Assembly (NCBI GenBank): GCA_026225255.1
Contig: JAMFSJ010000043.1
Coordinates: 23,597 to 87,596 of the forward strand
From: Methylacidimicrobium fagopyrum
GTDB taxonomy: Bacteria > Verrucomicrobiota > Verrucomicrobiia > Limisphaerales > UBA11358
Reading direction: 5' to 3'
DNA length: 64,000 bases
Part shown: positions 1 through 64,000 of the stretch, piece by piece
Layout of the letters: each line of letters opens with the position of its first letter
Position numbering within the stretch: the first letter of the stretch is position 1
Translations under genes and position numbers: made by a program
The notes under the pieces: model-generated
What the model was told of the DNA's origin: nothing
Databases searched by the model: none
Seen by the model: only the letters and a program-made list of their open reading frames with translations

Positions 1-62
1 GGGGCTAGCCCGGCGACCGGAACCATCGATGGCGCAGGTTTGTCAAAGGTAAAACCTATCCC

Positions 63-911
63 ATGAAATTTGACGAGCGACATCGGATTCGAGCCTTCAC
101 CCTCATTGAACTGCTGGTGGTCATCGCCATCATTGCCATTCTGGCGGCGCTGCTGCTGCCGGTTTTGGGCAAGGCCAAACAACGGGCGCAGACCGCCGGT
201 TGTCTCAATAATATGAAACAATTGCAGTTGGGCTACCAAATGTATGGCGATGACAATAATGATTATTTGCCGCCCAACGAAGCCATCCCTGATCTGGACG
301 CCTCCTGGGTCTTGGGCAACGCGCAAACTGACGTGACGACGACGAACATTCAAAACGGATTGATTTTTCATTATAACCAAAATGTTAAAATCTACGTTTG
401 CCCGGCGAACCGATTGATGATTCCCGATGGCAATGGCGGCTCTATGCCGCAGACGCGGACGTGTGCCGTTGATTTTGCGCTGGGTGGATACACCCCGCCA
501 ACCCTTGCTGCGGGCGGACAAGCCGTGGGTGGCGGCACGTTCAATGGTGTTACTACTCTGGCTAAATTCAGCCAAATCCAAGTCAGCAGCGGCGGCGTAT
601 CGCAAAAAATCGTGTTTGTGGATGAGGCCCAAAATGGCGTGGATGATGGCTGCTTTGGAATTTATCCGGAAAGTTCGGCGAACAATACTTGGTGGAACAT
701 TCCGGGCTGCCGGCACGACAGCAAAAGAGCCAGCACATTCACCTTTGCGGACGGGCACGCTGAGGTTTGGAGGTGGCACGGAAATGCGATCATTGCCGAT
801 AATTCGCTGACTTACTCTGATTTATGGAACACCCCCGCGCCGGCCGATCCGGACACCGGTCCGGGCAGTTCAGATGATTTGCGTCGGGTTCAAGCGGGCA
901 CGGTTCGCTGA
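63..911 (+). CDS. Prepilin-type N-terminal cleavage/methylation domain protein (pseudopilin-like, H-X9-DG-type C-terminus)
   Basis: N-terminus [24 protein letters not shown] is a classic type IV prepilin leader plus hydrophobic helix. C-terminal [11 protein letters not shown] resembles the H-X9-DG motif of the large Verrucomicrobia/Planctomycetes paralog family. Confidence 0.85.
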
Positions 912-1019
912 AAATTTCAAAGTTTCAAATTGCGGGAAAGCCAAGCTGCTAATTGACCAGCATTTGTCGTCGCGGGTGATGCCATAGCTAACCCGTAGGC
1001 GGGGCCTCAGTTTTCTACG

Positions 1020-2084
1020 TTATTTCCGCAACCGATAATCTCGCGGTGAACAGCCGAAGCGTTGCCGGAAACACGTGGCAAAATATTGGCTGGCGTTGAA
1101 ACCGTTTTGGTAGGCGATGTCGGTGATGGAAGTCGCGGGTTCGGCGCGGAGCTGACGCGCGGCGAATTCCAAGCGGCATTGATTAAGATATTCCATCGGG
1201 CCGGTGTTGACGAGTTCGCGGCAATATTTGGAAAACGCGGTCACGCCCATGCCGCAGTGTTCGGCCATGCGGTTGATGGTCCACAATTCGCGGCCGGTCG
1301 CCGGATTGATTTCCACTTCCCGCAAAAATAATTTCACCGTGCGCTGGCGCGAAGTCAGGTCGGAACTTTCGTGCGTTTGTTGTTCGGACAACGCATCGAG
1401 AATGTTCAGCAAAAGTTGATTCAAATGCGTGGCGAGCCGCGAGACGGCGTGCGGTTTGTCCCAAGCTTCCACGGTGCGCGCCAGTTCGCGGAAAGAATGG
1501 ATGATCGCGGGCGTGGCATGCCAGACGGGATTTTCGTTGTGCCGCAATTTTCGCGTCAGTTCAGCAAGATCGTCTTGGGTCAAAATCATCCACGCCGGCC
1601 AGTGCCAGTTCTGATGTGGACGTCGCACGCCGACATCGAGAATCAGCCAATGCAGGCGGCCCGGTCCGATGTTCGGCGCGCCCAGTTTGTGCGGTTGCCA
1701 GGGGCGGGTGATGGTGAATTGCCCGGCGCGCAGGTTGTGTTTTTTTCCATCGGCGGCAAACGCCATCGTGCCGGTTTCGAGAAACATGATTTCAATGCCT
1801 TCGTTGCGATGCGTATCCAGCCCCCAATCCTGCGCGCCGCCGGCGTTCCAAAAACCGATGCTGCTCAAGCCGGACAAAATGTTTTCCGGGACGGGCGTGC
1901 CGGGGTAATGACCTTTGGTGAGCGCGTGAAAAAGAATCTTGCCCGTTTCGATGGCGCGATTTTGTGGTTCGCAACGGTCAATCTCATACTGTGCACTGCG
2001 GGTCTGATACGTCGGCTTGGTGCTCACTGGATGTTCAATATTCTTCGCCGAACGATTTTGCAAGATTTCCTTGGGGAGAATCAT
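1020..2084 (-). CDS. AraC family transcriptional regulator (cupin-like sensor + HTH)
   Basis: C-terminal AraC-type HTH (ITDIAYQNGFNASQYFATCFRQRFGCSPRDYR). ATG 2084 lies 13 bp from the divergent fucosidase ATG; an internal GTG (Val20) is an alternative start. Confidence 0.85.
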   Translation of the reverse strand: MILPKEILQNRSAKNIEHPVSTKPTYQTRSAQYEIDRCEPQNRAIETGKILFHALTKGHYPGTPVPENILSGLSSIGFWNAGGAQDWGLDTHRNEGIEIMFLETGTMAFAADGKKHNLRAGQFTITRPWQPHKLGAPNIGPGRLHWLILDVGVRRPHQNWHWPAWMILTQDDLAELTRKLRHNENPVWHATPAIIHSFRELARTVEAWDKPHAVSRLATHLNQLLLNILDALSEQQTHESSDLTSRQRTVKLFLREVEINPATGRELWTINRMAEHCGMGVTAFSKYCRELVNTGPMEYLNQCRLEFAARQLRAEPATSITDIAYQNGFNASQYFATCFRQRFGCSPRDYRLRK

Positions 2085-2097
2085 TCATTATCGGAAC

Positions 2098-3792
2098 ATG
2101 ACCATGCGAACAATTTGGCGCGGTTGCTTGGGAGCAGGCGTAAATCTGCCCGTTTTCAGCGGCATAATTTTTTTGTGTCTGACCACGCTGGTTGCTGCCG
2201 CCGCAAATCCGCCAGATTTTCCCGCGGCGAATCCCGGTGCGCTGGAGCGTTGGCAATCCAATCGCTTTGGCATGTTCATCCATTTTGATCCGTGCAGTTT
2301 GACGGGACGGGAAATCAGTTGGAGCCGGGCCGGGGAACGGCGTGACTATGGTTCGGTGGTGAAAGAGGGAACGCCGGCGGCGGAATACGACGCGCTGTAT
2401 CAGCAGTTCAATCCGACGAATTTCAACGCCCGCACTTGGGTGGCGATCGCCAAATCGGCCGGCATGAAATACCTCGTCTTCACCGCGAAACATCACGACG
2501 GTTTTGCGATGTTCGATAGCAAGCTGACGGATTATTCGATCATGAACAGCCCGTTTCACCGCGATCTGTGTGCGGAACTCGCGGCGGCGTGTCATGACGC
2601 CGGTATTTCACTCGGCTTTTATTATTCGCCGCCCGACTGGCATCATCCTGATTTCTTCACCACCAACCACGCGGATTACATCAAATACATGCACGGGCAG
2701 GTTCGCGAACTATTGACCAACTACGGTCAAGTGGATGAATTATGGTTTGACACAACGGGTGGTAAAAACACGCCGGAAACTTGGGACAATAAAGATTTGT
2801 TCCCGATGATCCGCCAATTGCAGCCCAAAATCCTCGTCACCACCCGCGCCGGTGGCTGGGGCGATTTTGATACGCCGGAACAACGCATCGGCGGTTTTCA
2901 AAATAATTCGCCATGGGAAACGTGCATGACAATCTGCCAGCAATGGTCGTGGAAACCGAATGACCATTTGAAATCGCTTGCGCAATGTATTCAAACGCTG
3001 GTCTTGTGCGCGGGCGGCGATGGCAATTTGTTACTCAACGTCGGTCCGATGCCCAACGGCGAAATCGAGCCGCGTCAGGTTGCGCGCCTGCAAGAATTGG
3101 GCGTCTGGTTGGCGAAGAATGGTGAAAGCATTTATGGCACGCGCGGCGGTCCGTGGAAACCGACAAAAAATTTCGCCAGCACGCGCAAGGGTGATGCGAT
3201 TTACGTCCATACTTTTAGCGCGGCGGAAACGATCGAATTACCCGACCTCGCCGCCAAAGTAAAATCCGCCACGTTGCTCGGGGGCGATGAAATCAAATTT
3301 ACGCAACAGGATGGCAAGCTGACGCTCACCGTCCCGACCGCGGTGCGGGATGCGAATGACACCGTGATTAAGCTGACGCTGGCGGGCTCCGCGATGGATT
3401 TGCCGGTGTTAAAAATCCCCGCCACGGTCAAGGCCACGGCTTCGAATGTTTACCAAAATGATAATGAAAATTACGGTGCGCAACAGGCGTTTGACGGCGA
3501 TGAACAAACACGCTGGGCGACGGATGGAGACACCAAACAGGCGTGGGTTGCGGTGAATTTCCCGACGCCAAAAATAGTTCATCAAGTTCGGATTTCGGAA
3601 GCGTATGCCGGTCGCGTGCACAAATTTGAATTGCAGTATCGCCTGGGCAACGAGTGGAAAATGATTTTCACTGGCACAAAATTAGGTGAACATTTTCGCA
3701 AGTCATTTCCTGCGGTCACGGCGCAAGAATTTCGACTGAATATCCTCGACGCCACCGACGGGCCGACGATCAACGAAATTGAATTGCAGTAA
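2098..3792 (+). CDS. Alpha-L-fucosidase, GH29, with C-terminal F5/8 type C (discoidin-like) domain
   Basis: GH29-type segments FGMFIHFDP, KYLVFTAKHHDGFAMFDS, YYSPPDWH. Signal-peptide-like N-terminus from ATG 2098 (the track ORF starts upstream at 2017, inside the divergent gene). C-terminal FDGDEQTRWAT...INEIELQ is discoidin-like. Confidence 0.85.
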   Translation: MTMRTIWRGCLGAGVNLPVFSGIIFLCLTTLVAAAANPPDFPAANPGALERWQSNRFGMFIHFDPCSLTGREISWSRAGERRDYGSVVKEGTPAAEYDALYQQFNPTNFNARTWVAIAKSAGMKYLVFTAKHHDGFAMFDSKLTDYSIMNSPFHRDLCAELAAACHDAGISLGFYYSPPDWHHPDFFTTNHADYIKYMHGQVRELLTNYGQVDELWFDTTGGKNTPETWDNKDLFPMIRQLQPKILVTTRAGGWGDFDTPEQRIGGFQNNSPWETCMTICQQWSWKPNDHLKSLAQCIQTLVLCAGGDGNLLLNVGPMPNGEIEPRQVARLQELGVWLAKNGESIYGTRGGPWKPTKNFASTRKGDAIYVHTFSAAETIELPDLAAKVKSATLLGGDEIKFTQQDGKLTLTVPTAVRDANDTVIKLTLAGSAMDLPVLKIPATVKATASNVYQNDNENYGAQQAFDGDEQTRWATDGDTKQAWVAVNFPTPKIVHQVRISEAYAGRVHKFELQYRLGNEWKMIFTGTKLGEHFRKSFPAVTAQEFRLNILDATDGPTINEIELQ

Positions 3793-3802
3793 TAGTTCCC
3801 CG

Positions 3803-5581
3803 ATGAACAACTCGATGAGCCATTTGGACTGGGCGATCATTGCCGCATATTTATTGGTCGTGGTGGGCATTGGCGTGTTTGCTGGATTTCGTCGCAGCAA
3901 AAGTGCGGGTTCGGGTGGCCAATATTTTCTCGCGGATAATTCACTGAAATGGCCGGTCATCGGTCTGGCGATGTTCGCGGCGAATATCTCCACCGTTCAT
4001 CTGGTCAGCCTCGCGCAATCGGCTTACACCTCCGGTCTGCTCAACGGCAACTTCGAGTGGATGGCCGGTTTCACCTTGATCTTGCTCTCGCTGTTTTTCG
4101 CGCCGCTCTATCTGCGGGCAAAGGTGCCGACGCTGCCGGATTATCTGGAGCGTCGCTATAACCGCAACTGCCGCGACGCGCTCTCCTTCGTCTCGCTGAT
4201 CTCGGCCATCGTCATCCACATTGGTGTCGCGCTATTCACCGCTGCTGCCGTGTTGTGTTTCATTTTTGGCATTTCGGAGACCCAAACGATTCTCGGCATC
4301 AACGCCTTGATGTTCTTTATCATCGTGCTCGGTGTCTTGACGGGAATTTACACAGTTGTCGGCGGCTTGCTGGCGGTCGTGTGGACGGAAAGTATTCAAA
4401 CCGTTTTGCTGCTCATCGGCGCGATTTGCATCACGGTCGCGGGCTATCACGCGGTCGGCGGCTGGGAAGCATTGAACCATTTGCTTAACACGCAGCCGCA
4501 TCCGTTGCTGGGTAAAGAAGGTGGCGCAGAACTTTCCACGAAATCTTTTCTGCACATGCTGCACGTCAGTGGCGACAACACCGTCGTCGGCAATATCCCT
4601 TGGTATTCCGTGCTGCTCGGTTATCCCGTCATCGGCATCTGGTATTGGTGCTGCGATCAGACCATCGTCCAGCGCGTGCTCGCGGCGAAGGATGAAAAAC
4701 ACGCACGCCTTGGCCCCTTGTTCTGCGCGTTTTTGAAAATTCTGCCGGTATTTTTCTTCGTGTTGCCCGGCGTGCTGTGTGTCGCGTTGGTGCAGAAAAG
4801 TTATTTCGGCACGGAAGTCGTGAACGGCGTCACGCAAGCCATCGGGCCGCTCGCCTCCAAAGATACTTACGCCTTCATGCTCACACATCTGTTGCCGGTC
4901 GGACTCAAAGGCCTCGTCGTCGCCGCAATGTTAGCCGCTGCGATGCAGACCTGTTCCGCCGCGCTCAACTCTGCCGCGACGTTGTTCGCCTACGACATCT
5001 GGAAACGTTGGCGTCCGTCAACCGCCGACCGTAGCCTCGTAAGCGTTGGACGCTGGACGACCGTGGTGGCCACGATTTTGGCCATTGTGCTCTCGCCATT
5101 GTTCGGTCATTACGACACGATTTTTCAAGGGCTCAACACGTTGATCTGCTACATCGCGCCGCCGATCACCGCCGTATTTCTCGTGGGCGTATTTTGGAAA
5201 AAAGCCGGTGGCCGGGCGGCCTTTATCACGATGGTTTTTGGCGGGTTACTCGGTGCCGCGTGTTTCTTGCTCGGTTTTTTCAAAGATAAAATTGCGAGTA
5301 AGGAAGCCATCGTTGCGTCGCCCGTGCTCAATTTTATTTACAACACTTGCCTCGCGGATTTCATGCTCGCGTCGTTCGGTTTATTTTGCATTTGCGTGAC
5401 CGTGCAAGTCATCGCCTCGCTCGCGTTGCGCGAACCGTTAAAGGCCGGCGCGGAAACGTTGATCTGGGAAAATTGGACCGCGCCATTACGCGTCAAATGC
5501 GGTTCGGGCTGGTCGGATTATCGTTTCATGTCCGCGCTGGTGCTGATCATTTTTGTGACGCTCTATTTTATTTTTCGTTAA
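3803..5581 (+). CDS. Sodium:solute symporter family (SSF) transporter
   Basis: Polytopic membrane protein with SSF-like segments ([26 protein letters not shown]; [19 protein letters not shown]). The track start 3779 is TTG; I used the first ATG at 3803 (3815 is also possible). Confidence 0.85.
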
Positions 5582-5583
5582 CC

Positions 5584-8013
5584 ATGATTTTTCGTTTTAA
5601 AAAAATCGTTATCCGGCTGCTGGCGGTGAGTGGCGCATGCTTTACGCTAACCGCCTGCGCCGACGAACCGCGGCTGTGGTTCGCTCACCCCGCGGCAAAT
5701 TGGAACGAAGCGTTGCCGCTCGGCAATGGACGTTTGGGCGCGATGGTTTTTGGCGGCGTGGCGAAAGAACGTTTGCAACTCAATGAAGACAGTCTCTGGG
5801 CGGGTTGTCCGGTGGAAGCGTATCCCACCGATTTTTCGAATCAATTGGCCGTCGTGCGCCAGTTGATTTTCGCCGGCAAAAATGCTGAGGCCAACGCTTA
5901 CGGACTCGAACATCTCACCGCCATGCCGACGTGTTTTCGTTCCTACCAGCCGCTGGGCGATTTGTGGTTGGATTTTGGCGGCGCGGAAACGAACATGCTT
6001 TACCGGCGCGAATTGCGCTTGGCCGATGGGCTGTCGCGCGTCAGCTATCGCCGCGGCGATGCCACCATCGTGCGCGAAGCTTTTATCTCTGCGCCGGACA
6101 ATGTGCTGGTGCTGCGCGTGACGACGGACCGACCGGGCACGCTTGATTTCAAAGTGAACCTCACGCGCGAACTTAATGCCAGTGTGACGGCCACCACAAA
6201 CGGCAGCTTGCAACTCGACGGCCAGGTTATGGACGTGGAAAATGAGGATGGCGGTCACGCCGGCAAGCCCGGCGGCCAGGGGCCCGGCGGCGCACACATG
6301 AAATTCGCCGGACGCTTGCTGGCGCGAGTGGAAGGTGGAACCGTTTTGGCCGAAGACAACCAGCTTCATATCAAAGGCGCGACCGAGGCCATGCTTATTT
6401 TTACCGCCGCGACGGATTACAATCTGGCCAAACTCAACTTCGACCGCGCGATTGACCCGGTAAAAACCTGTGACGCAATCCTCGCCCACGTTGCGAAAAA
6501 AACGTGGGCGCAATTACTCGCCACGCATCTCGCTGAACATCGGGCTATGTTCAACCGCGTTTCGGTCCAGCTGGGCACGCCCGATCCGGCGTTGGAAAAC
6601 CTGCCGACGGACGCGCGCCTCGCCGCGCTTCGCAAAGGTGGCGATGATCCCGGTCTCGTGGCGTTGCATTTCCAATTCGGACGTTATTTGCTGATGAGCA
6701 GTTCACGTCGTCCCGCGCCGTTGCCGGCGAATTTACAGGGCATTTGGAACGATAAATTGCCGGCCCCATGGCAGTCGGATTATCACCTGAACATCAATTT
6801 GGAAATGAATTACTGGCCCGCCGGCGTGGCTAATCTGGCGGAAACCGTCGACCCGTTGATGGACTGGTTTGAACTGTTGACGCAGCGCGGCCAGGAATCT
6901 GCGAAAAAATTATATGGTGTGGACGGTTGGGTGGCATATCTCGCCACGAATCCGTTTGGCCGCACTTCGCCCAGCGCGTCCACGCTCGCATCGCAATTTA
7001 TCAATTCCTCGATCGAACCGCTCTGCGGCACGTGGATGGCGGCGGAGTTGTTTGATTTCTATCAGTTCACCGGCGACCGGAAATTTTTGCAACGGCTCTA
7101 TCCCATTTTGCGCGGCGCTTCCGAATTTGTTTTGGACACGCTCGTGACCGCGCCGGATGGCACGCTCGTCATCGCACCATCCACGTCGCCGGAGAATAGC
7201 TACCTTGATCCGGAAACTAAACAGCATCTTCGCATCACGTCCGGTTCGACGTTTCACATGAGTTTGGTGCGGGCGATTTTTGACGCAACAGATCGCGCGG
7301 CGGCGATTCTCGGCACGGACGAACCCATGCGGCAACGCATTGCGGCGGCGCGCGCCAAACTGGCGCCGATCAAGATCGGTGCGGACGGGCGCATTCTTGA
7401 ATGGGCCGAACCGTATGCGGAAACCGAGCCGGGCCATCGCCATAATTCGCACATTATCGGCCTGCATCCCTTCGATCAAATTACTCCCGCCACCCCGGAA
7501 CTATTCGCCGCCGCACGCAAGTCGCTCGAATATCGTCTCGCTCATGGCGGCGGTGGCACCGGCTGGAGCCGCGCTTGGATGATCAATCTGTTTGCGCGTT
7601 TGCAAGATGGCGAAGCCGCGCGATCGCACTATATGACGTTGCTCCGCCGCAGCACGCTGCCCGATATGTTCGACAATTGCCCGCCGTTCCAGATTGACGG
7701 TAATTTCGGTGGCTGTGCGGGTCTGGCGGAAATGCTGTTGCAAAGCCACGAACGCGTGCCCGGTTCCGGGCCGGCTGATCAACAATTCATTTTGCACCTG
7801 CTGCCCGCGTTGCCCAAGGAATGGGCCAGCGGCTCGGTCAAGGGATTGCGCGCCCGGGGAAATTTCACCGTGGACATCGCTTGGAAAGACGGGCTGGTCA
7901 CAGAATATCACATCACTTCAACAGAACCGCGTGAAGTAAAAGTGCTCGTCAATGGTGCGGTCAAAAACATCATGGCCGAGCGCCAGACCACCGCCAACGG
8001 CCCCGTGAACTAA
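5584..8013 (+). CDS. Glycoside hydrolase family 95 (alpha-L-fucosidase type), lipoprotein signal
   Basis: GH95-type segments [48 protein letters not shown]. The start [25 protein letters not shown] at ATG 5584 has a lipobox-like LTAC. The track ORF extension from 5347 overlaps the transporter gene. Confidence 0.85.
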
Positions 8014-8023
8014 ACTTACAATC

Positions 8024-8440
8024 ATGAAACAATTACTTTGTCTCCTTGCCCTCGTTTACTTGACCGGCTGTGCGACGCAACCATCGGCGCAGCAAAATTC
8101 TCCACAACGCTATTGTTGGGTCACCGGTTTGAAACCGGATCAAGCCGCGCACTATGAAGATTTACACGCGCACATTTGGCCGGGCGTAAACAAGATGATC
8201 AAGTCGTGTCACATCCAAAATTTTTCCATCCACGAACGCGAAATCAACGGCCAGTTATATCTCTTCGCGTATCTCGAATACACCGGCACGAACTTTGACG
8301 CCGACATGGCGCGCATGGCCGCGGATCCCGAAACCGTTCACTGGTGGAAAGAAACCGATCCGTGCCAATCGCCGTTGCCCGATGCGGCGGCGAAAGGGAA
8401 AATCTGGTCGGACACCAAAGAAGTTTATTTCCTCAAATGA
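8024..8440 (+). CDS. L-rhamnose mutarotase (RhaM/YiiL) family protein with lipoprotein-type signal
   Basis: The core aligns by eye with E. coli RhaM architecture (HAHIWPGV, NFSIH, LYLFAYLEY, VHWWKETDPCQ, EVYFL). The N-terminus MKQLLCLLALVYLTGC is a signal peptide plus lipobox. Confidence 0.7.
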   Translation: MKQLLCLLALVYLTGCATQPSAQQNSPQRYCWVTGLKPDQAAHYEDLHAHIWPGVNKMIKSCHIQNFSIHEREINGQLYLFAYLEYTGTNFDADMARMAADPETVHWWKETDPCQSPLPDAAAKGKIWSDTKEVYFLK

Positions 8441-9210
8441 ATTTGTTGCTTCAAGATAAAGTAATTTTTCTCACCGGCGGTTCGTGCGGCATCGGTCGGG
8501 ATTGTGCGAAGGCCTACGCAGCTGAAGGGGCGAAAGTGGTCATCGTCGCCCGTGATCCTGACGGCGTTGAAAAAGTCGCCGCCGAACTGGGTGCCGACCA
8601 TCTTGGGATCGTCTGCGATGTGACGCGGGATGCTGAAGTAAAAGCGGCGGTGGAAAAAACCTTGGCGCGCTACGGAAAAATTAACGCCGTGCACAACAAC
8701 GCTGGCATTGCGTCGCCCTCCAAGGCGATTCACGAAACCACCGACGCCGAGTGGGACGCGCTATTTAATGTGAATCTAAAAGGCGTTCTGCACACCACGC
8801 GCCATGCTTATGCCGCGCTGCTCGCGAGCAAAGGTTGCATTCTCAACACCTCCAGCCTCGTCGGCGTGATCGGCCAGGAAATTCACGCCGCTTACACTGC
8901 GACGAAAGGCGGTATGAATGCATTGACCAAATCCATGGCGTTGGATTATGCCAAGCAAGGCATCCGCGTGAACGCCGTTTGTCCCGCTGGCGTGTGGACG
9001 CCCATGCTCCGCGAATGGTGCGGCGAGCAACCTGATCCTGCCTCCATCGAACACTATCTCAACGAAATTCATCCGCTCGGTTATTGCCCGGAAAGCGATG
9101 TCATCGCCGACGCGTGCGTTTTTTTACTCTCGGAAAAAGCGCGCTTCATCACCGGTCACATCATGAACGTCAGCGGCGGCGCGGAACTGGGTTATCGTCG
9201 TAATATTTAA
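8437..9210 (+). CDS. SDR family oxidoreductase (candidate L-fucose dehydrogenase or 2-keto-3-deoxy-L-fuconate dehydrogenase)
   Basis: TGGSCGIGR cofactor motif and YTATKGG (Y-x-x-x-K). ATG 8437 overlaps the upstream stop (ATGA). Confidence 0.85.
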   Translation: MNLLLQDKVIFLTGGSCGIGRDCAKAYAAEGAKVVIVARDPDGVEKVAAELGADHLGIVCDVTRDAEVKAAVEKTLARYGKINAVHNNAGIASPSKAIHETTDAEWDALFNVNLKGVLHTTRHAYAALLASKGCILNTSSLVGVIGQEIHAAYTATKGGMNALTKSMALDYAKQGIRVNAVCPAGVWTPMLREWCGEQPDPASIEHYLNEIHPLGYCPESDVIADACVFLLSEKARFITGHIMNVSGGAELGYRRNI

Positions 9211-9213
9211 TTT

Positions 9214-10437
9214 ATGATTAAAAAAATCTCCACGCGCGATGCGCGGTTTCCGATCGGTCACGGTCACGGCAGCGACGCGATTCACAACGATCCGATCTAT
9301 TCCTACGCCGTCACGGAATTGCACGATGACAAAGGCCGCATTGGGATTGGTCTCGCGTTCACGCTCGGTGAAGGCAACCAACTCGTTTGCGAAGCCGCCC
9401 GTTTCTACGCGCAACGGCTCGTCGGCAAATCCATCGAAGAAATCATGGCGAACTTCGGTGCGTTGCAACATGCGATGGCCGATGAACAACAATTCCGCTG
9501 GCTCGGGCCGCACAAGGGCATCGTGCAACTCGCGCTCGCCTCCGTCACGAATGCCTGCTGGGATTTGTGGGCGAAAACGCGCGGGGTGCCGTTGTGGAAA
9601 TTGTTACTCGACCTCACGCCGGAACAAGTTATCGCCACGCTCGATCTTTCGTATCTCGAAGACGAACTCACTGCGGCGTCGGCGTTGAAAATTGTTCAGG
9701 AACATCAACCGACTCGCAGCGCGCGCGAAGGGATTTTAAAAGCCGGTTATCCCGGTTACGACACGTCCGTTGGTTGGTTCAACTATGACGACGCGCAAGT
9801 CCGTGAAAATTGCAAACGCGCCATTGCCGCTGGTTTCACCGCGATGAAACTCAAAGTCGGCTCGCGCGATGCCGAACGCGATTTGCGCCGCGCACACATC
9901 GTCCGCGAAGTTGCCGGTGACAAAGCCCGCGTGATGGTGGACGCGAATCAGCAATGGACGTTGCCGCAGGCGCTGGACATTTGCCAAAAACTACGCGCGA
10001 TGAATCCATTTTGGATCGAAGAGCCAACGCATCCCGATGATGTGACTGGCCATAAAACCTTGGCCGATGCCATCGCGCCGCTAAAACTCGCACTCGGCGA
10101 ACATGTCCCGAACCGCGTCGTTTTCAAAAATTATCTGCAAGCCAAGTGCGCCGGGTTTATTCAAGTGGATGCCGTGCGCGTCGCGGGCGTGAGCGAATTT
10201 CTTGCGGTCAGTTTGTTGTCGCGTAAGTTTGGCGTTCCGGTTGTGCCACACGTTGGCGACATGGGACAATTGCATCAACATCTTGTGCTGTTCAATCACA
10301 TCGGGCTTGGTCACGACGCCATCTTTCTCGAACACATCCCGCACCTGCGCGAACATTTTATTCATCCGTGCAAAGTCGAAGGCGGTGTCTATCAAACGCC
10401 GCAGGAGATTGGTTCGAGTTGTGATCTGAAACCGTGA
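9214..10437 (+). CDS. fucD: L-fuconate dehydratase (enolase superfamily, mandelate racemase subgroup)
   Basis: Strong by-eye similarity along the whole length to characterised Xanthomonas FucD (QFRWLGPHKG, CWDLWAK, LTPEQV, DANQQW, WIEEPTHPDDV, GEHVPNRVVFK, IQVDAVRVAGVSE). Confidence 0.8.
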   Translation: MIKKISTRDARFPIGHGHGSDAIHNDPIYSYAVTELHDDKGRIGIGLAFTLGEGNQLVCEAARFYAQRLVGKSIEEIMANFGALQHAMADEQQFRWLGPHKGIVQLALASVTNACWDLWAKTRGVPLWKLLLDLTPEQVIATLDLSYLEDELTAASALKIVQEHQPTRSAREGILKAGYPGYDTSVGWFNYDDAQVRENCKRAIAAGFTAMKLKVGSRDAERDLRRAHIVREVAGDKARVMVDANQQWTLPQALDICQKLRAMNPFWIEEPTHPDDVTGHKTLADAIAPLKLALGEHVPNRVVFKNYLQAKCAGFIQVDAVRVAGVSEFLAVSLLSRKFGVPVVPHVGDMGQLHQHLVLFNHIGLGHDAIFLEHIPHLREHFIHPCKVEGGVYQTPQEIGSSCDLKP

Positions 10438-10438
10438 A

Positions 10439-11344
10439 TTACCGGTCAGCCCGGCCCGGCATTTCAGGTTGCTTTCGATAAGTCTGCGGTGATTTGCCGA
10501 AAACTTTGTGGAAGACCAGCCGAAAATGTTCGTCGCTGCGGAAGCCGGCGCGGTGGACGATATGTTTGATGGGCAGCATGGTTTCCTGCAGCAATTTGGC
10601 GGCGCGGGAGACGCGGCAGAATTGAATCTCATCCAACACACTTCGGCCGGTAGCAGCTTTGAAACGCCGGTCCAAGGTTCGTCGAGCGATTTTCACCTTC
10701 TCCGCCACCGCCGGCACGTCCACCGCGTCGTGGCTGTAATTCCAGATGTATTCCACGGCGGTTTTGACCAGTTCATCCGGCAGTCCGCTTTCATTGCTGG
10801 CGGTGCCGACGGGTTGATCCCGCAGAAAATGAGCCAGTAATCCGCCGGCCTGCAGGGAATAATTGGCCGAGTTGGCCGACGGTTGTTGATGGATGCTAGC
10901 GAGCAGATGTTCGAACTGGGCGCGGAATAGTTTTTTATGCTCAATGACCGGGATGTTTTTTTCCAAACGAAAAGCATCGCGATGAAGCCAGTGCAGGGGG
11001 CGGTCGCCATTAAAATGAATCCACATCAGCGTCCAGCCGGTTTTGGTGGAAGGGCGGTGACGATGCCATTCGCCGGGCCGGAATAAAAAAGCATCGCCCG
11101 CGCCGAGGTGCTGGCGATGTTCGCGGGTTTCAAATTCTCCGCTGCCGGCAACATTCAAGGCCAGACAAAATTCCGGGAGCGTCCGGCCTTCCCGCCATTC
11201 AAAATAAAAAATCGGCGCGTCTCGCGTAGGATAGCGTTCACCCGGCAGGATTTTTTCCCAGCCCGCATGCGTCAGATAAAACGGCTCATGGAACAAGGCT
11301 TCATTCACTGGCAGCGCATGGCGGAATGGTTGCGTCAGGCTCAT
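10439..11344 (-). CDS. AraC family transcriptional regulator
   Basis: C-terminal AraC HTH (LPIKHIVHRAGFRSDEHFRLVFHKVFGKSPQTYRK) and an N-terminal cupin-like region. Confidence 0.85.
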   Translation of the reverse strand: MSLTQPFRHALPVNEALFHEPFYLTHAGWEKILPGERYPTRDAPIFYFEWREGRTLPEFCLALNVAGSGEFETREHRQHLGAGDAFLFRPGEWHRHRPSTKTGWTLMWIHFNGDRPLHWLHRDAFRLEKNIPVIEHKKLFRAQFEHLLASIHQQPSANSANYSLQAGGLLAHFLRDQPVGTASNESGLPDELVKTAVEYIWNYSHDAVDVPAVAEKVKIARRTLDRRFKAATGRSVLDEIQFCRVSRAAKLLQETMLPIKHIVHRAGFRSDEHFRLVFHKVFGKSPQTYRKQPEMPGRADR

Positions 11345-11474
11345 TTATAGGGATTAACTGGGTTGGGCAGCAATATAGATACGAATTAGACTGGATTCAA
11401 TGGCTTAAAACTTTGGGTTAATGTCATTGCCCGGCGGCGGCGGACGATGGCTTAATGATTCAAATCCCGTGCCC

Positions 11475-12548
11475 ATGATCTTGAACGATAAACCCGTTAT
11501 GCCGACGATCCGGTTTCCCATCGTCATTTTGGGCGCGGGCGGCATCGTGAAGGACGCGCATCTGCCGGCGTATCGGCTGGCGGGTTTGCCGGTGGACACA
11601 TTGATGAACCGCACGCGGGCACGGGCGGAGGCGCTCGCGGCGGAATATGGCGTCAAAAAAGTTTTTAGCACGGTGGCCGAAGCGATCTCCCACGCGCCGG
11701 CCGATGCCGTTTATGATCTTGCGCTGCCGGCCTCTTTGTTTGCGGATACGCTGCGGCAGCTGCCGGAAGGTGCGCATGTGCTCATCCAAAAACCAATGGG
11801 CGAAACCTTGGCGCAGGCGCGGGAAATTTTGGCGATTTGTCGTGAGAAAAAATTGCACGCCGCCATCAACTGTCAGCTTCGCTACGCGCCGTTTGTCGTG
11901 GCGGCCCGTCAACTCATTGACGCTGGCGTCATCGGCGAATTGACGGATATGGAAATGCGGCTGACGTGTGATACGCCGTGGCATCTGTTTCCGTTTTTGC
12001 AGGGGTTGCCACGCATGGAGATCGTTTATCATAGCGTGCATTATGTGGATTTGATCCGGTCATTTCTGGGTCAACCGGATAAAATTCAGGCGCTGACCTT
12101 GCCGCATCCGAATTTGCCGGGCCTCGCCTCCACGCGCAGCACCATCATCCTGAAATATGCCTCGGGCGTGCGGGCGACGATCACGACGAATCACGACCAT
12201 AACTTCGGCGCGCGCCACCAGGAAAGTTATTTGAAATGGGAAGGCACGCGCGGCGCGATCTGGGCGCGAATCGGTTTGCTGATGGATTATCCGCTCGGCG
12301 CCGGGGACGTGTTTGAATATTGCGTCCGCGAACCTGGCCGTGAACCGGAATGGAAATCCGTTGCGCTCGAAGGCTCATGGTTTCCCGAGGCGTTTGTCGG
12401 CACGATGGCCAGTTTGCAACGGCACAAGGCGGGCAGTGAAAAAATCATGCCCACCTCCGTGGAAGACGTGATCCACACCATGGAATGTGTGGAGGCGGCG
12501 TATCGGGCGAGTGAACACGGCGGTATTTCTCCAAAAACTTTGACGTGA
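11475..12548 (+). CDS. Gfo/Idh/MocA family oxidoreductase
   Basis: N-terminal Rossmann segment IRFPIVILGAGGIVKDAHLPAY, with length and architecture typical of the family. ATG 11475 is preferred to the track start 11421 because it places the Rossmann strand near the N-terminus. Confidence 0.8.
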   Translation: MILNDKPVMPTIRFPIVILGAGGIVKDAHLPAYRLAGLPVDTLMNRTRARAEALAAEYGVKKVFSTVAEAISHAPADAVYDLALPASLFADTLRQLPEGAHVLIQKPMGETLAQAREILAICREKKLHAAINCQLRYAPFVVAARQLIDAGVIGELTDMEMRLTCDTPWHLFPFLQGLPRMEIVYHSVHYVDLIRSFLGQPDKIQALTLPHPNLPGLASTRSTIILKYASGVRATITTNHDHNFGARHQESYLKWEGTRGAIWARIGLLMDYPLGAGDVFEYCVREPGREPEWKSVALEGSWFPEAFVGTMASLQRHKAGSEKIMPTSVEDVIHTMECVEAAYRASEHGGISPKTLT

Positions 12549-13711
12549 TGAAAACGAAAACAATTTTGCGCGGCATCACCTGGAACCACACGCGCGGTTT
12601 TTTGCCGATGGTGGCGACCGCCCAACGTTTTTCGGAAATCCACCCGGATGTGGAAATCATCTGGGAAAAACGTTCGCTCCAGGAATTTGCCGACGCGCCG
12701 ATCGTTAATTTAATTGAAAAATATGACCTGCTCGTGATTGATCATCCGTGGGCCGGCTACGGCGCGGCGCACGGCGCCTTGCTGCCGCTGGAAAGAAAAT
12801 CGCCGCCGCATTTTATCGCCGATCAACAGCGCCACCAAGTCGGGCCGTCGCACGATAGTTACACGTTTGACGGGGTGCAGACGGCGTTTGCGATTGATGC
12901 GGCCACGCCGGTTGCCTCGTGGCGGGAAGATTTATTAAATGCCACGCCGCCCAAAAACTGGGATGAAGTTTTGACGCTCGCGCGGAATAAAAAAGTTTTA
13001 TTCGCCGGCATTCCGATTGATTCGTTGATGAATTTTTACATGTTGTGCGGGGCGCTTGGCGAAGAACCGTTCCGGCAAAAGGAAACCGTGGTCACGCGCG
13101 AAGTTGGCCGCCGTGCGCTGGCGCATTTGCGTGAACTCGCCGCGCTTTGTTCGCCGCGCATGTTTTCGATGAATCCGATCGCCGTTTACGAAGCGTTGTC
13201 GCGGACGGATGATTTTGTTTATTGCCCGTTCGCATATGGCTATTCGAATTATTCGCGTGCCGGTTACAGTCGAAAACTGCTGACGTTTGGCGATGTGCCG
13301 GTCTTCCGCGAACACCGGCTCCGCAGCACGCTGGGTGGAACCGGCTTGGCGATCTCGGCCAAGACGTTGCATCCCGAAATCGCAATTGCCTACGCCGAAT
13401 TTGTCGCCGGCGCGGAAATTCAGAAAACTATTTACACCACTGCCGGTGGGCAGCCGGGACATCGCGCCGCGTGGTTGGACGCGGAAAATAACCGGCTGAC
13501 GAATAATTATTTTACCCGCACCTTGCCCGCGCTGGACAACGCGTATCTGCGCCCGCGTTACAATGGCTATCTGCATTTTCAAGATCACGCGGGCGATGGC
13601 GTGCGCGCCTTCATGATGGGCGAGGCGGCGGCGGATGCGGTGTTGGAAAAAATGGATTCACTTTACGCCGAATCACTCGCGATTTCCCACGCTAAAATTT
13701 CCCGGGAATAA
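12548..13711 (+). CDS. Solute-binding-protein-like protein without signal peptide (function unknown)
   Basis: The sequence style is that of periplasmic-binding-protein type 2 folds ([23 protein letters not shown]...[12 protein letters not shown]...[10 protein letters not shown]), but there is no hydrophobic leader. ATG overlaps the upstream stop (TGATG). The family assignment is tentative. Confidence 0.5.
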
Positions 13712-13716
13712 TATTT

Positions 13717-14160
13717 ATGTTCATCACGCAATTTTTTGAAGACTACGCTGTCGGCTATGTGCGGGAAACTTTGGGTCGCACGATCACGGAGACGGACATT
13801 GTCGTCCACGCCGGCCAGACGGGCGATTTTTACCCGCATCACATGGATGCCGAATGGTGCAAGACGCAAGAGTTCAAGCAACGTATCGCGCACGGCACGT
13901 TGATCTTCAGCGTCGCGGTTGGCATGACGGCGGGCGCGATCAATCCCGAGGCGTTTTCCTACGGCTATGACCGCTTGCGTTTCATCAAGCCCGTTTTTAT
14001 TGGCGATACCATCCGCGTTCGCGTGACGATCAAGGAAAAGCACGACCACAAAAAACCAACGCATGGCGTGGTCAGCGAGTTGGTGGAAGTCTTCAATCAA
14101 CACAATGAAACCGTGCTTGCGTGCGAGCATTTATTGCTCGTGCGCCGGAAAAATTTATGA
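13717..14160 (+). CDS. MaoC-like (hot-dog fold) dehydratase/hydratase subunit
   Basis: 147 aa. Segments [28 protein letters not shown] and [15 protein letters not shown] are typical of MaoC/R-hydratase hot-dog proteins. Confidence 0.8.
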
Positions 14161-15302
14161 AGCCACTTGAAGGATTATTAGTTCTGGATTTCAGTCAGTT
14201 TCTCGCCGGGCCCAGTGCGGCGATGCGGCTGGCCGATTTGGGCGCGCGCGTGATTAAAATCGAACGCCCCGGCGGCGGCGACATTTGCCGTCAACTTTAC
14301 ATCTCCAATTCGAAGCTGGATGGCGACAGCACCTTGTTTCACTCCATCAATCGGAACAAACAAAGTTTCGCCGCCGACTTGAAAGATCCCGCTGATCTGG
14401 CGCGGGTAAAAAAACTCGTCGCGCAAGCCGATGTGCTGATCCAAAACTTCCGCCCCGGCGTGATGAAACGCATCGGCCTCGACTACGAGGAAGTTGCCAA
14501 AATCAATCCGCGTCTCGTTTATGGCATCGTCACCGGCTACGGCACCAGCGGGCCGTGGGTGGATTTACCGGGCCAGGATTTGCTCGCCCAAAGCCGCAGC
14601 GGGCTCGTGTGGTTGAGCGGCGATGCGGATCGTCCGCCCACGCCGATGGGCCTCGCCGTGTGCGATCTCGCGGCCAGCGCGCATCTGGTCCAAGGCATTC
14701 TCGCCTGTCTGTTGCGCCGCGCGACCACGGGGCAGGGCGGTAAGATTGAAGTCAGTTTGCTTGAATCCATTTTGGATCTGCAATTTGAACTCACAACCAC
14801 GTTTCTCAATGACGGCGGAAAATTGCCGCAACGCAGCACGATCAATAACGGCCACGCTTATCTCGGTGCGCCCTACGGAATTTACGCAACGGCCAACGGC
14901 TTTCTCGCGCTGGCGATGGGCTCAGTCGTGCGGCTTGGTGAATTGTTGGAAATGCCCGCGCTGGCAACCTTTGCCAATCCCGATTCATGGTTTTCGCAGC
15001 GCGATGAAATCAAGGCATTGCTCCGCGAGCATCTGAAGACCCAACCCACCCAACACTGGCTGGATCGCTTGGTGCCGGCCGATTATTGGTGCGCCGAAGT
15101 TTTGAACTGGCAGGAGCTTTTTAAACACGCGGCCTTCGCCGAATTGGATTGGGTCATGGAAGTCCAACGCGAGGACGGACCGGTGATGAAAACCACCCGT
15201 TGCCCGATCACCATTGACGGCGCGCGTTACAAATCCCGGCTCGGGGCGCCGCGGGTCGGCCAGCACAACGAACAAATCACCCAGGAATTTGGCCTCGCCT
15301 GA
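14157..15302 (+). CDS. Family III CoA-transferase (CaiB/BaiF/Frc family)
   Basis: N-terminal signature [39 protein letters not shown] 14157 overlaps the upstream stop (ATGA). Confidence 0.85.
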
Positions 15303-15317
15303 ATCCGCCATCGTAAC

Positions 15318-15839
15318 ATGAAAAATCCCAATCCTGATCCCGCCAAGCACAAGGAGATTCCCATCTGGAACGCCGAGAATTGGTTTTATGAAGACATCGT
15401 CATCGGCAAAAAATTGCGCTCCATCCGTCGCACGTTATCCGAAGGCGAGAGCATGCAGTTCAATGCGCTCGTGCTGGACATGCACCCGTATGTCGCCGAT
15501 GAAATTTTCGCGAAGACCGAAGGCGTTTTTGGTAAACGATTGATCGCGGGCGCGATGGTTTTCAGCGTTGGCCTCGGGTTGGTCGCCACCAATTGCGTGA
15601 ATGCGTTCAGTTATGGCTACGATAAACTGCGTTTCATTAAACCGGTTTTCATCGGCGATACGCTTTACACCATTAAAACTGATTTGGAAAAAGCACCAAA
15701 ATATAAAGAGATGGGCTTGTATCGCGCCAGCTACGAGATTTTTAAAAACGATGGTGAACTGGTGCTCTACTGCGAGCATTTGCAAACGGTGAAATATCGC
15801 AACCCCGCCGCGTTTGCGGATCAAATTGGAAAACCATGA
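15318..15839 (+). CDS. MaoC-like (hot-dog fold) dehydratase/hydratase subunit, second copy
   Basis: 173 aa. It is paralogous to 13717-14160 ([15 protein letters not shown] versus [15 protein letters not shown]; [13 protein letters not shown] versus [13 protein letters not shown]). Confidence 0.8.
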
Positions 15840-16900
15840 TCGCTCCCAACCCGCTCCTCGGCACCGGCCTGCACGCCATCGGCGCAATGTTCGCTGCCCT
15901 GTGCTACACACCGCAACGCCGGGTCGTCCGCTGGTCGTGGCAATCCTACTGGCTCGTGCAAGCGCTGTTCTGCTGGTTGCTGCTGCCGGTTTTGGGAGCA
16001 TGGCTGACGATTCCTGAATTGGCCACGGTGTTGCGCGAAGCCCCGCACGCCGCGATGTGGCAATCCTTTTTACTTGGCGCCGCCTATGGCATCGGCGGAA
16101 CCGCCTTCGGCATTGCCATTCGCTACATTGGCTTTTCACTGACCTATGCGATCGCCATCGGGCTTTCCACCGTGCTGGGCACCTTGATCCCGCCGCTCGT
16201 GAAAGGAACCCTGGCTACGACCTTGGCGGGGCCGGGCGCGCAGTGGGTGATCGGCGGCATTGCCATTGGCGTGGTCGGCATCGCTTTTTCCGGCGTCGCT
16301 GGCCGGATGAAGGAACGCGACCTGAACACGTCGGCGCAACTCGCCGGATTTTCGCTGATGAAAGGACTATTGCTCTCGCTGCTCGCCGGCGTGCTTTCGG
16401 CGGTTTACGGCTTCGCGCTGGAAGCCGGCGCACCGATTGCCAATGTCGCTTCCGCTCACGGCGCGGGCGTCTTCAGCGGTAACGTGGTTTATATTTTCTC
16501 CAACACCGGCGCTTTTTTAAGCACGGCGATTTATTGTCTCTGGCTGCATCGCAAACATAAAACGCTCGGTGAAATCATCGGTTTGCCTGCCGGCACCGAA
16601 CGTGCCCGCCTGCCCGTGAATTGGGCGATGGCGGTGCTGACCGGTTGCCTGTGGTATGGTCAGTTTTTTTTCTATAACCTCGGCCACGTGCGCATGGGCA
16701 ATTATCAATTCGTCAGTTGGGCGATTCACATGCTCATGCTCATCTTGTTCAGTATCATCGTCGGCGTGTGGCTGCATGAATGGCGGAATTCGCGTCCGGC
16801 GACCAAGACCGTGCTTGGGCTCGCGTTCGTCGTGCTGGCAGGTGCGATTCTGGCGCTGACTTATGGCAACCATCTCGCGGAAATAAAACCTACCTCGTGA
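15836..16900 (+). CDS. RhaT-family sugar:proton symporter (L-rhamnose/6-deoxyhexose type)
   Basis: 10-TM protein. The N-terminal region aligns by eye with E. coli RhaT ([27 protein letters not shown] versus [27 protein letters not shown]). ATG overlaps the upstream stop (ATGA). Confidence 0.75.
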
Positions 16901-16903
16901 CCT

Positions 16904-17740
16904 ATGCGACTCATTGATACGCATCAACATCTTTGGGATCTGGCGCAATTTCCTTATTCGTGGTGCGCCGGCATTCCCGCGCTCAACCGCAGTTTTTCGC
17001 TGGACGATTATCGCGCCGCCGCCGCGGGCACTGGCATCGAAAAAACCATCTTCGTGGAATGTGATGTGGATGAACCGCACATTCTCGCCGAGGCGCAACA
17101 CATCCAAAAGTTGGCCGACCAAAATCCGCTCATCGCTGGCATCGTCGCCGGTGGCCGCCCGGAAAAAACAGGTTTTCCCGCGCACTTGGAAAAGTTATTG
17201 GCATTACCAAAACTGCGTGGCGTGCGGCGCGTCTTACACGTCGTGCCGGACGAGATTTCACAAAGCACGTTGTTCGCGGAAAATATTCGGCGGCTCGCGG
17301 AACACCGGCTCACGTTTGACCTGTGCGTGCTCGCGCGACAATTGCCACTCGCCGCGGCGCTGGTCAAAAAATGTCCCGACGTCCAATTCATCCTGGATCA
17401 CTGCGGCGTGCCGGACGTGAAAGGCCACGCCTTCGATCCGTGGCGGACGGAGCTGAAGGAACTCGCCGCGTTGCCAAATGTCGCCTGTAAAATCAGCGGG
17501 TTGATCGCTTATGCCGATGCGGAAAAATGGACGGCAGAAAATCTGCGGCCCTGGGTGGAGCACGCGATTGAATGCTTCGGCTGGGATCGCGTTCTCTGGG
17601 GCGGCGATTGGCCGGTTTGCAATCTGACGGCGTCACTCGGGCAATGGGTGGCGACGACCCATAAAATATTTCTCGGCGCAAAAAATCTCGAACGGGAAGC
17701 GTTGTTTTGTAATAATGCCGAGAGGATTTATCATGTTTAG
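16904..17740 (+). CDS. Amidohydrolase-2 family protein (candidate L-fucono-1,5-lactonase)
   Basis: The MRLIDTHQHLWD start is typical of the amidohydrolase_2 family. The size (278 aa) and the context next to fucose-pathway genes match the characterised Burkholderia L-fuconolactonase type. Confidence 0.7.
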   Translation: MRLIDTHQHLWDLAQFPYSWCAGIPALNRSFSLDDYRAAAAGTGIEKTIFVECDVDEPHILAEAQHIQKLADQNPLIAGIVAGGRPEKTGFPAHLEKLLALPKLRGVRRVLHVVPDEISQSTLFAENIRRLAEHRLTFDLCVLARQLPLAAALVKKCPDVQFILDHCGVPDVKGHAFDPWRTELKELAALPNVACKISGLIAYADAEKWTAENLRPWVEHAIECFGWDRVLWGGDWPVCNLTASLGQWVATTHKIFLGAKNLEREALFCNNAERIYHV

Positions 17741-18473
17741 CCTCAAAAATAAAACCGCCCTCGTCACCGGCGGAGCCTCGGGCATCGGCGCGGCGATTGC
17801 GGAAACATTCGCGCAAGCCGGCGCAACGGTTTGGGTCGCCGATCGCAATGAAAAAGATGGTCGCGCCTTCGCCGAGCGTATCGGCGGTAAATTTATTTCC
17901 ATTGATGTCGCGAGTGAAGCTGATTGCGAAAAAGCGGCGCAAACGGTCGGCGCGCTGGATATTTTGGCGAACGTTGCGGGCATTGGCCACGTTGGCACAC
18001 TGCTCAACACAACCGCGGTTGATCTGGATAAACTTTACGCCGTGAACGTGCGCGGCATTTTCAATTGCTGCAAGGCCTTTGCGCCCGCGATGCTGGAACG
18101 CAAATACGGCAGCGTCATCAACATGGCGTCCATCGGCGGTATCGTGGCGGTGCGTGAGCGGCTCGCTTACACGACCACGAAATTTGCCGTCGTCGGTTTG
18201 ACCAAGGCGCTCGCGCTCGATCATTCGCACACCGGCGTGCGGTTTAATTGCATCTGCCCCGGCCGCGTTGAAACCCCGTTCGTCATGGCGCGTTTGAATG
18301 AATATCCTGATCCGCAAGCCGCGTATCGCGACATGGCTTCGACGCAATTGAATGGTCGCATGGCCAAGCCGGAAGAGATCGCCGCCTCCGCGTTATATCT
18401 CGCGGCAGACGAAAGTGCGATGGTCACCGGTAGTTCGCTGATGATTGATGGCGGCTGGAGCGCGGGGAAATAA
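17733..18473 (+). CDS. SDR family oxidoreductase (second dehydrogenase of the fucose route)
   Basis: [12 protein letters not shown] cofactor motif and YTTTKFA catalytic motif. ATG 17733 overlaps the upstream gene by 8 nt. Confidence 0.85.
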   Translation: MFSLKNKTALVTGGASGIGAAIAETFAQAGATVWVADRNEKDGRAFAERIGGKFISIDVASEADCEKAAQTVGALDILANVAGIGHVGTLLNTTAVDLDKLYAVNVRGIFNCCKAFAPAMLERKYGSVINMASIGGIVAVRERLAYTTTKFAVVGLTKALALDHSHTGVRFNCICPGRVETPFVMARLNEYPDPQAAYRDMASTQLNGRMAKPEEIAASALYLAADESAMVTGSSLMIDGGWSAGK

Positions 18474-18476
18474 AGC

Positions 18477-18552
18477 AATGTGCTGCCGACATTTTGTCGG
18501 TCGGAGAAAACGTCTATTGCAACAACTGCCAACAGAATGTTGGCAGCACTTT
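18477..18552. repeat. Inverted pair of about 25-nt hairpin elements inside the fucose operon
   Basis: aatgtgctgccgacattttgtcgg (18477-18500), and the reverse complement of 18526-18552 (aaagtgctgccaacattctgttggcag). Confidence 0.8.
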
Positions 18553-18584
18553 GGCGGCGCAGAGAATTTTTAAATTATTAATTT

Positions 18585-19388
18585 ATGAAAATTATTCGTT
18601 ATCAAGACAAGCAAGGTTCCGTGGGATATGCCGCGCAACAAGCCGACGGCTCGGCATTGAAACTTACGGGCGATATTTATGGTTCGCCCAAACTTACGAC
18701 GGAAAAAGCCGATGTCGCCAAGTTGCTCGCGCCCGTCCAGCCGAGTTCCATCATCTGTATCGGCCTGAACTACCGCAAGCATGCCGAGGAAACCAATGCG
18801 AAGTTTCCCGAAGTGCCGATCGTTTTTTTCAAAGGCATCAACACCTTGCAAAATCCCGGCGATGCCATTGAGATTCCCACGCACATGCGCAGCGATGAAG
18901 TGGATTATGAATGCGAACTCGCCGTCGTCATCGGTCGCGCTTGCAAAAACGCCACGCGCCAAAACGCATTGAGTTATGTGCTCGGCTACATGTGCGCCAA
19001 CGACGTCAGCGCGCGCGATTGGCAGATCAAACGCGGCGGCGGCCAATGGTGTCGCGGCAAAAGCTTCGATACGTTCAGCCCGCTCGGCCCGGCATTGGTG
19101 ACGACGGATGAAATTCCTAATCCCAATACGTTAAAGATCCGCACTGTTTTGAACGGCGAAGTGATGCAAGATTGGAACACGAACGACATGATCTTCGACA
19201 TCCCGACGTTGATCGAATTTCTGAGCGGTAGCACCACGCTCTTGCCTGGCACGGTCATTTTGACCGGCACCCCGCACGGCGTCGGCATGGCGCAAAAGCC
19301 CCAACGCTGGTTGAAACCCGGCGACAGCGTGACGATTGAGATCGAGAAGATTGGCGCGTTGATCAATCCGGTTGTGAACGAAATTTGA
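18585..19388 (+). CDS. Fumarylacetoacetate hydrolase (FAH) family protein (candidate 2,4-diketo-3-deoxy-L-fuconate hydrolase)
   Basis: FAH-fold segments DYECELAVVIGR, GKSFDTFSPLGP and LPGTVILTGTPHGVG. Confidence 0.8.
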   Translation: MKIIRYQDKQGSVGYAAQQADGSALKLTGDIYGSPKLTTEKADVAKLLAPVQPSSIICIGLNYRKHAEETNAKFPEVPIVFFKGINTLQNPGDAIEIPTHMRSDEVDYECELAVVIGRACKNATRQNALSYVLGYMCANDVSARDWQIKRGGGQWCRGKSFDTFSPLGPALVTTDEIPNPNTLKIRTVLNGEVMQDWNTNDMIFDIPTLIEFLSGSTTLLPGTVILTGTPHGVGMAQKPQRWLKPGDSVTIEIEKIGALINPVVNEI

Positions 19389-19432
19389 AGCGGGAAAACA
19401 GATTTGTTTTTCGTTAGCTGGTAGCCGAGGGT

Positions 19433-19457
19433 GCGTCGCCTCAACGTGAGGCGACGC
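19433..19457. terminator. Hairpin between convergent FAH gene and fabF
   Basis: gcgtcgcctca-acg-tgaggcgacgc, an 11-bp perfect stem. Confidence 0.6.
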
Positions 19458-19486
19458 TCAATAAACTTAACCACGCGTTTCGCGTT

Positions 19487-20746
19487 TTACCCGACAAACT
19501 TCTTGGCTGCAATCGTCGAGTTGTGGCCGCCAAAACCGAAGGAGTTATTGATGATGGCATCCACTTTCAGTTCCCGCGCAACGTTCGGGACGTAATCCAG
19601 ATCGCACTCGGGATCGGGCACTTGCAGGTTGATCGTCGGCGGCACAACGCCGTGTTTGATGGCCAGCGCACATACCGCGGTTTCCACGGCGCCGGCGGCG
19701 CCGAGCATGTGACCGGTCGCACCTTTGGTGGAACTGACGGCGAGTTTTTTGGCGTGTTCACCGAAAACCGTTTTGATCGCTTGCGTTTCCGCCACGTCAC
19801 CCACCGGGGTGGAAGTGCCGTGGGCGTTGACGTAACTGATGTCAGACGGATTTAAGCCTGCGCCGCGCAAGGCCATTTTCATGCTGCGACTCGCGCCTTC
19901 GCCACCGGGCGGCGGCGAGGTGAGATGATACGCGTCCGCGGTGTTGCCGTAACCGGCGATTTCGCAATAAATCTGGGCGCCACGCTTTTTGGCGTGTTCC
20001 AATTCTTCCAAAACGAGCACGCCAGCGCCTTCGCCCATCACGAAACCATCGCGTTCTTTATCGAACGGACGCGAGGCGTGTTTGGGGTCGTCATTGCGTG
20101 TGCTCATGGCGCGCATGGCGCAGAAACCGCCAATACCGACGGGCACAATGGTCGCTTCAGCACCGCCGGCAAACATCACTTGCGCGTCGCCCATCTTGAT
20201 CGTGCGCCAGGCTTCGCCGATGGCGTGATTTGCCGTCGCGCAAGCGGAGCAGGTCGCGAAGTTCGGTCCGCGCAAATTGAAATACATCGAGACGAGACCG
20301 GACGCCATGTTGGAGATCAACATGGGAATCATGAACGGCGACAACTTTTTCGGGCCGCGTTCGAGCAAAATTTTGTGTTGTTCGCCCGTCGTTTGCAGAC
20401 CGCCGATGCCGGAGCCGAGGAACACGCCGATTTCGTCGCAATTTTCTTGGGCAAGATCGAGGCCGGAATCTTTCAAAGCCGACCACGCCGCGTAAACGCC
20501 GAATTGCGAATAACGATCCGTGCGCCGGATTTCTTTCGGCGAGGGAAACGCGGGCGTCGGATCAAAATTTTTCACTTCCGCCGCCACCTGGGTGTCGAAA
20601 GGCGACGCGTCGAACGACGTGATTTTGTCCACGCCGCACTGGCCAGCGATCAGGTTTTTCCAGAACGTGTCCAGATCATTACCCAATGACGTGACGACGC
20701 CCATGCCCGTGACGACCACGCGGCGCTCGGTATAGTTATTTACCAT
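19487..20746 (-). CDS. fabF: Beta-ketoacyl-ACP synthase II
   Basis: RRVVVTGMGVVTSLG start, active-site region FATCSACATANHAIGEA, HGTSTPVGD and GHMLGAAG. Confidence 0.95.
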   Translation of the reverse strand: MVNNYTERRVVVTGMGVVTSLGNDLDTFWKNLIAGQCGVDKITSFDASPFDTQVAAEVKNFDPTPAFPSPKEIRRTDRYSQFGVYAAWSALKDSGLDLAQENCDEIGVFLGSGIGGLQTTGEQHKILLERGPKKLSPFMIPMLISNMASGLVSMYFNLRGPNFATCSACATANHAIGEAWRTIKMGDAQVMFAGGAEATIVPVGIGGFCAMRAMSTRNDDPKHASRPFDKERDGFVMGEGAGVLVLEELEHAKKRGAQIYCEIAGYGNTADAYHLTSPPPGGEGASRSMKMALRGAGLNPSDISYVNAHGTSTPVGDVAETQAIKTVFGEHAKKLAVSSTKGATGHMLGAAGAVETAVCALAIKHGVVPPTINLQVPDPECDLDYVPNVARELKVDAIINNSFGFGGHNSTIAAKKFVG

Positions 20747-20781
20747 ATTGCCAGATTACCATGTTGAAATTTAAAATCAAA

Positions 20782-20819
20782 CGGGGCAGTTCGGGCTGTG
20801 TCCAGCCAAAACTGCCCCG
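20782..20819 (-). terminator. Intra-operon hairpin between acpP and fabF (attenuator/terminator-like)
   Basis: cggggcagtt / aactgccccg, a 10-bp stem, followed on the minus strand by tttgattttaaattt. Confidence 0.55.
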
Positions 20820-20833
20820 GGTTCTAAATCAAA

Positions 20834-21076
20834 TTACTTTTGAACTTCTTCGATGTATTTGGTCACATCGCCGACGCTCTGGAGCTTTTCAGCTTGTTCA
20901 TCCGGCACTTCGATGCCGAATTCTTCTTCCAAGGCCATCACCAGCTCAACGGTGTCGAGCGAGTCCGCGCCTAAATCTTCGATAAACTTGGCTTCCGGCG
21001 TCACTTGATCCGGTTTAACTCCGAGTTGTTCGACGATGATGTCTTTTACGCGTTGGTCAATAGGTTTGTCTGACAT
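20834..21076 (-). CDS. acpP: Acyl carrier protein
   Basis: 80 aa, with [20 protein letters not shown] containing the phosphopantetheine-attachment Ser. Confidence 0.95.
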
Positions 21077-21212
21077 AAATATGAATGATTTTCTCTTAAA
21101 ACGGCCATGCCCGTCAAGCCTCGATTTTGATCCGCCCCATCGTCCGGCTCGTTCTCATCCTCACTTTTTTGTTTTGAGGATGACGATGACGATGAGCATG
21201 AGCAGGATTATA

Positions 21213-21956
21213 TCACATCACCATGCCGCCATCCACCGTCAAAACTTGACCGGTGATGTAGCGGGCCGATGGACTGGCCAAAAATAATGCCGCGCTGGCG
21301 ATGTCATCCGCCGCCCCGAATTTGCCGAGCGGAATCTGGCGCAAAATATTCGCCTTCAATTCTTCGTTCAATTCCGACGTCATGTCCGTCTCGATGAAAC
21401 CAGGCGCAATCGCATTTGCCGTCACCCCGCGACCCGCCAATTCACGCGCGACCGATTGCGTGAACCCGATCAAACCGGCCTTGCTCGCCGCGTAGTTGGA
21501 TTGGCCTGGATTACCAATGAGGCCGATGACGGAAGAAATATTCAAAATGCGACCGGCGCGTTGTTTGGCGAACGTGCGGAAAAACGCGCGGGTGAAATGA
21601 AACGCGCCCTTGAGATTCGTGTTCAAAACCGTATCCCAATCCGCGTCACTCATGCGCATCAACAGGCCGTCGCGCGTCACGCCCGCGTTGTTCACGAGAA
21701 TGTCCACCTTGCCGCAATCGGCGATGATTTTATCGGCGGCGGCGGTCACGGCCGCGCCGTCCGAAACGTCCACAGCGAACGCCCACGCTTTACGCCCGAG
21801 CGCGCGGATTTCCGCCGCGACCTTCTCGGAATTTTCCTGCGTGCGCGAAACGACGACGACATCCGCGCCTTCATTGGCGAATTTCAAGGCGATGGCGCGA
21901 CCGATCCCGCGACCGGCACCCGTAACGACCGCAATTTGATTAGCTAGTTGACTCAT
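21213..21956 (-). CDS. fabG: 3-oxoacyl-ACP reductase
   Basis: VTGAGRGIGRAIA and YAASKAG motifs. I started at ATG 21956 (MSQLANQ...); the track's upstream extension is only the translation of the CACAGATG repeat. Confidence 0.95.
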   Translation of the reverse strand: MSQLANQIAVVTGAGRGIGRAIALKFANEGADVVVVSRTQENSEKVAAEIRALGRKAWAFAVDVSDGAAVTAAADKIIADCGKVDILVNNAGVTRDGLLMRMSDADWDTVLNTNLKGAFHFTRAFFRTFAKQRAGRILNISSVIGLIGNPGQSNYAASKAGLIGFTQSVARELAGRGVTANAIAPGFIETDMTSELNEELKANILRQIPLGKFGAADDIASAALFLASPSARYITGQVLTVDGGMVM

Positions 21957-21970
21957 AAAATTATTTTCAG

Positions 21971-22003
21971 CCACAGATGAAACACAGATGGAACACAGAT
22001 GAA
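21971..22003. repeat. CACAGATG-family repeat (3 units), downstream flank of the extra fab-operon ORF
   Basis: ccacagatgaaacacagatggaacacagatgaa, the same motif as the 23551 array. Confidence 0.9.
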
Positions 22004-22027
22004 AAGGAACAAATTTCTCTAAAAACA

Positions 22028-22534
22028 CTAATTTGCATTAATGATCCGCTCGGGATATTTGCGTGTGTAGCTAACCCAATATTCGAAAATTCCATTTTTC
22101 TTTCCTTCGAGAATTTTCCGCGCTTGTTCATTCAAAGGTTTGATTTCCTTCTCCAGCGCCGAATCGTGATACCACTTCGACCAATCCTTCATTCCCAGCG
22201 CATCCCAATATCGAAGCGCAATTTGAAAAGCGGCCTTGAAAATCATCGCCAATTGGGTTGCTCCCAATTCGTCAAGACCACGGATAGTTTCCTCAGCCAA
22301 AACGGGATTGTGCCAATTTCCAAAATGCCACCCCAAATCATCCATCGCCAAGGAAACATCCAATTCATAAGTCGCCGCCATGGCTCTCAAGCCAATCGGA
22401 AGCTTTTGAATTTCAGCCACAAATTCAAGCGATTCTCGGCTCACAGAAATTCGCCGCTCAAGTTCTTTCGCCAGCAACTCGAAGAGCTCATCATCCGAAC
22501 TGTCGGCGATTGCTTTCGGAGTAAGGCTGCTCAT
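22028..22534 (-). CDS. Hypothetical cytoplasmic protein inserted in the fab operon (possibly DMP19/DUF4375-like)
   Basis: 168-aa ORF between fabD and fabG on the same strand, visibly more AT-rich than its neighbours. The pattern LPIGLRAMAATYELDVSLAMDDLGWHFGNW...ETIRGLDELGA loosely resembles DUF4375-type proteins. That family call is tentative. Confidence 0.6.
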   Translation of the reverse strand: MSSLTPKAIADSSDDELFELLAKELERRISVSRESLEFVAEIQKLPIGLRAMAATYELDVSLAMDDLGWHFGNWHNPVLAEETIRGLDELGATQLAMIFKAAFQIALRYWDALGMKDWSKWYHDSALEKEIKPLNEQARKILEGKKNGIFEYWVSYTRKYPERIINAN

Positions 22535-22536
22535 TT

Positions 22537-22567
22537 ATCTGTGTTACATCTGTGAAAATCTGTGGCT
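22537..22567. repeat. CACAGATG-family repeat in inverted orientation, upstream flank of the extra ORF
   Basis: atctgtgttacatctgtgaaaatctgtggct. Its reverse complement is agccacagattttcacagatgtaacacagat. It overlaps the fabD stop codon. Confidence 0.9.
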
Positions 22568-23495
22568 AAATCGAAAGCGCCTTCACCGTGGCTTCCAAGC
22601 TCGCCGCGTCCGACACGTTCAACATCGTGGCCGTTTTATCAATGCGTTTCATGAAGCCGCTCAGGGCGGTGCCCGGGCCGAGCTCGATGAAGCGCGTGTA
22701 GCCTTGCGCCAGCAACGCGCGCATGGATTCTTCCCAACGCACCGAGGCGCAGACTTGTTCCACGAGCTTCGCAGAAATGTCCGTCGCGCTGCCGTGGGCT
22801 TGCGCGGTGACGTTGGAAATCACCGGCACAACGGGCGAAATCAAATTTACTTTGGCCAATTCCGCGCCCAGTTTCGGCTGCGCACTGGCCATCAGCGGCG
22901 AGTGATACGCGCCGGCGACGGACAACGGCAACGCGCGTTTTGCGCCTTTGGCTTTCGCCAGTTCACACGCCTTCGTGATTTTTTCCGCTTCGCCGGAAAT
23001 CACGAGTTGGCCGGGACAATTCAGATTCGCCAACACGACGCCAGCTTCCGCGCAAACTTCGCGCGTCGGCGCTTCGTCCAAGCCGATGATTGCCGCCATG
23101 CCGCCTTTGGTCACATCGCAGGCTTCCTGCATGAATTTCCCGCGCTGGCGGACGACGCGTAATCCGTCCTCAAAACTCAGCGCGCCCGCTGCCGTCAACG
23201 CCGTGAATTCGCCGAGCGACAAACCGGCGGTCGCGTCGAATTTCAGATTCGGCACCTGTTCCTTGAGCAATTGAAACGCCACCCAGCTTACGAGAAAAAT
23301 TCCCGGCTGCGCGTTTTCGGTCTTAGTCAGATCGGCTTCCGGCCCGTTGAAACAGATGCCGGCGAGATCATAGCCGAGCGCGGCGTTGGCGCGATCGAAC
23401 CACGCTTGGGCGCTCGGAAATTTTTCCGCCAAGTCTTTGCCCATGCCGACTACCTGTGCGCCTTGACCGGCAAATAAGAGTGCAGTTTTGCTCAT
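22566..23495 (-). CDS. fabD: Malonyl-CoA:ACP transacylase
   Basis: MSKTALLFAGQGAQ start and GLSLGEF active-site Ser motif. The track start 23507 is TTG; ATG 23495 is preferred. Confidence 0.95.
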   Translation of the reverse strand: MSKTALLFAGQGAQVVGMGKDLAEKFPSAQAWFDRANAALGYDLAGICFNGPEADLTKTENAQPGIFLVSWVAFQLLKEQVPNLKFDATAGLSLGEFTALTAAGALSFEDGLRVVRQRGKFMQEACDVTKGGMAAIIGLDEAPTREVCAEAGVVLANLNCPGQLVISGEAEKITKACELAKAKGAKRALPLSVAGAYHSPLMASAQPKLGAELAKVNLISPVVPVISNVTAQAHGSATDISAKLVEQVCASVRWEESMRALLAQGYTRFIELGPGTALSGFMKRIDKTATMLNVSDAASLEATVKALSI

Positions 23496-23550
23496 AGAGT
23501 CTGGCAATAGAACACGAATTTAGGCGGTAGAGAAAGACTGATTTTTAGCC

Positions 23551-23616
23551 ACAGATGAACACAGATGAACACAGATGAACACAGATGAACACAGATGAAC
23601 ACAGATGAAGACAGAC
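23551..23616. repeat. Tandem 10-bp repeat ACAGATGAAC (5 perfect units plus about 1.6 degenerate)
   Basis: Read directly: acagatgaac x5 (23551-23600), then acagatgaag and acagac. Preceded by agcc. Lies in the fabD/lysS divergent region. Confidence 0.95.
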
Positions 23617-23778
23617 ACGAATTAACCCGAATCCAAATCCGACAGGGTGCTTCATGAAAATCCGTGAAATCCGTATCAAAGTTCTTTTCCCCTCAGCTAT
23701 GTTCAGCGTGGTTCAGTTGAATTTCATTTCCGCGTGCAAACCCGCGCCGTTTCCGCTTTAATCTTAAACTCTGACTTT

Positions 23779-25242
23779 ATGGACGACACGAATTCATTGA
23801 TCGAACAGCGCAAGGCCAAGCTCAAATCGCTTGAAGCCAAAGGCATTTTTCCGTTCCAAAACAAATTCACGCCGGACAACCAATGCGCCGCCGCCCGCAG
23901 CGGGTTTGAATCCGGCGCGTTGCCGGAAGGTCAGCGCGTGTCCGTCGCCGGCCGCATCACGGCGCACCGCGACATGGGCAAATCCATGTTTATCGATGTG
24001 CGCGACCAGAGCGGACGCATCCAGGTTTACGCCCAGAAAAACACGCTCGGTGACGATTCGTTCGACATTTTCACGCACCTCGATCTCGGCGATTTCGTCG
24101 GCGTCACCGGCACGTTGTTCCGCACCAAAACCGGTGAACCGAGCATCAAACTGGAAGCGTTTACCATTCTCGCCAAATCGCTGCGTCCGCCGCCCGCGAA
24201 ATGGCATGGCTTGGAAGATACGGAAATCCGCTACCGCCAGCGCTATCTCGATTTGATCGCGAATCCCGATGTGAAAGACGTGATGCTCAAGCGCAGCGCG
24301 ATCATCCACGAGATCCGGAATTTTTTCCACGGTCGCGGCTATGTCGAAGTCGAAACGCCCGCGATGCAGGCGATTCCCGGCGGCGCAGCGGCACAACCGT
24401 TCAAGACCTTTCACAACGCGCTCGGCTGCGAATTTTATCTGCGCATCGCGCTTGAGTTGTATCACAAACGGCTCCTCGTTGGCGGCATTGATAAACTGTT
24501 CGAGATCGGCAAGAACTTCCGTAACGAAGGCCTTTCGCGCCGGCATAATCCGGAATTCACCATGCTTGAAGCGTATCAGGCGTTCGGCGATTACAACACG
24601 ATGATGGAAACGGTGGAATCGCTCATCACGACCATCGCGCAAAAAGTTTTGGGGACGTTGGTCATCGAACATAAGGACGCGGAGGGCAAAGTAACTAAGA
24701 CCATTGATCTCACACCGAAATGGCGCCGCGCAAAATACAACGATCTCATCAAGGAAAAGGCCGGTGCGGATTGGTTTGACGTGACGCCGGAAGTTCGTCG
24801 TCAACGCGCCCACGATCTGGGCGCAGAAATCGGCAAGGAATTTGAAGATTTTGAAGTCACGAACGCCGTGTTTTCAAAATTCATCGAACCGACGCTCATC
24901 CAGCCGACGTTCGTCACGCATCTGCCCAAGGAACTCGTGCCGCTCGCCAAACTATCGCCCGATGATCCGACGACGGTTGAAGTCTTTGAATGCTGCATCA
25001 ATGGCCAGGAAATTTCGCCAGGCTACACCGAGCAGAATGATCCGATCGCGCAACGCGCAACGCTGGAACATCAAGCCGGTGGCGAACAGCAGAAGCTCGA
25101 CGAAGATTTTCTTGTCGCGCTGGAACACGGCATGCCGCCCGCCGGCGGCATCGGCATCGGCATTGATCGCCTGTGCATGATGTTGCTCGGCCAGGAAAGC
25201 ATCCGCGACGTGATTCTATTCCCGCAGTTGAAGCCGAAATGA
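23779..25242 (+). CDS. lysS: Lysine--tRNA ligase, class II
   Basis: N-terminal OB-fold region and class II motifs (FRNEGLSRRHNPEFTMLE; GGIGIGIDRLCMMLLG). ATG 23779 (MDDTNSLIEQRKAKL) is preferred to the track start. Confidence 0.95.
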   Translation: MDDTNSLIEQRKAKLKSLEAKGIFPFQNKFTPDNQCAAARSGFESGALPEGQRVSVAGRITAHRDMGKSMFIDVRDQSGRIQVYAQKNTLGDDSFDIFTHLDLGDFVGVTGTLFRTKTGEPSIKLEAFTILAKSLRPPPAKWHGLEDTEIRYRQRYLDLIANPDVKDVMLKRSAIIHEIRNFFHGRGYVEVETPAMQAIPGGAAAQPFKTFHNALGCEFYLRIALELYHKRLLVGGIDKLFEIGKNFRNEGLSRRHNPEFTMLEAYQAFGDYNTMMETVESLITTIAQKVLGTLVIEHKDAEGKVTKTIDLTPKWRRAKYNDLIKEKAGADWFDVTPEVRRQRAHDLGAEIGKEFEDFEVTNAVFSKFIEPTLIQPTFVTHLPKELVPLAKLSPDDPTTVEVFECCINGQEISPGYTEQNDPIAQRATLEHQAGGEQQKLDEDFLVALEHGMPPAGGIGIGIDRLCMMLLGQESIRDVILFPQLKPK

Positions 25243-25280
25243 TTTTGAACCGCTAATCTCCGCTGATTTTCGCTAAAGTT
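25243..25280. repeat. Stop-codon-abutting phased motif TTTTGAACCGCTAATCTC CGCTGATTTT CGCT (after lysS)
   Basis: Three 10-bp units beginning CGCT(A/G)A. Family members at 34868-34906, 27561-27585 and 46874-46907. Confidence 0.8.
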
Positions 25281-25375
25281 GGAATGGCCATGAAGATGCT
25301 TTGCTGAAAGAGCTGGAGCCCCGGCGGAAATAAGGTTTCACTGGCCGCGTGTTCACTTCCAGAACTATTGGTGGA

Positions 25376-26368
25376 ATGGGATTGATGGGGCGGTGGGTGC
25401 TATTTGCCGTTGGATTGATGTTTATCCCGCCAGTCATTGGCGCGGAGATTGCGACCACGTTTAATCCTAAACTGAAAGCCATCGCCGCCTGCCCGGCCCT
25501 GATGGCGGCGGCGCAGACGAATCACATCCCCGTCGGTCAATTCGATGCCACATCCACCACCAACGGATTGCATCCCGGCGATTCGGCGACGCTGCTGCTG
25601 ACCTTCGTTCAAAAGGAAAAACGGACGCAATATCTTTTATATGTTGAAGCCGTCGCCCCGGATCCCAAACAGAAGCCGGCCCCCAAGCCGCAACCGTTTG
25701 TCATCCAATCCGGTTATGGGCCGATGAAATTTGAATCCAAACCGGTGGCGGCGAAGCTGCGTTTGCTCGGGCCTTTTACCATCGCCGGCAGCGCGAAACC
25801 ATCCCCGGTGGAAGAGAAGGATGCGCAATTTTATCTAAACGAAGATTTTCTGGGTCTCGGCCTGGATCGGGCGGCCGCCCTCTTGTGGCGCTGGAACCAG
25901 CCAACCAATTCACAGGCTTTGATCCGTTCCAATACCGTGCCGGTGAAGAAGCCAACGGCGGATGAGGAGCGCGCCGTGTGCGCCAGCATCCCCGCCCTAT
26001 TTTCGTATGTCGATATCGTGCAACATACCGAAGGGTTGGACCGTCTTTTCATGAAGCTGGTCGAATTTCCCTCGGTGTGGTCCATGGTGAAGAATGTCGG
26101 CATGCATGTGAATTTATTTTTTAGCGATGACCCGTCCGCTTCCCCGGCCAATCCGGTGGATTGGAAGGTGTCCGCGGCTTCCCCGATTTATTATTTTCCG
26201 TGGCAGATGGATTTGAACGATCAACCGGCACTGAAAATCACACTCGTAGTGACCCGGCCGCAACCGCCGTTACTGATTTGCGGTGGTGTGATCAGTCTGC
26301 TGGCCGAAAAGGTGAGCGATGAAAAAACTTATATGACCATGAGTATCATCGGGGCGCAGCGAAATTGA
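25376..26368 (+). CDS. Hypothetical secreted protein
   Basis: Signal-peptide-like MGLMGRWVLFAVGLMFIPPVIGA from ATG 25376 and a Pro/Lys-rich linker (PDPKQKPAPKPQP). I recognise no family. Confidence 0.55.
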   Translation: MGLMGRWVLFAVGLMFIPPVIGAEIATTFNPKLKAIAACPALMAAAQTNHIPVGQFDATSTTNGLHPGDSATLLLTFVQKEKRTQYLLYVEAVAPDPKQKPAPKPQPFVIQSGYGPMKFESKPVAAKLRLLGPFTIAGSAKPSPVEEKDAQFYLNEDFLGLGLDRAAALLWRWNQPTNSQALIRSNTVPVKKPTADEERAVCASIPALFSYVDIVQHTEGLDRLFMKLVEFPSVWSMVKNVGMHVNLFFSDDPSASPANPVDWKVSAASPIYYFPWQMDLNDQPALKITLVVTRPQPPLLICGGVISLLAEKVSDEKTYMTMSIIGAQRN

Positions 26369-26441
26369 ACAGTTACCTAACTGAGTGAAATTTATTCGCG
26401 GCCTACACAAAATACACCTGCCTTCAGCTTTAAAAAGTTTT

Positions 26442-27560
26442 ATGAAATCGAGCAATTCAGCAAATACTCGCGCTTTTTCGATAATTATTTTCGTCGCATT
26501 AACCATCGTATCGTCACTGAGGGCCGCCGGGTGGCGCGCAGAAAGTTTGCCGGCTAACGATCAGCTTTTCCAACGCACCAACGGCTGGATCGGCGCGGAC
26601 GGCGATTTCACCGTCGCTTTGCCAAATGGCGTCACGCTCTGGCTGTTCAGCGATACGTTTCTCGGTGACGTGCGGGAGGGTCATCGTCAAAACGCGACGA
26701 TGATCAATAATTCCGCGGCCTGGCAACGCGGAACCAATCCCACGAATGCCAGTGTGGAATTTTTCTACCATCAATCCGCCAACGGAAAGTCAAAATCCCT
26801 GGTCACGCCCGCCGATGGCAAAGGTTGGTTCTGGATTTTTGACGCGGCGCTGGCGGACAAAAAATTATTTCTATTTCTGCCGCAATTTGAACACGCAACC
26901 AGTAAGAGCGCGGCGTTCGGTTTTCGACAGGTCGGTTTATGGCTCGGTGAAATTGCGAACCCGCTGGATCCTCCGCCGCAATGGAAAATCACGCAGACTA
27001 AAATTCCTTTTTGGCAATCGGGCACCAATGAAAGTCGCAATTTTGGTTCGGCTGTTTTGGTGACTAACGGATTCGTTTATGTTTTTGGCACGCACGATGT
27101 TCGGAGTCGCGACCGGAAAATGCTGCTGGCGCGTGCCCCGGAAAATTCGCTGCCGAATTTTTCAACGTGGCAATTTCGGACGCAAACGGACTGGAGCTCC
27201 AACGTTGCCGAAGCGGCTGATTTGTGCGGTCGCATGGGGAGTGAATATTCCGTCTCGTGGTTGCCGACGCTAAAACAATACATTTCAATCTGCACGGAAA
27301 ATGGTTTGTCTGACAAAATCATGCTCCGAACCGCGCCGGCGCCGTGGGGGCCGTGGAGTGCGGCGACGGTGGTTTATCATTGCCCGGAAATGAAATGGGA
27401 TAAAAAGATTTTCTGCTACGCCGCCAAGGCGCATCCGATGCTCGCGACCACGCCGGACGAGTTGATCGTGACCTACGCGGCTAATTCGTATGACTTTGGG
27501 CAACTCATGGATAACGCGCAGCTTTATTGGCCACGCTTCGTGCGGGTGACGGTGAAATGA
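26442..27560 (+). CDS. Hypothetical secreted protein (possibly DUF4185-like beta-propeller)
   Basis: Signal peptide from ATG 26442 (MKSSNSANTRAFSIIIFVALTIVSSLRA). GWIGADGDFTVALPNGVTLWLFSDTFLG resembles the first blade of DUF4185-type putative glycosidases. Tentative. Confidence 0.55.
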   Translation: MKSSNSANTRAFSIIIFVALTIVSSLRAAGWRAESLPANDQLFQRTNGWIGADGDFTVALPNGVTLWLFSDTFLGDVREGHRQNATMINNSAAWQRGTNPTNASVEFFYHQSANGKSKSLVTPADGKGWFWIFDAALADKKLFLFLPQFEHATSKSAAFGFRQVGLWLGEIANPLDPPPQWKITQTKIPFWQSGTNESRNFGSAVLVTNGFVYVFGTHDVRSRDRKMLLARAPENSLPNFSTWQFRTQTDWSSNVAEAADLCGRMGSEYSVSWLPTLKQYISICTENGLSDKIMLRTAPAPWGPWSAATVVYHCPEMKWDKKIFCYAAKAHPMLATTPDELIVTYAANSYDFGQLMDNAQLYWPRFVRVTVK

Positions 27561-27585
27561 TTTCAACCACTGATCGGCGGCAAGG
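27561..27585. repeat. Same motif family (short form) after the 26442-27560 gene stop
   Basis: tga-tttcaaccactgatcggcggc. Confidence 0.6.
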
Positions 27586-27605
27586 TAACAATTCCTCCGC
27601 GTTTC

Positions 27606-27838
27606 GTCCCAAAGGGACAACCGGAAATTAGCCAGACACGAAGTGTCTGGTTCACCGCAAACAAGTTTCCGTCCTGAATGGACGGCGGAATCCATCGTCC
27701 CGCCGGGACGAATCATTTTTCATCGTATCACCAGCCACTGCGTAGCTGGCTAATTTCCATCCGTCGCTCCGCGACCCGGAGCGCCGATCTCCTGATCGGC
27801 TCGTTCGCTCAACGACTTCATGCCGAGCAATGCTCGGC
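27606..27838. repeat. Array of at least seven short hairpins (REP/BIME-like) in the 398-bp spacer before the ABC-F gene
   Basis: Hairpins at 27606-18, 27632-50, 27669-85, 27695-711, 27731-49, 27765-83 (overlaps the next by one base), 27783-800 and 27822-38. A 13-bp long-range inverted repeat ggaaattagccag (27623-35) / ctggctaatttcc (27746-58). Confidence 0.85.
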
Positions 27839-27958
27839 GCTCCCAAGCGAAACGGAATCAACATCTCTCCTCCCCGCGCCTTGTAACTGGTTGCATTCTC
27901 TGAGATACTCTCAATTCGTTTTTTAACGCGTGGCTGGTTAATCTTTATTTTTACTGAA

Positions 27959-29812
27959 ATGTTAAATGTTTCTGGACTTCAAAAGTCGTTTGGCGGGCGT
28001 GAATTGTTTGACGATGTTTCGTTGAACATCATGTCGGGCGACCGTATCGCCATCACCGGGCCGAATGGCGCGGGCAAATCCACGCTCATCAAAATCATCC
28101 TCGGCAAGGAAGAGCCGGACGCGGGCACGGTGTCCTTTATTCGCGGCACACGCGTCGGTTATCTGCCGCAGGAAAGCGAACCCGCCGGTAACGAAACCGT
28201 GATGGAAGTCGCCGTGCCGACCGAGTATGAACACGACGGCCAGTTCATCGCCAAGGTGAAGCAGATTCTTTCGAGCCTCGGTTTTAAGCTGACGGATTAT
28301 GACCGGCCCGCGCGCGAAATGTCCGGCGGTTGGATCATGCGCGCGCATCTCGCGCGTTTGCTCGCGGACGAACCGGACTTGTTGATGCTCGACGAACCGA
28401 CGAACCATCTCGATCTCGAAACGCTCATCTGGTTTCAGGATTATCTGAAATATTATCCGGGCGCGATCTTGATGATTTCGCATGACCGCGAATTTTTGAA
28501 CAACCTGTGCACGCACATCGCGGAATTGCGTTCGTCAAAAATCATGCGCTACACCGGCAATTACGACGAGTATCTCGTGCAGCGCGCGGCCATGGAAGCA
28601 ACAATGATCGCCACCGCCAAGGCGCAGCAACGCGACATTGACCGGCTGCAATTATTCGCGGACCGCTTTGGGGCGAAAGCCAGCAAAGCCTCGCAGGCGC
28701 AGAGCAAACGCAAACAGATCGAACGCATCAAGGAAGATATGGTGCAAGTGCCGGACGGCCCGGAATCCACGATGGGTTTTCGTTTTCCGCAACCGCCCCG
28801 CAGCGGCCAACGCGTCATCACGTTGGAGAAAATTAAATTCGGCTACGGCGAAAAAATGATTTACGACGGCATTGATTTTGAAGCGGAACGCGATCAACGC
28901 ATCGTGCTCGTCGGCCCGAATGGCGCGGGCAAATCAACGTTATTGAAATTGCTTGCGGAAGTTTTGAAGCCGCAGTCCGGCGTGCATAAGCTCGGTCACA
29001 ATGCGAAATACGGTTACTTCGGGCAGCATCGCGCGGCGATGTTGAATCCGACCAACACGGTTTTTCAGGAAGCGATGGATACGCCGCAACGCATCACGGA
29101 ACAGGCCATCCGCACGGTGCTCGGCAGCTTTTTGTTTCGCGGCGATGATATTTACAAACCGGTGAAAGTGTTGAGTGGGGGCGAAAAAAGCCGGCTCGCG
29201 CTGGTTAAATTATTGCTCGATCCGCCCAACTTATTGTTGATGGACGAACCGACGACGCATCTTGATCTTGCGAGTGTGGACGCGCTCATCGAGGCGTTGA
29301 AGCAATATCAGGGCACGCTGGTTTTCATCAGCCATGATGTGCATTTTATTCGCGCCCTTTCCACGCATGTGGTGCGCGTGGAAGCCGGCACGCTGCGGCA
29401 TTTTACCGGCGGTTATCAGTATTATTTGGACAAGACCGCGCAATCCGCCCGCGCGGCGCTGACGAGCTCCAGCTTTTCAAACACGGCCGGAGCCGCTGAG
29501 AAACCGGTTTCGCAAGCGGATCGGCGGGAACAGAAACGTCAGGAAGCCGCGCTGCGCCAGGCGCGTTCCAGCAAAAAATCGGATCTGCAAAAACGCATCG
29601 CCGCATTGGAAAAAGAAATTGCCGATCTCGAAGCCAAGGAACGCGACTACGCGGTGGAGTTGGAAAAACCGGAAGCCTACCATTCTGGCGGTCGCGCCAC
29701 GCAAATCAACCGCGAGTTGGTGCGCGTTTCTGACCGACTGGAAGCGGCCAATAAAGAATGGGAAAAGGCCGGCGCGGATTTAGCGCAGATGGGGGATGGG
29801 GAAGCGGGTTGA
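27959..29812 (+). CDS. ABC-F family ATPase (two ABC domains, C-terminal coiled coil)
   Basis: Two Walker A sites (GPNGAGKST twice), two LSGG signatures (MSGGW, LSGGEKSR), no TM domain, and a charged C-terminal coiled coil. Confidence 0.9.
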   Translation: MLNVSGLQKSFGGRELFDDVSLNIMSGDRIAITGPNGAGKSTLIKIILGKEEPDAGTVSFIRGTRVGYLPQESEPAGNETVMEVAVPTEYEHDGQFIAKVKQILSSLGFKLTDYDRPAREMSGGWIMRAHLARLLADEPDLLMLDEPTNHLDLETLIWFQDYLKYYPGAILMISHDREFLNNLCTHIAELRSSKIMRYTGNYDEYLVQRAAMEATMIATAKAQQRDIDRLQLFADRFGAKASKASQAQSKRKQIERIKEDMVQVPDGPESTMGFRFPQPPRSGQRVITLEKIKFGYGEKMIYDGIDFEAERDQRIVLVGPNGAGKSTLLKLLAEVLKPQSGVHKLGHNAKYGYFGQHRAAMLNPTNTVFQEAMDTPQRITEQAIRTVLGSFLFRGDDIYKPVKVLSGGEKSRLALVKLLLDPPNLLLMDEPTTHLDLASVDALIEALKQYQGTLVFISHDVHFIRALSTHVVRVEAGTLRHFTGGYQYYLDKTAQSARAALTSSSFSNTAGAAEKPVSQADRREQKRQEAALRQARSSKKSDLQKRIAALEKEIADLEAKERDYAVELEKPEAYHSGGRATQINRELVRVSDRLEAANKEWEKAGADLAQMGDGEAG

Positions 29813-30004
29813 GCGTTGGGGAGTTAATAGTTTGAGAGCGGGAGCGGCATGTCCGGAATATGCCGCTCCTGACGGAGCTGAAAACTGTTTAAGAAATTTT
29901 TCTATCGAGATGTCGCGCCTAACGGCGTTGGAAAACTGGGGCTACGCGCTCCCCACTCCTTTCCTGCCGCGCATTCACATAAAAAATCATTCGTCCGTCA
30001 TCCG

Positions 30005-31021
30005 TCATTCGCCACCGAGCTTCTTTTCCCACGCCGCGACCTTTTTCAACAAATCAGGCAAACGTAGCATGGCCAGCATTACACGTTTCGCTTGTTTGTC
30101 CGGTTGCGCGGGCGCGCCCAGCCAGGTTTCGCCGTCGGGAATATTGTGCATCACGCCGGACTTGGAACCGACGGTGACTTGGTTGCCGATTTTCAAATGA
30201 CCGGCGATGCCGACTTGACCCGCGAGCACCACGTATTTACCCATCGTCGCGCTGCCGGCGATGCCGACTTGCGCGCAGAGAATGGAATGATCGCCGATCT
30301 CGACGTTGTGCGCGACTTGCACGAGGTTGTCAATTTTCGTGCCTTTGCCGATGATGGTCGAGCCGAGCGCGCCGCGATCCACGGAAGAATTGGATCCGAT
30401 CTCCACATCGTCGCCGATGATGACATTGCCGACCTGCGGGACTTTGCGATGAAAGCCGTTGTCAAAAACGTAACCAAATCCGTCCGAGCCGATGACCGTG
30501 CCGGCGTGGAGCCGAACGCGTTTGCCGATCTGCGAACGCGAATAGATCGTGACGTTGGGAAACAGATTCGTTTCGTCGCCGAGCACCGCATCGTCGCCGA
30601 TAAAATTGTTCGCCTGCAACGCGCAGTGTGCGCCGATGATGACGCGTTCGCCGATCGTGCAATGCGGGCCGATGTGCGCGGTCGGATCAATCTGCGCGGA
30701 CGCCGCGATGACGGCGCTGGGATGAATGCCGGGCGCAAATTTTGGTTCCGGGAAAAAGTGCGCGAGCGCTTTGGCAAAAGCGATGCGCGCATTCGGAACG
30801 TGGATCAAAATTTTCTGCGTGGATGAAAATTTCTTCTCCGCGATGATCGCGGTGGCCGCGCTTTTTTCAGCGGCAAGAAAGTATTCTTCGTTCTCGGCAA
30901 AGGTCAGGTCGCCCGCTTTCGCGCGCGGGGCATCGGCAAAACCGGTGAGCGTGGCGGACGGGTCGCCGACGACTTCGCCCGCGAGCAATTGAGCAATTTC
31001 AGCAGTGGTGGTTGAGGCCAT
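30005..31021 (-). CDS. lpxD: UDP-3-O-acylglucosamine N-acyltransferase
   Basis: LpxD-like N-terminal domain followed by left-handed beta-helix hexapeptide repeats and GFGY. It aligns by eye along the whole length with E. coli LpxD. Confidence 0.9.
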
Positions 31022-31112
31022 GTCGTCTCAAGATACGCGCAAGAACGGCCAGTTCAAAACCAAAAGAATGAGCCGTCAACCACCTGAAATGAAAATTTTC
31101 GCGGAAGTTAAA

Positions 31113-31736
31113 TTAATTCGCCGGTTTAACCGTCTTATAAATCTTTGGCAATTTCCCCACGCCAGTTTTAACGGGTCTGAACCAATAGTTGCGAAATCCG
31201 CCGCCGCCCGCCGACTCACTCAATCTTTCGGAATGCAAAACTTTTTTGGAGCTGATATCAAAAAAGACCACGTAGAAACAGCCCGTTGCCTGGGCTTTGA
31301 CCAATCGGTCCATGATGAACACCAGACCCGTGCCCTGCGTGTGCTTCAACTGGTAGGAAGCGATGATGCTGGCAATGTCGGCATCGGTGATGTGCGTGGG
31401 CGTCACTTTTTCAGCGCGGGTGCCGTCTTCGCGTTCAATTTGATTGGTGCTGGCTTGGTCGTTGCGGGCTTTGACGGCATCCAAGTCGCTTTCAACGGAG
31501 GGTTCCATGGCTTCCAATTTGGGCATCATCTCCGCCATAAAGAGTCCGTTCCATTCTTGCAGAGCGCCGGGGAAAATTTGATCCGGTTTGCGAAAATCCA
31601 AGGTGCCGATCATTTTGACCTTGGAATAATCTAAGCCGCACCAGACTAACGGGTGGGGCAAACTGTTTTCTGCGGCGCGCGTCAGTCCGCCCAAGGCTAA
31701 GAGGAGCAATAAGGAAACGGTCAGGATTTTCTTCAT
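31113..31736 (-). CDS. Hypothetical secreted protein
   Basis: Signal peptide MKKILTVSLLLLLALGGLTRA. I recognise no family. Confidence 0.55.
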   Translation of the reverse strand: MKKILTVSLLLLLALGGLTRAAENSLPHPLVWCGLDYSKVKMIGTLDFRKPDQIFPGALQEWNGLFMAEMMPKLEAMEPSVESDLDAVKARNDQASTNQIEREDGTRAEKVTPTHITDADIASIIASYQLKHTQGTGLVFIMDRLVKAQATGCFYVVFFDISSKKVLHSERLSESAGGGGFRNYWFRPVKTGVGKLPKIYKTVKPAN

Positions 31737-31884
31737 AATTGGTTAATTTTATTTTTAAGGCCTTAAATCTCTAGCCAAGTTGATTACTTTGCAAGCCGGA
31801 TGTTGCTTTCCTGCCGCCGACTGCACGGCGACGCTTGCTTGTTCGCATCATATATTGTTGAATGCGCCCGCGTTTTACGCAGCC

Positions 31885-33459
31885 ATGATTGAACTTAACG
31901 GACACCAACTTTCCATCCCCGAAGTCTGGCAGATTGCTTCGCTGAAAAATTCCTGCGTGCTCGCCGATGAGGCGCGTCCGCTCATCCGCCGCAGCCGCGA
32001 ACTCGTCGAATCCCTCGCCGCCCAGCCACGCGCGATCTACGGCATCAATACCGGCTTCGGCCCGTTGAGCGGCTTTCGCATTGATGGCAATGATCAGGCG
32101 CAGCATCAAATCAATCTGCTGCACCATCTCACCGTCGGCCAAGGTGCGTTGTATTCCGAAAGCGAAACTCGCGCCATCATGCTTGCCCGCGCGAACACTT
32201 TGGCACGCGGCTTTTCCGGCATCCGCGAAGAAGTCATCGAGCTGTTGCTCACCGCGTTGGACCAAAATGTTTTGCCCGAAATTCCCAGCGAAGGTTCCGT
32301 CGGCGCCAGCGGCGATCTCGTGCCGCTCGCACACATGGCCGGCCTGCTCGTCGGCAACGGCTTTGTCCGTTTTAACGGTGAAAAAATTTCCGCCGCCGCC
32401 GCGTTAGAAAAAATCAATCGCGCACCCGCCGTTTTGCGCGCCAAGGAAGGCCTCGCGCTTGTCAATGGCACTTCCGTGATGACCGGTCTCGCCGCGTTGT
32501 CCGCGCACGAATCACAAAAGATCGTGCGCTGGATGGAATTGCTGACGGCGTGTCTGTTTCAAGTGCTCAACGGCGAACCCGAAGTTCTGTGCCAGCAGAT
32601 TCACAAGGCGCGCGGCTTTCGCGGTCAGTCGCTTACGGCACGGCGCATCAGCGATTCGCTCCGCACGCATCCCGATTTCGCGAAGCGCATTGACGAGCAT
32701 CAATGGGGTTCGCAGGCCAAGCCGATCGAACCGGGCGCAGAGATTCAAGATCCGTATTCGTTGCGTTGTGCGCCCCAAGTCATCGGCGCATTTCAGGAAG
32801 CGCACTGGCACGTCGAGGAAGTCATCACGCGCGAACTCAATGCCAGCACGGATAATCCACTGATTTTTCCCGACACGGAAATGGTCATCCACGGTGGCAA
32901 TTTTTATGGTCAACAGATCGCGATGGTCAGCGATTACGAACGCATTGGCTTGATCAAAACCGCGCTGCTCGCCGAGCGCCAGATCGAGCGGCTCGTGAAC
33001 TGGCGTTACAGTCGCGGCCTGTCGCCGATGCTCGCCGGGGGTGCGCCCGGATTAAATTCTGGTTTCAGCGGCGCTCAATTGCTCGCAACCTCACTCGCGG
33101 CGGATTTGCGTTTGCTTGGCACGGCGGCCTCGATCCAGACCATTTCAACCAACGCGAATAATCAGGACGTCGTCAGCATGGGTTGCACGGCGGCGAAGAT
33201 GACCCGCACCGCGTTGCCGCTCGCGTGGAAAATTCTCGCCATCGAAGCCCTCGCGCTCGTGCAAGCGGCGGATTTACGGGCGCCGAAAAACGTCATGGGC
33301 GGCGATTACAAAAAACTTTATGACCTTGTGCGCAGCCTTTCTCCGAAGCTGGAAAACGATCGTCCGCTCGTCGGTGACATTGAGCGCGTGACGGAGATGT
33401 TGCAATCCGAAGAAGCACAGAAAACGCTCGGATTGGACAAGAATTATGAGTCGGAGTAA
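31885..33459 (+). CDS. Aromatic amino acid ammonia-lyase (HAL/PAL/TAL family), predicted tyrosine ammonia-lyase
   Basis: MIO-forming GSVGASGDLVPLAH motif. The selectivity-switch position reads His-Leu (NLLHHLTVGQG), the TAL-type pair, rather than Ser-His (HAL) or Phe-Leu (PAL). ATG 31885. Confidence 0.8.
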   Translation: MIELNGHQLSIPEVWQIASLKNSCVLADEARPLIRRSRELVESLAAQPRAIYGINTGFGPLSGFRIDGNDQAQHQINLLHHLTVGQGALYSESETRAIMLARANTLARGFSGIREEVIELLLTALDQNVLPEIPSEGSVGASGDLVPLAHMAGLLVGNGFVRFNGEKISAAAALEKINRAPAVLRAKEGLALVNGTSVMTGLAALSAHESQKIVRWMELLTACLFQVLNGEPEVLCQQIHKARGFRGQSLTARRISDSLRTHPDFAKRIDEHQWGSQAKPIEPGAEIQDPYSLRCAPQVIGAFQEAHWHVEEVITRELNASTDNPLIFPDTEMVIHGGNFYGQQIAMVSDYERIGLIKTALLAERQIERLVNWRYSRGLSPMLAGGAPGLNSGFSGAQLLATSLAADLRLLGTAASIQTISTNANNQDVVSMGCTAAKMTRTALPLAWKILAIEALALVQAADLRAPKNVMGGDYKKLYDLVRSLSPKLENDRPLVGDIERVTEMLQSEEAQKTLGLDKNYESE

Positions 33460-33475
33460 GGCGGCAAATGCGCTG

Positions 33476-33630
33476 GGTGGCACAGGCCTCTGGCCTGTCG
33501 TTTCGGGCGTCCCGCCCGAAACCGTTTGTGGCATGAAAGATTTTAGGTTGGCGCGTGCCAAACAACTATGTAAGTCATAAACGAAATTCGGCGAGACGCC
33601 GGATTTTACAGGCGGGACGCCTGTGCCACC
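33476..33630. repeat. Inverted pair of hairpin elements between the ammonia-lyase and halogenase genes
   Basis: ggtggcacaggc (33476-87) and gcctgtgccacc (33619-30). Each is followed inward by an acaggc-N5-gcctgt hairpin with a different loop. Confidence 0.8.
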
Positions 33631-33643
33631 AATTTTTTTAATT

Positions 33644-34867
33644 ATGAATCAGATAGAAACGGACGTTTTGATCATCGGGGCCGGCCCAGCCGGTTCAGTG
33701 GCTGCTTCAATTTTGCAGCGCGAAGGTTTTCGCGTGCTCGTCGTCGAGAAACAACAATTCCCCCGTTTCGTCATCGGCGAAAGCATGTTGCCCATCAGCA
33801 TGAATCTGCTCGCGGATGCCGGCTTGCTCGAAGCCGTGCAGCAGCAAAATTTCATGCGCAAGAACGGCGCGGTTTTTTTGCGCGGCGATGAAGTCTGCAA
33901 TTTTGATTTCTCCAGCCAGTTCACGGATGGTTGGAATTTTACCTATCAAGTCCCGCGCGCTGATTTTGACAAGACGCTAGCTGACACGGTTGCCGCCCGC
34001 GGCGTGGAAATTTTATATCGTCACGGCGTCACGACCGTGAAATTTGAACCCACTCACGCTGCCGCCACGATTGAGAAACCGGATGGCACGAAGTTCGAAG
34101 TGAAGGCGAAATTCATTTTCGACGCCAGCGGTTATGGTCGTGTGCTGCCACGGTTGTTGGATCTAGAAACGCCGTCGAAATTTCCGCAACGCGCCGCGTT
34201 GTTCACGCACATCACCGGCGATATTCGCCCGGCGGGCAGCGAGGAAGGAAAAATTTGGGTCTGCCTGCATCCGCAAGGCGCGTGGATCTGGATCATTCCA
34301 TTTTCCAACGGCAAGACGAGCGTCGGCGTTGTGGCGGGCGCAGAATTTTTTGATCAATTTCCCGGCGAACTGGACGCGCAATTGCGCGCAATTTTAACGA
34401 GTGATCCCAATGCGGCGAAGCGGCTCGCGAAAATGGAATTTGCCATGCCGGCGCAACGCATCAGCGGCTATGCGTGTTCGGTGAAACAGCTTTTCGGCGA
34501 ACGTTTCGTGCTCGTTGGCAACGCGACGGAATTTCTCGATCCAGTTTTCAGTTCCGGCGTGGCGCTCGCGCTCGCCTCCTCGCAACGCGCGGCGAAGATT
34601 TTAGTGCGGCAGTTGCGCGGTGAAACCGTGGACTGGCAAACGGAATATGCCGATCACGTCATGCAAGGCATCAATACGTTTCGCGCCTACGTCGCGGCGT
34701 GGTATGACGACAAATTGCCGACGATCTTCTTCGCTGCTAATCGCAATCCCGACATCATGCGGCAAATCTGTTCGGTGCTCGCCGGTTATGTCTGGGACAA
34801 ATCCAACCCGTATGTGGCGCAAGCCGATCGCGCGTTGGGATTGCTGGCGAAGATTTTGAAGCGCTAA
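33644..34867 (+). CDS. Flavin-dependent halogenase-like FAD-binding protein
   Basis: GAGPAGS dinucleotide motif, a W-x-W-x-I-P motif (GAWIWIIPF), F-x-x-P-x-x-S-x-G (FLDPVFSSG), and a candidate catalytic Lys in FMRKNGAVF. Confidence 0.7.
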   Translation: MNQIETDVLIIGAGPAGSVAASILQREGFRVLVVEKQQFPRFVIGESMLPISMNLLADAGLLEAVQQQNFMRKNGAVFLRGDEVCNFDFSSQFTDGWNFTYQVPRADFDKTLADTVAARGVEILYRHGVTTVKFEPTHAAATIEKPDGTKFEVKAKFIFDASGYGRVLPRLLDLETPSKFPQRAALFTHITGDIRPAGSEEGKIWVCLHPQGAWIWIIPFSNGKTSVGVVAGAEFFDQFPGELDAQLRAILTSDPNAAKRLAKMEFAMPAQRISGYACSVKQLFGERFVLVGNATEFLDPVFSSGVALALASSQRAAKILVRQLRGETVDWQTEYADHVMQGINTFRAYVAAWYDDKLPTIFFAANRNPDIMRQICSVLAGYVWDKSNPYVAQADRALGLLAKILKR

Positions 34868-34906
34868 ATTTTTCAACGCTAATCTGCACTAATCTTTGGC
34901 TGATTC
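34868..34906. repeat. Same motif family after the halogenase-like gene stop
   Basis: taa-atttttcaa cgctaatctg cactaatctt tggctgattc. Confidence 0.8.
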
Positions 34907-35081
34907 AAAAACGGTAAGGGCAACGCAGCGCGGGTCGGCGCCCCCAGCCGGGCTCAATTTTCAAGAAGTTTACATTCGGTTTCAACGCATGCTGACTGAG
35001 CACGCTTCTGCGGGTGGCTAGTCGCGCTCCTGAAAATAGTTGACTGGTTGGATAAATTGAATAATAGTGTGCGGGTTGGAA

Positions 35082-35097
35082 GTAACTGGTTAGTTAC
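35082..35097. promoter_or_regulatory. Candidate TetR operator palindrome
   Basis: gtaact-ggtt-agttac (6-bp arms), 25 bp upstream of the TetR ATG and upstream of the efflux operon. Confidence 0.45.
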
Positions 35098-35121
35098 ATT
35101 GTGGGTTTAAAATAAAACTTT

Positions 35122-35721
35122 ATGGGCCGCGTCAGTGATGCCAAAGAAAAGCTGCTTGCCGTAGCGTTTGATCTCATTCATGAGAGCAGCTACGGCACGG
35201 TGAGCGTGGATACCATCTGCAAACGTGCGCAGGTCAATAAGGGCAGTTTTTACTACTTTTTCAAATCCAAGGCGGACTTGGTAGTGGCCGCCTACGAAGA
35301 AAATTGGCGGCTGAAGGAATCAAATTACGAACGCATTTTTTCCAACCTAAATCCTCCGTTAAAACGGCTGGAATTGTGGTGTGAATACATTCGCGAGACG
35401 CAGAAACAGCGCGAGAAAAAATACGGCCACGTTTGTGGTTGCCCGTATGCCAGCGTCGGTGGTGAGCTCGCGACCCAAGATAAAAAAGTGCGGGCTTCCG
35501 CGCAAAATCTCGTGACGCGCCATGTAAAATATCTGGTTGGCACCATTGGTGATGCCATGCTTGGCGGTGATGCCGCGGCAGGCGACGCGCAGGTAAAAGC
35601 CGAATTAGTGCACGCGTTTGTCATCGGCCTGTTGCTCCGGGCAAAGATTTACAACGACTTGAAAATTTTACGCCATCTGGATGAAGGCGTGTTTGCTCTG
35701 GTTGGAGCGAAACTACAATAA
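35122..35721 (+). CDS. TetR family transcriptional regulator
   Basis: N-terminal TetR HTH (YGTVSVDTICKRAQVNKGSFYYFFKSKADL). Confidence 0.85.
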   Translation: MGRVSDAKEKLLAVAFDLIHESSYGTVSVDTICKRAQVNKGSFYYFFKSKADLVVAAYEENWRLKESNYERIFSNLNPPLKRLELWCEYIRETQKQREKKYGHVCGCPYASVGGELATQDKKVRASAQNLVTRHVKYLVGTIGDAMLGGDAAAGDAQVKAELVHAFVIGLLLRAKIYNDLKILRHLDEGVFALVGAKLQ

Positions 35722-35764
35722 CCTTCCTGCTTTTCCCGGGGAACGTCTGACTTGATTTAATTTT

Positions 35765-38700
35765 ATGTGGATTGTCCGTTTAGCTTTGAACCGGCCCTAC
35801 ACCTTTGTGGTGGCCGCGTTATTATTGGTGTTGATGACGCCGCTGATTCTGCTGCGGACGCCGACGGATATTTTTCCGGCGATCAATATTCCCGTCATCA
35901 GCATCGTGTGGCAATACGCCGGGTTGGACTCGCAACAATTTGAGCAACGCATCACCTACACGCACGAACGCGTGATCAGCGTTACGGTTAATAACGTCGA
36001 ACACATCGAATCCACTTCGTATAACGGCATCGGCGTGGTGAAAGTCTTTTTGCAACACGGCGCGTCCGTGGATGCGGCGGTCGCGCAGATCACGGCTTCC
36101 GCGCAAACGGTGTTGCGCCAGATGCCGCCCGGCATGCAGCCGCCGTTGATCATCCAATACAACGCGTCGTCCGTGCCGATCTCGCAATACGCTTTCAGCA
36201 GTTCGAAAATGTCGGAACAGGAATTGTTCGACGTGACCGCAAATCAGGTGCGCGTCGGACTCTCCACCACGCCGGGCGCGATGATTCCGTGGCCATACGG
36301 CGGTAAGCAGCGCGTCGTTGCGGTGGATTTGAATCTCGCCGCGTTGAAGGCGAAAAATCTTTTACCGCAGGATGTCGTCAATGCGTTGAACGCGCAGAAT
36401 CTGGTCTTGCCCAGCGGCACGGCCAAAATTGGCGGCACGGAATATGACGTCGCCGTGGACGCGAATGCGCGCGTCATTGATGACCTGAACCATTTGCCGA
36501 TCAAGGTCGTCAACGGCGCGACGATCTACATGAACGACGTGGCACAAGTGCATGACGGCTACACGCCGCAACAAAATGCCGTGCGTCAAGATGGCGTGCG
36601 TGGCGCGTTGCTGACGGTGATGAAAGCCGGCAATGCTTCGACGCTGGACGTCGTCGCCGGTGTCAAAGCCGCGTTGCCCGCCGTAATGGCCACGGTCACA
36701 TCGGATCTGCACGTCAAAGAATTTGCCGATCAATCACTCTTCGTGCGCGCCGCGATCAGTGGTGTTTTACGCGAAGGCGTGATCGCGGCTGCGCTGACCG
36801 CATTGATGATTTTGCTGTTTCTCGGTTCCTGGCGCAGCACGCTCATCATCGCGCTTTCAATTCCGTTGTCCGTGTTGTGTTCGCTCGCGACGTTGAGCGC
36901 ACTCGGCGAGACGATCAACTTGATGACGCTCGGCGGTCTGGCGTTGGCGGTCGGCATTCTCGTGGACGACGCGACGGTCGCGATCGAAAATATTCATCAC
37001 CACATGGCGTCGGGCAAACCGCTGGAAGAATCCATTTTGGTCGGCGCACAGGAAATCGCGTTGCCCGCCTTCGTCTCGACGTTGTGTATTTGTATCGTGT
37101 TCGTGCCGATGTTTTTTCTCGCTGGCGTCGCGCGTTATCTGTTCGTGCCGTTGGCGGAAGCCGTCGTGTTTGCGATGCTCGCGAGCTATTTGATTTCGCG
37201 AACGCTGGTGCCGACGCTCGTCATGTGGTTTTATCGCAACGTCGAACTTTACGGGCACGGCACGCCGGACGATTCTAAAACGCCGTGGCTGGTGCGTCCG
37301 TTCGTAAAATTTCAACGCGGGTTTGAAAACTTTTTCGAGCGTTTTCGCAATGGCTATCGCGCGTTGCTCTCAAGCTGTTTCGAACATCGCACGCCGTTCG
37401 CGCTGGGCTTTCTCGGATTTTGTATCGCTTCATGGTTGTTGTTTTTTGCGTTAGGCCGCGACTTTTTTCCGAGCGTGGACGGCGGCCAATTCTTGCTCCA
37501 CATCCGCGCCCATACCGGCACGCGCATTGAAGAAACGGAACGCCTTGCCGATCAGGTGAATCAAGTAATTCATCGCACGATTCCGGCCCGTGATTTGAGT
37601 GGTATTCTGGACAATATCGGCATTCCGAATTCCTCAATTAATTTGAGCTACAACACCAGCGGCGTCATCGGGCCGGGCGATGCGGATATTCTTGTGCAAT
37701 TAAAACCCGGTCATGCGCCGACGGAAAATTACGTCCGTGAATTACGCAAAAGTTTAGCCCGCGAATTTCCCGGCGTGATGGTTTATTTTTTGCCGGCGGA
37801 CATCGTCAGCCAGACGTTGAACTTCGGTTTGCCCGCACCGTTCGACGTGCAGATCGTCGGGCGCAATCAAGTTGCCAATCACGCGGCGGCGGTGAAATTG
37901 GCTGAGGAAATCAAAAAAGTTTCCGGCGCAGTGGACGTGCATGTGCAGCAGCCGAATGATTGGCCGCAACTCCGCATCACGGTGGATCGTTCCAAAGCCG
38001 CCGACCTTGGTTTGACGGAACAGAACGTGGCGAATTCCGTGTTGCTCGGTTTGAGCGGCAGCGCGCAGGTGTCGCCCGCTTACTGGCTAAATCCGGTCAT
38101 GGGCGTGCAATACACGATCAACGTGCGCGCGCCCGAATACGCGATGGATTCGGTGAAGGAATTGAACGCGTTGCCGATCAGTTCCGGTCGACCAGGCGAA
38201 AGCGCGCAGATTCTCGCGAACCTCGCGAAGATTGATCGCGTGAACGTGTCGCCCGTCGTTTCGCATTACGGCGTGCAACCGGTTGTGGATATTTTCGGGA
38301 GCGTTGACGGCCGCGATCTCGGCAGCGTTTTGGACGGCATCCAGCCGCTTGTGGAGAAGGCTAAAAAAGATTTGCCGCGCGGTAGCAGTATTATCGTGCG
38401 CGGTCAGGCGGAAACGATGCACTCCAGCTTTATCGGCTTGGGCGTCGGTTTAGTCGGTGCGATCGTGCTGATTTATTTCCTGCTCGTGATCAATTTTCAA
38501 AACTGGCTCGATCCGTTCATCATCATCACGGCGTTGCCCGGCGCGTTGGCGGGCGTGACGTGGGGATTATTTTTATCGCAGACCACGATGAGCGTGCCTG
38601 CGTTGATGGGCGCGATCATGAGCCTTGGCGTGGCGACGGCGAACTCGGTTTTGGTCGTTAGCTTTGCGCGGGAAAATTTGCATCGCGGCATGAAACCGCT

Positions 38701-38953
38701 CGCCGCTGCGCTGGAAGCGGGCGCGGGCCGTATTCGTCCCGTGTTGATGACCGCAATGGCGATGGTCATCGGTATGTTGCCCATGAGCCTCGGCCTCGGC
38801 GAAGGTGGCGAACAAAACGCGCCACTCGGCCGCGCCGTGATCGGCGGGCTCGTGTTCGCCACGATTGCGACCTTGTTTTTTGTTCCCGTAGTTTTCAGTT
38901 TTATGCACCGGCACCATGAACATCAGCCTAAAAATTTAACGACCACGCCATGA
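35765..38953 (+). CDS. RND efflux transporter, inner-membrane pump (AcrB/HAE1 type)
   Basis: 1062 aa with 12-TM RND architecture and two large periplasmic loops (NRPYTFVVAALLLVL...; LGGLALAVGILVDDATV). Confidence 0.95.
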   Translation: MWIVRLALNRPYTFVVAALLLVLMTPLILLRTPTDIFPAINIPVISIVWQYAGLDSQQFEQRITYTHERVISVTVNNVEHIESTSYNGIGVVKVFLQHGASVDAAVAQITASAQTVLRQMPPGMQPPLIIQYNASSVPISQYAFSSSKMSEQELFDVTANQVRVGLSTTPGAMIPWPYGGKQRVVAVDLNLAALKAKNLLPQDVVNALNAQNLVLPSGTAKIGGTEYDVAVDANARVIDDLNHLPIKVVNGATIYMNDVAQVHDGYTPQQNAVRQDGVRGALLTVMKAGNASTLDVVAGVKAALPAVMATVTSDLHVKEFADQSLFVRAAISGVLREGVIAAALTALMILLFLGSWRSTLIIALSIPLSVLCSLATLSALGETINLMTLGGLALAVGILVDDATVAIENIHHHMASGKPLEESILVGAQEIALPAFVSTLCICIVFVPMFFLAGVARYLFVPLAEAVVFAMLASYLISRTLVPTLVMWFYRNVELYGHGTPDDSKTPWLVRPFVKFQRGFENFFERFRNGYRALLSSCFEHRTPFALGFLGFCIASWLLFFALGRDFFPSVDGGQFLLHIRAHTGTRIEETERLADQVNQVIHRTIPARDLSGILDNIGIPNSSINLSYNTSGVIGPGDADILVQLKPGHAPTENYVRELRKSLAREFPGVMVYFLPADIVSQTLNFGLPAPFDVQIVGRNQVANHAAAVKLAEEIKKVSGAVDVHVQQPNDWPQLRITVDRSKAADLGLTEQNVANSVLLGLSGSAQVSPAYWLNPVMGVQYTINVRAPEYAMDSVKELNALPISSGRPGESAQILANLAKIDRVNVSPVVSHYGVQPVVDIFGSVDGRDLGSVLDGIQPLVEKAKKDLPRGSSIIVRGQAETMHSSFIGLGVGLVGAIVLIYFLLVINFQNWLDPFIIITALPGALAGVTWGLFLSQTTMSVPALMGAIMSLGVATANSVLVVSFARENLHRGMKPLAAALEAGAGRIRPVLMTAMAMVIGMLPMSLGLGEGGEQNAPLGRAVIGGLVFATIATLFFVPVVFSFMHRHHEHQPKNLTTTP

Positions 38954-40122
38954 ACTCAAATACTAATTCATCCGCGCCGCCGCCCGTGAGCTTGGGCAAA
39001 ATTGTCATCATCGTCAGCGTGCTCGTCATCATCGGCTTGGCCGTCGGGCTCGTGCCGCGTTGGAAAGCGCGGCATGCGCTGGTCGCCGAAGAAAAAGCCG
39101 ATTCTGTTTTGACCGTGAACGTCATTGCGCCCGTGCCGTCGAAGCCGGATTTTGGCACGCCGTTGCCGGCGGAAGTGCAACCGTTTATCCAAGCCTCGAT
39201 TCATTCACGCGCCAGCGGTTATCTGAAAAATTGGTATGTGGACATCGGCGACACCGTGACGAACGGCCAGTTGCTCGCGGAGATTGACACGCCGGAATTG
39301 GATCAACAATTGTTGCAGGCCAAGGCGGAATTGGATCAAGCCAAAGCCGGGCTCGCCTTGTCAAAAATCACTTCAGATCGCTGGGTGGACTTGCTTAAGA
39401 CGGCCAGCGTGAGCGAGCAGGAAACCGCTGAAAAGACGAGCGATTTCACCTTGAAACAGGCGCAAGCGGAAGCGGCGGACGCCAATCTGCAACGGCTCGA
39501 ACAGACGAAGGATTTTGATAAACTCACCGCGCCGTTTCCCGGCGTCGTAACGTTGCGCAACACGGACATCGGCCAGCTCATCACGGCGAATAGCGGCGTG
39601 GAATTATTTCGCGTGGCGCAGGTGAATCCGTTGCGCGTGTATGTCCGCGTGCCGCAGCCGCTCATCCATTCCATCACGGTTGGCCAGGTGGCGCAGTTGA
39701 CGTTTCAGGAATTACCGGGCCGCAATTTCGAGGCCAAAGTCACGCGCACCGCGGGCGCCGTGGATCCCAGTTCGCGCACGTTGCAAGTAGAGTTGCAGGT
39801 GGATAATGCGAAGGGTGAAATTCTTTCCGGCAGTTACGCGCAAGCCCGTTTCAACGACACCGGCACCGCCGCCTCCGTGTTGGTGTTGTCTGACAACGCA
39901 CTGATTTTCCGCGCGGAAGGGTTGCAAGTCGCCATTGTTGGCAGCGATAACAAAGTGCAATTACATTCCGTGAAACTCGGTCGCGATTTCGGCAACACGG
40001 TCGAAGTTCTGACGGGCCTCAATGCGGACGACCGCGTCATCAACAATCCGCCGGATTCCATCGCCGAAGGCCAATCCGTGGCCATCGCGAAGCCGACCGA
40101 AACCAACGCTCCGGCCAAATGA
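38950..40122 (+). CDS. RND efflux periplasmic adaptor (membrane fusion protein)
   Basis: N-terminal anchor, lipoyl-like hairpin (GDTVTNGQLLAEIDTPELD), coiled coil and beta-barrel domains. Overlaps the upstream gene by 4 nt. Confidence 0.9.
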   Translation: MNSNTNSSAPPPVSLGKIVIIVSVLVIIGLAVGLVPRWKARHALVAEEKADSVLTVNVIAPVPSKPDFGTPLPAEVQPFIQASIHSRASGYLKNWYVDIGDTVTNGQLLAEIDTPELDQQLLQAKAELDQAKAGLALSKITSDRWVDLLKTASVSEQETAEKTSDFTLKQAQAEAADANLQRLEQTKDFDKLTAPFPGVVTLRNTDIGQLITANSGVELFRVAQVNPLRVYVRVPQPLIHSITVGQVAQLTFQELPGRNFEAKVTRTAGAVDPSSRTLQVELQVDNAKGEILSGSYAQARFNDTGTAASVLVLSDNALIFRAEGLQVAIVGSDNKVQLHSVKLGRDFGNTVEVLTGLNADDRVINNPPDSIAEGQSVAIAKPTETNAPAK

Positions 40123-41642
40123 AAATTTTGGAAACAAAATCACAGTTCACAGAAGCGAACCAAGGTAACGAAGTGCTGCGTTTTCTTCGTTGCCTCCGGT
40201 TCCATCCGGCGGGCTGCGCTTTGGTGCTGATCTTTGCCCTCGCGGGTTGCGCCGTCGGACCGGATTACAAACGCGCCGACGTGGTCGCGAATCAGCCGTT
40301 GCCGAAAATATTCAGCGATAATAATCCGACCAATGCGACGATCTGGAAAATCGCCGCGCCGTCCGCCAATCAGCCGCGCGGTGAATGGTGGACATTATTT
40401 AACGACGCTGAATTGAGCCGCTTGGAAACACTCGCGACCACGAACAATCAAAATCTCGTGGCCTACGCCGCCCGTTTGGAACATGCGCGCGATCTGGTCG
40501 CCGCCACGCGCTCGGAATTTTATCCGCAACTCTCGGCCGGTGGCACGCCGAACGGTGACTTCACGCGCCAGCGCACCAGCATCAATCAACCGCAGTCCGG
40601 CAAGGCCAGCGGCACCGCGCATACTTATGGCACGTTCACCGCGCCGCTGTATCTCGGCTGGGAATTGGATTTGTGGGGCCGCGTGCGTCGCGAATCGGAA
40701 GCCGCCAAAGCGCGTTTCGTTGCGAGCGCCGACGATTTGGAATCTGCCAAACTCCTCGTCGCCGCCGAGGTTGCGAACGATTATTTCAGCCTGCGCACGT
40801 TGACCGACGAATACAATCTGATCACCAACACGATTGACGTTTATCAACGTTCGCTCGCGCTGACGCAGAATCGTCGGCGCGGCGGCGTGGTTTCGGATCT
40901 CGATGTCGCGCAGGCCGCGACGCAACTGCACACCGCGCAAGCCGAGTTGCCGCAGATCGAATTGAGCCGCCGCCAAACCTTGCACGCCCTCGCGATTTTG
41001 TGCGGCCAGATGCCGGTGGATTTTGCTATTTCCAACAGCGGAACGACGACGACGAACGTTCCCGGGATTCCGGCGAGCGTGCCGAGCGAATTGCTCGAAC
41101 ACCGTCCCGACATCGCATCTGCCGAACGTCGCATGGCCGCCGCGAATGCGGATGTCGGCGTGGCCAAAGCCGCTTTTTTTCCAACAGTGCGAATTGATGG
41201 CCTCGCCGGTTTTCAATCCGTCAGCTTCAGTTCGTGGTTCAATTGGTCGAGCCGCATGTGGTCGGTCGGGCCGTCGCTGGAAATCCCGATTTTCACGGGT
41301 GGATTAAATCGAGCGAACCTCGCCGCCGCGCACGCTACTTATGACGAAACCGTTGCCAATTATCGTCAAACCGTGCTCAACGCATTTGGTGAAGTGGCCG
41401 ATCAACTCGCCGCGCAACATTTGCTCGCCGATCAATCGACCGCGCAAAACGAATCCGTGGTCTCGGCGCAACAAGCGTTGCAGATCGCGAACAATCGTTA
41501 CAAGGCCGGGCTCGTGACTTATCTCGATGTCGTCACCGCGCAAGCGCAAGCCTTGAGCCTCGAACAATCCGCCGTGCAATTGCAAGGCGCGCGTCTGACC
41601 GCGACGGTGAATTTGATCAAGTCGCTCGGCGCCGGCTGGTGA
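40119..41642 (+). CDS. Outer-membrane efflux lipoprotein (NodT/OprM family)
   Basis: Lipobox LAGCAVGPDY followed by two OEP repeats. Overlaps the upstream gene by 4 nt. Confidence 0.9.
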   Translation: MKILETKSQFTEANQGNEVLRFLRCLRFHPAGCALVLIFALAGCAVGPDYKRADVVANQPLPKIFSDNNPTNATIWKIAAPSANQPRGEWWTLFNDAELSRLETLATTNNQNLVAYAARLEHARDLVAATRSEFYPQLSAGGTPNGDFTRQRTSINQPQSGKASGTAHTYGTFTAPLYLGWELDLWGRVRRESEAAKARFVASADDLESAKLLVAAEVANDYFSLRTLTDEYNLITNTIDVYQRSLALTQNRRRGGVVSDLDVAQAATQLHTAQAELPQIELSRRQTLHALAILCGQMPVDFAISNSGTTTTNVPGIPASVPSELLEHRPDIASAERRMAAANADVGVAKAAFFPTVRIDGLAGFQSVSFSSWFNWSSRMWSVGPSLEIPIFTGGLNRANLAAAHATYDETVANYRQTVLNAFGEVADQLAAQHLLADQSTAQNESVVSAQQALQIANNRYKAGLVTYLDVVTAQAQALSLEQSAVQLQGARLTATVNLIKSLGAGW

Positions 41643-41681
41643 CCGAGCGCGGACAAAATGATCCGCGCTCCGCTCCCGTCG

Positions 41682-41710
41682 TTGACACCGGCACGCGAAT
41701 TTGTTGAAAT
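41682..41710 (+). promoter_or_regulatory. Sigma-70-like promoter candidate for amt-glnK (TTGACA-N17-TGAAAT)
   Basis: A perfect -35 hexamer, a 17-nt spacer and a 4/6 match to the -10. The -10 ends 8 nt before ATG 41719, which would imply a very short or absent leader. Confidence 0.35.
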
Positions 41711-41718
41711 TTGGCTTC

Positions 41719-43119
41719 ATGAATTCCCCTCATTGGCGACGCTATTTTTTTCTATTGTGCTTATGCCTGTTTTTCAGTGACTTTTCTGCTGCGGCCGCCG
41801 ATTCCATTTCCGCCGCGCCCCAAATGCAATCCACCGCAACCGCATTGCCGGCCATCAACACCGGCGATAATGCGTGGTTACTGGCGAGTTCCGCGTTGGT
41901 TTTGATGATGACCGCGCCGGGTTTGATTTTATTTTACGGCGGCTTGGTGCGGACGAAAAATGTGCTTTCCACCATGATGCACAGTTTGATTTTGATGGCG
42001 CTGGTCTCGGTGATTTGGATGGTTTTTGGCTACAGTCTGGCGTTCAGCGAAGGGAACGTATTTTTTGGAAATCCGCTGACGCATTTATTTTTGAAAGGCG
42101 TGGGCGCCGCGCCGAATCCGGCATACGCGCCGACGATTCCGGCGGAAACCTTCATGCTGTTTCAAATGATGTTCGCCATCATCACGCCCGCGCTCATCAG
42201 CGGCGCGGTGGCGGAACGCGTGAAATTCAGCGCGTATGTCGGCTTCATGTTGTTGTGGCTGCCGCTGATTTATCTGCCGCTGTGCCATATGGTTTGGGGC
42301 CAGGGCGGCTTGTTCAACTGGGCGCTTGGCGGAAAAATTCCCGTGCTCGATTTCGCGGGCGGCACGGTGGTGCATATCAGTTCCGGCGTGTCGGCGCTGG
42401 TGTTCGCGGCGATGCTCGGTAAACGCGCTGGTTTTCCACGTGAACCGATGGTGCCGCACAACGTCGTGCTCTCCCTCATCGGCACGGGATTATTATGGGT
42501 CGGCTGGTTTGGTTTTAATGCGGGCAGCGCGTTGAACGCCGGTTCGCTGGCGACGAGCGCATTTGCGGCGACGCATTTTTCAGCGGCCGCGGCGGCTCTT
42601 AGTTGGGCGGGGTTGGAATGGAAATTAAAAGGCAAACCCAGCGTGCTCGGGGCGGCGGCGGGGATGGTCGCGGGCTTGGCCACGATCACGCCCGCGTCGG
42701 GTTTCGTGAGTATTCCAGCCGCGTTTTGCATCGGCCTGGTCGCCGGCATGGTTTGTTATTTTGCGGTCTCCAAACTCAAAGCGATTTGCGGTTACGATGA
42801 TTCCCTCGACGTTTTTGGCGTGCACGGCGTCGGCAGCATTATCGGCATGTTGATGCTCGGATTTTTTGCCAACGCAGAAGTAAACCCCGCGCTGGCCAAC
42901 ACCTTCAAGGCCAATGGCGTGCTCGTTTCCCTGGCGGGCAGTTCGCATCAATTCATCAATCAATGTATCGGCGTAGCGTTCACCGCGGTTTTTGCGGGCG
43001 TGGGCACGTTTATCATTTTGAAAATCGTGGATAAAGTCATCGGACTGCGCGTGGATCAAGAAGAAGAAAGTGTCGGACTAGACCTTTCCCAACACGGCGA
43101 AAGCGCCTACAATGAATAA
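41719..43119 (+). CDS. amt: Ammonium transporter
   Basis: Amt/MEP signatures (FAGGTVVHISSGVSALV; DDSLDVFGVHGVGSIIG). The track start 41701 is TTG; the first ATG at 41719 gives a signal peptide. Confidence 0.9.
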   Translation: MNSPHWRRYFFLLCLCLFFSDFSAAAADSISAAPQMQSTATALPAINTGDNAWLLASSALVLMMTAPGLILFYGGLVRTKNVLSTMMHSLILMALVSVIWMVFGYSLAFSEGNVFFGNPLTHLFLKGVGAAPNPAYAPTIPAETFMLFQMMFAIITPALISGAVAERVKFSAYVGFMLLWLPLIYLPLCHMVWGQGGLFNWALGGKIPVLDFAGGTVVHISSGVSALVFAAMLGKRAGFPREPMVPHNVVLSLIGTGLLWVGWFGFNAGSALNAGSLATSAFAATHFSAAAAALSWAGLEWKLKGKPSVLGAAAGMVAGLATITPASGFVSIPAAFCIGLVAGMVCYFAVSKLKAICGYDDSLDVFGVHGVGSIIGMLMLGFFANAEVNPALANTFKANGVLVSLAGSSHQFINQCIGVAFTAVFAGVGTFIILKIVDKVIGLRVDQEEESVGLDLSQHGESAYNE

Positions 43120-43467
<348 letters not shown>

Positions 43468-43577
43468 TTGGGCGGCGAGAGCCGTTAACGAAATCTCTGC
43501 AAAAGTCCCGTAGCGGCGGTCCTATGGCCCAGTGCCACCGACCGCCGCGACCAATAAACGGACTTTGCCGAGCCGTC

Positions 43578-44468
43578 TCAAGGCTTCAATTCATTTCGTC
43601 GCAACAGCTCAGCGCCATAGCCCGCGCGAAAATCGCGAAATTGAAATGCGTATTTTAATTCCGTGCGTAACTTCGCATTGCTGATGCGCTTATTCGTCAC
43701 GCCGCGGCGACGTTCTAAATTCTCTGGTTTAGTGGGCGGCAGATTTTTATCGAGCGTCGCCGCCAGCCATTGAAAAAACTTCAACTGCGTCACCGGTTCG
43801 TTATCCACGGCGTTGTAAATTTCCCCGGGACGCCCGTGGGTCAAAGCCGCGATGATGCAACCGATCAAATCGTCGCGGTGAATCATGTTCAAAAACCGTG
43901 AGCCGTCGCCTTCGATCTGCGCCTGGCCTTTTAAAAATTGTTTGAACCAATGGCCGCGCTCTGGCCCGTAAATTCCCGCCACCCGCAAAATTACCGCCGG
44001 AAAATCCGTATCGGGCGAACGCCCGTTCGCCGCCGCGAGCAAAACATTTTCCGTCGCGACGAGAATTTTAGAAGTTTCTGCGTTTGGCTCGACCGGACTT
44101 TTTTCGGTCACGACGGAACCATCGTTTTGCCCATAAACACTCGTGCTGCTCGTATAAACAAATTTCTGCGGCGGATTGGGCGCGAGCCAGGTGATCAGAT
44201 TTTGCGTGCCCGCCAAATAGACTTGCCGGTAATTTTCCGCGTCGCCGCCCGCCGCGACGCAGTTGACCACCCAATCAAAATGGTTCGGGAGTTTTTTTAA
44301 TTCAGCCAACTGCGTTACGTCAGCGAATAACGGAGAAATTCCGGCAGCTTTTAATTCACTTTCCGCCGAAGCATTGCGCCGCAGCCCAAAAACTTCGTGC
44401 CCTTGGCGGACGAGTTCCGCTCCGAGTGGCAAACCAACGTAGCCGCAGCCGACGATTAAAACGCGCAT
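43578..44468 (-). CDS. NAD-dependent epimerase/dehydratase family (extended SDR) protein
   Basis: MRVLIVGCGYVGLPLGAELVRQGHEV Rossmann start. 296 aa. Confidence 0.8.
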   Translation of the reverse strand: MRVLIVGCGYVGLPLGAELVRQGHEVFGLRRNASAESELKAAGISPLFADVTQLAELKKLPNHFDWVVNCVAAGGDAENYRQVYLAGTQNLITWLAPNPPQKFVYTSSTSVYGQNDGSVVTEKSPVEPNAETSKILVATENVLLAAANGRSPDTDFPAVILRVAGIYGPERGHWFKQFLKGQAQIEGDGSRFLNMIHRDDLIGCIIAALTHGRPGEIYNAVDNEPVTQLKFFQWLAATLDKNLPPTKPENLERRRGVTNKRISNAKLRTELKYAFQFRDFRAGYGAELLRRNELKP

Positions 44469-44474
44469 GAGGAG

Positions 44475-44547
44475 ATTAAATAAGGAAAGCAGGAAAGCAG
44501 GAATAAAAATCCGTTGTTTTCCTGCTTTCCTGCTTTCCTTATTTAAT
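44475..44547. terminator. Perfect 29-bp-stem hairpin (AGGAAAGCAGGA family), copy 1
   Basis: attaaataaggaaagcaggaaagcaggaa (44475-44503) pairs perfectly with ttcctgctttcctgctttccttatttaat (44519-44547). 15-nt loop. Confidence 0.7.
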
Positions 44548-44557
44548 ACTTAATCCA

Positions 44558-44665
44558 TCAACGCGCCGAAGCGCAGTTCTTTGTAAAAACTTCGTGCCCT
44601 TGGCGGACGAGTTCCGCTCCGAGTGGCAAACCAACGTAGCCGCAGCCAACGATTAAAACGCGCAT
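44558..44665 (-). pseudogene. Duplicated 5' fragment of the SDR epimerase gene (35-codon remnant)
   Basis: It encodes MRVLIVGCGYVGLPLGAELVRQGHEVF, identical to the first 27 aa of 43578-44468, then runs into a ppx 3'-end fragment and stops. It is part of the 197-bp tandem duplication. Confidence 0.7.
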
Positions 44666-44678
44666 GAGGAGATTAATT

Positions 44679-44741
44679 ATAAGGAAAGCAGGAAAGCAGG
44701 AATAAAAATCCGTTGTTTTCCTGCCTTCCTGCTTTCCTCAT
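44679..44741. terminator. Hairpin copy 2, immediately downstream of ppx (2 stem mismatches)
   Basis: Same arms as copy 1, but T to C at 44725 and 44739 breaks two pairs. It lies 8 nt from the ppx stop. Confidence 0.6.
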
Positions 44742-44748
44742 TTAATAC

Positions 44749-45690
44749 TTAATCCATCAACGCCGCAAAGCGCAGGCCGCGCGTGCTGATGCGCAGTTCT
44801 TTGAAGCCGAATTCTTCCATGACCGCCTCGTAAATAATCACGCCGGTGAGAATGACATCCGCGCGCATTTTCGGCAGTCCGATGATTTCCTTACGCGCCG
44901 CCAGGGGTAATTTCCACAAACTCTTCCGGCGCGACTGCACCTGTTCAAAATTCAAAACCGTGCGTTCGATTTTCGCGCGATCAAAGCGATCCAGTTTATT
45001 TTCCACGCGCGCGAGAATGCTCGTGGTGCCACCGGTGCCAACGAGGCGGATTTCGCCGGTTTCGCTCTGCAACGCCGGTTCCAATAGCGGACGCACTTTG
45101 TAGTGCAAAAATTCTTTCAGCCATTCGTGGCAGTGCGCAAATTCATCCGGCGTCGGGGGATCGCCGTGCGGAAATTTTTCCAACAAGCGAACGGTGCCCA
45201 GCGGAAAGCTATGCGCGAAACTTTTTTTCTTGCCGTGACCCAAAATAAATTCCGTGCTGCCGCCGCCGACATCGAGTAAGAGCAACGGCTGTTTCGCGAG
45301 TTCGAGGTCGCTGGTCACACCTTGAAACGCCCATTCGGCTTCGCGCCCGCCGGTGATGATTTCGGTTTTCAGACCGGAAGCGCGCTCGATGGCGTTCGTC
45401 AAATCGCGTGGATTGATCGCGTCGCGCGCGGCGCTGGTGGCGATCACGCGGATACTGTCCGCATTGCGTTCGCGCGCGATTTCGCCAAATTCCCAAACCG
45501 CTTCGGCTGTGCGCGCGATACTTTCCGGTTGGAGTTGATGCGTTTCGTAAAATCCTTTGCCCAGCCGCGTCTGCCGACTTTCTTCATGCACCGGCGTCAC
45601 ATCGCGACCACGCACGTCCGCCACCAACAACTTAATCGAGTTGGTGCCGACATCAATAACCGCGCGGCGAATGCTCCCAAGATGGCCCAT
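44749..45690 (-). CDS. ppx: Exopolyphosphatase / guanosine pentaphosphate phosphohydrolase family (Ppx/GppA)
   Basis: VIDVGTNSIKLLVA and LLLDVGGGSTEF ASKHA-fold motifs. ATG 45690 is preferred; the track's N-terminal extension has no support. Confidence 0.85.
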   Translation of the reverse strand: MGHLGSIRRAVIDVGTNSIKLLVADVRGRDVTPVHEESRQTRLGKGFYETHQLQPESIARTAEAVWEFGEIARERNADSIRVIATSAARDAINPRDLTNAIERASGLKTEIITGGREAEWAFQGVTSDLELAKQPLLLLDVGGGSTEFILGHGKKKSFAHSFPLGTVRLLEKFPHGDPPTPDEFAHCHEWLKEFLHYKVRPLLEPALQSETGEIRLVGTGGTTSILARVENKLDRFDRAKIERTVLNFEQVQSRRKSLWKLPLAARKEIIGLPKMRADVILTGVIIYEAVMEEFGFKELRISTRGLRFAALMD

Positions 45691-45865
45691 GCTGCGCCAG
45701 ACTATGGAACAAACCCGGCGATTCCAAAGCAAAAAAGTGTTACATTTTGGCACGGATGCGCCATGGTGCGGGCGTAAAAGTATTTTTGCGAAAGCGCTTT
45801 GCTGGCCGGATCGCCGGGTCGGCTTTAACGCTTTCACTCTTTACCGTTCCCTTTAAAATTCGGCC

Positions 45866-46369
45866 ATGGAAATTTTTCTGCTTCGCCATGGTCTGGCCGC
45901 CGAACGCAATATTTTGGAATGGGGCGATGATTCTACGCGCCCGCTTACGGCCAAAGGAAAAAAGGAGTTGAAAAAAATTTCCGCCGCCATGGAACGAATG
46001 GATTTGGATTTCGACCTGATTTTATCCAGTCCATTTTTGCGGGCGAAAGAAACGGCGGAAATCGTCGCGACAAACTTAAAACTGGAAAAGCGCTTAAAAT
46101 TTTCCGAAGCCCTGACGCCGGAAAAACCGGTCGAACCGCTCATCCGGCAATTACAGAAACTCAAGCTGTCGCCGGGAAAAATCCTGTTGGTGGGTCACGA
46201 ACCAAGCTTGAGCCAGTTGATTTCGTGGCTGACCACGGGCGATATGAAACTGGAATTGGATTTAAAAAAAGGCGGTTTGGCGAAGCTGGAAGTAAAAAAA
46301 TTATCCGTCGGAAAATGCGCCGCGCTGGCTTGGTTGCTGACGCCGAAACAAATGAAGTGGATGGTTTAA
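45866..46369 (+). CDS. sixA: Phosphohistidine phosphatase SixA family
   Basis: MEIFLLRHGLA...RPLTAKG...SSPFLRAKETAEIV histidine-phosphatase motifs. 167 aa. Confidence 0.8.
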   Translation: MEIFLLRHGLAAERNILEWGDDSTRPLTAKGKKELKKISAAMERMDLDFDLILSSPFLRAKETAEIVATNLKLEKRLKFSEALTPEKPVEPLIRQLQKLKLSPGKILLVGHEPSLSQLISWLTTGDMKLELDLKKGGLAKLEVKKLSVGKCAALAWLLTPKQMKWMV

Positions 46370-46773
46370 CCAATGCGATACGAAACTTTTTGCACCAGCG
46401 TTTTGCCAAAACTGTTCTGCATCCGATCTAAAATCTCCTTGCGGCGATAGCGGACGATCTCTGAAAGCCACGCGCTATTGTCTACGTTCACGAACAGCGT
46501 GCCTTTGTGTAAATTTGCGGGTTGCGCGTGGGCGGTGATGTTCGGATCAATCAAGTCGTTCCAAACTTTGACGATCTCGGCCTCGCCCTGCCGCGCATCC
46601 ATCCGCAAATCTTTCAGCACCGTCGGCAGCACGTCGGCCAGATTGCGGGCGGCATCCGCCATCGCTTTTTCCTGCGCGGAGATATCTACGCCACGCCACT
46701 GCGCGAGCACGTTTGCGCGCGCGGAACTTTTTTTAGGTTCCCGCTGCGGAAAATGTTTCAGCGACGATTTCAA
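46366..46773 (-). CDS. DUF721 (DciA-like) protein
   Basis: 135 aa. GTLFVNVDNSAWLSEIVRYRRKEILDRM is typical of DUF721. TTG start in the track. 4-nt convergent overlap with sixA. Confidence 0.55.
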   Translation of the reverse strand: MKSSLKHFPQREPKKSSARANVLAQWRGVDISAQEKAMADAARNLADVLPTVLKDLRMDARQGEAEIVKVWNDLIDPNITAHAQPANLHKGTLFVNVDNSAWLSEIVRYRRKEILDRMQNSFGKTLVQKVSYRIG

Positions 46774-46873
46774 AGCTTAAATAAAATAACGGCAAAGCCG
46801 CAAAGCACACGCAGAATTTAATTGGAACCGCGGCCCGTTTGGAAAATACCCGCGTTGGGATCGGCCGGAGGAT

Positions 46874-46907
46874 CAACCACTAATCTGCGCTGATCTCCGC
46901 TGCCAAA
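46874..46907. repeat. Same motif family, intergenic between the porin and DUF721 genes
   Basis: caac cactaatctg cgctgatctc cgctgcc. Confidence 0.75.
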
Positions 46908-46934
46908 AAATTAGAGGATAAGGATATTTTGCCA

Positions 46935-46970
46935 AATAAAAAACCCCTCCCGGTTTTGGCCGGAAGGGGC
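46935..46970 (-). terminator. Rho-independent terminator of the porin gene
   Basis: Minus strand reads ccccttccgg-ccaaaa-ccgggagggg followed by ttttttatttgg. Confidence 0.75.
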
Positions 46971-46988
46971 TGTAAGTTCTAAATCAGA

Positions 46989-48170
46989 TTAGAACGTGTA
47001 AATGAGGTTGAGCGCCAAGATGAAGGAGTTGGCTTGGCTCGAATCATTGCCAAAGGCGGTGCCGGAATCAGCATGATCCCAACGGACTTCAGCGCGGCTG
47101 ATGACATTAGCCCAGAGGTTGTATTGGACCGTGGCGGTGAGTTCTTCGCCCTTGCCGTTGGTGTTGCTATCAGGATATGCCGTCAACCCGCTAAAAGGCA
47201 TGTCGAAGTATTCGCCACGGAGGTTGAGGGACAATTTGTCGGTTGCTTGGAAGTTGCCATACAGACCAACGACCCAGCCGCTGCTGTTATGAGCATTTCC
47301 ATACGTATCTTTGTCAGCCAAGCTGATCAAGTCAAATGAGGAGCCGACTTTGAGCTTGCTGCACGGCGTCGGGATAACCAAACCAGCGTAGAAGTTGTTC
47401 TGGCCGCCGCTTTCCAGATTCAACAACGTGCCGACATTCGCGGTGCCACCTTTCAAGAAACCCCAGCTGTCAGGAGCCGTGAAGGCCACTGCGCCAGCAA
47501 AGGTTTTGGAAGACAGATGATTGGGAGCTGTGTCTCCACCAAAAATCGTTGAGTCGGTTGCATTCGCGATACCGCCAGAGACGGACAGCAAATCGCTGAA
47601 TTTGTAAGTGCCGATCAAACCGGTAAGGGTCGTAGGCTCGAAGGCATAACCGATGGAACGGGTATAGTTCGGATTCAAACCATCCGTGTTGCCTTCGTAA
47701 CCGATGATGTCGTCTTGCACGCCGACTTTCCAGTCAATGCCGTTGCCGAGCGGAGTGCGGATAACGATGTAAGCTTGGCGAACGCCGAAATTATTGAAGC
47801 CGTCTTTGTTTTCAGTCTCGCTTTCGAGTGAACTCAATCCGTTGATGGCGTCTGCACCCCAGTTCAAGTCAACGTGATAACCGGCCGCCCAAGGCGATTC
47901 GTCTTGGGGACGATCAATCGTAACCGTGATGTTGTTGAGGCTGAACTGGTCGATTTTGGACGCGCTCGTTCCAGCCGGAACGCCGTTATCACCGGTGTCA
48001 CTTTGGCTGCCCGTATTATACTGCGCCGCCACATCAACGTAACCGCTGATCGTGGTGTTGGAGAGCGCGGTCTGCAACGGGGTTATTTTCGTTTCGTCTG
48101 CACGCGCGGCTGAAGCCAAACTGACTGCGCCGATTGCTGCGAGACCCAATGTCCATTTATTAAACTTCAT
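46989..48170 (-). CDS. Outer-membrane beta-barrel porin-like protein
   Basis: ATG 48170 is preceded by GGAGGA and followed by the signal peptide MKFNKWTLGLAAIGAVSLASAARA. Alternating beta-strand pattern with a C-terminal ...LNLIYTF (terminal Phe). Confidence 0.7.
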   Translation of the reverse strand: MKFNKWTLGLAAIGAVSLASAARADETKITPLQTALSNTTISGYVDVAAQYNTGSQSDTGDNGVPAGTSASKIDQFSLNNITVTIDRPQDESPWAAGYHVDLNWGADAINGLSSLESETENKDGFNNFGVRQAYIVIRTPLGNGIDWKVGVQDDIIGYEGNTDGLNPNYTRSIGYAFEPTTLTGLIGTYKFSDLLSVSGGIANATDSTIFGGDTAPNHLSSKTFAGAVAFTAPDSWGFLKGGTANVGTLLNLESGGQNNFYAGLVIPTPCSKLKVGSSFDLISLADKDTYGNAHNSSGWVVGLYGNFQATDKLSLNLRGEYFDMPFSGLTAYPDSNTNGKGEELTATVQYNLWANVISRAEVRWDHADSGTAFGNDSSQANSFILALNLIYTF

Positions 48171-48536
48171 CTGTTCCTCCGATGTTGTTTGTTGTTGTTT
48201 GTTATCACCGAGTGGCAAAAACAGTTTGCCGTTATCACCTTGAAAGGTGGTTATGAGGTCGAAATTAAGGAAAACGAGGGTCAATGACAATAGATTTTTT
48301 ACGTATTTTTTGGGTGTGTCTTAGATTGAGCCAAGCCTTAAAACGCAATTATTTGTTTAAAATGCCCTTAAAATCGGACAGCTCGTGTCTCTTCAATCAC
48401 CATAAAATGGGCATAGTGAATTGGTAAAAAGTGGTTTTATAAGGAAATGCGGCGCTGGAACAGATTGTGCTTATTCATTTTAGAGCAGTGGCACGTCTTG
48501 ACCTGCCACGAACCCTAAATCATCACACTATAACGT

Positions 48537-49751
48537 ATGCCAGTCTTTACCTACACGGCGCGGGAAACGGCGTCAGGCCGGGAAATCCGCAATACAGTTG
48601 AGGCCCTCTCGGAGCAATCCGCCATCGCCGCGCTGCTCAACCGTAACTTGCTCGTCGTCGAAATCCGCGAAAAGATCGCCAAAAAAGGGCAGACGAAAGG
48701 TGGCAAAGTATCGAACGCGGATCTGGTGGTATTCACGCGGCAACTGGCGACGATGATTGACGCCGGTATCGCCATCGTGCAAGCGTTGCAGGCGCTCGCC
48801 GAACAGACGCCGAACAAGGTCATGCGGGATACCGTGAGCGATATTTGCACCCGGGTCGAAAGTGGTGAAAGCTTTTCCGAAGCGTTGACCAAGCATCCCA
48901 AGGCATTTAACAAACTTTATACGGCGATGGTTTCCGCCGGTGAAAAGGGCGGTTTGCTCGCCGAAATCATGGCGCGTTTGGCGACTTATCTGGAAAACAC
49001 CGAACGGCTTCGCAAAAAAGTGAAGACCGCGCTGATGTATCCGACCGTTGTGACGGTCGTGGCGATCGTCATCACCATCTTTTTGCTGGTGCGCGTGATC
49101 CCGACGTTCAAGGAGGTCTATTCTGGTTTCGGCGCGAAGTTGCCGGCCCCGACGCAGGTCATGATGGATATCAGCGACATCGTTCGTCATGATTTGCTCT
49201 ATTTAATCCTCATCGCTGGCGCCGCGATCTGGGGCTGGCTGCATTATATTAAGACCAAACCCGGTCGCGAATTTTGGGATCGCCAACGCATCAAGCTGCC
49301 GGTCTTCGGTCAAATCGCGCATAAAATCTGTCTCGCCCGCTTTACGCGCACGCTGGCGTCGCTCGTTCGCAGCGGTGTGCCTATTTTGGAAGTATTACGT
49401 ATCGTCTCGCAGGTCGTCGGCAACGTCGTCATGGAAAAAGCCATCAAGGCCGCATCGGACGACATCGAACGCGGCGAAGGTATTTCCAACGCGCTCGCCA
49501 AGCACCCGATTTTTCCGACGATGGTCATCCGCATGTTAAGCGCCGGTGAACAGACCGGTAATATTGATAACATGCTCGAACGCGTTGCGAATTTTCTCGA
49601 TGAAGAAATTGACGCGACGCTTTCCGGCCTCATGTCGCTCATCGAACCTTTGCTCATTGTTTTCCTGGGCATCACCGTCGGCAGCATGGTTGTTTGTATG
49701 TTCCTGCCGATTTTCAACCTGGCGAACATCGTCAACGGCCCGCAGAAATAA
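48537..49751 (+). CDS. Type II secretion / type IV pilus platform protein (GspF/PilC family)
   Basis: 404 aa with two GspF-type repeats (FTRQLATMIDAGIAIVQAL; FTRTLASLVRSGVPILEVL) and three TM segments. Confidence 0.9.
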   Translation: MPVFTYTARETASGREIRNTVEALSEQSAIAALLNRNLLVVEIREKIAKKGQTKGGKVSNADLVVFTRQLATMIDAGIAIVQALQALAEQTPNKVMRDTVSDICTRVESGESFSEALTKHPKAFNKLYTAMVSAGEKGGLLAEIMARLATYLENTERLRKKVKTALMYPTVVTVVAIVITIFLLVRVIPTFKEVYSGFGAKLPAPTQVMMDISDIVRHDLLYLILIAGAAIWGWLHYIKTKPGREFWDRQRIKLPVFGQIAHKICLARFTRTLASLVRSGVPILEVLRIVSQVVGNVVMEKAIKAASDDIERGEGISNALAKHPIFPTMVIRMLSAGEQTGNIDNMLERVANFLDEEIDATLSGLMSLIEPLLIVFLGITVGSMVVCMFLPIFNLANIVNGPQK

Positions 49752-49923
49752 TGGGGAAATGACGAATGACGAATTGCGGACGGGGCAGTTTTTATGCTCG
49801 TTCGCGTAATTTGGGTGTTTCGCGGTTACAAAGTTAGAGTTTTAACCGCGAGCTGTCCGAAAAATTTAACCGAAGGCCATAAAGCTAACGAAGCCCTTCG
49901 TTTCCAGCTTCGGTTAAAAACCA

Positions 49924-49956
49924 AAAACCGCCGGAGAATTTTTCTCCAGCGGTTTT
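49924..49956. terminator. Bidirectional terminator hairpin between pilC-like and MBL hydrolase genes
   Basis: aaaaccgccggagaa / ttctccagcggtttt (15 bp, 1 mismatch), with T-runs on both strands. Confidence 0.7.
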
Positions 49957-49966
49957 GTTTTTCAAA

Positions 49967-51343
49967 TCAGGCCGTCACGACTTTTCCCGGTTGCGGGTGG
50001 AAAACTTTGATCTTCGGCCAACGTTCATGGATTTTTTGCTCGAACCACGCGCGGGACGCTTCATCGCCGTGACCCAACAATACTGCGCGCGGTGAAACTT
50101 GACCGACCAAATCCAACAATTCCTCGCGGTTCGCGTGCGCCGTCAGATCGAAATCCTGCACATCACACTTCTTCGTCACCGCGCCCGCGCTCGGGCTGAA
50201 CACGAACGTCTCGCCTTGTTTGGCCGCCTTCAAATGGCCCGCCGGTGAATCTGGATCCGCGTAACCGACGAAGAAAATGCTCTGCCGTTCGTCGCCGATC
50301 ATGCGCGCCGCCAAATCGTGTGCCGCCGTATTCTCACTCATCATGCCAGCCGTGATGACGAAAATTTTACTGCCGCTCAACTTCATGTTTTCCGCCTGGC
50401 CTTTTTCCAGCACGATCAATTGCAACGCCTCGTTCAACTTCAAATTCGTATGTTGCCGATGTGCGCGATGCGCCTCGATGTCGTAAATTTCCGTGAACAC
50501 GCGCCCGAGCCCGCCGATATAAATGGGCTGCTTTTTCAATTTATCTTCGCGCATCAACAACGCCAGCATCGCCAAGATTTCCTGCGTGCGGCCGAGCGCA
50601 AACGACGGAATCAAGATACAACCCTTGCGCTTCTGCGCCGCGTGAATGGCTTCGACCAACCGCTCGGTTTCTTTTTCGCGCGTGAAACCCGGAGGCACTT
50701 CGCGATTGCCGCGCGTGGTTTCCATGATGAGCACGTCGGCCTTCACATCGTTGAACTGCGCGCTTTTCAAAAGTGTTTGATCGTGAAAACAAACGTCGCC
50801 CGTGAAGAACAACGTTTCCTTTTTGCCGCGCAATAAAATACCGGCGGAACCCAGCGTGTGGCCCGCTTCAAAAAATTCCAGCGTCGGCGACGGAATCCCC
50901 GCGCGTTGTTTTTTGAACGAACCCCATTCGACTTCACGATTGCATTTGAAACCTTGAAAATACGGCGCGATGTCGTCCACTTCGTCATGCGTGTAGAGCG
51001 GATATTCGCGGATACCGCGCTCGTCGCGTTGCCGCGTCATCACGTTCACGGAATTATGCAGCACGCGCTCGATCAACAGATAACTCAGTTCCGTCATCAA
51101 CACGTGCGCCTTGGGAAATTGCCGCACCGCGACCGGCAACGTGCCGATATGATCGTGATGACAATGCGAAATCGCAATCGCATCCACTTCGCCCTGGCCG
51201 GCCTTATTATAGAGCGGCACGCCCTCGCGACCCTCGCGTTTCGGATGCATCCCGGCATCGAGCAAAATGCGATGTTCCTCCAATTCTACCAGCCAAGAGC
51301 TCGCCCCAATATCCGAGTCCGGATTCAAATTCGTTATATTCAC
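49967..51343 (-). CDS. MBL-fold beta-CASP family hydrolase (RNA-metabolising type)
   Basis: HCHHDH metallo-beta-lactamase motif and beta-CASP-type C-terminal motifs (DLTAHANREELLD). GTG start at 51341-51343. Confidence 0.8.
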   Translation of the reverse strand: MNITNLNPDSDIGASSWLVELEEHRILLDAGMHPKREGREGVPLYNKAGQGEVDAIAISHCHHDHIGTLPVAVRQFPKAHVLMTELSYLLIERVLHNSVNVMTRQRDERGIREYPLYTHDEVDDIAPYFQGFKCNREVEWGSFKKQRAGIPSPTLEFFEAGHTLGSAGILLRGKKETLFFTGDVCFHDQTLLKSAQFNDVKADVLIMETTRGNREVPPGFTREKETERLVEAIHAAQKRKGCILIPSFALGRTQEILAMLALLMREDKLKKQPIYIGGLGRVFTEIYDIEAHRAHRQHTNLKLNEALQLIVLEKGQAENMKLSGSKIFVITAGMMSENTAAHDLAARMIGDERQSIFFVGYADPDSPAGHLKAAKQGETFVFSPSAGAVTKKCDVQDFDLTAHANREELLDLVGQVSPRAVLLGHGDEASRAWFEQKIHERWPKIKVFHPQPGKVVTA

Positions 51344-51352
51344 TGGAAAAAT

Positions 51353-51390
51353 TTAACCACAAATGAAAACGGATAAAAAGGATGAAGGTG
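51353..51390. repeat. TTAACCAC-anchored phased A-rich element next to the MBL hydrolase start
   Basis: ttaaccac aaatgaaaac ggataaaaag gatgaaggtg. The 8-mer lies exactly 9 nt from the GTG start (minus strand). Confidence 0.75.
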
Positions 51391-51540
51391 GAATTATGAT
51401 GAATTAAAAACGCCCGCGCACGCGCCGGTATGCGGTGGCCAGTTCTTGCAACGATGAACCCACGGAATTATCGATCGACCCAAACGAACGCGCATGCAGG
51501 AAAGCGGCGGTTCGCGTTTTATCCGTGGTTATTTTTTATT

Positions 51541-51570
51541 TTTCGTGTCTTTCATGTCTTTCGTGGTTAA
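51541..51570. repeat. Mirror copy: phased repeat ending GTGGTTAA, 9 nt before the mtnP ATG
   Basis: tttcgt gtctttcat gtctttcgt ggttaa (9-bp period), then aaatttccc-ATG. Confidence 0.75.
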
Positions 51571-51579
51571 AAATTTCCC

Positions 51580-52443
51580 ATGTCAAAATACAAGGTCGGC
51601 ATCATCGGCGGCAGCGGGTTGTATCACATCGAGGGTTTTACTAACCAGAAATGGGTGAAAGTCAAAACGCCTTTCGGGGCGCCATCCGATGAATTTCTCA
51701 CCGGCACACTCGCCGGACGCGAAGTCGTTTTTCTCCCGCGCCACGGCCGCGGTCATCGTGTTTTGCCGAGCGAGTTGAATCATCGCGCGAATATGTGGGC
51801 GATGAAAAAACTCGGCGTCGCGTGGATCATCAGCGTTAGCGCCGTCGGTTCCCTGCAAATAAAATACGCGCCGTGCGACATCGTTTTGCCCGATCAATTT
51901 CTCGACCGCACCAAGCGTGATTTTGAACACACCTTTTTCGGCCGCGGCATCGTCGGCCACATCGCGTTCGCCGATCCGATCTGCGAAGAGTTGCGGCAAA
52001 TCATTTTGAAAAGCGCGCGCAGCCTGAAGGCGAAAGTCCACGATGGCGGCACTTATGTGAATATGGAAGGTCCGGCATTCAGCACGCGCGCCGAATCTAC
52101 GACCAATCACAAGCTCGGCTACGATGTCATCGGCATGACCAATTTGGGCGAAGCCAAATGCGCCCGCGAAGCCGAGATCGCCTACGCCACCATGGCGATG
52201 ATCACCGATTATGATTGTTGGAAAGTGGACGAAGCGCATGTGACTGTTGAAATGGTGATCGCCAACCTGACGAAAAATGCGGCGACCGCCAAAGCCATCG
52301 TCGCCAAAGTTATTCCGCAAATTCCCACCGAACCGACGTGGTCGTGTCACAGCGCCTTGAAAAACGCCATCATGACCGACCGCAAAGTGTGGCCGAAGAA
52401 AACCATCGCCGAATTGAAGCCGATTATTGCGAAATATTTGTAA
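51580..52443 (+). CDS. mtnP: S-methyl-5'-thioadenosine phosphorylase
   Basis: VGIIGGSGLY, FLPRHGRGH and GMTNLGEAKCAREAEI are typical of the MTAP/PNP family. Confidence 0.9.
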   Translation: MSKYKVGIIGGSGLYHIEGFTNQKWVKVKTPFGAPSDEFLTGTLAGREVVFLPRHGRGHRVLPSELNHRANMWAMKKLGVAWIISVSAVGSLQIKYAPCDIVLPDQFLDRTKRDFEHTFFGRGIVGHIAFADPICEELRQIILKSARSLKAKVHDGGTYVNMEGPAFSTRAESTTNHKLGYDVIGMTNLGEAKCAREAEIAYATMAMITDYDCWKVDEAHVTVEMVIANLTKNAATAKAIVAKVIPQIPTEPTWSCHSALKNAIMTDRKVWPKKTIAELKPIIAKYL

Positions 52444-52520
52444 GGAATATGTTTTAAAGATCCGAGGTGATTTAAAAAAGACTTTGCCGTCCCTTTGCCG
52501 GTCGTTACTGTTTCATCAAG

Positions 52521-53012
52521 ATGTCAGGGATACTTCAATCACTTCAGGGCCGCGAGGCGCGCCGCTTCGGAGCTGGCGAATTCATTATCCGACAGGGCGA
52601 AACCACCGAGCAGCTTTATTTTCTGATCGAAGGCGTCGTTGAAGTTTTGAAAGACGACGTGCGCGTTGCCGCCGCCCAACAGCCCGGCCAAGTCTTCGGC
52701 GAAATGGCGGTATTGCTCCGCGTTCCCCACACCGCTTCTGTGCGGGCAGTAAAGCCGTGCAGTTTTTACATCGTCGAACAACCGCGGGAATTTCTGAAAT
52801 CGTCGACGACGTTATGCGTTCATGTGTGCGAATTGCTGGCGATGCGGTTGGATGCGCTTAATAAATACTTGGTGGACGTGAAGCATCAATATGACGGCCA
52901 CGACCATCTCGGCATGGTGGATGAAGAGCTGGAAGCGTTGCTCCATCGGCAGCCGAGTTCCCGTGTGCGTCCCAAGGATTCAACTGTCAGCCACGGTCAG
53001 CTTCCGGATTGA
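52521..53012 (+). CDS. Cyclic nucleotide-binding domain protein
   Basis: cNMP-binding beta-barrel with a phosphate-binding cassette (FGEMAVLLRVPHTASVRA). 163 aa, no other domain. Confidence 0.8.
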   Translation: MSGILQSLQGREARRFGAGEFIIRQGETTEQLYFLIEGVVEVLKDDVRVAAAQQPGQVFGEMAVLLRVPHTASVRAVKPCSFYIVEQPREFLKSSTTLCVHVCELLAMRLDALNKYLVDVKHQYDGHDHLGMVDEELEALLHRQPSSRVRPKDSTVSHGQLPD

Positions 53013-53759
53013 TTGGCCTTCAATCGAAATCCATTCCGCCGTCATCGCATCCAGATCCAGTGAAATGTGCGTTGGGCTTGGGCCGATTTGTTTGCCGGGA
53101 TTAAAAACCCATGTCTTGCCGATCCGGTCAATCCAGGCACCTTCCGCATAAAAAGGTGAATTATGGATGTGCCCGCTTAAAACCATGTCCGGCTGAAAAC
53201 GTTTGATCCATTCGAGCAACGCTTCGTCGCCGCCGAATTTTTTACCCGTCCAACAAACCGGTGAACCCGCCGGCGGCGCGTGATGCACCCAGATCCAGCG
53301 ACCGTGACGCTTCTGCGCCTGATCAGAAAGTTGTTTTTCCAATTCCGCGCGCGACACCGGGCCGTCCCACCACGGACAAATCGTCACGAGCGTGCCGGAT
53401 AAATCCAGACTGTCGCCGTCCACGAACAAGCTTTCCGCCTTGGAATCATGAATCCAGCGGGCGATGGATTCATCCGCCGCGCTGCGCGAATCGCCATCGT
53501 GATTGCCCGAGCTGACCAGCAGCCGGGTTTTCTCGCGGAGGCGGGCAAGATATTTTTCGACCACGACAATTTGCACATCGAAATCCAAACTGGAGGCGAG
53601 ATCCAACAGATCACCGCCGATGATGACGGAATCGTAGTTCGCCGCATTGGCGACCAACCAATCGAACTGCTTGAGCGCATAATGGAGATCAGCGACGAAA
53701 AGCATCTTCATACAGTTCAACGGATTATGTGTCATCCCTTCCGGCGCGTCCATGTCCAA
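52980..53759 (-). CDS. Metallophosphoesterase (class III cyclic-nucleotide phosphodiesterase-like motif set)
   Basis: Motifs D-x-H (VADLHY), GGD (IIGGDL), GNHD, HH and GHIH in the canonical order. The true start may be the internal MKMLFVADLH (53711). Confidence 0.75.
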   Translation of the reverse strand: MDMDAPEGMTHNPLNCMKMLFVADLHYALKQFDWLVANAANYDSVIIGGDLLDLASSLDFDVQIVVVEKYLARLREKTRLLVSSGNHDGDSRSAADESIARWIHDSKAESLFVDGDSLDLSGTLVTICPWWDGPVSRAELEKQLSDQAQKRHGRWIWVHHAPPAGSPVCWTGKKFGGDEALLEWIKRFQPDMVLSGHIHNSPFYAEGAWIDRIGKTWVFNPGKQIGPSPTHISLDLDAMTAEWISIEGQSIRKLTVADS

Positions 53760-53843
53760 ACCTTCACTTCAAAAAAAGCCGAAAAGGAAACTCGTCTGCG
53801 AGGTTGCGTCGGGCGCATGGGATATTCATCATTTGCGTTCGGC

Positions 53844-54323
53844 ATGAACAAACGCGCTATCATCAAAAAAATCACCGCCAAGCTGACGAGTGAATTAGAA
53901 GTCTATTTCCGCGCCGCGCTCGCCTCGCGCACCGAAGCCACGCATGAATCGAGCAAAGCTGAAAATAAATATGACACGCGCGGTCTCGAAGCTTCCTATC
54001 TCGCGCGCGGCCAATCCAAGCAAGTAGCAGAACTGCAGGCGGCCATCGCCGATTTTGAAAAACTATCCGGCAAGCCGTTTGCGGACGGCCAGGCCATCGG
54101 CATCGGCGCGTTGGTGGAATTAGCCGTGGGCGGTGAACAAGCCTTTTATTTCATCGGCTCGCGCGCCGGCGGCACGGAAGTGTTGCACGGCAAAAAAGAA
54201 ATTCTCATCATCACCCCGCAATCGCCGCTCGGCGAACAACTCGTCGGCAAAAAATCCGGCGACACGTTGCCGCTAAATCTTGGCGGTTCTAAACAGCCCG
54301 CGAAAATTGTAAAGGTGGAATAA
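53844..54323 (+). CDS. GreA/GreB-like domain protein
   Basis: 159 aa from ATG 53844. N-terminal coiled-coil-like region and a C-terminal GreA/B-type beta domain (IGALVEL...ITPQSPLGEQLVGKKSGD). The track ORF extension (from 53448) is antisense to the phosphoesterase gene. Confidence 0.6.
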   Translation: MNKRAIIKKITAKLTSELEVYFRAALASRTEATHESSKAENKYDTRGLEASYLARGQSKQVAELQAAIADFEKLSGKPFADGQAIGIGALVELAVGGEQAFYFIGSRAGGTEVLHGKKEILIITPQSPLGEQLVGKKSGDTLPLNLGGSKQPAKIVKVE

Positions 54324-54432
54324 GTCAGTCCATCAGGCGGGGCTCAACTAGATTTCGCTTCTCCGTTCTACGTTTCAAAAAGCCGGTAAATATTTTCTTG
54401 CGGATTCAGGCTTTGCAACGCAAAGTGAGCTC

Positions 54433-55053
54433 ATGGAACCGAATTGGGCCGAAGAAAATCTGCAAACTATCCGCACGTTGATGGAACGTTCCGCCGTTTA
54501 TCGTCGGGCGCTGGCACCGATCATGTTGTTTGCCGGCGCGTTGGGAATCATCGCTGCCGCCGCCGGAATTTTATTTCATTTGGATTCGATGCGCGCCTTC
54601 AGTTCGCTGTGGCTCAGCACGGCGGCGCTGGCTATTGGCGGCACATTTTTGATCGCTCGCCGACAGTCATTGAAAGATAAAGAGCTTTTTTGGTCGCCCC
54701 CGACACGACGCGTGGCGCAGGCGCTTTTGCCCGCATTGACGGCGGGTGCGATTGTGAGTGCGTTGTTTCTCATCGGCGCAAATGACCTTAGTTTCACTAC
54801 GTTACTGACGTTTTTTTGGATTCTCTTTTACGGCTGCGCAATTCATTCCGCCGGATTTTTCATGCCGCGCGGCATGAAATTACTCGGCTGGATTTTCATT
54901 GTCGGTAGTTCCGGATTCTTTGGTGTTTTAGTAGTTTTTCACACGAGTTTGAATTTGAATGCGCATTGGCTCATGGGCGTTTTCTTTGGCTTGCTGCAAC
55001 TGATTTATGGTGCGTATCTCTATGTGACCGAGCAGAAAAATCCCGCCGCGTGA
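54433..55053 (+). CDS. Hypothetical 5-6 TM membrane protein
   Basis: Hydrophobic segments throughout. Translationally coupled to the downstream regulator (GTGA overlap). Confidence 0.6.
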   Translation: MEPNWAEENLQTIRTLMERSAVYRRALAPIMLFAGALGIIAAAAGILFHLDSMRAFSSLWLSTAALAIGGTFLIARRQSLKDKELFWSPPTRRVAQALLPALTAGAIVSALFLIGANDLSFTTLLTFFWILFYGCAIHSAGFFMPRGMKLLGWIFIVGSSGFFGVLVVFHTSLNLNAHWLMGVFFGLLQLIYGAYLYVTEQKNPAA

Positions 55054-55358
55054 ACCCGGAACCGTTCTTGCAATTGGATCGCGTGATCCATGAAAAAGGT
55101 CGGCTGGCCATCATGTCCATGCTCGCCGCCTCGCCGGAATTATCGTTCACCGAAATGCGCGACACGCTGGCGATGACCGATGGAAATCTAACGACGCACA
55201 TCAAAGCTCTGCAACAAGAAGGCTTCGTCGCCGTGGCTAAATCGTATCAAAATAACCGCCCGCTCACGACGTGTTCGCTCACGGTGGCGGGACGCAAGGC
55301 CTTCGCGGAATACATCAATCTACTCGAACAGATCGTCCGCCAGAACAAGCCGAAATAA
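55050..55358 (+). CDS. Winged-helix transcriptional regulator (HTH_34-like)
   Basis: LDRVIHEKGRLAIMSMLAASPELSFTEMRDTLAMTDGNLTTHIKALQQEGFV matches the winged-helix HTH_34 pattern. GTG start at 55050 overlaps the upstream stop. Confidence 0.7.
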   Translation: MNPEPFLQLDRVIHEKGRLAIMSMLAASPELSFTEMRDTLAMTDGNLTTHIKALQQEGFVAVAKSYQNNRPLTTCSLTVAGRKAFAEYINLLEQIVRQNKPK

Positions 55359-55492
55359 TTGCCGGAGCGCCGGGCATTGCTCGGCTTGGAGGCAATTTTC
55401 CCTGTTCGAGCCGAGTAATACTCGGCGTTCCAAAAAATAATTTGAACAAAAACGAATGCGCTTGGTCTTTAACTTTGTGATACAAAGCTAAT

Positions 55493-56356
55493 ATGAAAAT
55501 CATCCGTGCGGAACATCTGGGAATGTGTTTTGGAGTTCGGGACGCCATCGCATTGGCCGCGAGCACGGCCCAACGTGAACCGCTCACCATTTTGGGCGAC
55601 CTAGTTCACAACGAAACGGTGCTGGCCAGTTTACGTGCGCAAGGAATTCAATTCGCGCAAAACGCGAGCAGCGTAGCAACGCAAACGGCCATGATCACCG
55701 CGCACGGCGCCTCGGAACGCGCGATGAATGAAACGCGCAGACGCGGGTTGAACGTGCTGGAAGCCACGTGTCCGCTTGTTCACAGCGCGCATCGCAAACT
55801 CGCAACGCTCGTGCGCGAAGGATTTCATCCGATCATCATTGGTAAGCGCGATCACGTGGAAGTGCGCGGCATGACGGAAGATTTAAACGAGTTCGATGTC
55901 GTCTTGAATGAAACCGACATCACCAAACTTCAGGCGCGTCCGCGCTTCGGCATCATCGCGCAAACCACGCAACCCATTGAACGCGTCCGGCAATTAGTGC
56001 AGCTAGTGCGCGACCATTTTCCTAAATCTGAAGTGCGCTTCATAGACACCGTTTGCCAGCCGACCAAGCAACGTCAAAGCGCAGCGGTTGAACTGGCAAA
56101 ACAATGCGACACAGTGGTCGTCATCGGCGGCGCGCACAGCAATAACACGCATGAACTGGTAAAAACCTGTGCGCAATTTTGCGAACGCGTTCACCATGTC
56201 CAAACCGCCGCCGACCTGCGCGCCGAATGGTTTTGCGGAACGGAAACCATCGGCATAACCGCCGGAACTTCAACGCCAGACGAATTGATCGAACAAGTGA
56301 CGGCGTGGTTTGAGGCACTTTCAGTTTCAGTCCAACGCGAAAGAATTTTCGCATGA
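55493..56356 (+). CDS. ispH: 4-hydroxy-3-methylbut-2-enyl diphosphate reductase
   Basis: Three conserved Cys contexts for the 4Fe-4S cluster (GMCFGVRDA, TCPLVHSAH, TVCQPT). 287 aa. Confidence 0.95.
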   Translation: MKIIRAEHLGMCFGVRDAIALAASTAQREPLTILGDLVHNETVLASLRAQGIQFAQNASSVATQTAMITAHGASERAMNETRRRGLNVLEATCPLVHSAHRKLATLVREGFHPIIIGKRDHVEVRGMTEDLNEFDVVLNETDITKLQARPRFGIIAQTTQPIERVRQLVQLVRDHFPKSEVRFIDTVCQPTKQRQSAAVELAKQCDTVVVIGGAHSNNTHELVKTCAQFCERVHHVQTAADLRAEWFCGTETIGITAGTSTPDELIEQVTAWFEALSVSVQRERIFA

Positions 56357-57258
56357 ATCCGCTTTTTCTAATTTTCTTTTTACTCTCGTTGGCTTTGGCC
56401 GCGCCTGCCGTCGTAGGGAATAATTCGTGGTGGCGACTTTTGCTTGGAATGTTTTTATCGTTTACGGGAGTTGTATTTCCTCTGTTCGTCTTTGTTTTCA
56501 GCGGATTTCGCGCGCCTGAATGGAAAGGCGATTGTGTGCACGGCTGGGTGGATTGTTTTATTGTCGGCAAATTAGCGCTGTTGCCGCTGGTCATCGTGGC
56601 CACGATAACCTTATATGCGTTGGAAGTAGTTCGTGTTAAAAATCGGACGGACCGTTTGATCGTCATCGGAATTTTTCTTGGTGTTATCGTGGCCACGACA
56701 TGTTCCGTGTTCGGCATATTCTGCATCGGCTTAGGTGTCCGTGATGACAAATGGTTGTTGTTCGTGCCGATTTACACGGCGGCATGGTATTCGATTCGCG
56801 CGGTGCAATTGATCCAATTAACACGTTTCAGTTTTTGGACTTACCTTGGCGCAATCGCGGGTTCGCTGCCATTCTGGGTGGTGAGTTGGTTTTGGTCGCA
56901 CAGCGTTTACGCAGCATTGCCCGACAAACGGCCAGAAAACTGTTTCATCGTCACCGCCGCCAGTCTCGGTCATGAAAAATGTGTCGGCCCGTTGGTTGAA
57001 ATCACTCGTCACGGCTACAAACGCCGAGCTAATCAGCAGTTGCTTACCTTCTGGGAATTAGAAAATCGGTGGCAGAATCGCTCGTCCTGCAGCCATCGAA
57101 TTTTCCGTCAGTATTACAATCGGTTCGGCCCGCTCATCGCGCGGCAAATCAAATCACCTTGGCAGGCGGACCTGGTTCATCTTGCTCTCAAACCGATTGA
57201 ATTAACGGCCAGACTTGCCCTGCAAATGGGTGTAAAAAATATCCCAAAACAAAAATGA
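56353..57258 (+). CDS. Hypothetical membrane protein with a Cys/His-containing cytoplasmic C-terminal domain
   Basis: About 6 TM segments, then CFIVTAASLGHEKCVGP...YNRFGPLIARQI...LKPIELTA. ATG overlaps the ispH stop (ATGA). Confidence 0.6.
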   Translation: MNPLFLIFFLLSLALAAPAVVGNNSWWRLLLGMFLSFTGVVFPLFVFVFSGFRAPEWKGDCVHGWVDCFIVGKLALLPLVIVATITLYALEVVRVKNRTDRLIVIGIFLGVIVATTCSVFGIFCIGLGVRDDKWLLFVPIYTAAWYSIRAVQLIQLTRFSFWTYLGAIAGSLPFWVVSWFWSHSVYAALPDKRPENCFIVTAASLGHEKCVGPLVEITRHGYKRRANQQLLTFWELENRWQNRSSCSHRIFRQYYNRFGPLIARQIKSPWQADLVHLALKPIELTARLALQMGVKNIPKQK

Positions 57259-58007
57259 AATCTGAATCGCAATGGACTCGTTGGTGGTTGGTGGTGATTT
57301 ACGCGGCGGCGATGGCGTGGGTGGAATCTGCCGTGGTCTTTTATCTGCGCTCGATGATCCACCGCATTGAACCGCATCAGACAAATCCCTTTCCGATCAT
57401 CGGCGGCTTTGCGTCGGTGGAATTGCCGCGTGAACTGGCCACGATGATCATGCTCGCTGCCGTTGGTGCGCTGGCGGGACGGAACTGGCGCGCACGCTTC
57501 GGCTAAGCTGTCATCGCGTTCGGCGTGTGGGATATTTTTTATTATGTTTTCTTGAAAATGATTTGCGACTGGCCGCACTCACTGCTGGATTGGGACGTTT
57601 TGTTTTTACTCCCGTTGCCTTGGTGGGGCCCGGTGCTGGCGCCGGTTTTGATTTCCTTGCTAATGATTTCGTGGGGCACGCTGGCCACGCAAGGGCAAAG
57701 CGAAAAGCGGGAAGGCGGAAAGCGAAAAACCAGCGGCGCGTTCGGGTGGCTGCTGAATTTCATTGGCGTTGCGCTCGCGCTTTATGTTTTTATGGCCGAT
57801 ACGATTGCCGCTGCATATTACGGATTTGATGCCGTCCGCACTGTGCTGCCGGAGAAATTTAACTGGCCTCTATTCATCATCGCGCTGGGGCTGATGTCTG
57901 CACCTATGCTCCAAAAAATCCATGAATATTTGACCTTCGCATCCTTGAAGCGTAAAGCGGGCGAACCAGCCGATGAAATTTTATGCAAGCGTCCGCTGCA
58001 AAACTAA
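57255..58007 (+). pseudogene. Polytopic membrane protein frame interrupted by one in-frame TAA (57504-57506)
   Basis: Track ORFs 57255-57506 and 57525-58007 are in the same frame. The stop falls at the start of a predicted TM helix (RARFG*AVIAFGVWDIFYYVFL). This could be a pseudogene, a sequencing error, read-through or a genuine split. Confidence 0.5.
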
Positions 58008-58699
58008 AGCCATGCCCATCGGAAATCGCCACGCTGCTGCGCGGTGAGACGAAAGCCATTTCCGCGTGGAGTGAAAATTGGAACGCGCTACGATTCGCTT
58101 GGCACGTGATCATTATTATTCTGGGCGCGGGCAGCTATGGCGCGGCGATGGGTTGGTGGCGTGATCCGCAACAGTCATTTTATGTCGCGCTAAAATTTCC
58201 GCTCATCATCCTGCTCACCACCTTCGGCAATGCGCTGCTCAACGCCATGCTCGCGCCATTGCTGGGATTGAACATTCCGTTTCGCCAATCTTTTTCCGCC
58301 GTTGTGATGAGCAACACCGTCACGGCCACCATTCTTGGTGCGTTCAGTCCGTTGATTTTTTTCATGGTCTGGAATGCGCCGGAGATGAGCGCGAAAGTTG
58401 TTTCCTACACCGCTTACAATTTTATTTTGCTCACGCATGTCGCCGTGATCGCGCTGGCGGGGACGATGGGAAATCTGCGTCTGCTGCAACTGCTCACGCA
58501 ACTCGCACACGGCCCCGCAATCGCCCGTCGCGTTCTGTGCGCATGGCTCGCGGGTAATTTATTTCTTGGTAGCCAGCTCTCGTGGATTCTGCGTCCGTTC
58601 ATCGGCGCGCCGTCGTTGCCCGTGCAATTTCTCCGCCCCGATTCCTTTCACGGCAATTTTTACGAAACCGTTTTTAACACCGTCCGCCATCTCTTTTAA
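57983..58699 (+). CDS. Hypothetical multi-TM membrane protein (paralog A)
   Basis: 5-6 TM segments. Paralogous to 58712-59524 (shared ...YG..(M/A)G..., and a C-terminal LRP(F/I)IG followed by F(L/F)). Confidence 0.6.
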   Translation: MQASAAKLKPCPSEIATLLRGETKAISAWSENWNALRFAWHVIIIILGAGSYGAAMGWWRDPQQSFYVALKFPLIILLTTFGNALLNAMLAPLLGLNIPFRQSFSAVVMSNTVTATILGAFSPLIFFMVWNAPEMSAKVVSYTAYNFILLTHVAVIALAGTMGNLRLLQLLTQLAHGPAIARRVLCAWLAGNLFLGSQLSWILRPFIGAPSLPVQFLRPDSFHGNFYETVFNTVRHLF

Positions 58700-58711
58700 C
58701 CAATAAAATAT

Positions 58712-59524
58712 ATGAACGAAAATAATCCGATCCCACCGCAGATCCCGCCAAGCGATTCGACACAAAACTTCACGGCGAACATCCCCAACTCGCCGCCACC
58801 GCCGCCGCGTTCCGGCCCGCGCCCGTTGGGCGATGATCCGGCGGAGCGCATCGCCATTCCGCATACGTTTGCCGCCATCGAAGCGTTATTGCGACAGCCG
58901 CGACGACTGCTCTTTCAACTGCGCCAGCCGGGTGCGGGCAAACTCATCGTCTCGATGTTGTTCACCGTGTTGATCTGTAGTGCGATTTACGGAGTGGTGG
59001 CCGGAACCTTTTCCGGCGGGACACAACTGTGGATCGCGCCGGTAAAAATCGCGGCGGGACTATTCATTTCGGCGGCAATCTGTTTGCCGAGTCTTTATAT
59101 CTTCACCTGCTTGAGCGGTTCACAGGCGCGGCTGATCGAAGTCGTCGGCCTGCTCGCCGGATTATTGATGTTGATGACGATCCTGCTCATCGGCTTTGCG
59201 CCCGTCGCGTGGATTTTTTCGCAATCCACTCAATCACTCGCGTGGATGGGCACGTTGCATCTGATTTTCTGGTTCGTAGCGACGCTGTTCGGCGTGCGCT
59301 TTATGAAATCCGGCTTTAATTATGCCGATGCCAAATCCCATGCCGGCTTGAACACGTGGATCATTATCTTCCTGCTCGTCGCGCTGCAAATGACCACCGC
59401 GCTGCGTCCGATCATTGGCAAAGCTGACCCAGTTTTGCCAACGGAGAAACAATTTTTCCTCAGCCATTGGATTGAGTGCATCAGCATCTCCAACGACAAG
59501 GCAAAAACGAATGCGCGTGATTGA
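58712..59524 (+). CDS. Hypothetical multi-TM membrane protein with Pro-rich N-terminus (paralog B)
   Basis: N-terminal NPIPPQIPPSD...NSPPPPPRSGPRP, then 5 TM segments. Paralogous to the upstream gene. Confidence 0.6.
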   Translation: MNENNPIPPQIPPSDSTQNFTANIPNSPPPPPRSGPRPLGDDPAERIAIPHTFAAIEALLRQPRRLLFQLRQPGAGKLIVSMLFTVLICSAIYGVVAGTFSGGTQLWIAPVKIAAGLFISAAICLPSLYIFTCLSGSQARLIEVVGLLAGLLMLMTILLIGFAPVAWIFSQSTQSLAWMGTLHLIFWFVATLFGVRFMKSGFNYADAKSHAGLNTWIIIFLLVALQMTTALRPIIGKADPVLPTEKQFFLSHWIECISISNDKAKTNARD

Positions 59525-59562
59525 ATTAAATTTTTTACAGGAGACGAGGGAACGAGTCTCAA

Positions 59563-59865
59563 ATGTTTGTGAAAAATCGTAAGACCAAAATTTTAATTTT
59601 GAGTGCGCCTTTGCTGCTGGTTCTGATTTATTTTGTCATGGCTGTAGTTGTTTTTGAGTTTAGCCAACCAGCGTTTCCGTATGACGAAGACAATTTTAAT
59701 GGACACGAAGTCGCTCTTGGCCCACGTCCTCGATTGTTATTTTGTAAGCGCACCCATGACGGTGTAAATTTTGAGGGTAAAGAATGGCCCTTTGTCGTAT
59801 TTCAGCCGCTATGCAAAATTTGGTGTAATAATCATGGCTACGTTCCGTCAGCCGAATGGAGATAA
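59563..59865 (+). CDS. Hypothetical small single-TM protein
   Basis: 100 aa. N-terminal TM (ILILSAPLLLVLIYFVMAVVVF) and a Cys-containing tail. Same strand, with tight spacing in the operon. Confidence 0.45.
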   Translation: MFVKNRKTKILILSAPLLLVLIYFVMAVVVFEFSQPAFPYDEDNFNGHEVALGPRPRLLFCKRTHDGVNFEGKEWPFVVFQPLCKIWCNNHGYVPSAEWR

Positions 59866-59900
59866 TCATTAAAACTCCTTACGTGTCTCTCACATTTATT

Positions 59901-60380
59901 ATGAATCGCGAACAAACTCTGCGTCACCGCATCAAATTACTGACGTGGCTGTTCATTATCGGCCTGGCAGTGAGCGGCGCGACGGCGATTCCGTTGTTGG
60001 GCGAAGTCAATTGGCTGACGAAATTTCTCAGCGTGCAGAACGGTTCATCGGAGATTTCCCATTGGCTGCTGCGCGTCCGCGAGGCGTTGGCGCAAACACA
60101 ATCGCAGCAACCGTTTCTTTTCTACGGCACGGATTGGCTGGCGTTCGGGCATTTTATCATCGCGTTGGTTTTTGTCGGCGCGTTGCGCGATCCAGTCCGC
60201 AATCGCTGGTTGTTCGACTTTGGTTTGATCGCCTGTGTGCTGGTGATTCCATTCGCGCTGGTTTTCGGCGGACTGCGCGGAATTCCGTTTTGGTGGCGAC
60301 TGATTGATTGTTCCTTCGGCGTATTCGGCGCGATTCCGCTGTGGTTTTGCCGTAAGTGGGCGATTGAATTAGAACGCTAA
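59901..60380 (+). CDS. Hypothetical 4-TM membrane protein
   Basis: ATG 59901 (MNREQTLRHRIKLLTWLFIIG). Four hydrophobic segments. Confidence 0.55.
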   Translation: MNREQTLRHRIKLLTWLFIIGLAVSGATAIPLLGEVNWLTKFLSVQNGSSEISHWLLRVREALAQTQSQQPFLFYGTDWLAFGHFIIALVFVGALRDPVRNRWLFDFGLIACVLVIPFALVFGGLRGIPFWWRLIDCSFGVFGAIPLWFCRKWAIELER

Positions 60381-60533
60381 AATTCAAACGGAGCTCGACT
60401 AGGACAGGCACAGACTAAAGCCAAGGCTTTTGAAGTGAATTAATAAATTCGCGGAACTAGCGTCATTGGCGCTGAACTTTCTTTTCTGATCCACGGCCAT
60501 TCGTAGTTCGGGTTTAGTTCATCCGGCTTGGGC

Positions 60534-60589
60534 TGGCACTGTGCCAACCGCGCCAGAAAATTTCCGTATTGGCACACTCTTTGTGCCAA
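60534..60589. promoter_or_regulatory. Two TGGCAC/GTGCCA palindromes upstream of hsp20
   Basis: tggcac-t-gtgcca (60534-46) and ttggcac-actcttt-gtgccaa (60569-89). Confidence 0.4.
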
Positions 60590-60670
60590 AACTTCCATTG
60601 TCACCAATCAATCCAACTGCGGAAAACGTAAAAACCCTTTTTTTCAAGGGTTTTGCGCCTAGTGCAAGGT

Positions 60671-60685
60671 TGGCATCGCGCAAGC
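60671..60685 (+). promoter_or_regulatory. Weak sigma-54-like element TGGCAT-N5-AAGC upstream of hsp20
   Basis: The GG and GC dinucleotides have correct -24/-12 spacing, 52 nt before the ATG. The -12 region is non-consensus. Confidence 0.25.
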
Positions 60686-60736
60686 TAAGTAGAGTTCGTT
60701 GGAAACATTAACCGAATAACCAAAAGAAAAAATATT

Positions 60737-61150
60737 ATGATACTGACACAATGTGAACGCCCCGGATCAGTGAACTACGGACGCCTGCAGGCCGAATTGG
60801 ATCAATTGTTCGGCGCGACGCGCACTTGGGCTCCGCGACTGGAAGTGCAGGAAGATAAGGATACTTTCAGCGTGCGCGCGGAATTGCCCGGCTTGAAACG
60901 CGAAGACATCGAAGTCGCTTTGAATGAAAACGAACTCGTCATCTCCGGCGAACGCAAAGCGGAGACTGTCGGCGAAGGCACTGAAGTGCATCTGCGCGAG
61001 CGAAGCTACGGGAAATTTTCCCGCACTCTCACGCTGCCGAGCGCCCTCGCGACCGATCAAGTGAAGGCCGCTTACAAAGACGGCATTCTCACCGTGACGC
61101 TGCCGAAAGCGGAAGCCGCCAAACCGAAGCAGATTGTCGTTAGCGAGTAA
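60737..61150 (+). CDS. Small heat-shock protein (Hsp20/alpha-crystallin family)
   Basis: Alpha-crystallin domain (FSVRAELPGLKREDIEVALNENELVISGERK...YGKFSRTLTLP...GILTVTLPK). Confidence 0.9.
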   Translation: MILTQCERPGSVNYGRLQAELDQLFGATRTWAPRLEVQEDKDTFSVRAELPGLKREDIEVALNENELVISGERKAETVGEGTEVHLRERSYGKFSRTLTLPSALATDQVKAAYKDGILTVTLPKAEAAKPKQIVVSE

Positions 61151-61166
61151 AACGGGCGATTAATAA

Positions 61167-61205
61167 GGAAGGCAGGAATTCAGGAAAATCTGATTCCTGC
61201 CTTCC
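61167..61205. terminator. Bidirectional hairpin between convergent hsp20 and the Wzz-like gene (same AGGAAGGCAGGA family)
   Basis: ggaaggcaggaattcag / ctgattcctgccttcc, a 16-bp stem with a 1-nt bulge. Preceded by gattaataagg, as in the 44475 element. Confidence 0.65.
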
Positions 61206-61213
61206 GGTTTGCA

Positions 61214-62446
61214 TTATTGCTGACGTGCTGATTTGAGCAGGAGCCCTCCGCTCAGCGTGGAGATCAAACCAATCGTCAGTAAGATTGCGCCCAGAAAACG
61301 GTTCGGGCCGGCGGGAAATTTTGGCGGTTCGGCTAGATCCACGATTTGAGGTGTAGAATCGCTTATAATTCCTGCGCCCATTTTGATTGCATCGATTTTC
61401 GCCCGGATTAATCGCAGTTGGTCTTGCTGTTGGTCGAGTTGGATTTTTGCGTCGTAATAAGGCTGGTTTTTGGGGTCGTGTTCCTCTGCGTTTTTATCTC
61501 TCAACTGGCGGATAGAATCCAGCGCCGCCTTTTTAGAATTCAATTCACTTTCCAAACCGGCCATAAGGCCGGCAACGCGGTCATCAATTTGTTGATTCAA
61601 CGTATTCAAGCTCGTTTGCGTCTGAATCACTTCAGTATTTGTGGGTAGATAATTATCCGTCAACGATTCATACGCTTGCTCGGTTTCGGATAATTTCTTT
61701 AGCAGATCCATCAATGCCGCGTCGTGAACGACCAATGGCAAATCCGCACGCAATTGGTTGGCATCGTCCGTTTTCAGCTTGGCCAGTTGGTTGGAAGATT
61801 GTAGATAATCGCGCTCCGCTTGCACCTGATCCGCGGCCTCGGACTGCGTAATAGTCGTGGAATCTAATGAATCTTTGATTCTCAACTTTTTCCGCAATTC
61901 ATCTACATTCGTCTGCAAGGTTTGAATTTTCTTTTCCTCGGTTTGATAGCCTTCCTCTAAAGATTTCATTCCCGCAATCATTAATTGTCGATGTGATTCC
62001 TCCCGATAATTTTTATAAGAATCAGCAATGGCATTGGCAATATTCGCCGCATCTTTCGGATCGTCGCTAAAAAAAGTGATGGTAATGAGTTTCGTGTTGG
62101 GCACTGGCTCTAATATTAATTTACCTTTAAGGATTTTCAGCGTTTCGCTCAACTTGAGCGGCGCGCCACGGTTATATTTCACGCCCCATTCATGATTCAA
62201 ATCTAAAGACGCAACGACATTGCTCAATACCACTTCTGATTGCATGATTTCAAACGTGGTCTGGATGAAGTAAGGATCAAAAGAAGCATCTGCCTGACCG
62301 TTTTCGTCGAACCCGGTTTCTACTTGGATTCTCGCCGTCGCCTTAAATTGTGGCGGACGCGATAACCACGATACGCCAATGCCGCAAAGCACTAGGCCGG
62401 CAATTAAAAATGCGAGGCCGAGCATTTTGGTTTCAGGAGATTTCAT
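61214..62446 (-). CDS. Polysaccharide chain-length determinant-like protein (Wzz/GumC-type topology)
   Basis: N-terminal TM (LGLAFLIAGLVLCGIGV), a long coiled-coil periplasmic region and a C-terminal TM (FLGAILLTIGLISTLSGGLLL). Confidence 0.6.
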   Translation of the reverse strand: MKSPETKMLGLAFLIAGLVLCGIGVSWLSRPPQFKATARIQVETGFDENGQADASFDPYFIQTTFEIMQSEVVLSNVVASLDLNHEWGVKYNRGAPLKLSETLKILKGKLILEPVPNTKLITITFFSDDPKDAANIANAIADSYKNYREESHRQLMIAGMKSLEEGYQTEEKKIQTLQTNVDELRKKLRIKDSLDSTTITQSEAADQVQAERDYLQSSNQLAKLKTDDANQLRADLPLVVHDAALMDLLKKLSETEQAYESLTDNYLPTNTEVIQTQTSLNTLNQQIDDRVAGLMAGLESELNSKKAALDSIRQLRDKNAEEHDPKNQPYYDAKIQLDQQQDQLRLIRAKIDAIKMGAGIISDSTPQIVDLAEPPKFPAGPNRFLGAILLTIGLISTLSGGLLLKSARQQ

Positions 62447-62523
62447 TGGCTGATTTTGGTTATATCGACCACAAATTATTTGATTTCGTTCAAAACCATA
62501 TTGGTTGCCTCCGGCTCATCCGG

Positions 62524-62609
62524 CTCCTCGTCATCCTCATCCTCATCCTCATCCTCACCGCACTGAGTTTGGGTTTGGAAATGACGAGGAGGATGAGGAT
62601 GACGAGGAG
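62524..62609. repeat. 21-bp perfect inverted repeat built from TCC/TCA (GAG/GAT) triplets, 44-bp spacer
   Basis: ctcctcgtcatcctcatcctc (62524-44) versus gaggatgaggatgacgaggag (62589-609). Confidence 0.9.
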
Positions 62610-62695
62610 GGTGAGAGTGAGAAAGACGATGATACGATTGCCCAAGTCGTTCAACGCCGCTCGACAAAGTTTGCTTCCCGCGCCATCTTGTTTTC

Positions 62696-63304
62696 ATGGC
62701 ATTTGAACCCGCTTCGCCGTTCGACTCGCTCATGCAGGAATATTCCCGCGTGTTCCGCGATTGGGACGACCTCACGCTCGCGCGTTGGCTGGCCCAAACG
62801 CTCGGCCAATTTGAAGGTCGCGCGTGGCGTTCGTCGCATCCGCTAGTCGGCGCGTATTTGCTCGCCGCGAAAATCGCGCACGACCGGCAAATCTGGTTCA
62901 AGCGACTCGCCACGCCGCCCGCTGGCTATGCGGAATCACCGTGCTGTCGCGCCCCTTTTTTACCGTTGCTCACGCGCGATGTCCACAATGCCGGACTCAT
63001 CTGCGAACATTGCAGCGAAACGCTCGTGCCGTTCGAGGAGATTTCTGCGGAACTGCGGCCGGCGCTCGAAGCGTGGGCGAAAAATTACGAACCCGTCCAC
63101 GCCGTCGCGCATTGGGATGATCGTCAACGTCGGCGCGCGGGCAATTACGACGACGCCTACGAAAACGCCGCGAAACAAGCGGAACAATTACTCGCCTATA
63201 ACGGCCGCGACCTGGCGCCAAAACTATTGGAATCCTACGCCGCCGTGATCTGGGAAGACGCGGACGAATGTCTGGAAGTGCGCCCGGAAGACGTGCAGAT
63301 ATGA
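62696..63304 (+). CDS. Hypothetical protein with a Cys-rich (CC...C..C) segment
   Basis: 202 aa. ESPCCRAPF...LICEHCSETL suggests a small zinc-binding element. I recognise no family. Confidence 0.5.
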   Translation: MAFEPASPFDSLMQEYSRVFRDWDDLTLARWLAQTLGQFEGRAWRSSHPLVGAYLLAAKIAHDRQIWFKRLATPPAGYAESPCCRAPFLPLLTRDVHNAGLICEHCSETLVPFEEISAELRPALEAWAKNYEPVHAVAHWDDRQRRRAGNYDDAYENAAKQAEQLLAYNGRDLAPKLLESYAAVIWEDADECLEVRPEDVQI

Positions 63305-63999
63305 TTAAATTCATTTTCAAATGGTTGCTGCGGTTGTTCATTGCGGGCGTTGTGCTCATCATGATTTTTCTGCTGTCCCTCAATTCCATTTTGCGCGTTC
63401 TCATCGAACATAACATCCGCGCCCAAACGGGTATGGACGCGGAGATTGGCCGTTTCAAACTCGGCCTGCTGGAACCGACCATCACGATTCAGGATTTGAA
63501 AATTTATAATCCGGCGAAAACATTTGGCGGCACGTTGTTCTTGAGCATTCCCGAAATCCACGTGGAATACGATCGTGACGCGTTTGCGAATTCTCAACTG
63601 CACCTCACGCTGGTCCGCTTCAATCTCGGCGAACTCGACATCGTGAGAAACGCAGCGGGTCAAACGAATATTTTTTCGCTTGGGCTCGCCATTCCGAAAA
63701 ATCCCAGCGGCAACGGCACGCAGTTGAAGGATGAATTAAAACGCCGGACCGATCTGGATTTTGCCGGCATTGACACGCTGAATGTTTCCGTCGGCACCTT
63801 GAAATATATTGATTTGAAAGATCAGCGGAATAATCGCACGCAAAAAGTAGAGGTGGAAAATCAAGTCATTCAAAACGTGAAATCGCCCAACGATCTTACC
63901 GGTCTGGCCGTCCTGATCGGGCTGCGCAGCGGCGATTTTTTCACCCTGTTCGTCGACCCCAAAGCGTCCAAGTCCGATGCGATGAAATTATTTTGGTAA
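63301..63999 (+). CDS. Hypothetical N-terminally anchored protein (AsmA/DUF748-like N-terminus)
   Basis: ATG 63301 overlaps the upstream stop (ATGA). MIKFIFKWLLRLFIAGVVLIMIFLL anchor followed by a beta-rich region. Confidence 0.5.
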   Translation: MIKFIFKWLLRLFIAGVVLIMIFLLSLNSILRVLIEHNIRAQTGMDAEIGRFKLGLLEPTITIQDLKIYNPAKTFGGTLFLSIPEIHVEYDRDAFANSQLHLTLVRFNLGELDIVRNAAGQTNIFSLGLAIPKNPSGNGTQLKDELKRRTDLDFAGIDTLNVSVGTLKYIDLKDQRNNRTQKVEVENQVIQNVKSPNDLTGLAVLIGLRSGDFFTLFVDPKASKSDAMKLFW

Positions 64000-64000
64000 A

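What the first reader, a model, noticed from the sequence alone, without database searches (positions are those of the whole stretch)
11421..15839. Unexplained five-gene CoA-transferase / paired MaoC / cytoplasmic SBP-like / Gfo-Idh-MocA module nested inside a complete L-fucose locus
The surrounding genes already supply every step of the established non-phosphorylative L-fucose route: mutarotase, SDR dehydrogenase, amidohydrolase-type lactonase, FucD dehydratase, second SDR, and a FAH-family hydrolase giving pyruvate plus L-lactate. They also supply GH29/GH95 fucosidases and two permeases. Five same-strand, tightly packed genes sit between fucD/AraC and the RhaT-type permease, with start/stop overlaps at 12545-12548, 14157-14160 and 15836-15839. 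None of them is required by that route. They are a Gfo/Idh/MocA oxidoreductase, a solute-binding-protein-like protein with no signal peptide, and a family III CoA-transferase flanked by two small paralogous MaoC hot-dog proteins (a likely heteromeric hydratase). To my knowledge CoA-thioester chemistry is not part of described 6-deoxyhexose catabolism. The module could further process a pathway intermediate or the C3 product, or handle another glycan-derived acid.
Basis: partly seen in the sequence, partly recalled or inferred. Interest (0 to 1): 0.6.

Follow-up and report, generated by a model that had tools for sequence, protein, structure and literature searches.

The report
CoA-dependent side branch of fucose breakdown
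Five genes inside a fucose-utilisation locus form a widespread, undescribed unit that probably dehydrates a fucose-type sugar acid as a CoA thioester, possibly letting bacteria use methyl-blocked fucose.

Summary
Five tightly coupled + strand genes at 11421-15839 encode a Gfo/Idh/MocA oxidoreductase, a leaderless MalE-fold protein (SBPL), a family III CoA-transferase and two MaoC paralogues.

They are the 5' part of an operon that continues with a RhaT permease, lactonase, SDR and FAH hydrolase. FucD lies in a separate upstream operon with its own AraC regulator.

The unit is not a local oddity. In 86 loci, CoA-transferase is nearby in 78, MaoC1 in 74 and the oxidoreductase in 67.

Neighbours are repeatedly fucose-type, in about ten lineages of five phyla: FucD, fucose dehydrogenase, FAH, rhaM, and fucosidase families GH29, GH95, GH141 and GH139. 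Sinorhizobium meliloti pSymB carries it too, and the function-unassigned PDB entry 4FFU is its MaoC1 orthologue.

Best reading, inferred and not shown: a CoA-thioester-dependent dehydration branch. It converts a fuconate-type acid that FucD cannot handle into 2-keto-3-deoxy-L-fuconate. The leading candidate substrate is 2-O-methyl-L-fucose, because four Hymenobacteraceae loci place the unit directly after a GH139 2-O-methyl-fucosidase.

The exact substrate and the SBPL role remain open. Ten full-text searches found no description.

The parts
10439..11344 (-). AraC-family regulator (AraC2), divergent from the module operon. It is the likely sensor of the module's sugar.
   Evidence: Pfam HTH_18, AraC_binding and Cupin_2. 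About 130 nt separate its start codon from the probable GFO start. A second, different AraC (1020-2084, - strand) heads the upstream fucosidase/FucD operon.
11421..12548 (+). Gfo/Idh/MocA oxidoreductase (GFO). The probable start is ATG 11475 (357 aa). Inferred to be the sugar 1-dehydrogenase of the branch.
   Evidence: Pfam. No NCBIfam equivalog is reached. The best PDB matches are weak: 1,5-anhydro-D-fructose reductase at E 9e-15. Orthologues 45-60% identical occur in 52 of 86 loci. It is the only dehydrogenase in the self-contained Chloroflexota operon.
12545..13711 (+). SBPL: a leaderless, cytoplasmic MalE-fold (CUT1 SBP-like) protein. It is the signature component, paired with the CoA-transferase. 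Its role is unknown.
   Evidence: Pfam SBP_bac_8. AF2 model with pLDDT 93.7. Foldseek TM about 0.8 to MalE-type sugar SBPs at 14-18% identity, with no enzyme among the top 50 matches. It is 57-65% identical across phyla, with about 85 invariant residues in 42 sequences. The family has 514 50%-identity clusters, no leader peptides and no fusions. A CoA-transferase gene is adjacent or overlapping in most loci.
13717..14160 (+). MaoC1: (R)-hydratase-type hot-dog protein, the catalytic subunit of the acyl-CoA dehydratase.
   Evidence: Pfam MaoC. The motif GDFxPHHMD (Asp and His) is kept in at least 90% of 71 orthologues. About 70% identical to PDB 4ffu, which is the S. meliloti pSymB orthologue, 142/143 identical. 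The best NCBIfam hit is the PaaZ hydratase domain.
14157..15302 (+). Family III CoA-transferase (CoAT).
   Evidence: Pfam CoA_transf_3, E 2.4e-100. The catalytic-Asp motif PGQDLL is invariant in 107 of 107 homologues. NCBIfam subfamily models are all far below cutoff. Nearest PDB entries are formyl-CoA transferase, YfdE and SUGCT. It is 69% identical to the single CoAT of Chloroflexota and Terriglobia loci. Bacteroidota carry two paralogues.
15318..15839 (+). MaoC2: a MaoC paralogue lacking the canonical catalytic His. Probably the non-catalytic partner of MaoC1.
   Evidence: 39% identical to MaoC1. The motif reads LDMHPYVAD where MaoC1 has GDFYPHHMD. Orthologues 63-75% identical occur in 34 loci, and at 71-75% in alphaproteobacterial loci.
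15836..16900 (+). RhaT-family sugar/H+ symporter, start overlapping the MaoC2 stop. The likely importer for the branch's sugar.
   Evidence: Pfam RhaT, E 4e-53. NCBIfam score 297 against a cutoff of 468. RhaT orthologues follow or precede the module in Pontibacter, Rufibacter, Persicobacter and Lacibacter.
16904..17740 (+). Amidohydro_2 lactonase (fuconolactonase-like), same operon.
   Evidence: Pfam. NCBIfam FuconLaconase 144 bits, cutoff 400. PDB 4dlf at E 3e-22. It is 49-53% identical to the lactonase next to SBPL in alphaproteobacterial loci.
17733..18473 (+). SDR2, inferred 2-keto-3-deoxy-L-fuconate 4-dehydrogenase, same operon.
   Evidence: Pfam adh_short. The start follows the public gene call. 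It is 39-41% identical to the SDR between MaoC1 and FAH in alphaproteobacterial loci. The function is inferred from position only.
18585..19388 (+). FAH-family hydrolase, inferred 2,4-diketo-3-deoxy-L-fuconate/rhamnonate hydrolase. It follows a 111-nt gap containing hairpins.
   Evidence: Pfam FAA_hydrolase, E 2.7e-74. NCBIfam DhyDRhmHlse 211 bits, cutoff 500. It is the only FAH match to the window in a tblastn that covered the whole window.
2017..10437 (+). Upstream operon 1: GH29, SSF permease, GH95, rhaM mutarotase (8024-8440), SDR1 (8437-9210) and FucD (9214-10437). This is the plain-fucose upper pathway, which lacks its own lactonase, 4-dehydrogenase and hydrolase.
   Evidence: Pfam. FucD scores 349-369 bits to solved L-fuconate dehydratases. 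SDR1 scores 175 bits to the L-fucose dehydrogenase model, cutoff 300. rhaM and SDR1 share an ATGA overlap.

Best explanation
The five genes are the distinctive part of a second, parallel upper branch of the oxidative (non-phosphorylative) L-fucose pathway.

Proposed sequence, all steps inferred:
1. A fucose-type sugar enters through RhaT.
2. The Gfo/Idh/MocA enzyme oxidises it at C1.
3. The lactonase opens the lactone.
4. The family III CoA-transferase converts the acid to its CoA thioester, working with the leaderless SBP-like protein.
5. The thioester acidifies C2-H. This lets the MaoC1/MaoC2 hot-dog dehydratase remove the 3-OH.
6. CoA is passed from the product to the next substrate molecule, as in a CaiB/CaiD-type cycle.
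7. The released 2-keto-3-deoxy-L-fuconate goes to the SDR and FAH hydrolase of the same operon, giving pyruvate and L-lactate.

The module therefore fills the dehydratase slot for an acid that the enolase-type FucD of the neighbouring operon cannot handle.

The leading candidate substrate is 2-O-methyl-L-fucose. In that case dehydration gives a 2-methoxy-enoyl-CoA (an enol ether). Hydrolysis of this ether would release methanol and the same keto acid. This extra step might be carried out by SBPL or MaoC2.

What is shown: gene content, coupling, catalytic motifs, conservation and neighbourhoods. What is inferred: every reaction step, the substrate and the SBPL role.
For: 1. Anatomy. GFO, SBPL, MaoC1, CoAT, MaoC2, RhaT, lactonase, SDR and FAH form one tightly packed string after a divergent AraC gene. 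FucD sits in another operon behind a different AraC. tblastn with FAH and lactonase queries against the whole window hit only these copies. The rest of the window is housekeeping.

2. Catalytic competence. The CoAT Asp motif is invariant in 107 of 107 homologues. The MaoC1 Asp/His motif is conserved.

3. The unit is conserved with its own mutarotase, dehydrogenase and lactonase.
   - Chloroflexota operon: ABC transporter, rhaM, MaoC2, CoAT, lactonase, GFO, IclR, MaoC1, SBPL.

4. Some loci look complete only if the module supplies the dehydration step.
   - Flavobacterium: L-fucose dehydrogenase (357 bits, above the 300 cutoff), lactonase, Zn-ADH, FAH and the module. No enolase-type dehydratase lies within 10 kb.
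   - Persicobacter is similar.

5. The same combination as in the window recurs in Alphaproteobacteria, including S. meliloti pSymB: module, rhaM, lactonase, SDR, FAH and FucD.

6. A fucosidase-family gene lies within the fetched flank in 23 of about 86 loci, about ten lineages in five phyla.

7. Evidence for 2-O-methyl-fucose. In Pontibacter (two species), Botryobacter and Rufibacter the unit directly follows SusC/SusD and a GH139.
   - That GH139 scores 901 bits against PDB 9hyq. The Gln-Asn pair and the Trp residues aligned with Q411/N412, W403 and W683 are kept.
   - From that residue pattern I infer 9hyq is BT0984; the paper does not say which of its two entries is which.
   - 2-O-methyl-alpha-L-fucosidase is the family's only demonstrated activity (PMC12282258).

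8. The CoA-cycle logic is supported by a CaiC-like acyl-CoA ligase next to the unit in Alicyclobacillus. It is also supported by variants in which a crotonase replaces MaoC.
Against: - No experiment exists. The substrate is inferred from neighbours only.
- GH139 adjacency is confined to one bacterial family.
- The soil homologue characterised in the GH139 paper was inactive on all substrates tested.
- In Pedobacter the flanking glycosidases are GH78 and GH106 rhamnosidases and GH2.
- In one Paenibacillus-type operon the unit is fused to apiose-like RuBisCO-like-protein and kinase genes.
- About one third of full-flank loci (22 of 66) show no fucose marker within 10 kb.
- From memory only: the S. 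meliloti cluster has a transporter re-annotated for plain L-fucose. If so, plain fucose may be the substrate.
- MaoC-type hydration normally attacks C3, not C2, so hydrolysis of a 2-alkoxy enol ether needs an activity no family member is known to have.
- SBPL shows no structural match to any enzyme among its top 50 PDB matches.
- An aldonyl-CoA with free 4- and 5-hydroxyls should lactonise readily (chemical reasoning). That makes the intermediate questionable unless it is channelled.
Confidence: 0.4

Rival explanations
1. Same CoA-dependent dehydration chemistry, but the substrate is plain L-fuconate. The module would be an alternative, non-homologous L-fuconate dehydratase system. It would be redundant with FucD where both occur and the sole dehydratase where FucD is absent.
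For: Flavobacterium and Persicobacter loci have a fucose dehydrogenase, lactonase, 4-dehydrogenase candidates, FAH and the module, with no enolase-type dehydratase nearby. GH29, GH95 and GH141 fucosidases for unmethylated fucose are the commonest glycosidase neighbours. From memory only, the S. meliloti cluster containing the unit has its ABC transporter assigned to L-fucose by RB-TnSeq.
Against: FucD and the module coexist in one locus in Verrucomicrobiota, Chloroflexota, Terriglobia and Alphaproteobacteria. A 4-6-protein system replacing one well-adapted enzyme is unparsimonious. Two sugar dehydrogenases and two AraC regulators in the window suggest two inducers. GH139-only PULs deliver methylated fucose, not plain fucose.
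Confidence: 0.2
2. The branch handles another 6-deoxy-L-hexose, for example L-rhamnose or a C2/C3 epimer such as 6-deoxy-L-talose. Dehydration and 4-oxidation erase the stereocentres that differ, so the product would converge with the fucose route at the 2,4-diketo acid.
For: A RhaT-family permease and an rhaM-family mutarotase belong to the unit. GH78 and GH106 rhamnosidases flank it in Pedobacter and Rufibacter. The FAH protein's best NCBIfam model is the 2,4-didehydro-3-deoxy-L-rhamnonate hydrolase. The CaiB/BaiF superfamily also contains acyl-CoA racemases, so a second CoAT paralogue could be an epimerase.
Against: No rhamnose-specific enzyme reaches an equivalog cutoff. rhaM- and RhaT-type proteins also serve fucose loci, including operon 1 here. 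Rhamnosidases are one of several rhamnogalacturonan-II enzyme families in those PULs. An extra MR_MLE dehydratase that could serve rhamnonate already sits in many loci.
Confidence: 0.12
3. The substrate is a 3-O-substituted fucose. One example is the disaccharide 2-O-methyl-D-xylose-alpha-1,3-L-fucose left over from rhamnogalacturonan-II; 3-O-methyl or 3-O-sulfo fucose are others. After oxidation and CoA activation, MaoC would perform a beta-elimination that expels the 3-O substituent. This would be a non-hydrolytic glycoside or ether cleavage.
For: Elimination of a C3 leaving group after C2-H abstraction is exactly MaoC chemistry (established knowledge). GH141 fused to a mutarotase domain sits beside the unit in 11 Flavobacterium loci and one Flavisolibacter locus. 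From memory, GH141 releases that disaccharide and Bacteroides thetaiotaomicron cannot cleave it. SBPL and the second SBP-like protein have an oligosaccharide-binding fold.
Against: The Hymenobacteraceae PULs contain GH139, not GH141. RhaT permeases are monosaccharide carriers. No gene for handling the released xylose derivative is evident. The Chloroflexota and Verrucomicrobiota contexts are not rhamnogalacturonan-II-like.
Confidence: 0.08
4. The unit degrades a branched acidic rhamnogalacturonan-II sugar such as L-aceric acid. After C1 oxidation this would be a hydroxylated dicarboxylate, handled like itaconate or mesaconate by a family III CoA-transferase plus a MaoC hydratase.
For: The nearest characterised relatives of CoAT and MaoC act on dicarboxylates: succinate-glutarate, oxalate, mesaconate, and itaconyl- or mesaconyl-CoA. 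The unit sits in rhamnogalacturonan-II-type PULs. In Paenibacillus-type operons it is fused with apiose-like genes for a branched sugar. An FAH enzyme could serve as acetylpyruvate hydrolase.
Against: It does not explain the association with FucD, GH29, GH95 or fucose dehydrogenase, nor the marine sponge-type Chloroflexota and Persicobacter loci, where rhamnogalacturonan-II is not expected. I did not see a GH127 aceric-acid hydrolase among the annotated neighbours. The plain-fucose operon in the window would be left without a lactonase, 4-dehydrogenase or hydrolase.
Confidence: 0.07
5. SBPL is simply the binding protein of an ABC importer, and the CoA genes are an unrelated organic-acid pathway (itaconate, mesaconate or carnitine type) that happens to lie in the locus.
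For: Public annotation calls SBPL an 'ABC transporter substrate-binding protein' and calls CoAT 'CaiB/BaiF'.
Against: SBPL has no signal peptide or lipobox across 514 clusters. None of the window genes I annotated is an ABC permease. Bacteroidota loci have none either. Loci that do have an ABC importer carry a separate SBP with a leader peptide. All subfamily models score far below cutoff, and no lyase partner was found. Linkage with sugar genes holds across five phyla.
Confidence: 0.03

Closest known systems
Oxidative non-phosphorylative L-fucose pathway. From memory: Xanthomonas campestris XCC4065-4070 and Burkholderia multivorans BmulJ_04915-04922. Steps: mutarotase, L-fucose dehydrogenase, L-fucono-1,5-lactonase, FucD, KDF 4-dehydrogenase, FAH hydrolase.
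   Same: The window encodes homologues of every one of these steps. The module's operon shares the lactonase, SDR and FAH.
   Different: The described route has no CoA thioesters, no MaoC proteins and no SBP-like protein. Here a Gfo/Idh/MocA enzyme and a CoA-transferase/MaoC/SBPL set form a second upper branch.
Carnitine CaiB/CaiD/CaiC system. A family III CoA-transferase recycles CoA from dehydrated product to fresh substrate, a hydratase acts on the thioester, and a ligase primes the cycle. Established knowledge, from memory.
   Same: There is a family III transferase plus an enoyl-CoA hydratase/dehydratase. A CaiC-like ligase lies beside the unit in Alicyclobacillus. Variants with a crotonase in place of MaoC exist.
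   Different: CoAT scores 86 bits against the CaiB cutoff of 413. The dehydratase here is MaoC, not crotonase. The context is sugar genes. SBPL is an obligatory neighbour.
Itaconate and mesaconate systems: Ict/Ich/Ccl, RipABC, succinyl-CoA:mesaconate CoA-transferase and mesaconyl-CoA hydratase.
   Same: A family III CoA-transferase works next to MaoC hydratases. Weak Pfam MC_hydratase and NCBIfam RipB/Ich hits are present.
   Different: Scores are 185 against a cutoff of 700 (mesaconate transferase) and 61 against 340 (RipB/Ich). No CitE/HpcH lyase was found among the annotated neighbours.
PaaZ C-terminal MaoC domain (oxepin-CoA hydrolase).
   Same: It is the best NCBIfam and a top PDB relative of both MaoC proteins. 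From memory, it is a precedent for a MaoC domain hydrolysing an enol ether conjugated to a thioester.
   Different: The window proteins are stand-alone and carry no aldehyde dehydrogenase domain. In PaaZ the ether oxygen is on C3, not C2.
Heteromeric MaoC dehydratases with one catalytic and one structural subunit (HadAB/HadBC, ChsH1-ChsH2; from memory).
   Same: There are two small paralogues. Only one has the Asp/His motif. HadB gives weak hits.
   Different: The substrate class differs. Physical association of MaoC1 and MaoC2 is untested.
CUT1 (MalE-type) solute-binding proteins, and the few enzymes built on that fold (thiaminase I, MqnA, cyclohexadienyl dehydratase; from memory).
   Same: SBPL has the MalE fold, TM about 0.8. 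Its conserved motifs fall on loops that are topologically equivalent to MalE's ligand-contacting loops (inference).
   Different: There is no leader peptide and no permease partner. SBPL is conserved at enzyme-like levels, 57-65% across phyla. Its gene is coupled to a CoA-transferase gene.

Membership tests
Family III CoA-transferase (CaiB/BaiF, Pfam PF02515) | Full-length CoA_transf_3 domain | tested here: met
   E 2.4e-100, profile positions 1-366 of 366.
Family III CoA-transferase (CaiB/BaiF, Pfam PF02515) | Catalytic Asp in the conserved loop | tested here: met
   PGQDLL is invariant in 107 of 107 homologues. The Asp is D141 of the window protein. Its equivalence to Frc Asp169 comes from memory.
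Characterised CoA-transferase subfamilies (succinate-glutarate, oxalate YfdE, formyl-CoA Frc, succinyl-CoA:mesaconate, CaiB) | Score at or above the NCBIfam equivalog cutoff | tested here: not met
   Scores against cutoffs: 212 vs 750, 197 vs 522, 179 vs 504, 185 vs 700, 86 vs 413.
MaoC (R)-specific enoyl-CoA hydratase/dehydratase | Hot-dog MaoC domain with the Asp...His hydratase motif | tested here: met
   Applies to MaoC1. Pfam E 6.9e-24. GDFxPHHMD is conserved in at least 90% of 71 orthologues.
MaoC (R)-specific enoyl-CoA hydratase/dehydratase | The same motif in the second paralogue (MaoC2) | tested here: not met
   MaoC2 reads LDMHPYVAD. The Asp is kept but the canonical His is Val, and this holds across 34 orthologues. 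The domain itself is present.
Itaconyl-CoA hydratase RipB/Ich and the itaconate pathway | Equivalog score, plus a CitE/HpcH-type (citramalyl-CoA) lyase partner | tested here: not met
   MaoC1 scores 61 and MaoC2 27 against a cutoff of 340. No lyase appeared among the neighbour families annotated. Not every neighbour was annotated.
Gfo/Idh/MocA oxidoreductases | N-terminal Rossmann domain plus the C-terminal alpha/beta domain | tested here: met
   PF01408, PF22725 and PF02894. Substrate-specific equivalogs (IolG, xylose, levoglucosan and others) are all far below cutoff.
ABC-transporter solute-binding protein (CUT1) | Type II periplasmic-binding-protein fold | tested here: met
   Pfam SBP_bac_8. 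Foldseek TM 0.8 to MalE-type SBPs.
ABC-transporter solute-binding protein (CUT1) | Export signal (signal peptide or lipobox) and cognate permease/ATPase genes | tested here: not met
   There is no leader: the mature fold starts at residue 6, and the same holds across the family. No ABC permease was found among the window genes annotated. Loci with an importer have a separate SBP that carries a leader.
L-fuconate dehydratase (FucD, enolase superfamily), for the neighbouring gene 9214-10437 | Full-length similarity to characterised FucD | tested here: met
   349 bits to X. campestris FucD (2hne, 2hxt, 1yey) and 369 bits to human ENOSF1. Members of its 90% cluster are named L-fuconate dehydratase by JGI. 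Catalytic residues were not inspected.
CaiB/CaiD-type CoA-cycle dehydration system | CoA is transferred from the dehydrated product back to fresh substrate | not testable with these tools
   Only circumstantial evidence exists: a neighbouring CaiC-like ligase in one locus and crotonase variants.

The most novel reading that the evidence does not exclude
The unit is an oxygen- and cofactor-independent way to remove a 2-O-methyl ether from a sugar. The steps would be: oxidise 2-O-methyl-L-fucose to the acid, make the CoA thioester, and dehydrate it with MaoC1/MaoC2 to a 2-methoxy-enoyl-CoA. The enol ether is then hydrolysed to methanol plus 2-keto-3-deoxy-L-fuconate. The leaderless MalE-fold protein would be a new enzyme, or an obligatory substrate-handling subunit of a family III CoA-transferase. 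More broadly, CoAT + SBPL + hydratase (MaoC or crotonase) would define a previously unrecognised class of CoA-dependent aldonate dehydratase systems, spread over at least five phyla.
Probability: 0.3. Interest if true: 0.85.

Novelty: new variant of a known kind. Interest (0 to 1): 0.72.

Why it matters
- It would add thioester chemistry to sugar-acid catabolism, where only metal-dependent dehydratases are described.
- It would give a function to a large family of 'ABC substrate-binding proteins' that are not exported: 514 50%-identity clusters.
- The same would apply to their paired 'CaiB/BaiF' transferases, which I recall (not verified here) being read as carnitine genes in metagenomes.
- It would assign a function to PDB 4FFU.
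- It could explain how soil, rhizosphere and aquatic bacteria use methyl-blocked fucose from rhamnogalacturonan-II and other glycans. None of ten full-text searches returned a catabolic route for that sugar.
- The unit is present in Sinorhizobium meliloti and in culturable Flavobacterium, Pedobacter and Paenibacillus, so the question can be tested directly.

Tried and rejected
1. Rejected because alpha-hydroxyacyl-CoA dehydration needs radical enzymes, not MaoC (established knowledge). Elsewhere the unit also travels with upper-pathway genes, not lower-pathway genes.

2. Itaconate, mesaconate, oxalate or carnitine membership. Rejected on NCBIfam cutoffs and the absence of a lyase.

3. SBPL as a transporter component. 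Rejected.

4. A fold search of SBPL for an enzyme relative. The top 50 matches are sugar-binding proteins or maltose-binding-protein fusion constructs, so this gave no mechanistic lead.

5. A search for SBPL fusions with CoAT or MaoC as evidence of physical coupling. None appeared among the 150 best representatives.

6. Clustering of CoAT sequences to assign the window enzyme to one of the two Bacteroidota paralogues. This was inconclusive: 53-58% identity to both.

7. Ten full-text literature searches, covering:
   - fucose with CoA-transferase and MaoC;
   - aldonyl-CoA names;
   - fuconate with CoA-transferase;
   - aceric acid catabolism;
   - CaiB;
   - GH139;
   - 2-O-methyl-fucose;
   - sugar acid with lactonase and enoyl-CoA hydratase.
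   No description of the unit was found. One further query failed on syntax.

8. A look for S. meliloti fitness data in the GapMind paper, its supplements and the 2016 preprint. Nothing was found. The Nature 2018 paper is not held.

9. Promoter and terminator scans gave counts equal to shuffled expectation, so they were not used.

Full report

Yes. The five + strand ORFs are present at 11421-15839.
- Gfo/Idh/MocA, N- and C-terminal domains.
- SBP_bac_8.
- MaoC.
- CoA_transf_3 over its full length, E 2.4e-100.
- MaoC again.

The three 4-nt start/stop overlaps are in the sequence. The MaoC proteins are 39% identical paralogues.

The SBP-like protein (SBPL) starts directly with the first beta-strand of the fold. 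GC content is the same as the flanks.

The neighbours are as described:
- AraC, GH29, SSF permease, GH95, rhaM, SDR and an MR_MLE protein lie upstream.
- That MR_MLE protein scores 349-369 bits over its full length against solved L-fuconate dehydratases.
- RhaT, an Amidohydro_2 lactonase, a second SDR and an FAH hydrolase lie downstream.

The rest of the window (20-64 kb) is housekeeping: fatty-acid synthesis, a tRNA synthetase, LpxD, RND efflux, Amt and similar.

**2. Operon anatomy changes the picture.**

The module is not an insert between two halves of a fucose operon. There are two strings, each behind its own divergent AraC regulator.
- String 1 is GH29, SSF, GH95, rhaM, SDR1 and FucD. 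rhaM and SDR1 share an ATGA overlap.
- String 2 is GFO, SBPL, MaoC1, CoAT, MaoC2, RhaT, lactonase, SDR2 and FAH. Its junctions are overlaps or gaps of 3-15 nt, except for 111 nt before FAH.

tblastn with lactonase and FAH queries against the whole window hit only the string 2 copies. Within string 2, the CoAT/MaoC/SBPL genes occupy the place a sugar-acid dehydratase would take. GFO occupies the place of the sugar 1-dehydrogenase.

**3. The proteins.**

- **CoAT.** It keeps the catalytic-Asp motif PGQDLL, invariant in 107 of 107 homologues. It is far below every characterised-subfamily cutoff. Its nearest solved relatives are formyl-CoA transferase, YfdE and SUGCT.
- **MaoC1.** It keeps the Asp/His hydratase motif (GDFxPHHMD) in at least 90% of 71 orthologues.
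- **MaoC2.** It has Val at the His position, yet its orthologues are 63-75% identical to it. This pattern fits a catalytic plus structural heteromer.
- **GFO.** It has only weak similarity to any characterised member.
- **SBPL.** It folds confidently (pLDDT 93.7) into a MalE-type sugar-binding fold. TM is about 0.8 at 14-18% identity, and no enzyme is among the top 50 matches. It is 57-65% identical between Verrucomicrobiota, Firmicutes, Chloroflexota and Bacteroidota, with about 85 invariant positions in 42 sequences. That is as conserved as the catalytic proteins of the unit.
- **SBPL family.** It has 514 50%-identity clusters at E <= 1e-30. Nearly all listed members are 375-400 aa, and about nine in ten begin their match within the first ten residues. 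So the family is leaderless as a whole.

**4. The unit is widespread and travels as a unit.**

I examined 86 non-redundant loci with up to 10 kb on each side. The number of loci with each neighbour was:

| Neighbour | Loci (of 86) |
|---|---|
| CoAT | 78 |
| MaoC1 | 74 |
| GFO homologue (>=30% identity) | 67 |
| GFO homologue at >=45% identity | 52 |
| Amidohydro_2 lactonase | 34 |
| MaoC2 | 34 |
| rhaM | 25 |

SBPL and CoAT are usually adjacent or overlapping. The pair persists even in distant (34-42% identical) alphaproteobacterial versions.

Three architectures recur:
- **(a) Chloroflexota, Verrucomicrobiota, Terriglobia and Alphaproteobacteria.** One CoAT and two MaoC proteins. The loci often also hold rhaM, a lactonase, an IclR regulator and an ABC importer. 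That importer's own SBP has a signal peptide.
- **(b) Bacteroidota and some Paenibacillus.** Two CoAT paralogues, about 50% identical to each other. One MaoC. A second, unrelated leaderless SBP-like protein.
- **(c) Crotonase variants.** A crotonase replaces MaoC in Variovorax and a Cellvibrionaceae genome.

**5. What the neighbours say.**

The recurrent theme is fucose.

- A fucosidase-family gene lies in the fetched flank of 23 of about 86 loci. These are GH29 (Anaerolineae, Chloroflexia, Terriglobia, Persicobacter), GH95, GH141 fused to a mutarotase domain (11 Flavobacterium loci and one Flavisolibacter), and GH139.
- FucD orthologues 59-65% identical lie beside the unit in five Chloroflexota and Terriglobia loci.
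- In Flavobacterium the divergent operon encodes an SDR that passes the L-fucose dehydrogenase equivalog cutoff (357 against 300). It also encodes a lactonase, a Zn-ADH and an FAH hydrolase. No enolase-type dehydratase lies within 10 kb.
- In Alphaproteobacteria the unit is embedded with an ABC importer, an MR_MLE protein, rhaM, an SDR, FAH and a PGAP-named L-fuconate dehydratase. These are Pararhizobium, Roseibium, Martelella and S. meliloti pSymB.
- Ten gene families are thus shared with the window. Identities range from 38-43% (SBPL) to 71-75% (MaoC2).
- PDB 4FFU, deposited as 'oxidase', is the S. meliloti MaoC1 orthologue: 142/143 identical to strain ml28 and about 70% to the window protein.

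Overall, 21 of 66 full-flank loci carry a strict fucose marker, and 44 of 66 when rhaM and the lactonase are counted.

The remainder sit mostly in rhamnogalacturonan-II-type contexts:
- Pedobacter PULs with GH78, GH106 and GH2.
- Paenibacillus-type operons where the unit is fused to OiaX/OiaK-like apiose-type genes, which score below their equivalog cutoffs.

**6. The most specific clue.**

In Pontibacter (two species), Botryobacter and Rufibacter a compact PUL has this gene order: IclR, SusC, SusD, GH139, SBPL, CoAT, CoAT2, SBP-like 2, GFO, MaoC, RhaT. Rufibacter adds O-acetyl esterases.

The GH139 scores 901 bits against PDB 9hyq. It keeps the Gln-Asn pair and the Trp residues aligned with Q411/N412, W403 and W683. 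From that residue pattern I infer that 9hyq is BT0984; the paper deposits 9HYQ and 9HMB without saying which is which.

The only activity demonstrated for GH139 is exo 2-O-methyl-alpha-L-fucosidase, and the enzyme requires the methyl group (PMC12282258). In these bacteria, therefore, the sugar handed to the cytoplasmic unit is most likely 2-O-methyl-L-fucose.

**7. Proposed mechanism (inference).**

1. Sugar goes to lactone (GFO).
2. Lactone goes to acid (lactonase, or spontaneously).
3. Acid goes to acyl-CoA (CoAT, with SBPL).
4. MaoC1/MaoC2 removes C2-H and 3-OH.
5. The 2-keto-3-deoxy acid is released by CoA transfer to the next substrate molecule.
6. SDR2 and FAH give pyruvate plus L-lactate.

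A thioester makes C2-H acidic without needing the metal-chelated 2-hydroxyl that, as I recall, enolase-type dehydratases use. This is a rationale for a separate system when O2 is methylated.

With a 2-O-methyl group the dehydration product is an enol ether. Its hydrolysis would yield methanol and the ordinary intermediate KDF. That explains why the branch shares the lower pathway with plain fucose. It also explains why two regulators and two sugar dehydrogenases exist.

SBPL (and MaoC2, or the second CoAT and second SBP-like protein in Bacteroidota) would supply the extra step or hold the labile polyhydroxy-acyl-CoA. This part is the least supported.

A CaiC-like acyl-CoA ligase next to the unit in Alicyclobacillus and the crotonase variants fit a CaiB/CaiD/CaiC-like CoA cycle.

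**8. Rivals.**

- Plain L-fuconate as substrate, making the unit a non-homologous dehydratase. This is favoured by loci without FucD. It is disfavoured by frequent coexistence with FucD and by the GH139 PULs.
- L-rhamnose or an epimeric 6-deoxyhexose, suggested by RhaT, rhaM and the GH78/GH106 neighbours.
- Beta-elimination of a 3-O substituent, for example from the MeXyl-alpha-1,3-Fuc disaccharide. The chemistry is attractive and there is a GH141 link.
- Aceric acid or another branched dicarboxylate. This is favoured by the relatives' dicarboxylate specificities and by the Paenibacillus apiose-type fusion.
- The default database reading (transporter SBP plus carnitine-type transferase). This one is rejected.

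I cannot decide among the first four without experiments.

From memory, and not verified with the tools: the S. meliloti cluster is SM_b21101-21113, and RB-TnSeq re-annotated its ABC transporter for L-fucose. That keeps the plain-fucose rival alive.

**9. Comparison with what is known, and novelty.**

The pathway frame (oxidative fucose route) and the enzyme pair (family III CoA-transferase plus hydratase) are each known. Their combination on a sugar acid, and the leaderless MalE-fold partner, are not described in any of the ten full-text searches I could run.

I therefore rate it a new variant of a known kind. There is a realistic chance (about 0.3) that it is a new ether-cleaving strategy and a new enzyme or subunit class.

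**10. Limits.**

- Neighbourhoods were sampled only to +/-10-15 kb. Most loci are the 80 closest SBPL relatives, and 11 of them are closely related Flavobacterium species.
- Not every neighbour gene was annotated.
- No expression or biochemical data exist.

Noticed in passing
window 18474-18584: The 111-nt gap between SDR2 and the FAH gene contains two short inverted repeats, GCTGCCGACAttttGTCGGTC and CTGCCAACAgaaTGTTGGCAG. It is the only sizeable gap in the nine-gene string, and could be an internal attenuator or a processing site.
   Followed up: no
L052, L062, L063, L065, L066, L072, L073, L076, L078, L080, L081 (for example L078:1089-3599): Flavobacterium GH141 proteins carry a C-terminal L-rhamnose-mutarotase (rhaM) domain. 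A glycosidase-mutarotase fusion implies that the released reducing-end deoxy-sugar is handed on as a defined anomer.
   Followed up: partly
L091:12794-21164 (Martelella plasmid pMM593): A second, SBPL-less cluster lies next to the unit: aldose 1-epimerase, SDR, CoA transferase, crotonase-type enoyl-CoA hydratase, ABC importer and a 381-aa FAH protein. This hints that CoA-dependent sugar-acid routes exist for other sugars too.
   Followed up: no
L093:8784-13126 (Variovorax) and L075:9995-15774 (Cellvibrionaceae): Variants of the CoAT-SBPL pair are followed by a crotonase (ECH_1) instead of MaoC. Downstream comes an FAH hydrolase (Variovorax) or an aldehyde dehydrogenase (Cellvibrionaceae). This is a non-homologous replacement of the hydratase.
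   Followed up: partly
L094:8133-9126 (S. meliloti ml28 pSymB): The FAH gene of the fucose cluster appears split over two reading frames in this strain and is absent from the gene table, so it may be a frameshift or pseudogene. In S. meliloti the CoAT-SBPL pair is separated from the rest of the cluster by a roughly 9-kb insertion and lacks MaoC2. In strain ml21 an IS21-family element follows it (L086).
   Followed up: no
PDB 4ffu versus window 13717-14160: The deposited molecule name 'oxidase' for 4FFU is misleading. It is a MaoC hot-dog protein from the S. meliloti fucose cluster.
   Followed up: yes
L085:3276-15169, L001, L006, L007, L010, L014: A Paenibacillus-type operon fuses the SBPL-CoAT-MaoC unit with other genes: a 436-aa Gfo/Idh/MocA protein, a carbohydrate esterase, an Asp/Glu-racemase-like protein, an OiaX-like RuBisCO-like protein (465 bits, cutoff 700) and an OiaK-like kinase (447 bits, cutoff 700). 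This may be a distinct branched-sugar pathway.
   Followed up: partly
window 31780-34867: An aromatic amino-acid ammonia-lyase (HAL/PAL family) gene is followed by an FAD-dependent halogenase/monooxygenase-like gene. The pair is unrelated to the fucose locus.
   Followed up: no
window 25349-27560 and 61214-62446: A 339-aa ORF with no Pfam match lies next to a DUF4185 protein. Elsewhere there is a 410-aa ORF with no Pfam match.
   Followed up: no
L033:11488-16091, L048: In Anaerolineae loci the unit is followed by a UxaA/GarD-type (altronate/galactarate) dehydratase, a GH29 fucosidase, FucD and an RraA-like class II aldolase. This suggests an aldolase-type lower pathway there instead of SDR plus FAH.
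   Followed up: no

Follow-up and report, generated by a model that had tools for sequence, protein, structure and literature searches.

We analysed a 64-kb stretch of DNA (the window, to which all coordinates refer) and found a 168-aa ORF held between inverted repeat arms inside its fab operon. We consider it probable that this is a promoterless one-gene cargo cassette, lodged in the hairpin loop of a widespread family of palindromic scaffolds that resemble both MITEs and the intervening sequences (IVSs) of 23S rRNA. An earlier note, made from the sequence of the window, had reported the extra ORF between fabD and fabG and the inverted repeats around it; both were confirmed, with two qualifications of that first reading: the arms are not private to the ORF and belong to a widespread, mostly ORF-less hairpin family, and the cassette is old at this site.

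The operon is read on the minus strand in the order fabD, 168-aa ORF, fabG, acpP and fabF, and the whole cassette spans 21966-22569. The features of the locus are as follows.

22566..23507, minus strand: fabD (malonyl-CoA:ACP transacylase), the host gene upstream of the cassette (PF00698, E = 1.5e-37)
22535..22569, minus strand: 5' arm of the cassette (sequence, inverted-repeat finder)
22028..22534, minus strand: cargo ORF, 168 aa, DMP19-like, PF14300 (ORF list and Pfam)
22002..22016, minus strand: scaffold motif AAATTTGTTCCTTTT, following the stop codon of the cargo and preceding the 3' arm (sequence)
21966..22001, minus strand: 3' arm of the cassette (sequence, both repeat finders; tandem period 11, 3 copies)
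21213..21956, minus strand: fabG (3-oxoacyl-ACP reductase), the host gene downstream of the cassette (PF13561 / PF00106)
20834..21076, minus strand: acpP (ORF list)
19487..20746, minus strand: fabF (ORF list)
23545..23615, plus strand: solo expanded arm, between fabD and lysS (tandem period 10, 98% matches)

Each cassette arm (~33 nt) contains three CACAGAT units at a spacing of 10-11 nt, the two arms stand in inverted orientation, and the cassette termini read TTAGCC...GGCTRAA. On the minus strand, the 5' arm is TTAGCCACAGAT-TTT-CACAGAT-GTAA-CACAGAT-AA and runs straight into the ATG of the cargo (22534); divided into blocks, the part following the fabD stop codon is GCCACAGAT-TTT-CACAGATG-T-AACACAGAT-AA. 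The stop codon itself (TAG, 22568-22566) forms part of the arm, and the coding strand passes from host gene to cargo as TAG-CCACAGAT-TTT-CACAGAT-GTAA-CACAGAT-AA-ATG. The 3' arm, read on the plus strand, is GCCACAGAT-GAAA-CACAGATG-G-AACACAGATG in blocks (21970-22001) and TTCAGCCACAGAT-GAAA-CACAGAT-GGAA-CACAGATG in units (21966-22001), and the ATG of fabG (21956) lies 9 nt beyond its end. The arms were recovered by an inverted-repeat finder and also by a tandem-repeat finder. The 64 kb contain 10 copies of the block CACAGATG, where 1.25 would be expected; none of 100 shuffles reached ten, and all ten copies are confined to the fab locus.

The same locus holds a solo array that had escaped the earlier note, TTAGCC(ACAGATGAAC)x6.6, which shares the TTAGCC terminus of the cassette and places 6.6 tandem CACAGATGAA units ~45 nt before the ATG of fabD. 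A weak match at 23650-23675, ATCCGTGAAATCCGTA, may be its decayed partner. We also considered the array as a complete hairpin and rejected this, the folding being nonsignificant (z = -0.9). Further hairpins armed with tandem units are found elsewhere in the window, just upstream of start codons (44475-44547, 44679-44746 and 51345-51578), and relatives carry yet other unit types at the same junctions; together these observations suggest that tandem-unit hairpins form a broader class.

The 168-aa ORF is a genuine gene and belongs to the DMP19 family. Its GC content is 46.4% (49.7% GC3), against 58-59% (~70% GC3) for fabD, fabG and fabF, in agreement with the AT-richness first noted by eye. A profile search matched residues 44-139 of the protein to PF14300 (DMP19/DUF4375) with 29.9 bits, above the gathering cut-off of 25, in line with the loose resemblance that had first been proposed. 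The gene has 354 homologues with many invariant residues, and dN/dS values of 0.10-0.33 among eight cassette copies indicate purifying selection. An AlphaFold (AF2) model from 27 sequences was all-helical, with a pLDDT of 92.7, and its top match in the PDB was DMP19 (3wur; TM 0.48-0.58, the sole structure with TM > 0.3), at a weak Foldseek E-value of 1.4-2.6. A sequence-profile search of the PDB with the cargo and a search of NCBIfam returned nothing, and the PADLOC defence models matched neither the cargo nor the PDDEXK_3 proteins of related cassettes (see below). The protein is only mildly acidic, with a pI of 5.17 and 27 D+E vs 21 K+R. Homologues of at least 76% identity are flanked by the arms; more distant ones (61-68% identity) are without arms, and their neighbours are toxin-antitoxin genes or a small-ORF array that includes a T6SS_Tdi1_C immunity-type domain. 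By analogy with DMP19, and given these immunity-like neighbours, the cargo would most likely be a protein-binding inhibitor or an immunity-type factor.

A scan for promoters and terminators found no more sites than in shuffled sequences, and none on the coding (minus) strand. In all 11 of the 11 cassettes compared, the cargo is co-oriented with the upstream host gene, at gaps of 0-58 nt. Since a promoter-like site is missing from the coding strand and the orientation is shared, we take the cargo to be expressed by read-through, which here would come from fabD. The earlier note had also envisaged a long-range stem enclosing the ORF in the mRNA, and such a stem is predicted: both the MFE and the centroid structures of a 636-nt transcript pair the arms around the ORF (z = -3.8).

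In support of the cassette first proposed, arms and ORF occur together at three different junctions in related Limisphaerales (a label taken from the names attached to ThiG homologues). The cassette sits between fabD and fabG also in L003, L146, L151, L206, L207 and L209. The L002 copy is found between thiG and pfkB, and is the sole DNA which that locus has in common with the window (84% over 585 bp). The third junction is that of L210/L211, where the arms are TTAACCACAGATGGACACAGATGAACACAGAT, or TTAACCACAGAT-GGA-CACAGAT-GAA-CACAGAT in units. The 5' arm of the window was found in L002, L003, L146, L151, L206 and L209. An assembly artefact was ruled out, as the cassette was found again in assemblies from independent sources (JGI, ENA, NCBI and Logan).

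We compared the fab junction among 80 metagenomic loci with FabD 79-94% identical, and found a fabD-fabG spacer varying from 17 nt to more than 2 kb. Arms without the ORF, or with other ORFs, do exist at this site. Thirteen of the 80 loci have an empty hairpin, made of the same two arms and a loop of ~18 nt (AAAATTTGYTNCTTTGA), which folds at -32 to -37.5 kcal/mol (z = -5 to -8); two have the DMP19 ORF; and others carry, within the same arms and with the loop motif, a DUF6572 gene (30.2 bits), membrane-type ORFs of 131 and 106 aa, or an ORF of 89 aa. The sequence AAAATTTGYTNCTTTGA, a form of the scaffold motif, is thus the loop of the ORF-less hairpins, and it trails every alternative cargo at fabD-fabG. 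The cargo state is mixed even among close fabG relatives. At the thiG-pfkB site, the same arms are present in relatives with 93% identical ThiG, but CGCAGAT units forming a nested hairpin take the place of the ORF. In the Limisphaerales, then, the scaffold persists at fabD-fabG and thiG-pfkB while its loop content varies. A XerC/D-like integrase gene lies upstream of fabD in some relatives and is absent from the window.

Synonymous divergence bears on the age of the cassette. The dS to the window was 0.62-1.02 for the cassette and 0.74-1.05 for fabG, and the similarity of the two indicates that the cassette is old at fabD-fabG and has mostly been inherited vertically; judging from these sequences, its movement at this site appears to be rare or ancient. 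The thiG copy in L002 is nearest to a fab-site copy, with a dS of 0.20 to that of L146. Conservation at a fixed position, which the earlier note had set against a cassette, was thus found in part, in the age of the cassette at this site, but does not refute its mobility: the comparison of loci argues that arms and ORF are a unit that has been mobile over evolutionary time, by a mechanism that we infer (see below).

The arms extend far beyond these relatives. Their consensus, TTAGCCACAGAT-GAA-CACAGAT-GAA-CACAGAT, is found in many phyla and in viral contigs. We searched a collection of species-representative genomes with a pattern specifying the terminus and two units only, and all figures that follow are among the matches listed. 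The raw count of these matches was near the chance expectation for 17 specified bases. Despite this, three properties outside the pattern show that the matches are real: the third unit is 61-75% conserved per position (125 ends), the terminus is preceded by TT in 61-72% of the ends, and 68 ends have an inverted partner, mostly at pair lengths of 53-250 bp. The hosts among the matches listed belong to Acidobacteriota, Verrucomicrobiota, Planctomycetota, Chloroflexota, Balneolales, Proteobacteria and Cyanobacteriota, and include isolate genomes of Herpetosiphon (the complete genome of H. aurantiacus, Chloroflexota), Fodinibius and Nevskia. With the 39 arm stretches in IMG/VR contigs, the genome matches listed and the viral contigs make up more than 150 arm loci.

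Most members of the family are ORF-less palindromes of ~50-250 bp, and a minority carry one small ORF. The elements lie between co-directional (27), divergent (8) and convergent (7) genes; they occur in every gene orientation and have no U-tract, and a role as terminators was therefore rejected. At the junctions compared, the 3' arm always stops 8-12 nt before the next ATG and is followed by an A/T-rich leader. Among the short elements, the RNA was not more stable on the sense strand than on the other (11 vs 15, p = 0.15). The family thus behaves as DNA palindromes rather than as selected mRNA structures, and we dropped the idea that it is primarily an mRNA structure. A scan of 21800-23800 against Rfam (E-value <= 10) gave chance-level matches only, none of them on the arms, and searches of the literature by arm sequence, by read-through peptide and by family names found no description of the element; their only relevant results were the paper on the Coxiella IVS (see below) and a single table line on PDDEXK_3. 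The family is IVS-like and MITE-like, and undescribed in Rfam or in the literature that we searched.

The properties of the family bring to mind a classical non-autonomous transposon, a MIC or a MITE. The CACAGAT units would then be putative sites for a transposase encoded elsewhere, for example a TA-duplicating one of the IS630/Tc1 type, and every occupied site would be an independent cut-and-paste insertion. We regard this as unlikely. The terminal inverted repeats with sub-repeats at helical spacing, the presence of several copies per genome in many phyla and also in viral contigs, and the strand-unbiased short elements, as DNA-level repeats should be, are all consistent with it, and 21 of 76 pairs have TA on either side. 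This TA is uninformative, however, as it is self-complementary and indistinguishable from an extension of the palindrome, and direct repeats that could represent a target duplication of at least 3 bp were found in only 0-2 of the 76 pairs. No transposase-like ORF was found in the ~160 loci listed, either within pairs of arms separated by up to 2.5 kb or next to solo arms. Furthermore, the arms of relatives hold other loop contents at two independent junctions, which repeated independent insertion does not explain, and the same design is built from quite different repeat units in other elements.

A second candidate for the moving agent is found among the cargoes. The sole cargo recurrent across phyla is PF13366 PDDEXK_3, equivalent to TIGR04256 GxxExxY (E = 1e-25 to 1e-40), and among the matches listed it accounts for 6-7 of the ~12 ORF-bearing elements, vs ~70 empty ones. 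One copy is placed directly after nuoD, where the TAG of the arm is the nuoD stop codon, as with fabD. PDDEXK_3 genes were also found between arms of the same design made of other units, CACGAAARG and CGCGAAAAG, with termini of the TTAACC type; a scan of viral contigs for PDDEXK_3 loci gave one locus only, and eight such genes were available for comparison with their arms. The element could on this basis be selfish and driven by its own nuclease, the PDDEXK_3/GxxExxY cassette with its PD-(D/E)XK protein of ~125 aa being the autonomous form. The protein would cut the arm hairpin or cruciform, or an unoccupied scaffold, and repair would copy the element in, in a homing-like manner; cassettes with other ORFs, the DMP19-like and IVP ones included, would carry captured or alternative cargo and need the nuclease in trans. 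The numbers of filled and empty elements resemble a typical ratio of autonomous to non-autonomous forms, arms of this design with three distinct unit types border the genes, and a survey of the family describes multiple transfers between bacterial divisions and archaea (PMC3424549). Against this, the 64-kb window contains no PDDEXK_3 gene, and the IVP and DMP19 cassettes lack a nuclease; from the sequences at hand, we think it quite improbable that the family is driven in this way. The last alternative, a REP-like host regulatory hairpin that sets the processing or stability of the fabD-fabG mRNA, with the ORF a vertically inherited accessory gene and no mobility, agrees with the equal dS of cassette and fabG, the fixed distance of the 3' arm from the next ATG and its leader, the strong predicted hairpins and the other tandem-unit hairpins that closely precede start codons in the window, but is very improbable given the same arms and ORF at three unrelated junctions, the turnover of loop content among close relatives, near-identical arms in unrelated phyla and viral contigs, elements between genes of all three relative orientations, the lack of a sense-strand stability bias and the still foreign composition of the ORF.

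Returning to a cargo cassette in a resident scaffold, the DMP19-like ORF would occupy the loop of a hairpin-forming inverted-repeat scaffold, and cargo would move from one such scaffold to another by recombination within the repeated arm units. One comparison of a filled with an unfilled site, in which recombination would act through arms of ~30 bp, points in this direction: the L002 cassette retains the loop motif of the fab site and has one 3' unit fewer, as expected for a crossover between misaligned arm units. Alternatively, the mover may be an arm-recognising nuclease or transposase. At the mRNA level, the arms would form an interrupted stem of ~30 bp, which by analogy with the IVSs of 23S rRNA may be cleaved by RNase III, and such a cut would separate the fabD message from that of fabG-acpP-fabF. 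The absence of a sense-strand stability bias in the short elements lends no support to an RNA-level role for the family as a whole.

The analogy with 23S rRNA gained substance from two relatives identified by their FabD, L133 and L173. A cassette of the same design, with GGGTTCAG units, follows directly after fabF in both, and its protein belongs to PF05635 23S_rRNA_IVP / TIGR02436, the four-helix-bundle family (118.6 bits). GxxExxY/PDDEXK_3 and 23S_rRNA_IVP are both very abundant protein families. We tentatively suggest, as a possibility that for now we hold to be doubtful, that the IVSs of 23S rRNA, the 'four helix bundle' IVP genes, the many-copy GxxExxY/PDDEXK_3 genes and cassettes of the kind described here form one as yet unrecognised selfish superfamily of hairpin cassettes that crosses phyla. 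Tandem units of 7-11 nt would make up the arms of its members, and the ends would follow TTA-RCC-RC...GY-GGY-TAA. Insertion would be into rRNA, or into highly expressed operons at positions shortly before a start codon. The elements would spread either by arm recombination or with the help of a small PD-(D/E)XK nuclease specific for structure, and may capture immunity-type genes.

The locus ties the 23S IVSs, GxxExxY/PDDEXK_3 and 23S_rRNA_IVP to one cassette design that occurs in ordinary operons as well, with interchangeable cargo and arms conserved across phyla. The arm sequences and the filled and unfilled sites are concrete substrates for experiments on the movement of the element, and they make the origin of IVSs testable, as well as a possible reshaping of operon mRNA processing by cassettes. 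For annotation, the arms account for small 'extra' genes inside core operons, and they yield spurious peptides in gene calls, such as MNTDE... and ...ICVHLWL.

Several known systems share parts of this design. Integron gene cassettes are likewise promoterless single-gene units in fixed orientation to external transcription, with cargo exchangeable at a fixed site and a hairpin-forming imperfect inverted repeat. Here, the ORF lies inside the hairpin and not beside it, as with an attC site; there is no intI or attI and no cassette array, and the arm sequences that we read show no RYYYAAC/GTTRRRY cores. REPINs, made of REP sequences and associated with RAYT, are also non-autonomous intergenic hairpins of ~100 nt with two inverted repeat copies. 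The REP unit is a short species-specific palindrome, however, whereas the arms here are direct tandem units that cross phyla, and no RAYT-type gene was noted in the loci examined.

Mobile insertion cassettes such as MIC231 of Bacillus cereus have the ends of a known IS (IS231) and are flanked by target duplications. They resemble the fab cassette in holding a transposase-free passenger gene between inverted repeats and differ from it in that, for the loci examined, the fab cassette has no cognate IS and no duplication. Among bacterial MITEs, the Correia or nemis elements of Neisseria form RNase III substrates when folded in mRNA. They share with the present family a size of 50-250 bp, a palindromic form, an intergenic position, terminal inverted repeats and a high copy number per genome; TA stands at both of their ends, as it does in some of the pairs here, and they are often co-transcribed with neighbouring genes. 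To our knowledge, they are found in one genus only and without an ORF; the arms here consist of tandem units, occur in many phyla and are able to hold a gene.

The remaining comparison is with the IVSs in the 23S rRNA of Coxiella, Leptospira and Brucella, which carry an S23p / 23S_rRNA_IVP ORF. The fab cassette differs from them in lying in a protein-coding operon and not in helix 25 or 45 of 23S rRNA, in having a PF14300 DMP19-like cargo instead of an IVP (PF05635), and in spacing its CACAGAT units 10-11 nt apart where the heptamers of the IVS are contiguous; excision by RNase III has been shown for the IVS and is only predicted for the cassette. In Coxiella burnetii the IVS measures 428-444 nt and its terminal stem 28 bp; RNase III excises it, and three tandem GACAGAT heptamers lie immediately upstream of the IVP ORF (PMC4990558); the origin and mobility of ORF-bearing 23S rRNA IVSs have been debated since the early 1990s (discussion in PMC4990558). 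Both the IVS and the fab cassette place a small ORF inside a terminal stem of ~28-30 bp, with three heptamers directly before the start codon, GACAGAT in Coxiella and CACAGAT here. Both are 0.4-0.6 kb long, have no promoter of their own and are co-oriented with a strongly transcribed host unit, and relatives of this genome have, behind fabF, a cassette of like design whose gene is itself a PF05635 IVP. Given this Coxiella-like architecture and the predicted pairing of the arms, processing by RNase III between fabD and fabG is a reasonable expectation.

Within the window, repeats and hairpins other than the cassette between fabD and fabG include:

Window 23545-23615, plus strand: a solo array built from 6.6 perfect copies of CACAGATGAA, about 45 nt 5' of the fabD start codon.
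Window 33476-33630: a compound palindrome of 155 bp, GGTGGCACAGGCC..., of another repeat family.
Window 44475-44547 and 44679-44746, within 44388-44775: a pair of tandem-unit hairpins in a duplicated region.
Window 51345-51578: a further element with termini TTTAACCAC...GTGGTTAAA.

The solo array opens with the TTAGCC terminus, as the arms of the cassette do. We found no convincing inverted partner for this array, a possible one lying at window 23650-23675, and the array looks like a decayed hairpin in which one arm has been lengthened by slippage. In the duplicated region, tandem AGGAAAGC units form the arms of a perfect 29-bp hairpin (–46.4 kcal/mol, z = –8.9) that sits 14 nt 5' of the start of the minus-strand gene 43578..44468, and the 199-bp tandem repeat consists of this hairpin together with the initial ~80 nt of the gene. 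The element at 51345-51578 combines a degenerate 5' arm with a 3' arm made up of CACGAAAGA-type units, the end of which lies 3 nt ahead of the ATG at 51581. The repeat family of the 155-bp palindrome also fills the fabD-fabG spacer in two relatives (L142 and L186).

Among the relatives, cargo and nested elements include:

L133 4837-5250 and L173 5096-5515: a 23S_rRNA_IVP (PF05635) gene directly 3' of fabF.
thiG-pfkB spacer of loci L255-L258, e.g. L255 856-1027: a CGCAGAT-unit hairpin inside the loop of a CACAGAT hairpin.

The IVP gene lies in both loci between inverted arms built of GGGTTCAG/GGGTTTAG units, with the 3' arm abutted by the ATG of the next gene; in L133, the same units also form an empty hairpin ahead of the IVP ORF. 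More small immunity-like genes were observed in or adjoining the fab and thiG operons of relatives, namely a Barstar-like ORF 3' of fabF on the contig of P0016 and a DUF6573 ORF 3' of thiG (L254 3455-3856) adjoining a truncated 5' arm. Hairpin loops and arms seem to be favoured landing sites for further palindromic elements, given the nested CGCAGAT hairpin of L255-L258 and a small unrelated palindrome nested within a 5' arm of L090.

On one viral contig (L215 3260-10960), nearly all genes of a co-directional array are each followed by a CACAGAT-family hairpin, and CGCAGAT-type changes in the 3' arms produce A-C mismatches in the sense strand. In L116 (800-5190), CACAGAT and CACGGAT arms form dense mixed arrays with a single orientation throughout.

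At many loci (e.g. L043 7623, L051 and L073), read-through of the hairpins creates spurious ORFs that start with MNTDE... or MNTDK... and contain ...SVFICVHLWL..., and such peptides likely contaminate protein databases as "hypothetical proteins." A 192-aa ORF at window 21977-22555 (plus strand), which starts within the 3' arm of the cassette (ATGAAACACAGATGG...), was rejected as a gene, being an antisense shadow that spans the whole cassette on the strand opposite the cargo ORF.

The arm terminus is itself repeated: two IMG/VR contigs of a single sample (L226 14464-14631 and L233 3620-3900) carry it as long tandem runs of the 10-mer AGCCACAGAT / AGCCACGGAT / AGCCACAAGT. In successive arm units, CACA recurs every 10-11 bp. 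The conserved terminus TTAGCCACA, exemplified at window 22562-22570 (minus strand) and 23545-23553 (plus strand), differs at one position from the DnaA-box consensus, TTATCCACA.

Follow-up and report, generated by a model that had tools for sequence, protein, structure and literature searches.

In Escherichia coli, ispH lies in the ribF-ileS-lspA-fkpB-ispH operon. Hopanoid (hpn) gene clusters can also carry copies of ispH, ispG or dxs, together with the B12 radical-SAM proteins HpnJ, HpnP and HpnR. The SdpR-SdpI pair of Bacillus subtilis consists of an ArsR-type autorepressor that is controlled by an adjacent polytopic membrane protein. Linalool dehydratase (Ldi), known from Castellaniella defragrans, is described as part of a degradation pathway in which it acts on linalool, geraniol and myrcene, all of them monoterpenes (PMC4109377).

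The ispH locus analyzed here, located in a 64-kb stretch of DNA (the window), or its counterpart in relatives, shares features with each of these systems. As in the E. coli operon, an essential ispH gene is combined with genes from outside the MEP pathway, among them, in E. coli, that of an envelope enzyme; in the window, however, ispH comes first, behind a dedicated operator-like site, and is followed only by genes for uncharacterized membrane proteins. The position of ispH among membrane proteins is reminiscent of hpn clusters, and related loci add B12 radical-SAM proteins, found directly after ispH in several cases, with HpnJ and HpnR as their top NCBIfam hits. In contrast to hpn clusters, the locus lacks squalene synthase, squalene-hopene cyclase, an RND transporter and all other hpn genes, the radical-SAM scores of the relatives against HpnJ and HpnR are far below the family cut-offs, and the core membrane proteins have no characterized relatives.

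The likeness to SdpR-SdpI lies in a small winged-helix regulator gene that adjoins, and is translationally coupled to, the gene of a polytopic membrane protein (mem206), and in an operator-like palindrome before the operon of the pair itself. Here, however, the gene order is reversed, a second operon also has an operator-like site, and mem206 is unrelated to any named family. The regulator scores 15.9 bits against the SdpR family (NF033789), far from the cut-off of 100, and was not assigned to it; the resemblance of the two pairs appears to be one of working logic only. Accessory proteins of the related loci show a weak but specific sequence match to Ldi, and a location in the periplasm, as for the enzyme of C. 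defragrans, agrees with their N-terminal anchor or signal. They differ from that enzyme in being membrane-anchored, in one case (locus L043) as a fusion to a DUF6688 protein, and in a genomic context that is not catabolic.

Organization of the locus

The locus comprises two putative operons, each preceded by the same palindrome, CTTTGYNNNRCAAAG. Operon 1 consists of mem206 and the HTH_34 regulator, and operon 2 of ispH, DUF6688, g3 (broken), g4, g5 and g7. The features are as follows.

54411-54425, no strand: operator-like palindrome 1, CTTTGCAACGCAAAG, its end 8 nt upstream of the mem206 ATG
54433-55053, plus strand: mem206, 206-aa polytopic membrane protein, conserved partner of the regulator
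55050-55358, plus strand: HTH_34 winged-helix transcription regulator, 102 aa, with a GTGA overlap with mem206
55442-55469, plus strand: promoter-like boxes TTGAAC-N16-GGTCTT, upstream of palindrome 2
55473-55487, no strand: operator-like palindrome 2, CTTTGTGATACAAAG, its end 5 nt upstream of the ispH ATG
55493-56356, plus strand: ispH, 4-hydroxy-3-methylbut-2-enyl diphosphate reductase, first gene behind the operator-like palindrome
56353-57258, plus strand: DUF6688 protein (PF23543), six transmembrane (TM) helices and a C-terminal Cys/His domain
57255-58007, plus strand: g3, polytopic membrane gene, pseudogenized
57983-58699, plus strand: g4, 238-aa membrane protein, paralog of g5
58712-59524, plus strand: g5, 270-aa membrane protein with a Pro-rich N-terminal tail, paralog of g4
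59563-59865, plus strand: g6, doubtful gene, an orphan 100-aa ORF in a low-GC spacer
59901-60380, plus strand: g7, highly conserved four-TM protein of about 159 aa, with an alternative upstream start at 59856

The cluster is reduced in the window, where g3 is broken and the enzyme-like accessory genes are absent. More than a plain string of genes, the feature is possibly best explained as a two-operon regulon whose role includes the handling of isoprenoid lipids.

The initial annotation had described a gene string on a single strand that began at ispH. All genes between 55493 and 60380 are indeed on the plus strand, and the string downstream of ispH stands as described; its upstream limit has to be moved from ispH to mem206 and the regulator, where the unit begins. 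The junctions were reproduced at the same coordinates for the ATGA overlaps of ispH with DUF6688 (56353-56356) and of DUF6688 with g3 (57255-57258), the 25-nt overlap of g3 and g4 (57983-58007), the 12-nt gap between g4 and g5 (58700-58711) and the 38-nt gap between g5 and g6 (59525-59562). A further 10-nt overlap, which had been placed at 59856-59865, is probably not real: the listed relatives of g7 are almost all 160-180 aa long and align from Met16, so the start of g7 is probably at 59901. The 100-aa protein g6, previously counted as a member of the set, is a doubtful or strain-specific gene. It has no homolog among 124 related loci and forms a singleton cluster, its GC3 is 0.39 compared to 0.54-0.69 in its neighbors, and its slot is occupied by variable accessory genes in relatives.

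Regulatory pair and operator-like sites

We consider the regulatory pair, which was left out of the initial annotation, to be the most informative feature of the locus. The regulator belongs to the Pfam family HTH_34 (PF13601; E 1.5e-24, 86.4 bits, cut-off 27), with PH1061 as its closest solved relative (E 2.8e-6). Its sequence identity across the clade is 78-91%, compared to a lower 61-80% for ispH. In every related locus with upstream sequence, mem206 is located directly before the regulator with overlapping stop and start codons. No Pfam or NCBIfam family matches mem206, which is a distant homolog of the partner gene of L036 (hhalign, 90.6%), a locus without ispH in which the palindrome flanks the regulator pair. 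A search with the PADLOC defense models gave only generic Csa3-type HTH matches, to the regulator, and a defense island or anti-phage system was ruled out.

Exact copies of the 15-bp palindrome occur only twice in the 64 kb, before mem206 and before ispH (0.02 expected). In about 17 related genomes, the site of palindrome 1 recurs at the matching position ahead of the mem206 homolog. In all 34 of the 34 loci with upstream sequence, ispH is the first gene behind the palindrome and is likewise preceded by the regulator, and every clade member has sites on either side of the partner-regulator pair. Among 39 exact sites from 23 sources (the window and 22 loci), the half-sites are invariant and the center is variable; for this reason, the palindrome fits protein binding better than an RNA hairpin. 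A conserved palindrome before both the regulator's own operon and the putative target operon is the pattern that an autoregulated repressor would be predicted to show.

Across relatives, the TTGAAC-N16-GGTCTT boxes keep both their sequence and their position, also in L021, which has DUF6688 in place of ispH as the next gene, and on this basis they are a putative promoter; a simple sigma-70 scan gave nothing significant. The proposed coupling of ispH to the genes that follow is in keeping with this arrangement, as no conserved promoter-like element was found downstream of ispH and the conserved promoter/operator-like element sits upstream of it.

IspH and its genomic position

The identification of ispH proved genuine. 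The protein scores above the cut-offs of both Pfam LYTB (PF02401; E 4e-77, 259.4 bits, cut-off 24.5) and the equivalog TIGR00216 (247.5 bits, cut-off 187.85). In alignments with 3DNF and E. coli IspH, all three [4Fe-4S]-ligating cysteines and the His/Glu/Thr/Ser-Asn catalytic residues are matched, in the motifs GMCFGV, ATCPLV, DTVCQPT, VHN, DHVEV, QTTQ, HSNNT and GTSTP.

Synteny with ispH is kept in 43 loci within one clade (the window, 18 species-level genomes and 24 metagenome contigs), and the link is restricted to this clade, probably Verrucomicrobia subdivision 3 / Limisphaerales. The gene after ispH differs among loci and may be DUF6688, g4, g3, a radical-SAM or a di-iron gene; the ispH stop overlaps the next start whichever of DUF6688, g4 or the radical-SAM gene comes next. 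The ATGA coupling of ispH and DUF6688 is kept in at least nine related species-level loci in addition to the window. The constant partner of ispH is the regulator with its operator, and not any single membrane protein.

Membrane proteins

None of the products downstream of ispH had initially been placed in a nameable family. This holds for all but the first, which belongs to the uncharacterized Pfam family DUF6688_C (PF23543; 56.3 bits, cut-off 25). Profile, PDB sequence and fold searches mapped none of the membrane proteins to a well-known family and gave no match that accounts for them. The invariant motifs of DUF6688, common to 54 relatives, include PxWKGxCxxGWxDCF and CF[IV]xTAAxxGH, and residues C61, C68, C197 and H207 are invariant or nearly so. 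The AlphaFold model (pLDDT 90.9) displays six TM helices followed by an alpha/beta C-terminal domain; for this model, Foldseek returned no PDB match with E < 1, and similarity to known redox proteins was not found. The fusion to an Ldi-like domain in L043 would place the C-terminal domain of DUF6688 in the cytoplasm, on the same side as IspH. About 20 of 44 DUF6688 genes are solitary, beside unrelated genes, and DUF6688 is missing from 16 of the 17 Ldi-anchored clusters with at least 7 kb downstream of ispH.

The in-frame TAA noted earlier in g3 was placed at 57504-57506, and an independent Logan assembly shows it as well. Six relatives keep an intact Tyr or Phe codon at this position, which marks the g3 of the window as a nonsense pseudogene. 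Pfam and PDB searches gave no match for g3, and in protein P0366 it is fused to g7. The suspected paralogy of g4 and g5 is true, if distant (hhalign probability 92.7%, E 4e-7), and a natural g4+g5 fusion is found in P0122. More than 6,900 clusters are related to g4, and none of the 120 best of these contains a Pfam domain. A Yip1 domain (PF04893) was considered for g4 and g5 and rejected, with no match for the window proteins at E up to 0.1 and a weak match (E 1e-3) in only one of 21 family members.

The g7 family has 1,011 representatives at the 50% identity level and many invariant polar residues; its AlphaFold model (pLDDT 80.7) has no fold match in the PDB. A lycopene cyclase domain (PF18916) was rejected for g7, with a best E of 0.45 and matches in three of 14 members, and this similarity is a lead only.

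Distribution and accessory genes

Operon membership is mosaic among the 29 full-length clusters, of which 24 contain g4, 19 contain g7 and 14 contain g3. Such membership is also compatible with a loosely related stress regulon. More distant PVC genomes contain the regulator, the operator-like palindrome, DUF6688, g4 and g5 without ispH; the palindrome there precedes DUF6688 (L021 and L018) or g5 (L034). As these components occur without ispH, ispH is apparently a late addition.

The operon of relatives also holds Ldi-like proteins, B12 radical-SAM enzymes and a di-iron-like protein. All 80 of the Ldi-anchored metagenome loci with enough flanking sequence show the same cluster; judging by their JGI sample accessions, we take these loci to come largely from peat, bog and soil. 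Against Pfam Ldi (PF18566), the Ldi-like proteins reach an E of 5e-5 and 23.3 bits, below the gathering score of 26.1, with a match that spans about 160 to 190 residues. The top eight matches in a PDB profile search are all LDI entries (E 9e-4 to 0.02). These proteins carry an N-terminal membrane anchor or signal, which is consistent with a periplasmic site. No Ldi-like gene is present in the window. In relatives, the cluster adjoins an ECF sigma/anti-sigma pair, which has a conserved promoter-like motif of its own, and in the window it adjoins an hsp20 gene. Prenyltransferase, terpene synthase and squalene/phytoene synthase genes were not seen in any version of the cluster, and the window proteins other than IspH have no demonstrated or homology-based link to isoprenoids.

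Proposed function and alternatives

We tentatively favor a repressor-controlled envelope operon that may handle isoprenoid-derived lipids. A dimer of the regulator would bind both palindromes and repress both operons, and mem206 would sense a membrane condition and lift the repression, in the manner of membrane-tethered repressor pairs. The induced products would be integral membrane proteins that work as assemblies; the natural fusions P0122, P0366 and L043 suggest that these are g4 with g5, g3 with g7 and, in relatives, DUF6688 with a periplasmic Ldi-like protein. In one verrucomicrobial clade, ispH would have been recruited as the first gene behind the operator, and the supply of IPP and DMAPP would rise along with the membrane proteins. 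Such a module would act in the envelope, in the synthesis, modification or handling of a lipid derived from isoprenoids. The isoprenoid link, at which the initial annotation had hinted, gains indirect support from the Ldi-like, B12 radical-SAM and di-iron-like genes of relatives, but is weakened by the confinement of the ispH association to one clade, the variable gene after ispH and the reduced version in the window.

The regulatory pair could instead sense membrane perturbation and induce structural or protective membrane proteins, with ispH brought in by rearrangement and kept for adequate expression of an essential gene. A stress regulon of this kind, serving the membrane or envelope and chemically unconnected to isoprenoids, would fit the ispH-free combinations of regulator, operator, DUF6688, g4 and g5 in distant PVC genomes, the mosaic gene content, the adjoining ECF sigma/anti-sigma pair in relatives and hsp20 in the window, and the absence of an enzyme signature in the membrane proteins of the window. 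However, ispH stayed first through many downstream rearrangements, often with overlapping stop and start codons; enzyme-like accessory genes, whose kinds include terpenoid-tailoring enzymes, recur inside the operon; and the invariant polar, Cys and His residues of g7 and DUF6688 exceed what purely structural proteins would be expected to show. We regard a stress regulon as somewhat unlikely on balance.

We also considered that, in soil and peat, the module serves to respond to or detoxify terpenes and other membrane-active plant compounds from outside the cell. The pair would detect these compounds, Ldi-like hydratases in the periplasm would convert them, and the role of the membrane proteins would be protection or export. 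The N-terminal anchor or signal of the accessory proteins and the presumed peat, bog and soil origin of the metagenome loci agree with this scheme. Ldi, the only characterized relative of the accessory proteins, is described as acting in the degradation of monoterpenes (PMC4109377). The scheme gives no reason for ispH as the lead gene, and with the weak Ldi similarity, a window devoid of an Ldi-like gene, and no recognizable transporter or catabolic pathway, it appears very unlikely. DUF6688, with its conserved set of three cysteines and one histidine, could also be a membrane-bound metal or iron-sulfur protein that serves IspH, a [4Fe-4S] enzyme, as electron donor, repair factor or anchor. 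The retained ATGA coupling, the near-invariance of the four residues and the predicted cytoplasmic location of the C-terminal domain point in this direction; the loss of DUF6688 from nearly all of the longer Ldi-anchored clusters, its wide occurrence without ispH nearby and the lack of similarity to known redox proteins render a role as IspH partner highly improbable.

In its most extended form, the repressor-controlled envelope operon would represent an undescribed pathway of subdivision-3 Verrucomicrobia under a dedicated membrane-sensing repressor. IspH would supply DUF6688 and the g3-g7 and g4-g5 pairs, all of them new enzymes integral to the membrane; fuller versions would add periplasmic Ldi-like hydratases, B12 radical-SAM proteins and a di-iron enzyme; and the pathway would end in an undescribed envelope lipid derived from isoprenoids. 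We judge this extended form unlikely; if true, it would introduce new membrane-enzyme families and, to our knowledge, the first case of a bacterial MEP-pathway gene with a transcriptional switch dedicated to it, in a group of bacteria that is abundant in soil and peat.

Gene organization and identities

The genes from mem206 through g7 form a compact string on the plus strand (54433 to 60380), in which ispH is preceded by a regulator gene and followed by membrane-protein genes.

Features of the gene string, in window coordinates
54433-55053, +, mem206, encoding a 206-aa polytopic membrane protein
55050-55358, +, HTH_34 regulator, a 102-aa winged-helix protein
55493-56356, +, ispH
56353-57258, +, DUF6688 membrane protein
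57255-58007, +, g3, membrane protein
57983-58699, +, g4, membrane protein
58712-59524, +, g5, membrane protein
59563-59865, +, g6, a 100-aa ORF
59901 (probable start) to 60380, +, g7, membrane protein
54411-54425, palindrome CTTTGYNNNRCAAAG, copy 1, ending 8 nt ahead of the mem206 start codon
55473-55487, palindrome CTTTGYNNNRCAAAG, copy 2, ending 5 nt ahead of the ispH start codon

Every junction reported in the initial annotation was found in the sequence, with one doubtful case. The g7 relatives listed are almost all 160-180 aa long and align from Met16; the start of g7 is therefore probably at 59901, which removes the 10-nt overlap described ahead of it. The identity of ispH is genuine: the product scores above the cut-offs of Pfam LYTB and of the TIGR00216 equivalog, and its three iron-sulfur cysteines and catalytic residues align with those of solved IspH structures. 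The statement that no product downstream of ispH belongs to a nameable family stands for g3, g4, g5 and g7, which, like mem206, have no Pfam model; it fails for the first membrane protein, which belongs to Pfam DUF6688, the only one of these families with a model. Pfam and NCBIfam searches with every window protein gave nothing beyond IspH, DUF6688_C and HTH_34.

An in-frame TAA had been described in g3 and is present at 57504-57506. Six relatives have an intact Tyr or Phe codon where this stop stands, and the stop recurs in an independent assembly; g3 is therefore judged from sequence to be a nonsense pseudogene in this genome. About half of the related clusters lack the gene. In a related locus from an ONT-derived bin (L020, 10840-14361), g3, g5 and g7 each look frameshift-split, most likely through long-read assembly errors rather than pseudogene formation.

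The g6 ORF has no homologs across the related loci and is a singleton in a collection of 15 billion proteins, with a GC3 of 0.39 compared to 0.54-0.69 in its neighbours. It is the sole content of the low-GC (0.40) spacer between g5 and g7 (59525-59900), which may mark a past deletion or be inserted foreign DNA. The same slot in relatives holds Ldi-like (resembling linalool dehydratase/isomerase), di-iron-like, DUF1361 and small membrane genes.

Conservation of the cluster

A DUF6688-anchored scan of one genome per species returned 44 loci, 18 of which contain ispH and are labelled mostly Limisphaerales, Verrucomicrobiia or subdivision 3. In 17 of these the order is mem206, HTH_34 regulator and ispH, followed by a varying combination of DUF6688, g3, g4, g5 and g7; the remaining one (L007) is without upstream sequence. 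A scan of metagenomes that took an accessory gene (an extra gene of relatives' clusters) as its anchor added 80 loci, and the same cluster was found in every one having enough flank. The coupling of ispH to membrane genes noted earlier at this locus is kept among relatives, with 43 ispH-containing loci in total. The regulator lies upstream of ispH in all 34 loci with upstream sequence. The gene after ispH is DUF6688 (16 loci), g4 (7), g3 (7), a radical-SAM gene (6) or a di-iron-like gene (6), and its start often overlaps the ispH stop. More distant PVC genomes (L034, L038, L043) carry the regulator with DUF6688, g4 and g5 and are without ispH, and about 20 of the DUF6688 genes in the anchored loci are solitary.

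The accessory genes of relatives comprise Ldi-like, radical-SAM, ~250-aa, DUF1361, DUF4153 and small membrane types, none of which occurs in the window. The Ldi-like proteins (~400 and ~500 aa) give a weak but specific match to linalool dehydratase/isomerase. Two kinds of B12-binding radical-SAM protein match HpnJ, HpnR and BchE best, far under the cut-offs, and the ~250-aa protein contains two ExxH motifs and has no database match.

An ECF sigma/anti-sigma unit follows the cluster in relatives and is without counterpart in the window. ECF sigma was rejected as an operon member: the gene stands behind a conserved promoter-like motif of its own and is missing from the window. This ECF-type motif, CTAGACAAA-N15-GCGTCAT, is strongly conserved and precedes the ECF sigma/anti-sigma/600-aa unit.

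Location of the ECF-type promoter-like motif
L002-L119, ahead of the ECF sigma gene (in L002, at ~13680-13715)

Three genes (clusters c22-c24) that relatives have downstream of the cluster are inverted and upstream of mem206 in the window, which, together with the missing ECF unit, indicates a local rearrangement. Gene order in the window between 45000 and 54400 is unlike that of relatives (L002-L012).

Putative operator and promoter

The two exact copies of CTTTGYNNNRCAAAG, the only ones in the 64-kb window, compare with 0.02 expected. The mem206-regulator pair is bracketed by both sites in every clade member. Across 23 sources (22 loci plus the window) there are 39 exact sites, whose half-sites are invariant and whose centre varies. 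Where a genome lacks ispH, the palindrome directly precedes DUF6688 (L021, L018) or g5 (L034); in L036 it brackets the regulator pair, whose membrane partner there is a distant mem206 homolog. The regulator is more conserved across relatives (78-91% identity) than ispH (61-80%). TTGAAC and GGTCTT boxes, found also in L021, stand at a fixed distance upstream of the ispH palindrome, and we infer that they form a promoter.

From these comparisons we conclude that the regulator and its putative operator probably control both their own operon and the ispH-led operon, and that in one clade an older operator appears to have acquired ispH behind it. As an explanation of the palindrome, a terminator or RNA hairpin was rejected because the half-sites are invariant and both compensatory changes and a T-run are lacking. 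No RNA family was returned by Rfam for 53500-61500 of the window, and a generic promoter/terminator scan gave a result not above chance. A near-match at 45096 lies within a coding gene and is probably due to chance.

The operator-to-ispH distance is 140-360 nt in some relatives, compared to 5-26 nt in most others; the extra stretch in L009 holds a small hydrophobic ORF.

Long operator-ispH stretches
L009, 1222-1578
L032, 8579-8800
L037, 4841-4979

Membrane protein families

The paralogy of g4 and g5 is borne out; they are distant paralogs and the only related pair in an all-against-all profile comparison of the families. Natural fusions join g4 to g5 (P0122) and g3 to g7 (P0366), and in L043 DUF6688 is joined to a 500-aa Ldi-like domain. 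Neither the genomic context of P0122 nor that of P0112, a long DUF6688 variant, was informative.

The g7 family (1,011 representatives at 50% identity) and the g4/g5 families (over 6,900 clusters at 90% identity) are large yet uncatalogued, neither having a solved relative, and their host bacteria seem common in soil and peat. Profiles of DUF6688, g3, g4/g5 and g7 matched no PDB sequence. Weak-hit scans of the g4/g5, g3, g7 and mem206 homolog sets gave no consistent match, only single weak Yip1 and Lycopene_cyc matches. AlphaFold models of g7 (pLDDT 80.7) and DUF6688 (pLDDT 90.9), in both of which invariant polar, Cys and His residues are numerous, found no Foldseek match in the PDB at E <0.5. 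An anti-phage defence system was rejected, as PADLOC gave none.

Possible function

On the best-supported reading, which we hold tentatively and at somewhat short of an even chance, the cluster is an envelope regulon under a putative repressor, whose membrane proteins would act as assemblies and make or handle an isoprenoid-derived lipid. They would be co-expressed with ispH in this clade, and a role in isoprenoid lipids is therefore the most economical explanation. The persistent lead position of ispH and accessory enzymes of kinds to which terpenoid-tailoring enzymes belong favour this role, whereas the absence of a prenyltransferase or terpene synthase from the cluster, the weak Ldi match, the ispH-free versions and the mosaic membership count against it. 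A membrane-stress regulon with ispH as a passenger is a somewhat less likely alternative. A response to external terpenes is quite unlikely, and it is very improbable that DUF6688 binds metal and serves IspH as a partner.

In its putative working logic the cluster resembles isoprenoid-lipid clusters carrying an MEP gene, as well as membrane-controlled repressors such as SdpR/SdpI; in the sequence membership tests run for such families, its proteins fell outside them. Literature searches on DUF6688, on PF13601/HTH_34, on linalool dehydratase with Verrucomicrobia and on ispH operons in Verrucomicrobia turned up nothing that describes the cluster, DUF6688 or the site of the regulator. The operon connects opaque membrane families both with IspH, an essential enzyme of isoprenoid synthesis, and with a regulator whose DNA site is clearly defined, and so makes these proteins directly testable. 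If the isoprenoid link is true, they would be new membrane enzymes or lipid-handling proteins, with a dedicated control point of the MEP pathway; if false, the cluster would still stand as a new, well-defined membrane regulon within the PVC group.

Region upstream of hsp20

A perfect inverted repeat, TTGGCAC-N7-GTGCCAA, lies at 60569-60589, ~150 nt upstream of hsp20 (60737-61150), and occurs once in the window compared to 0.02 expected. Its half-sites resemble those of the CIRCE heat-shock operator (TTAGCACTC-N9-GAGTGCTAA). A second TGGCAC/GTGCCA repeat is found at ~60533-60548, and the palindrome AAAACCCTTGAAAAAAAGGGTTTT, between g7 and hsp20 (60631-60654), is terminator-like on the minus strand in the scan.
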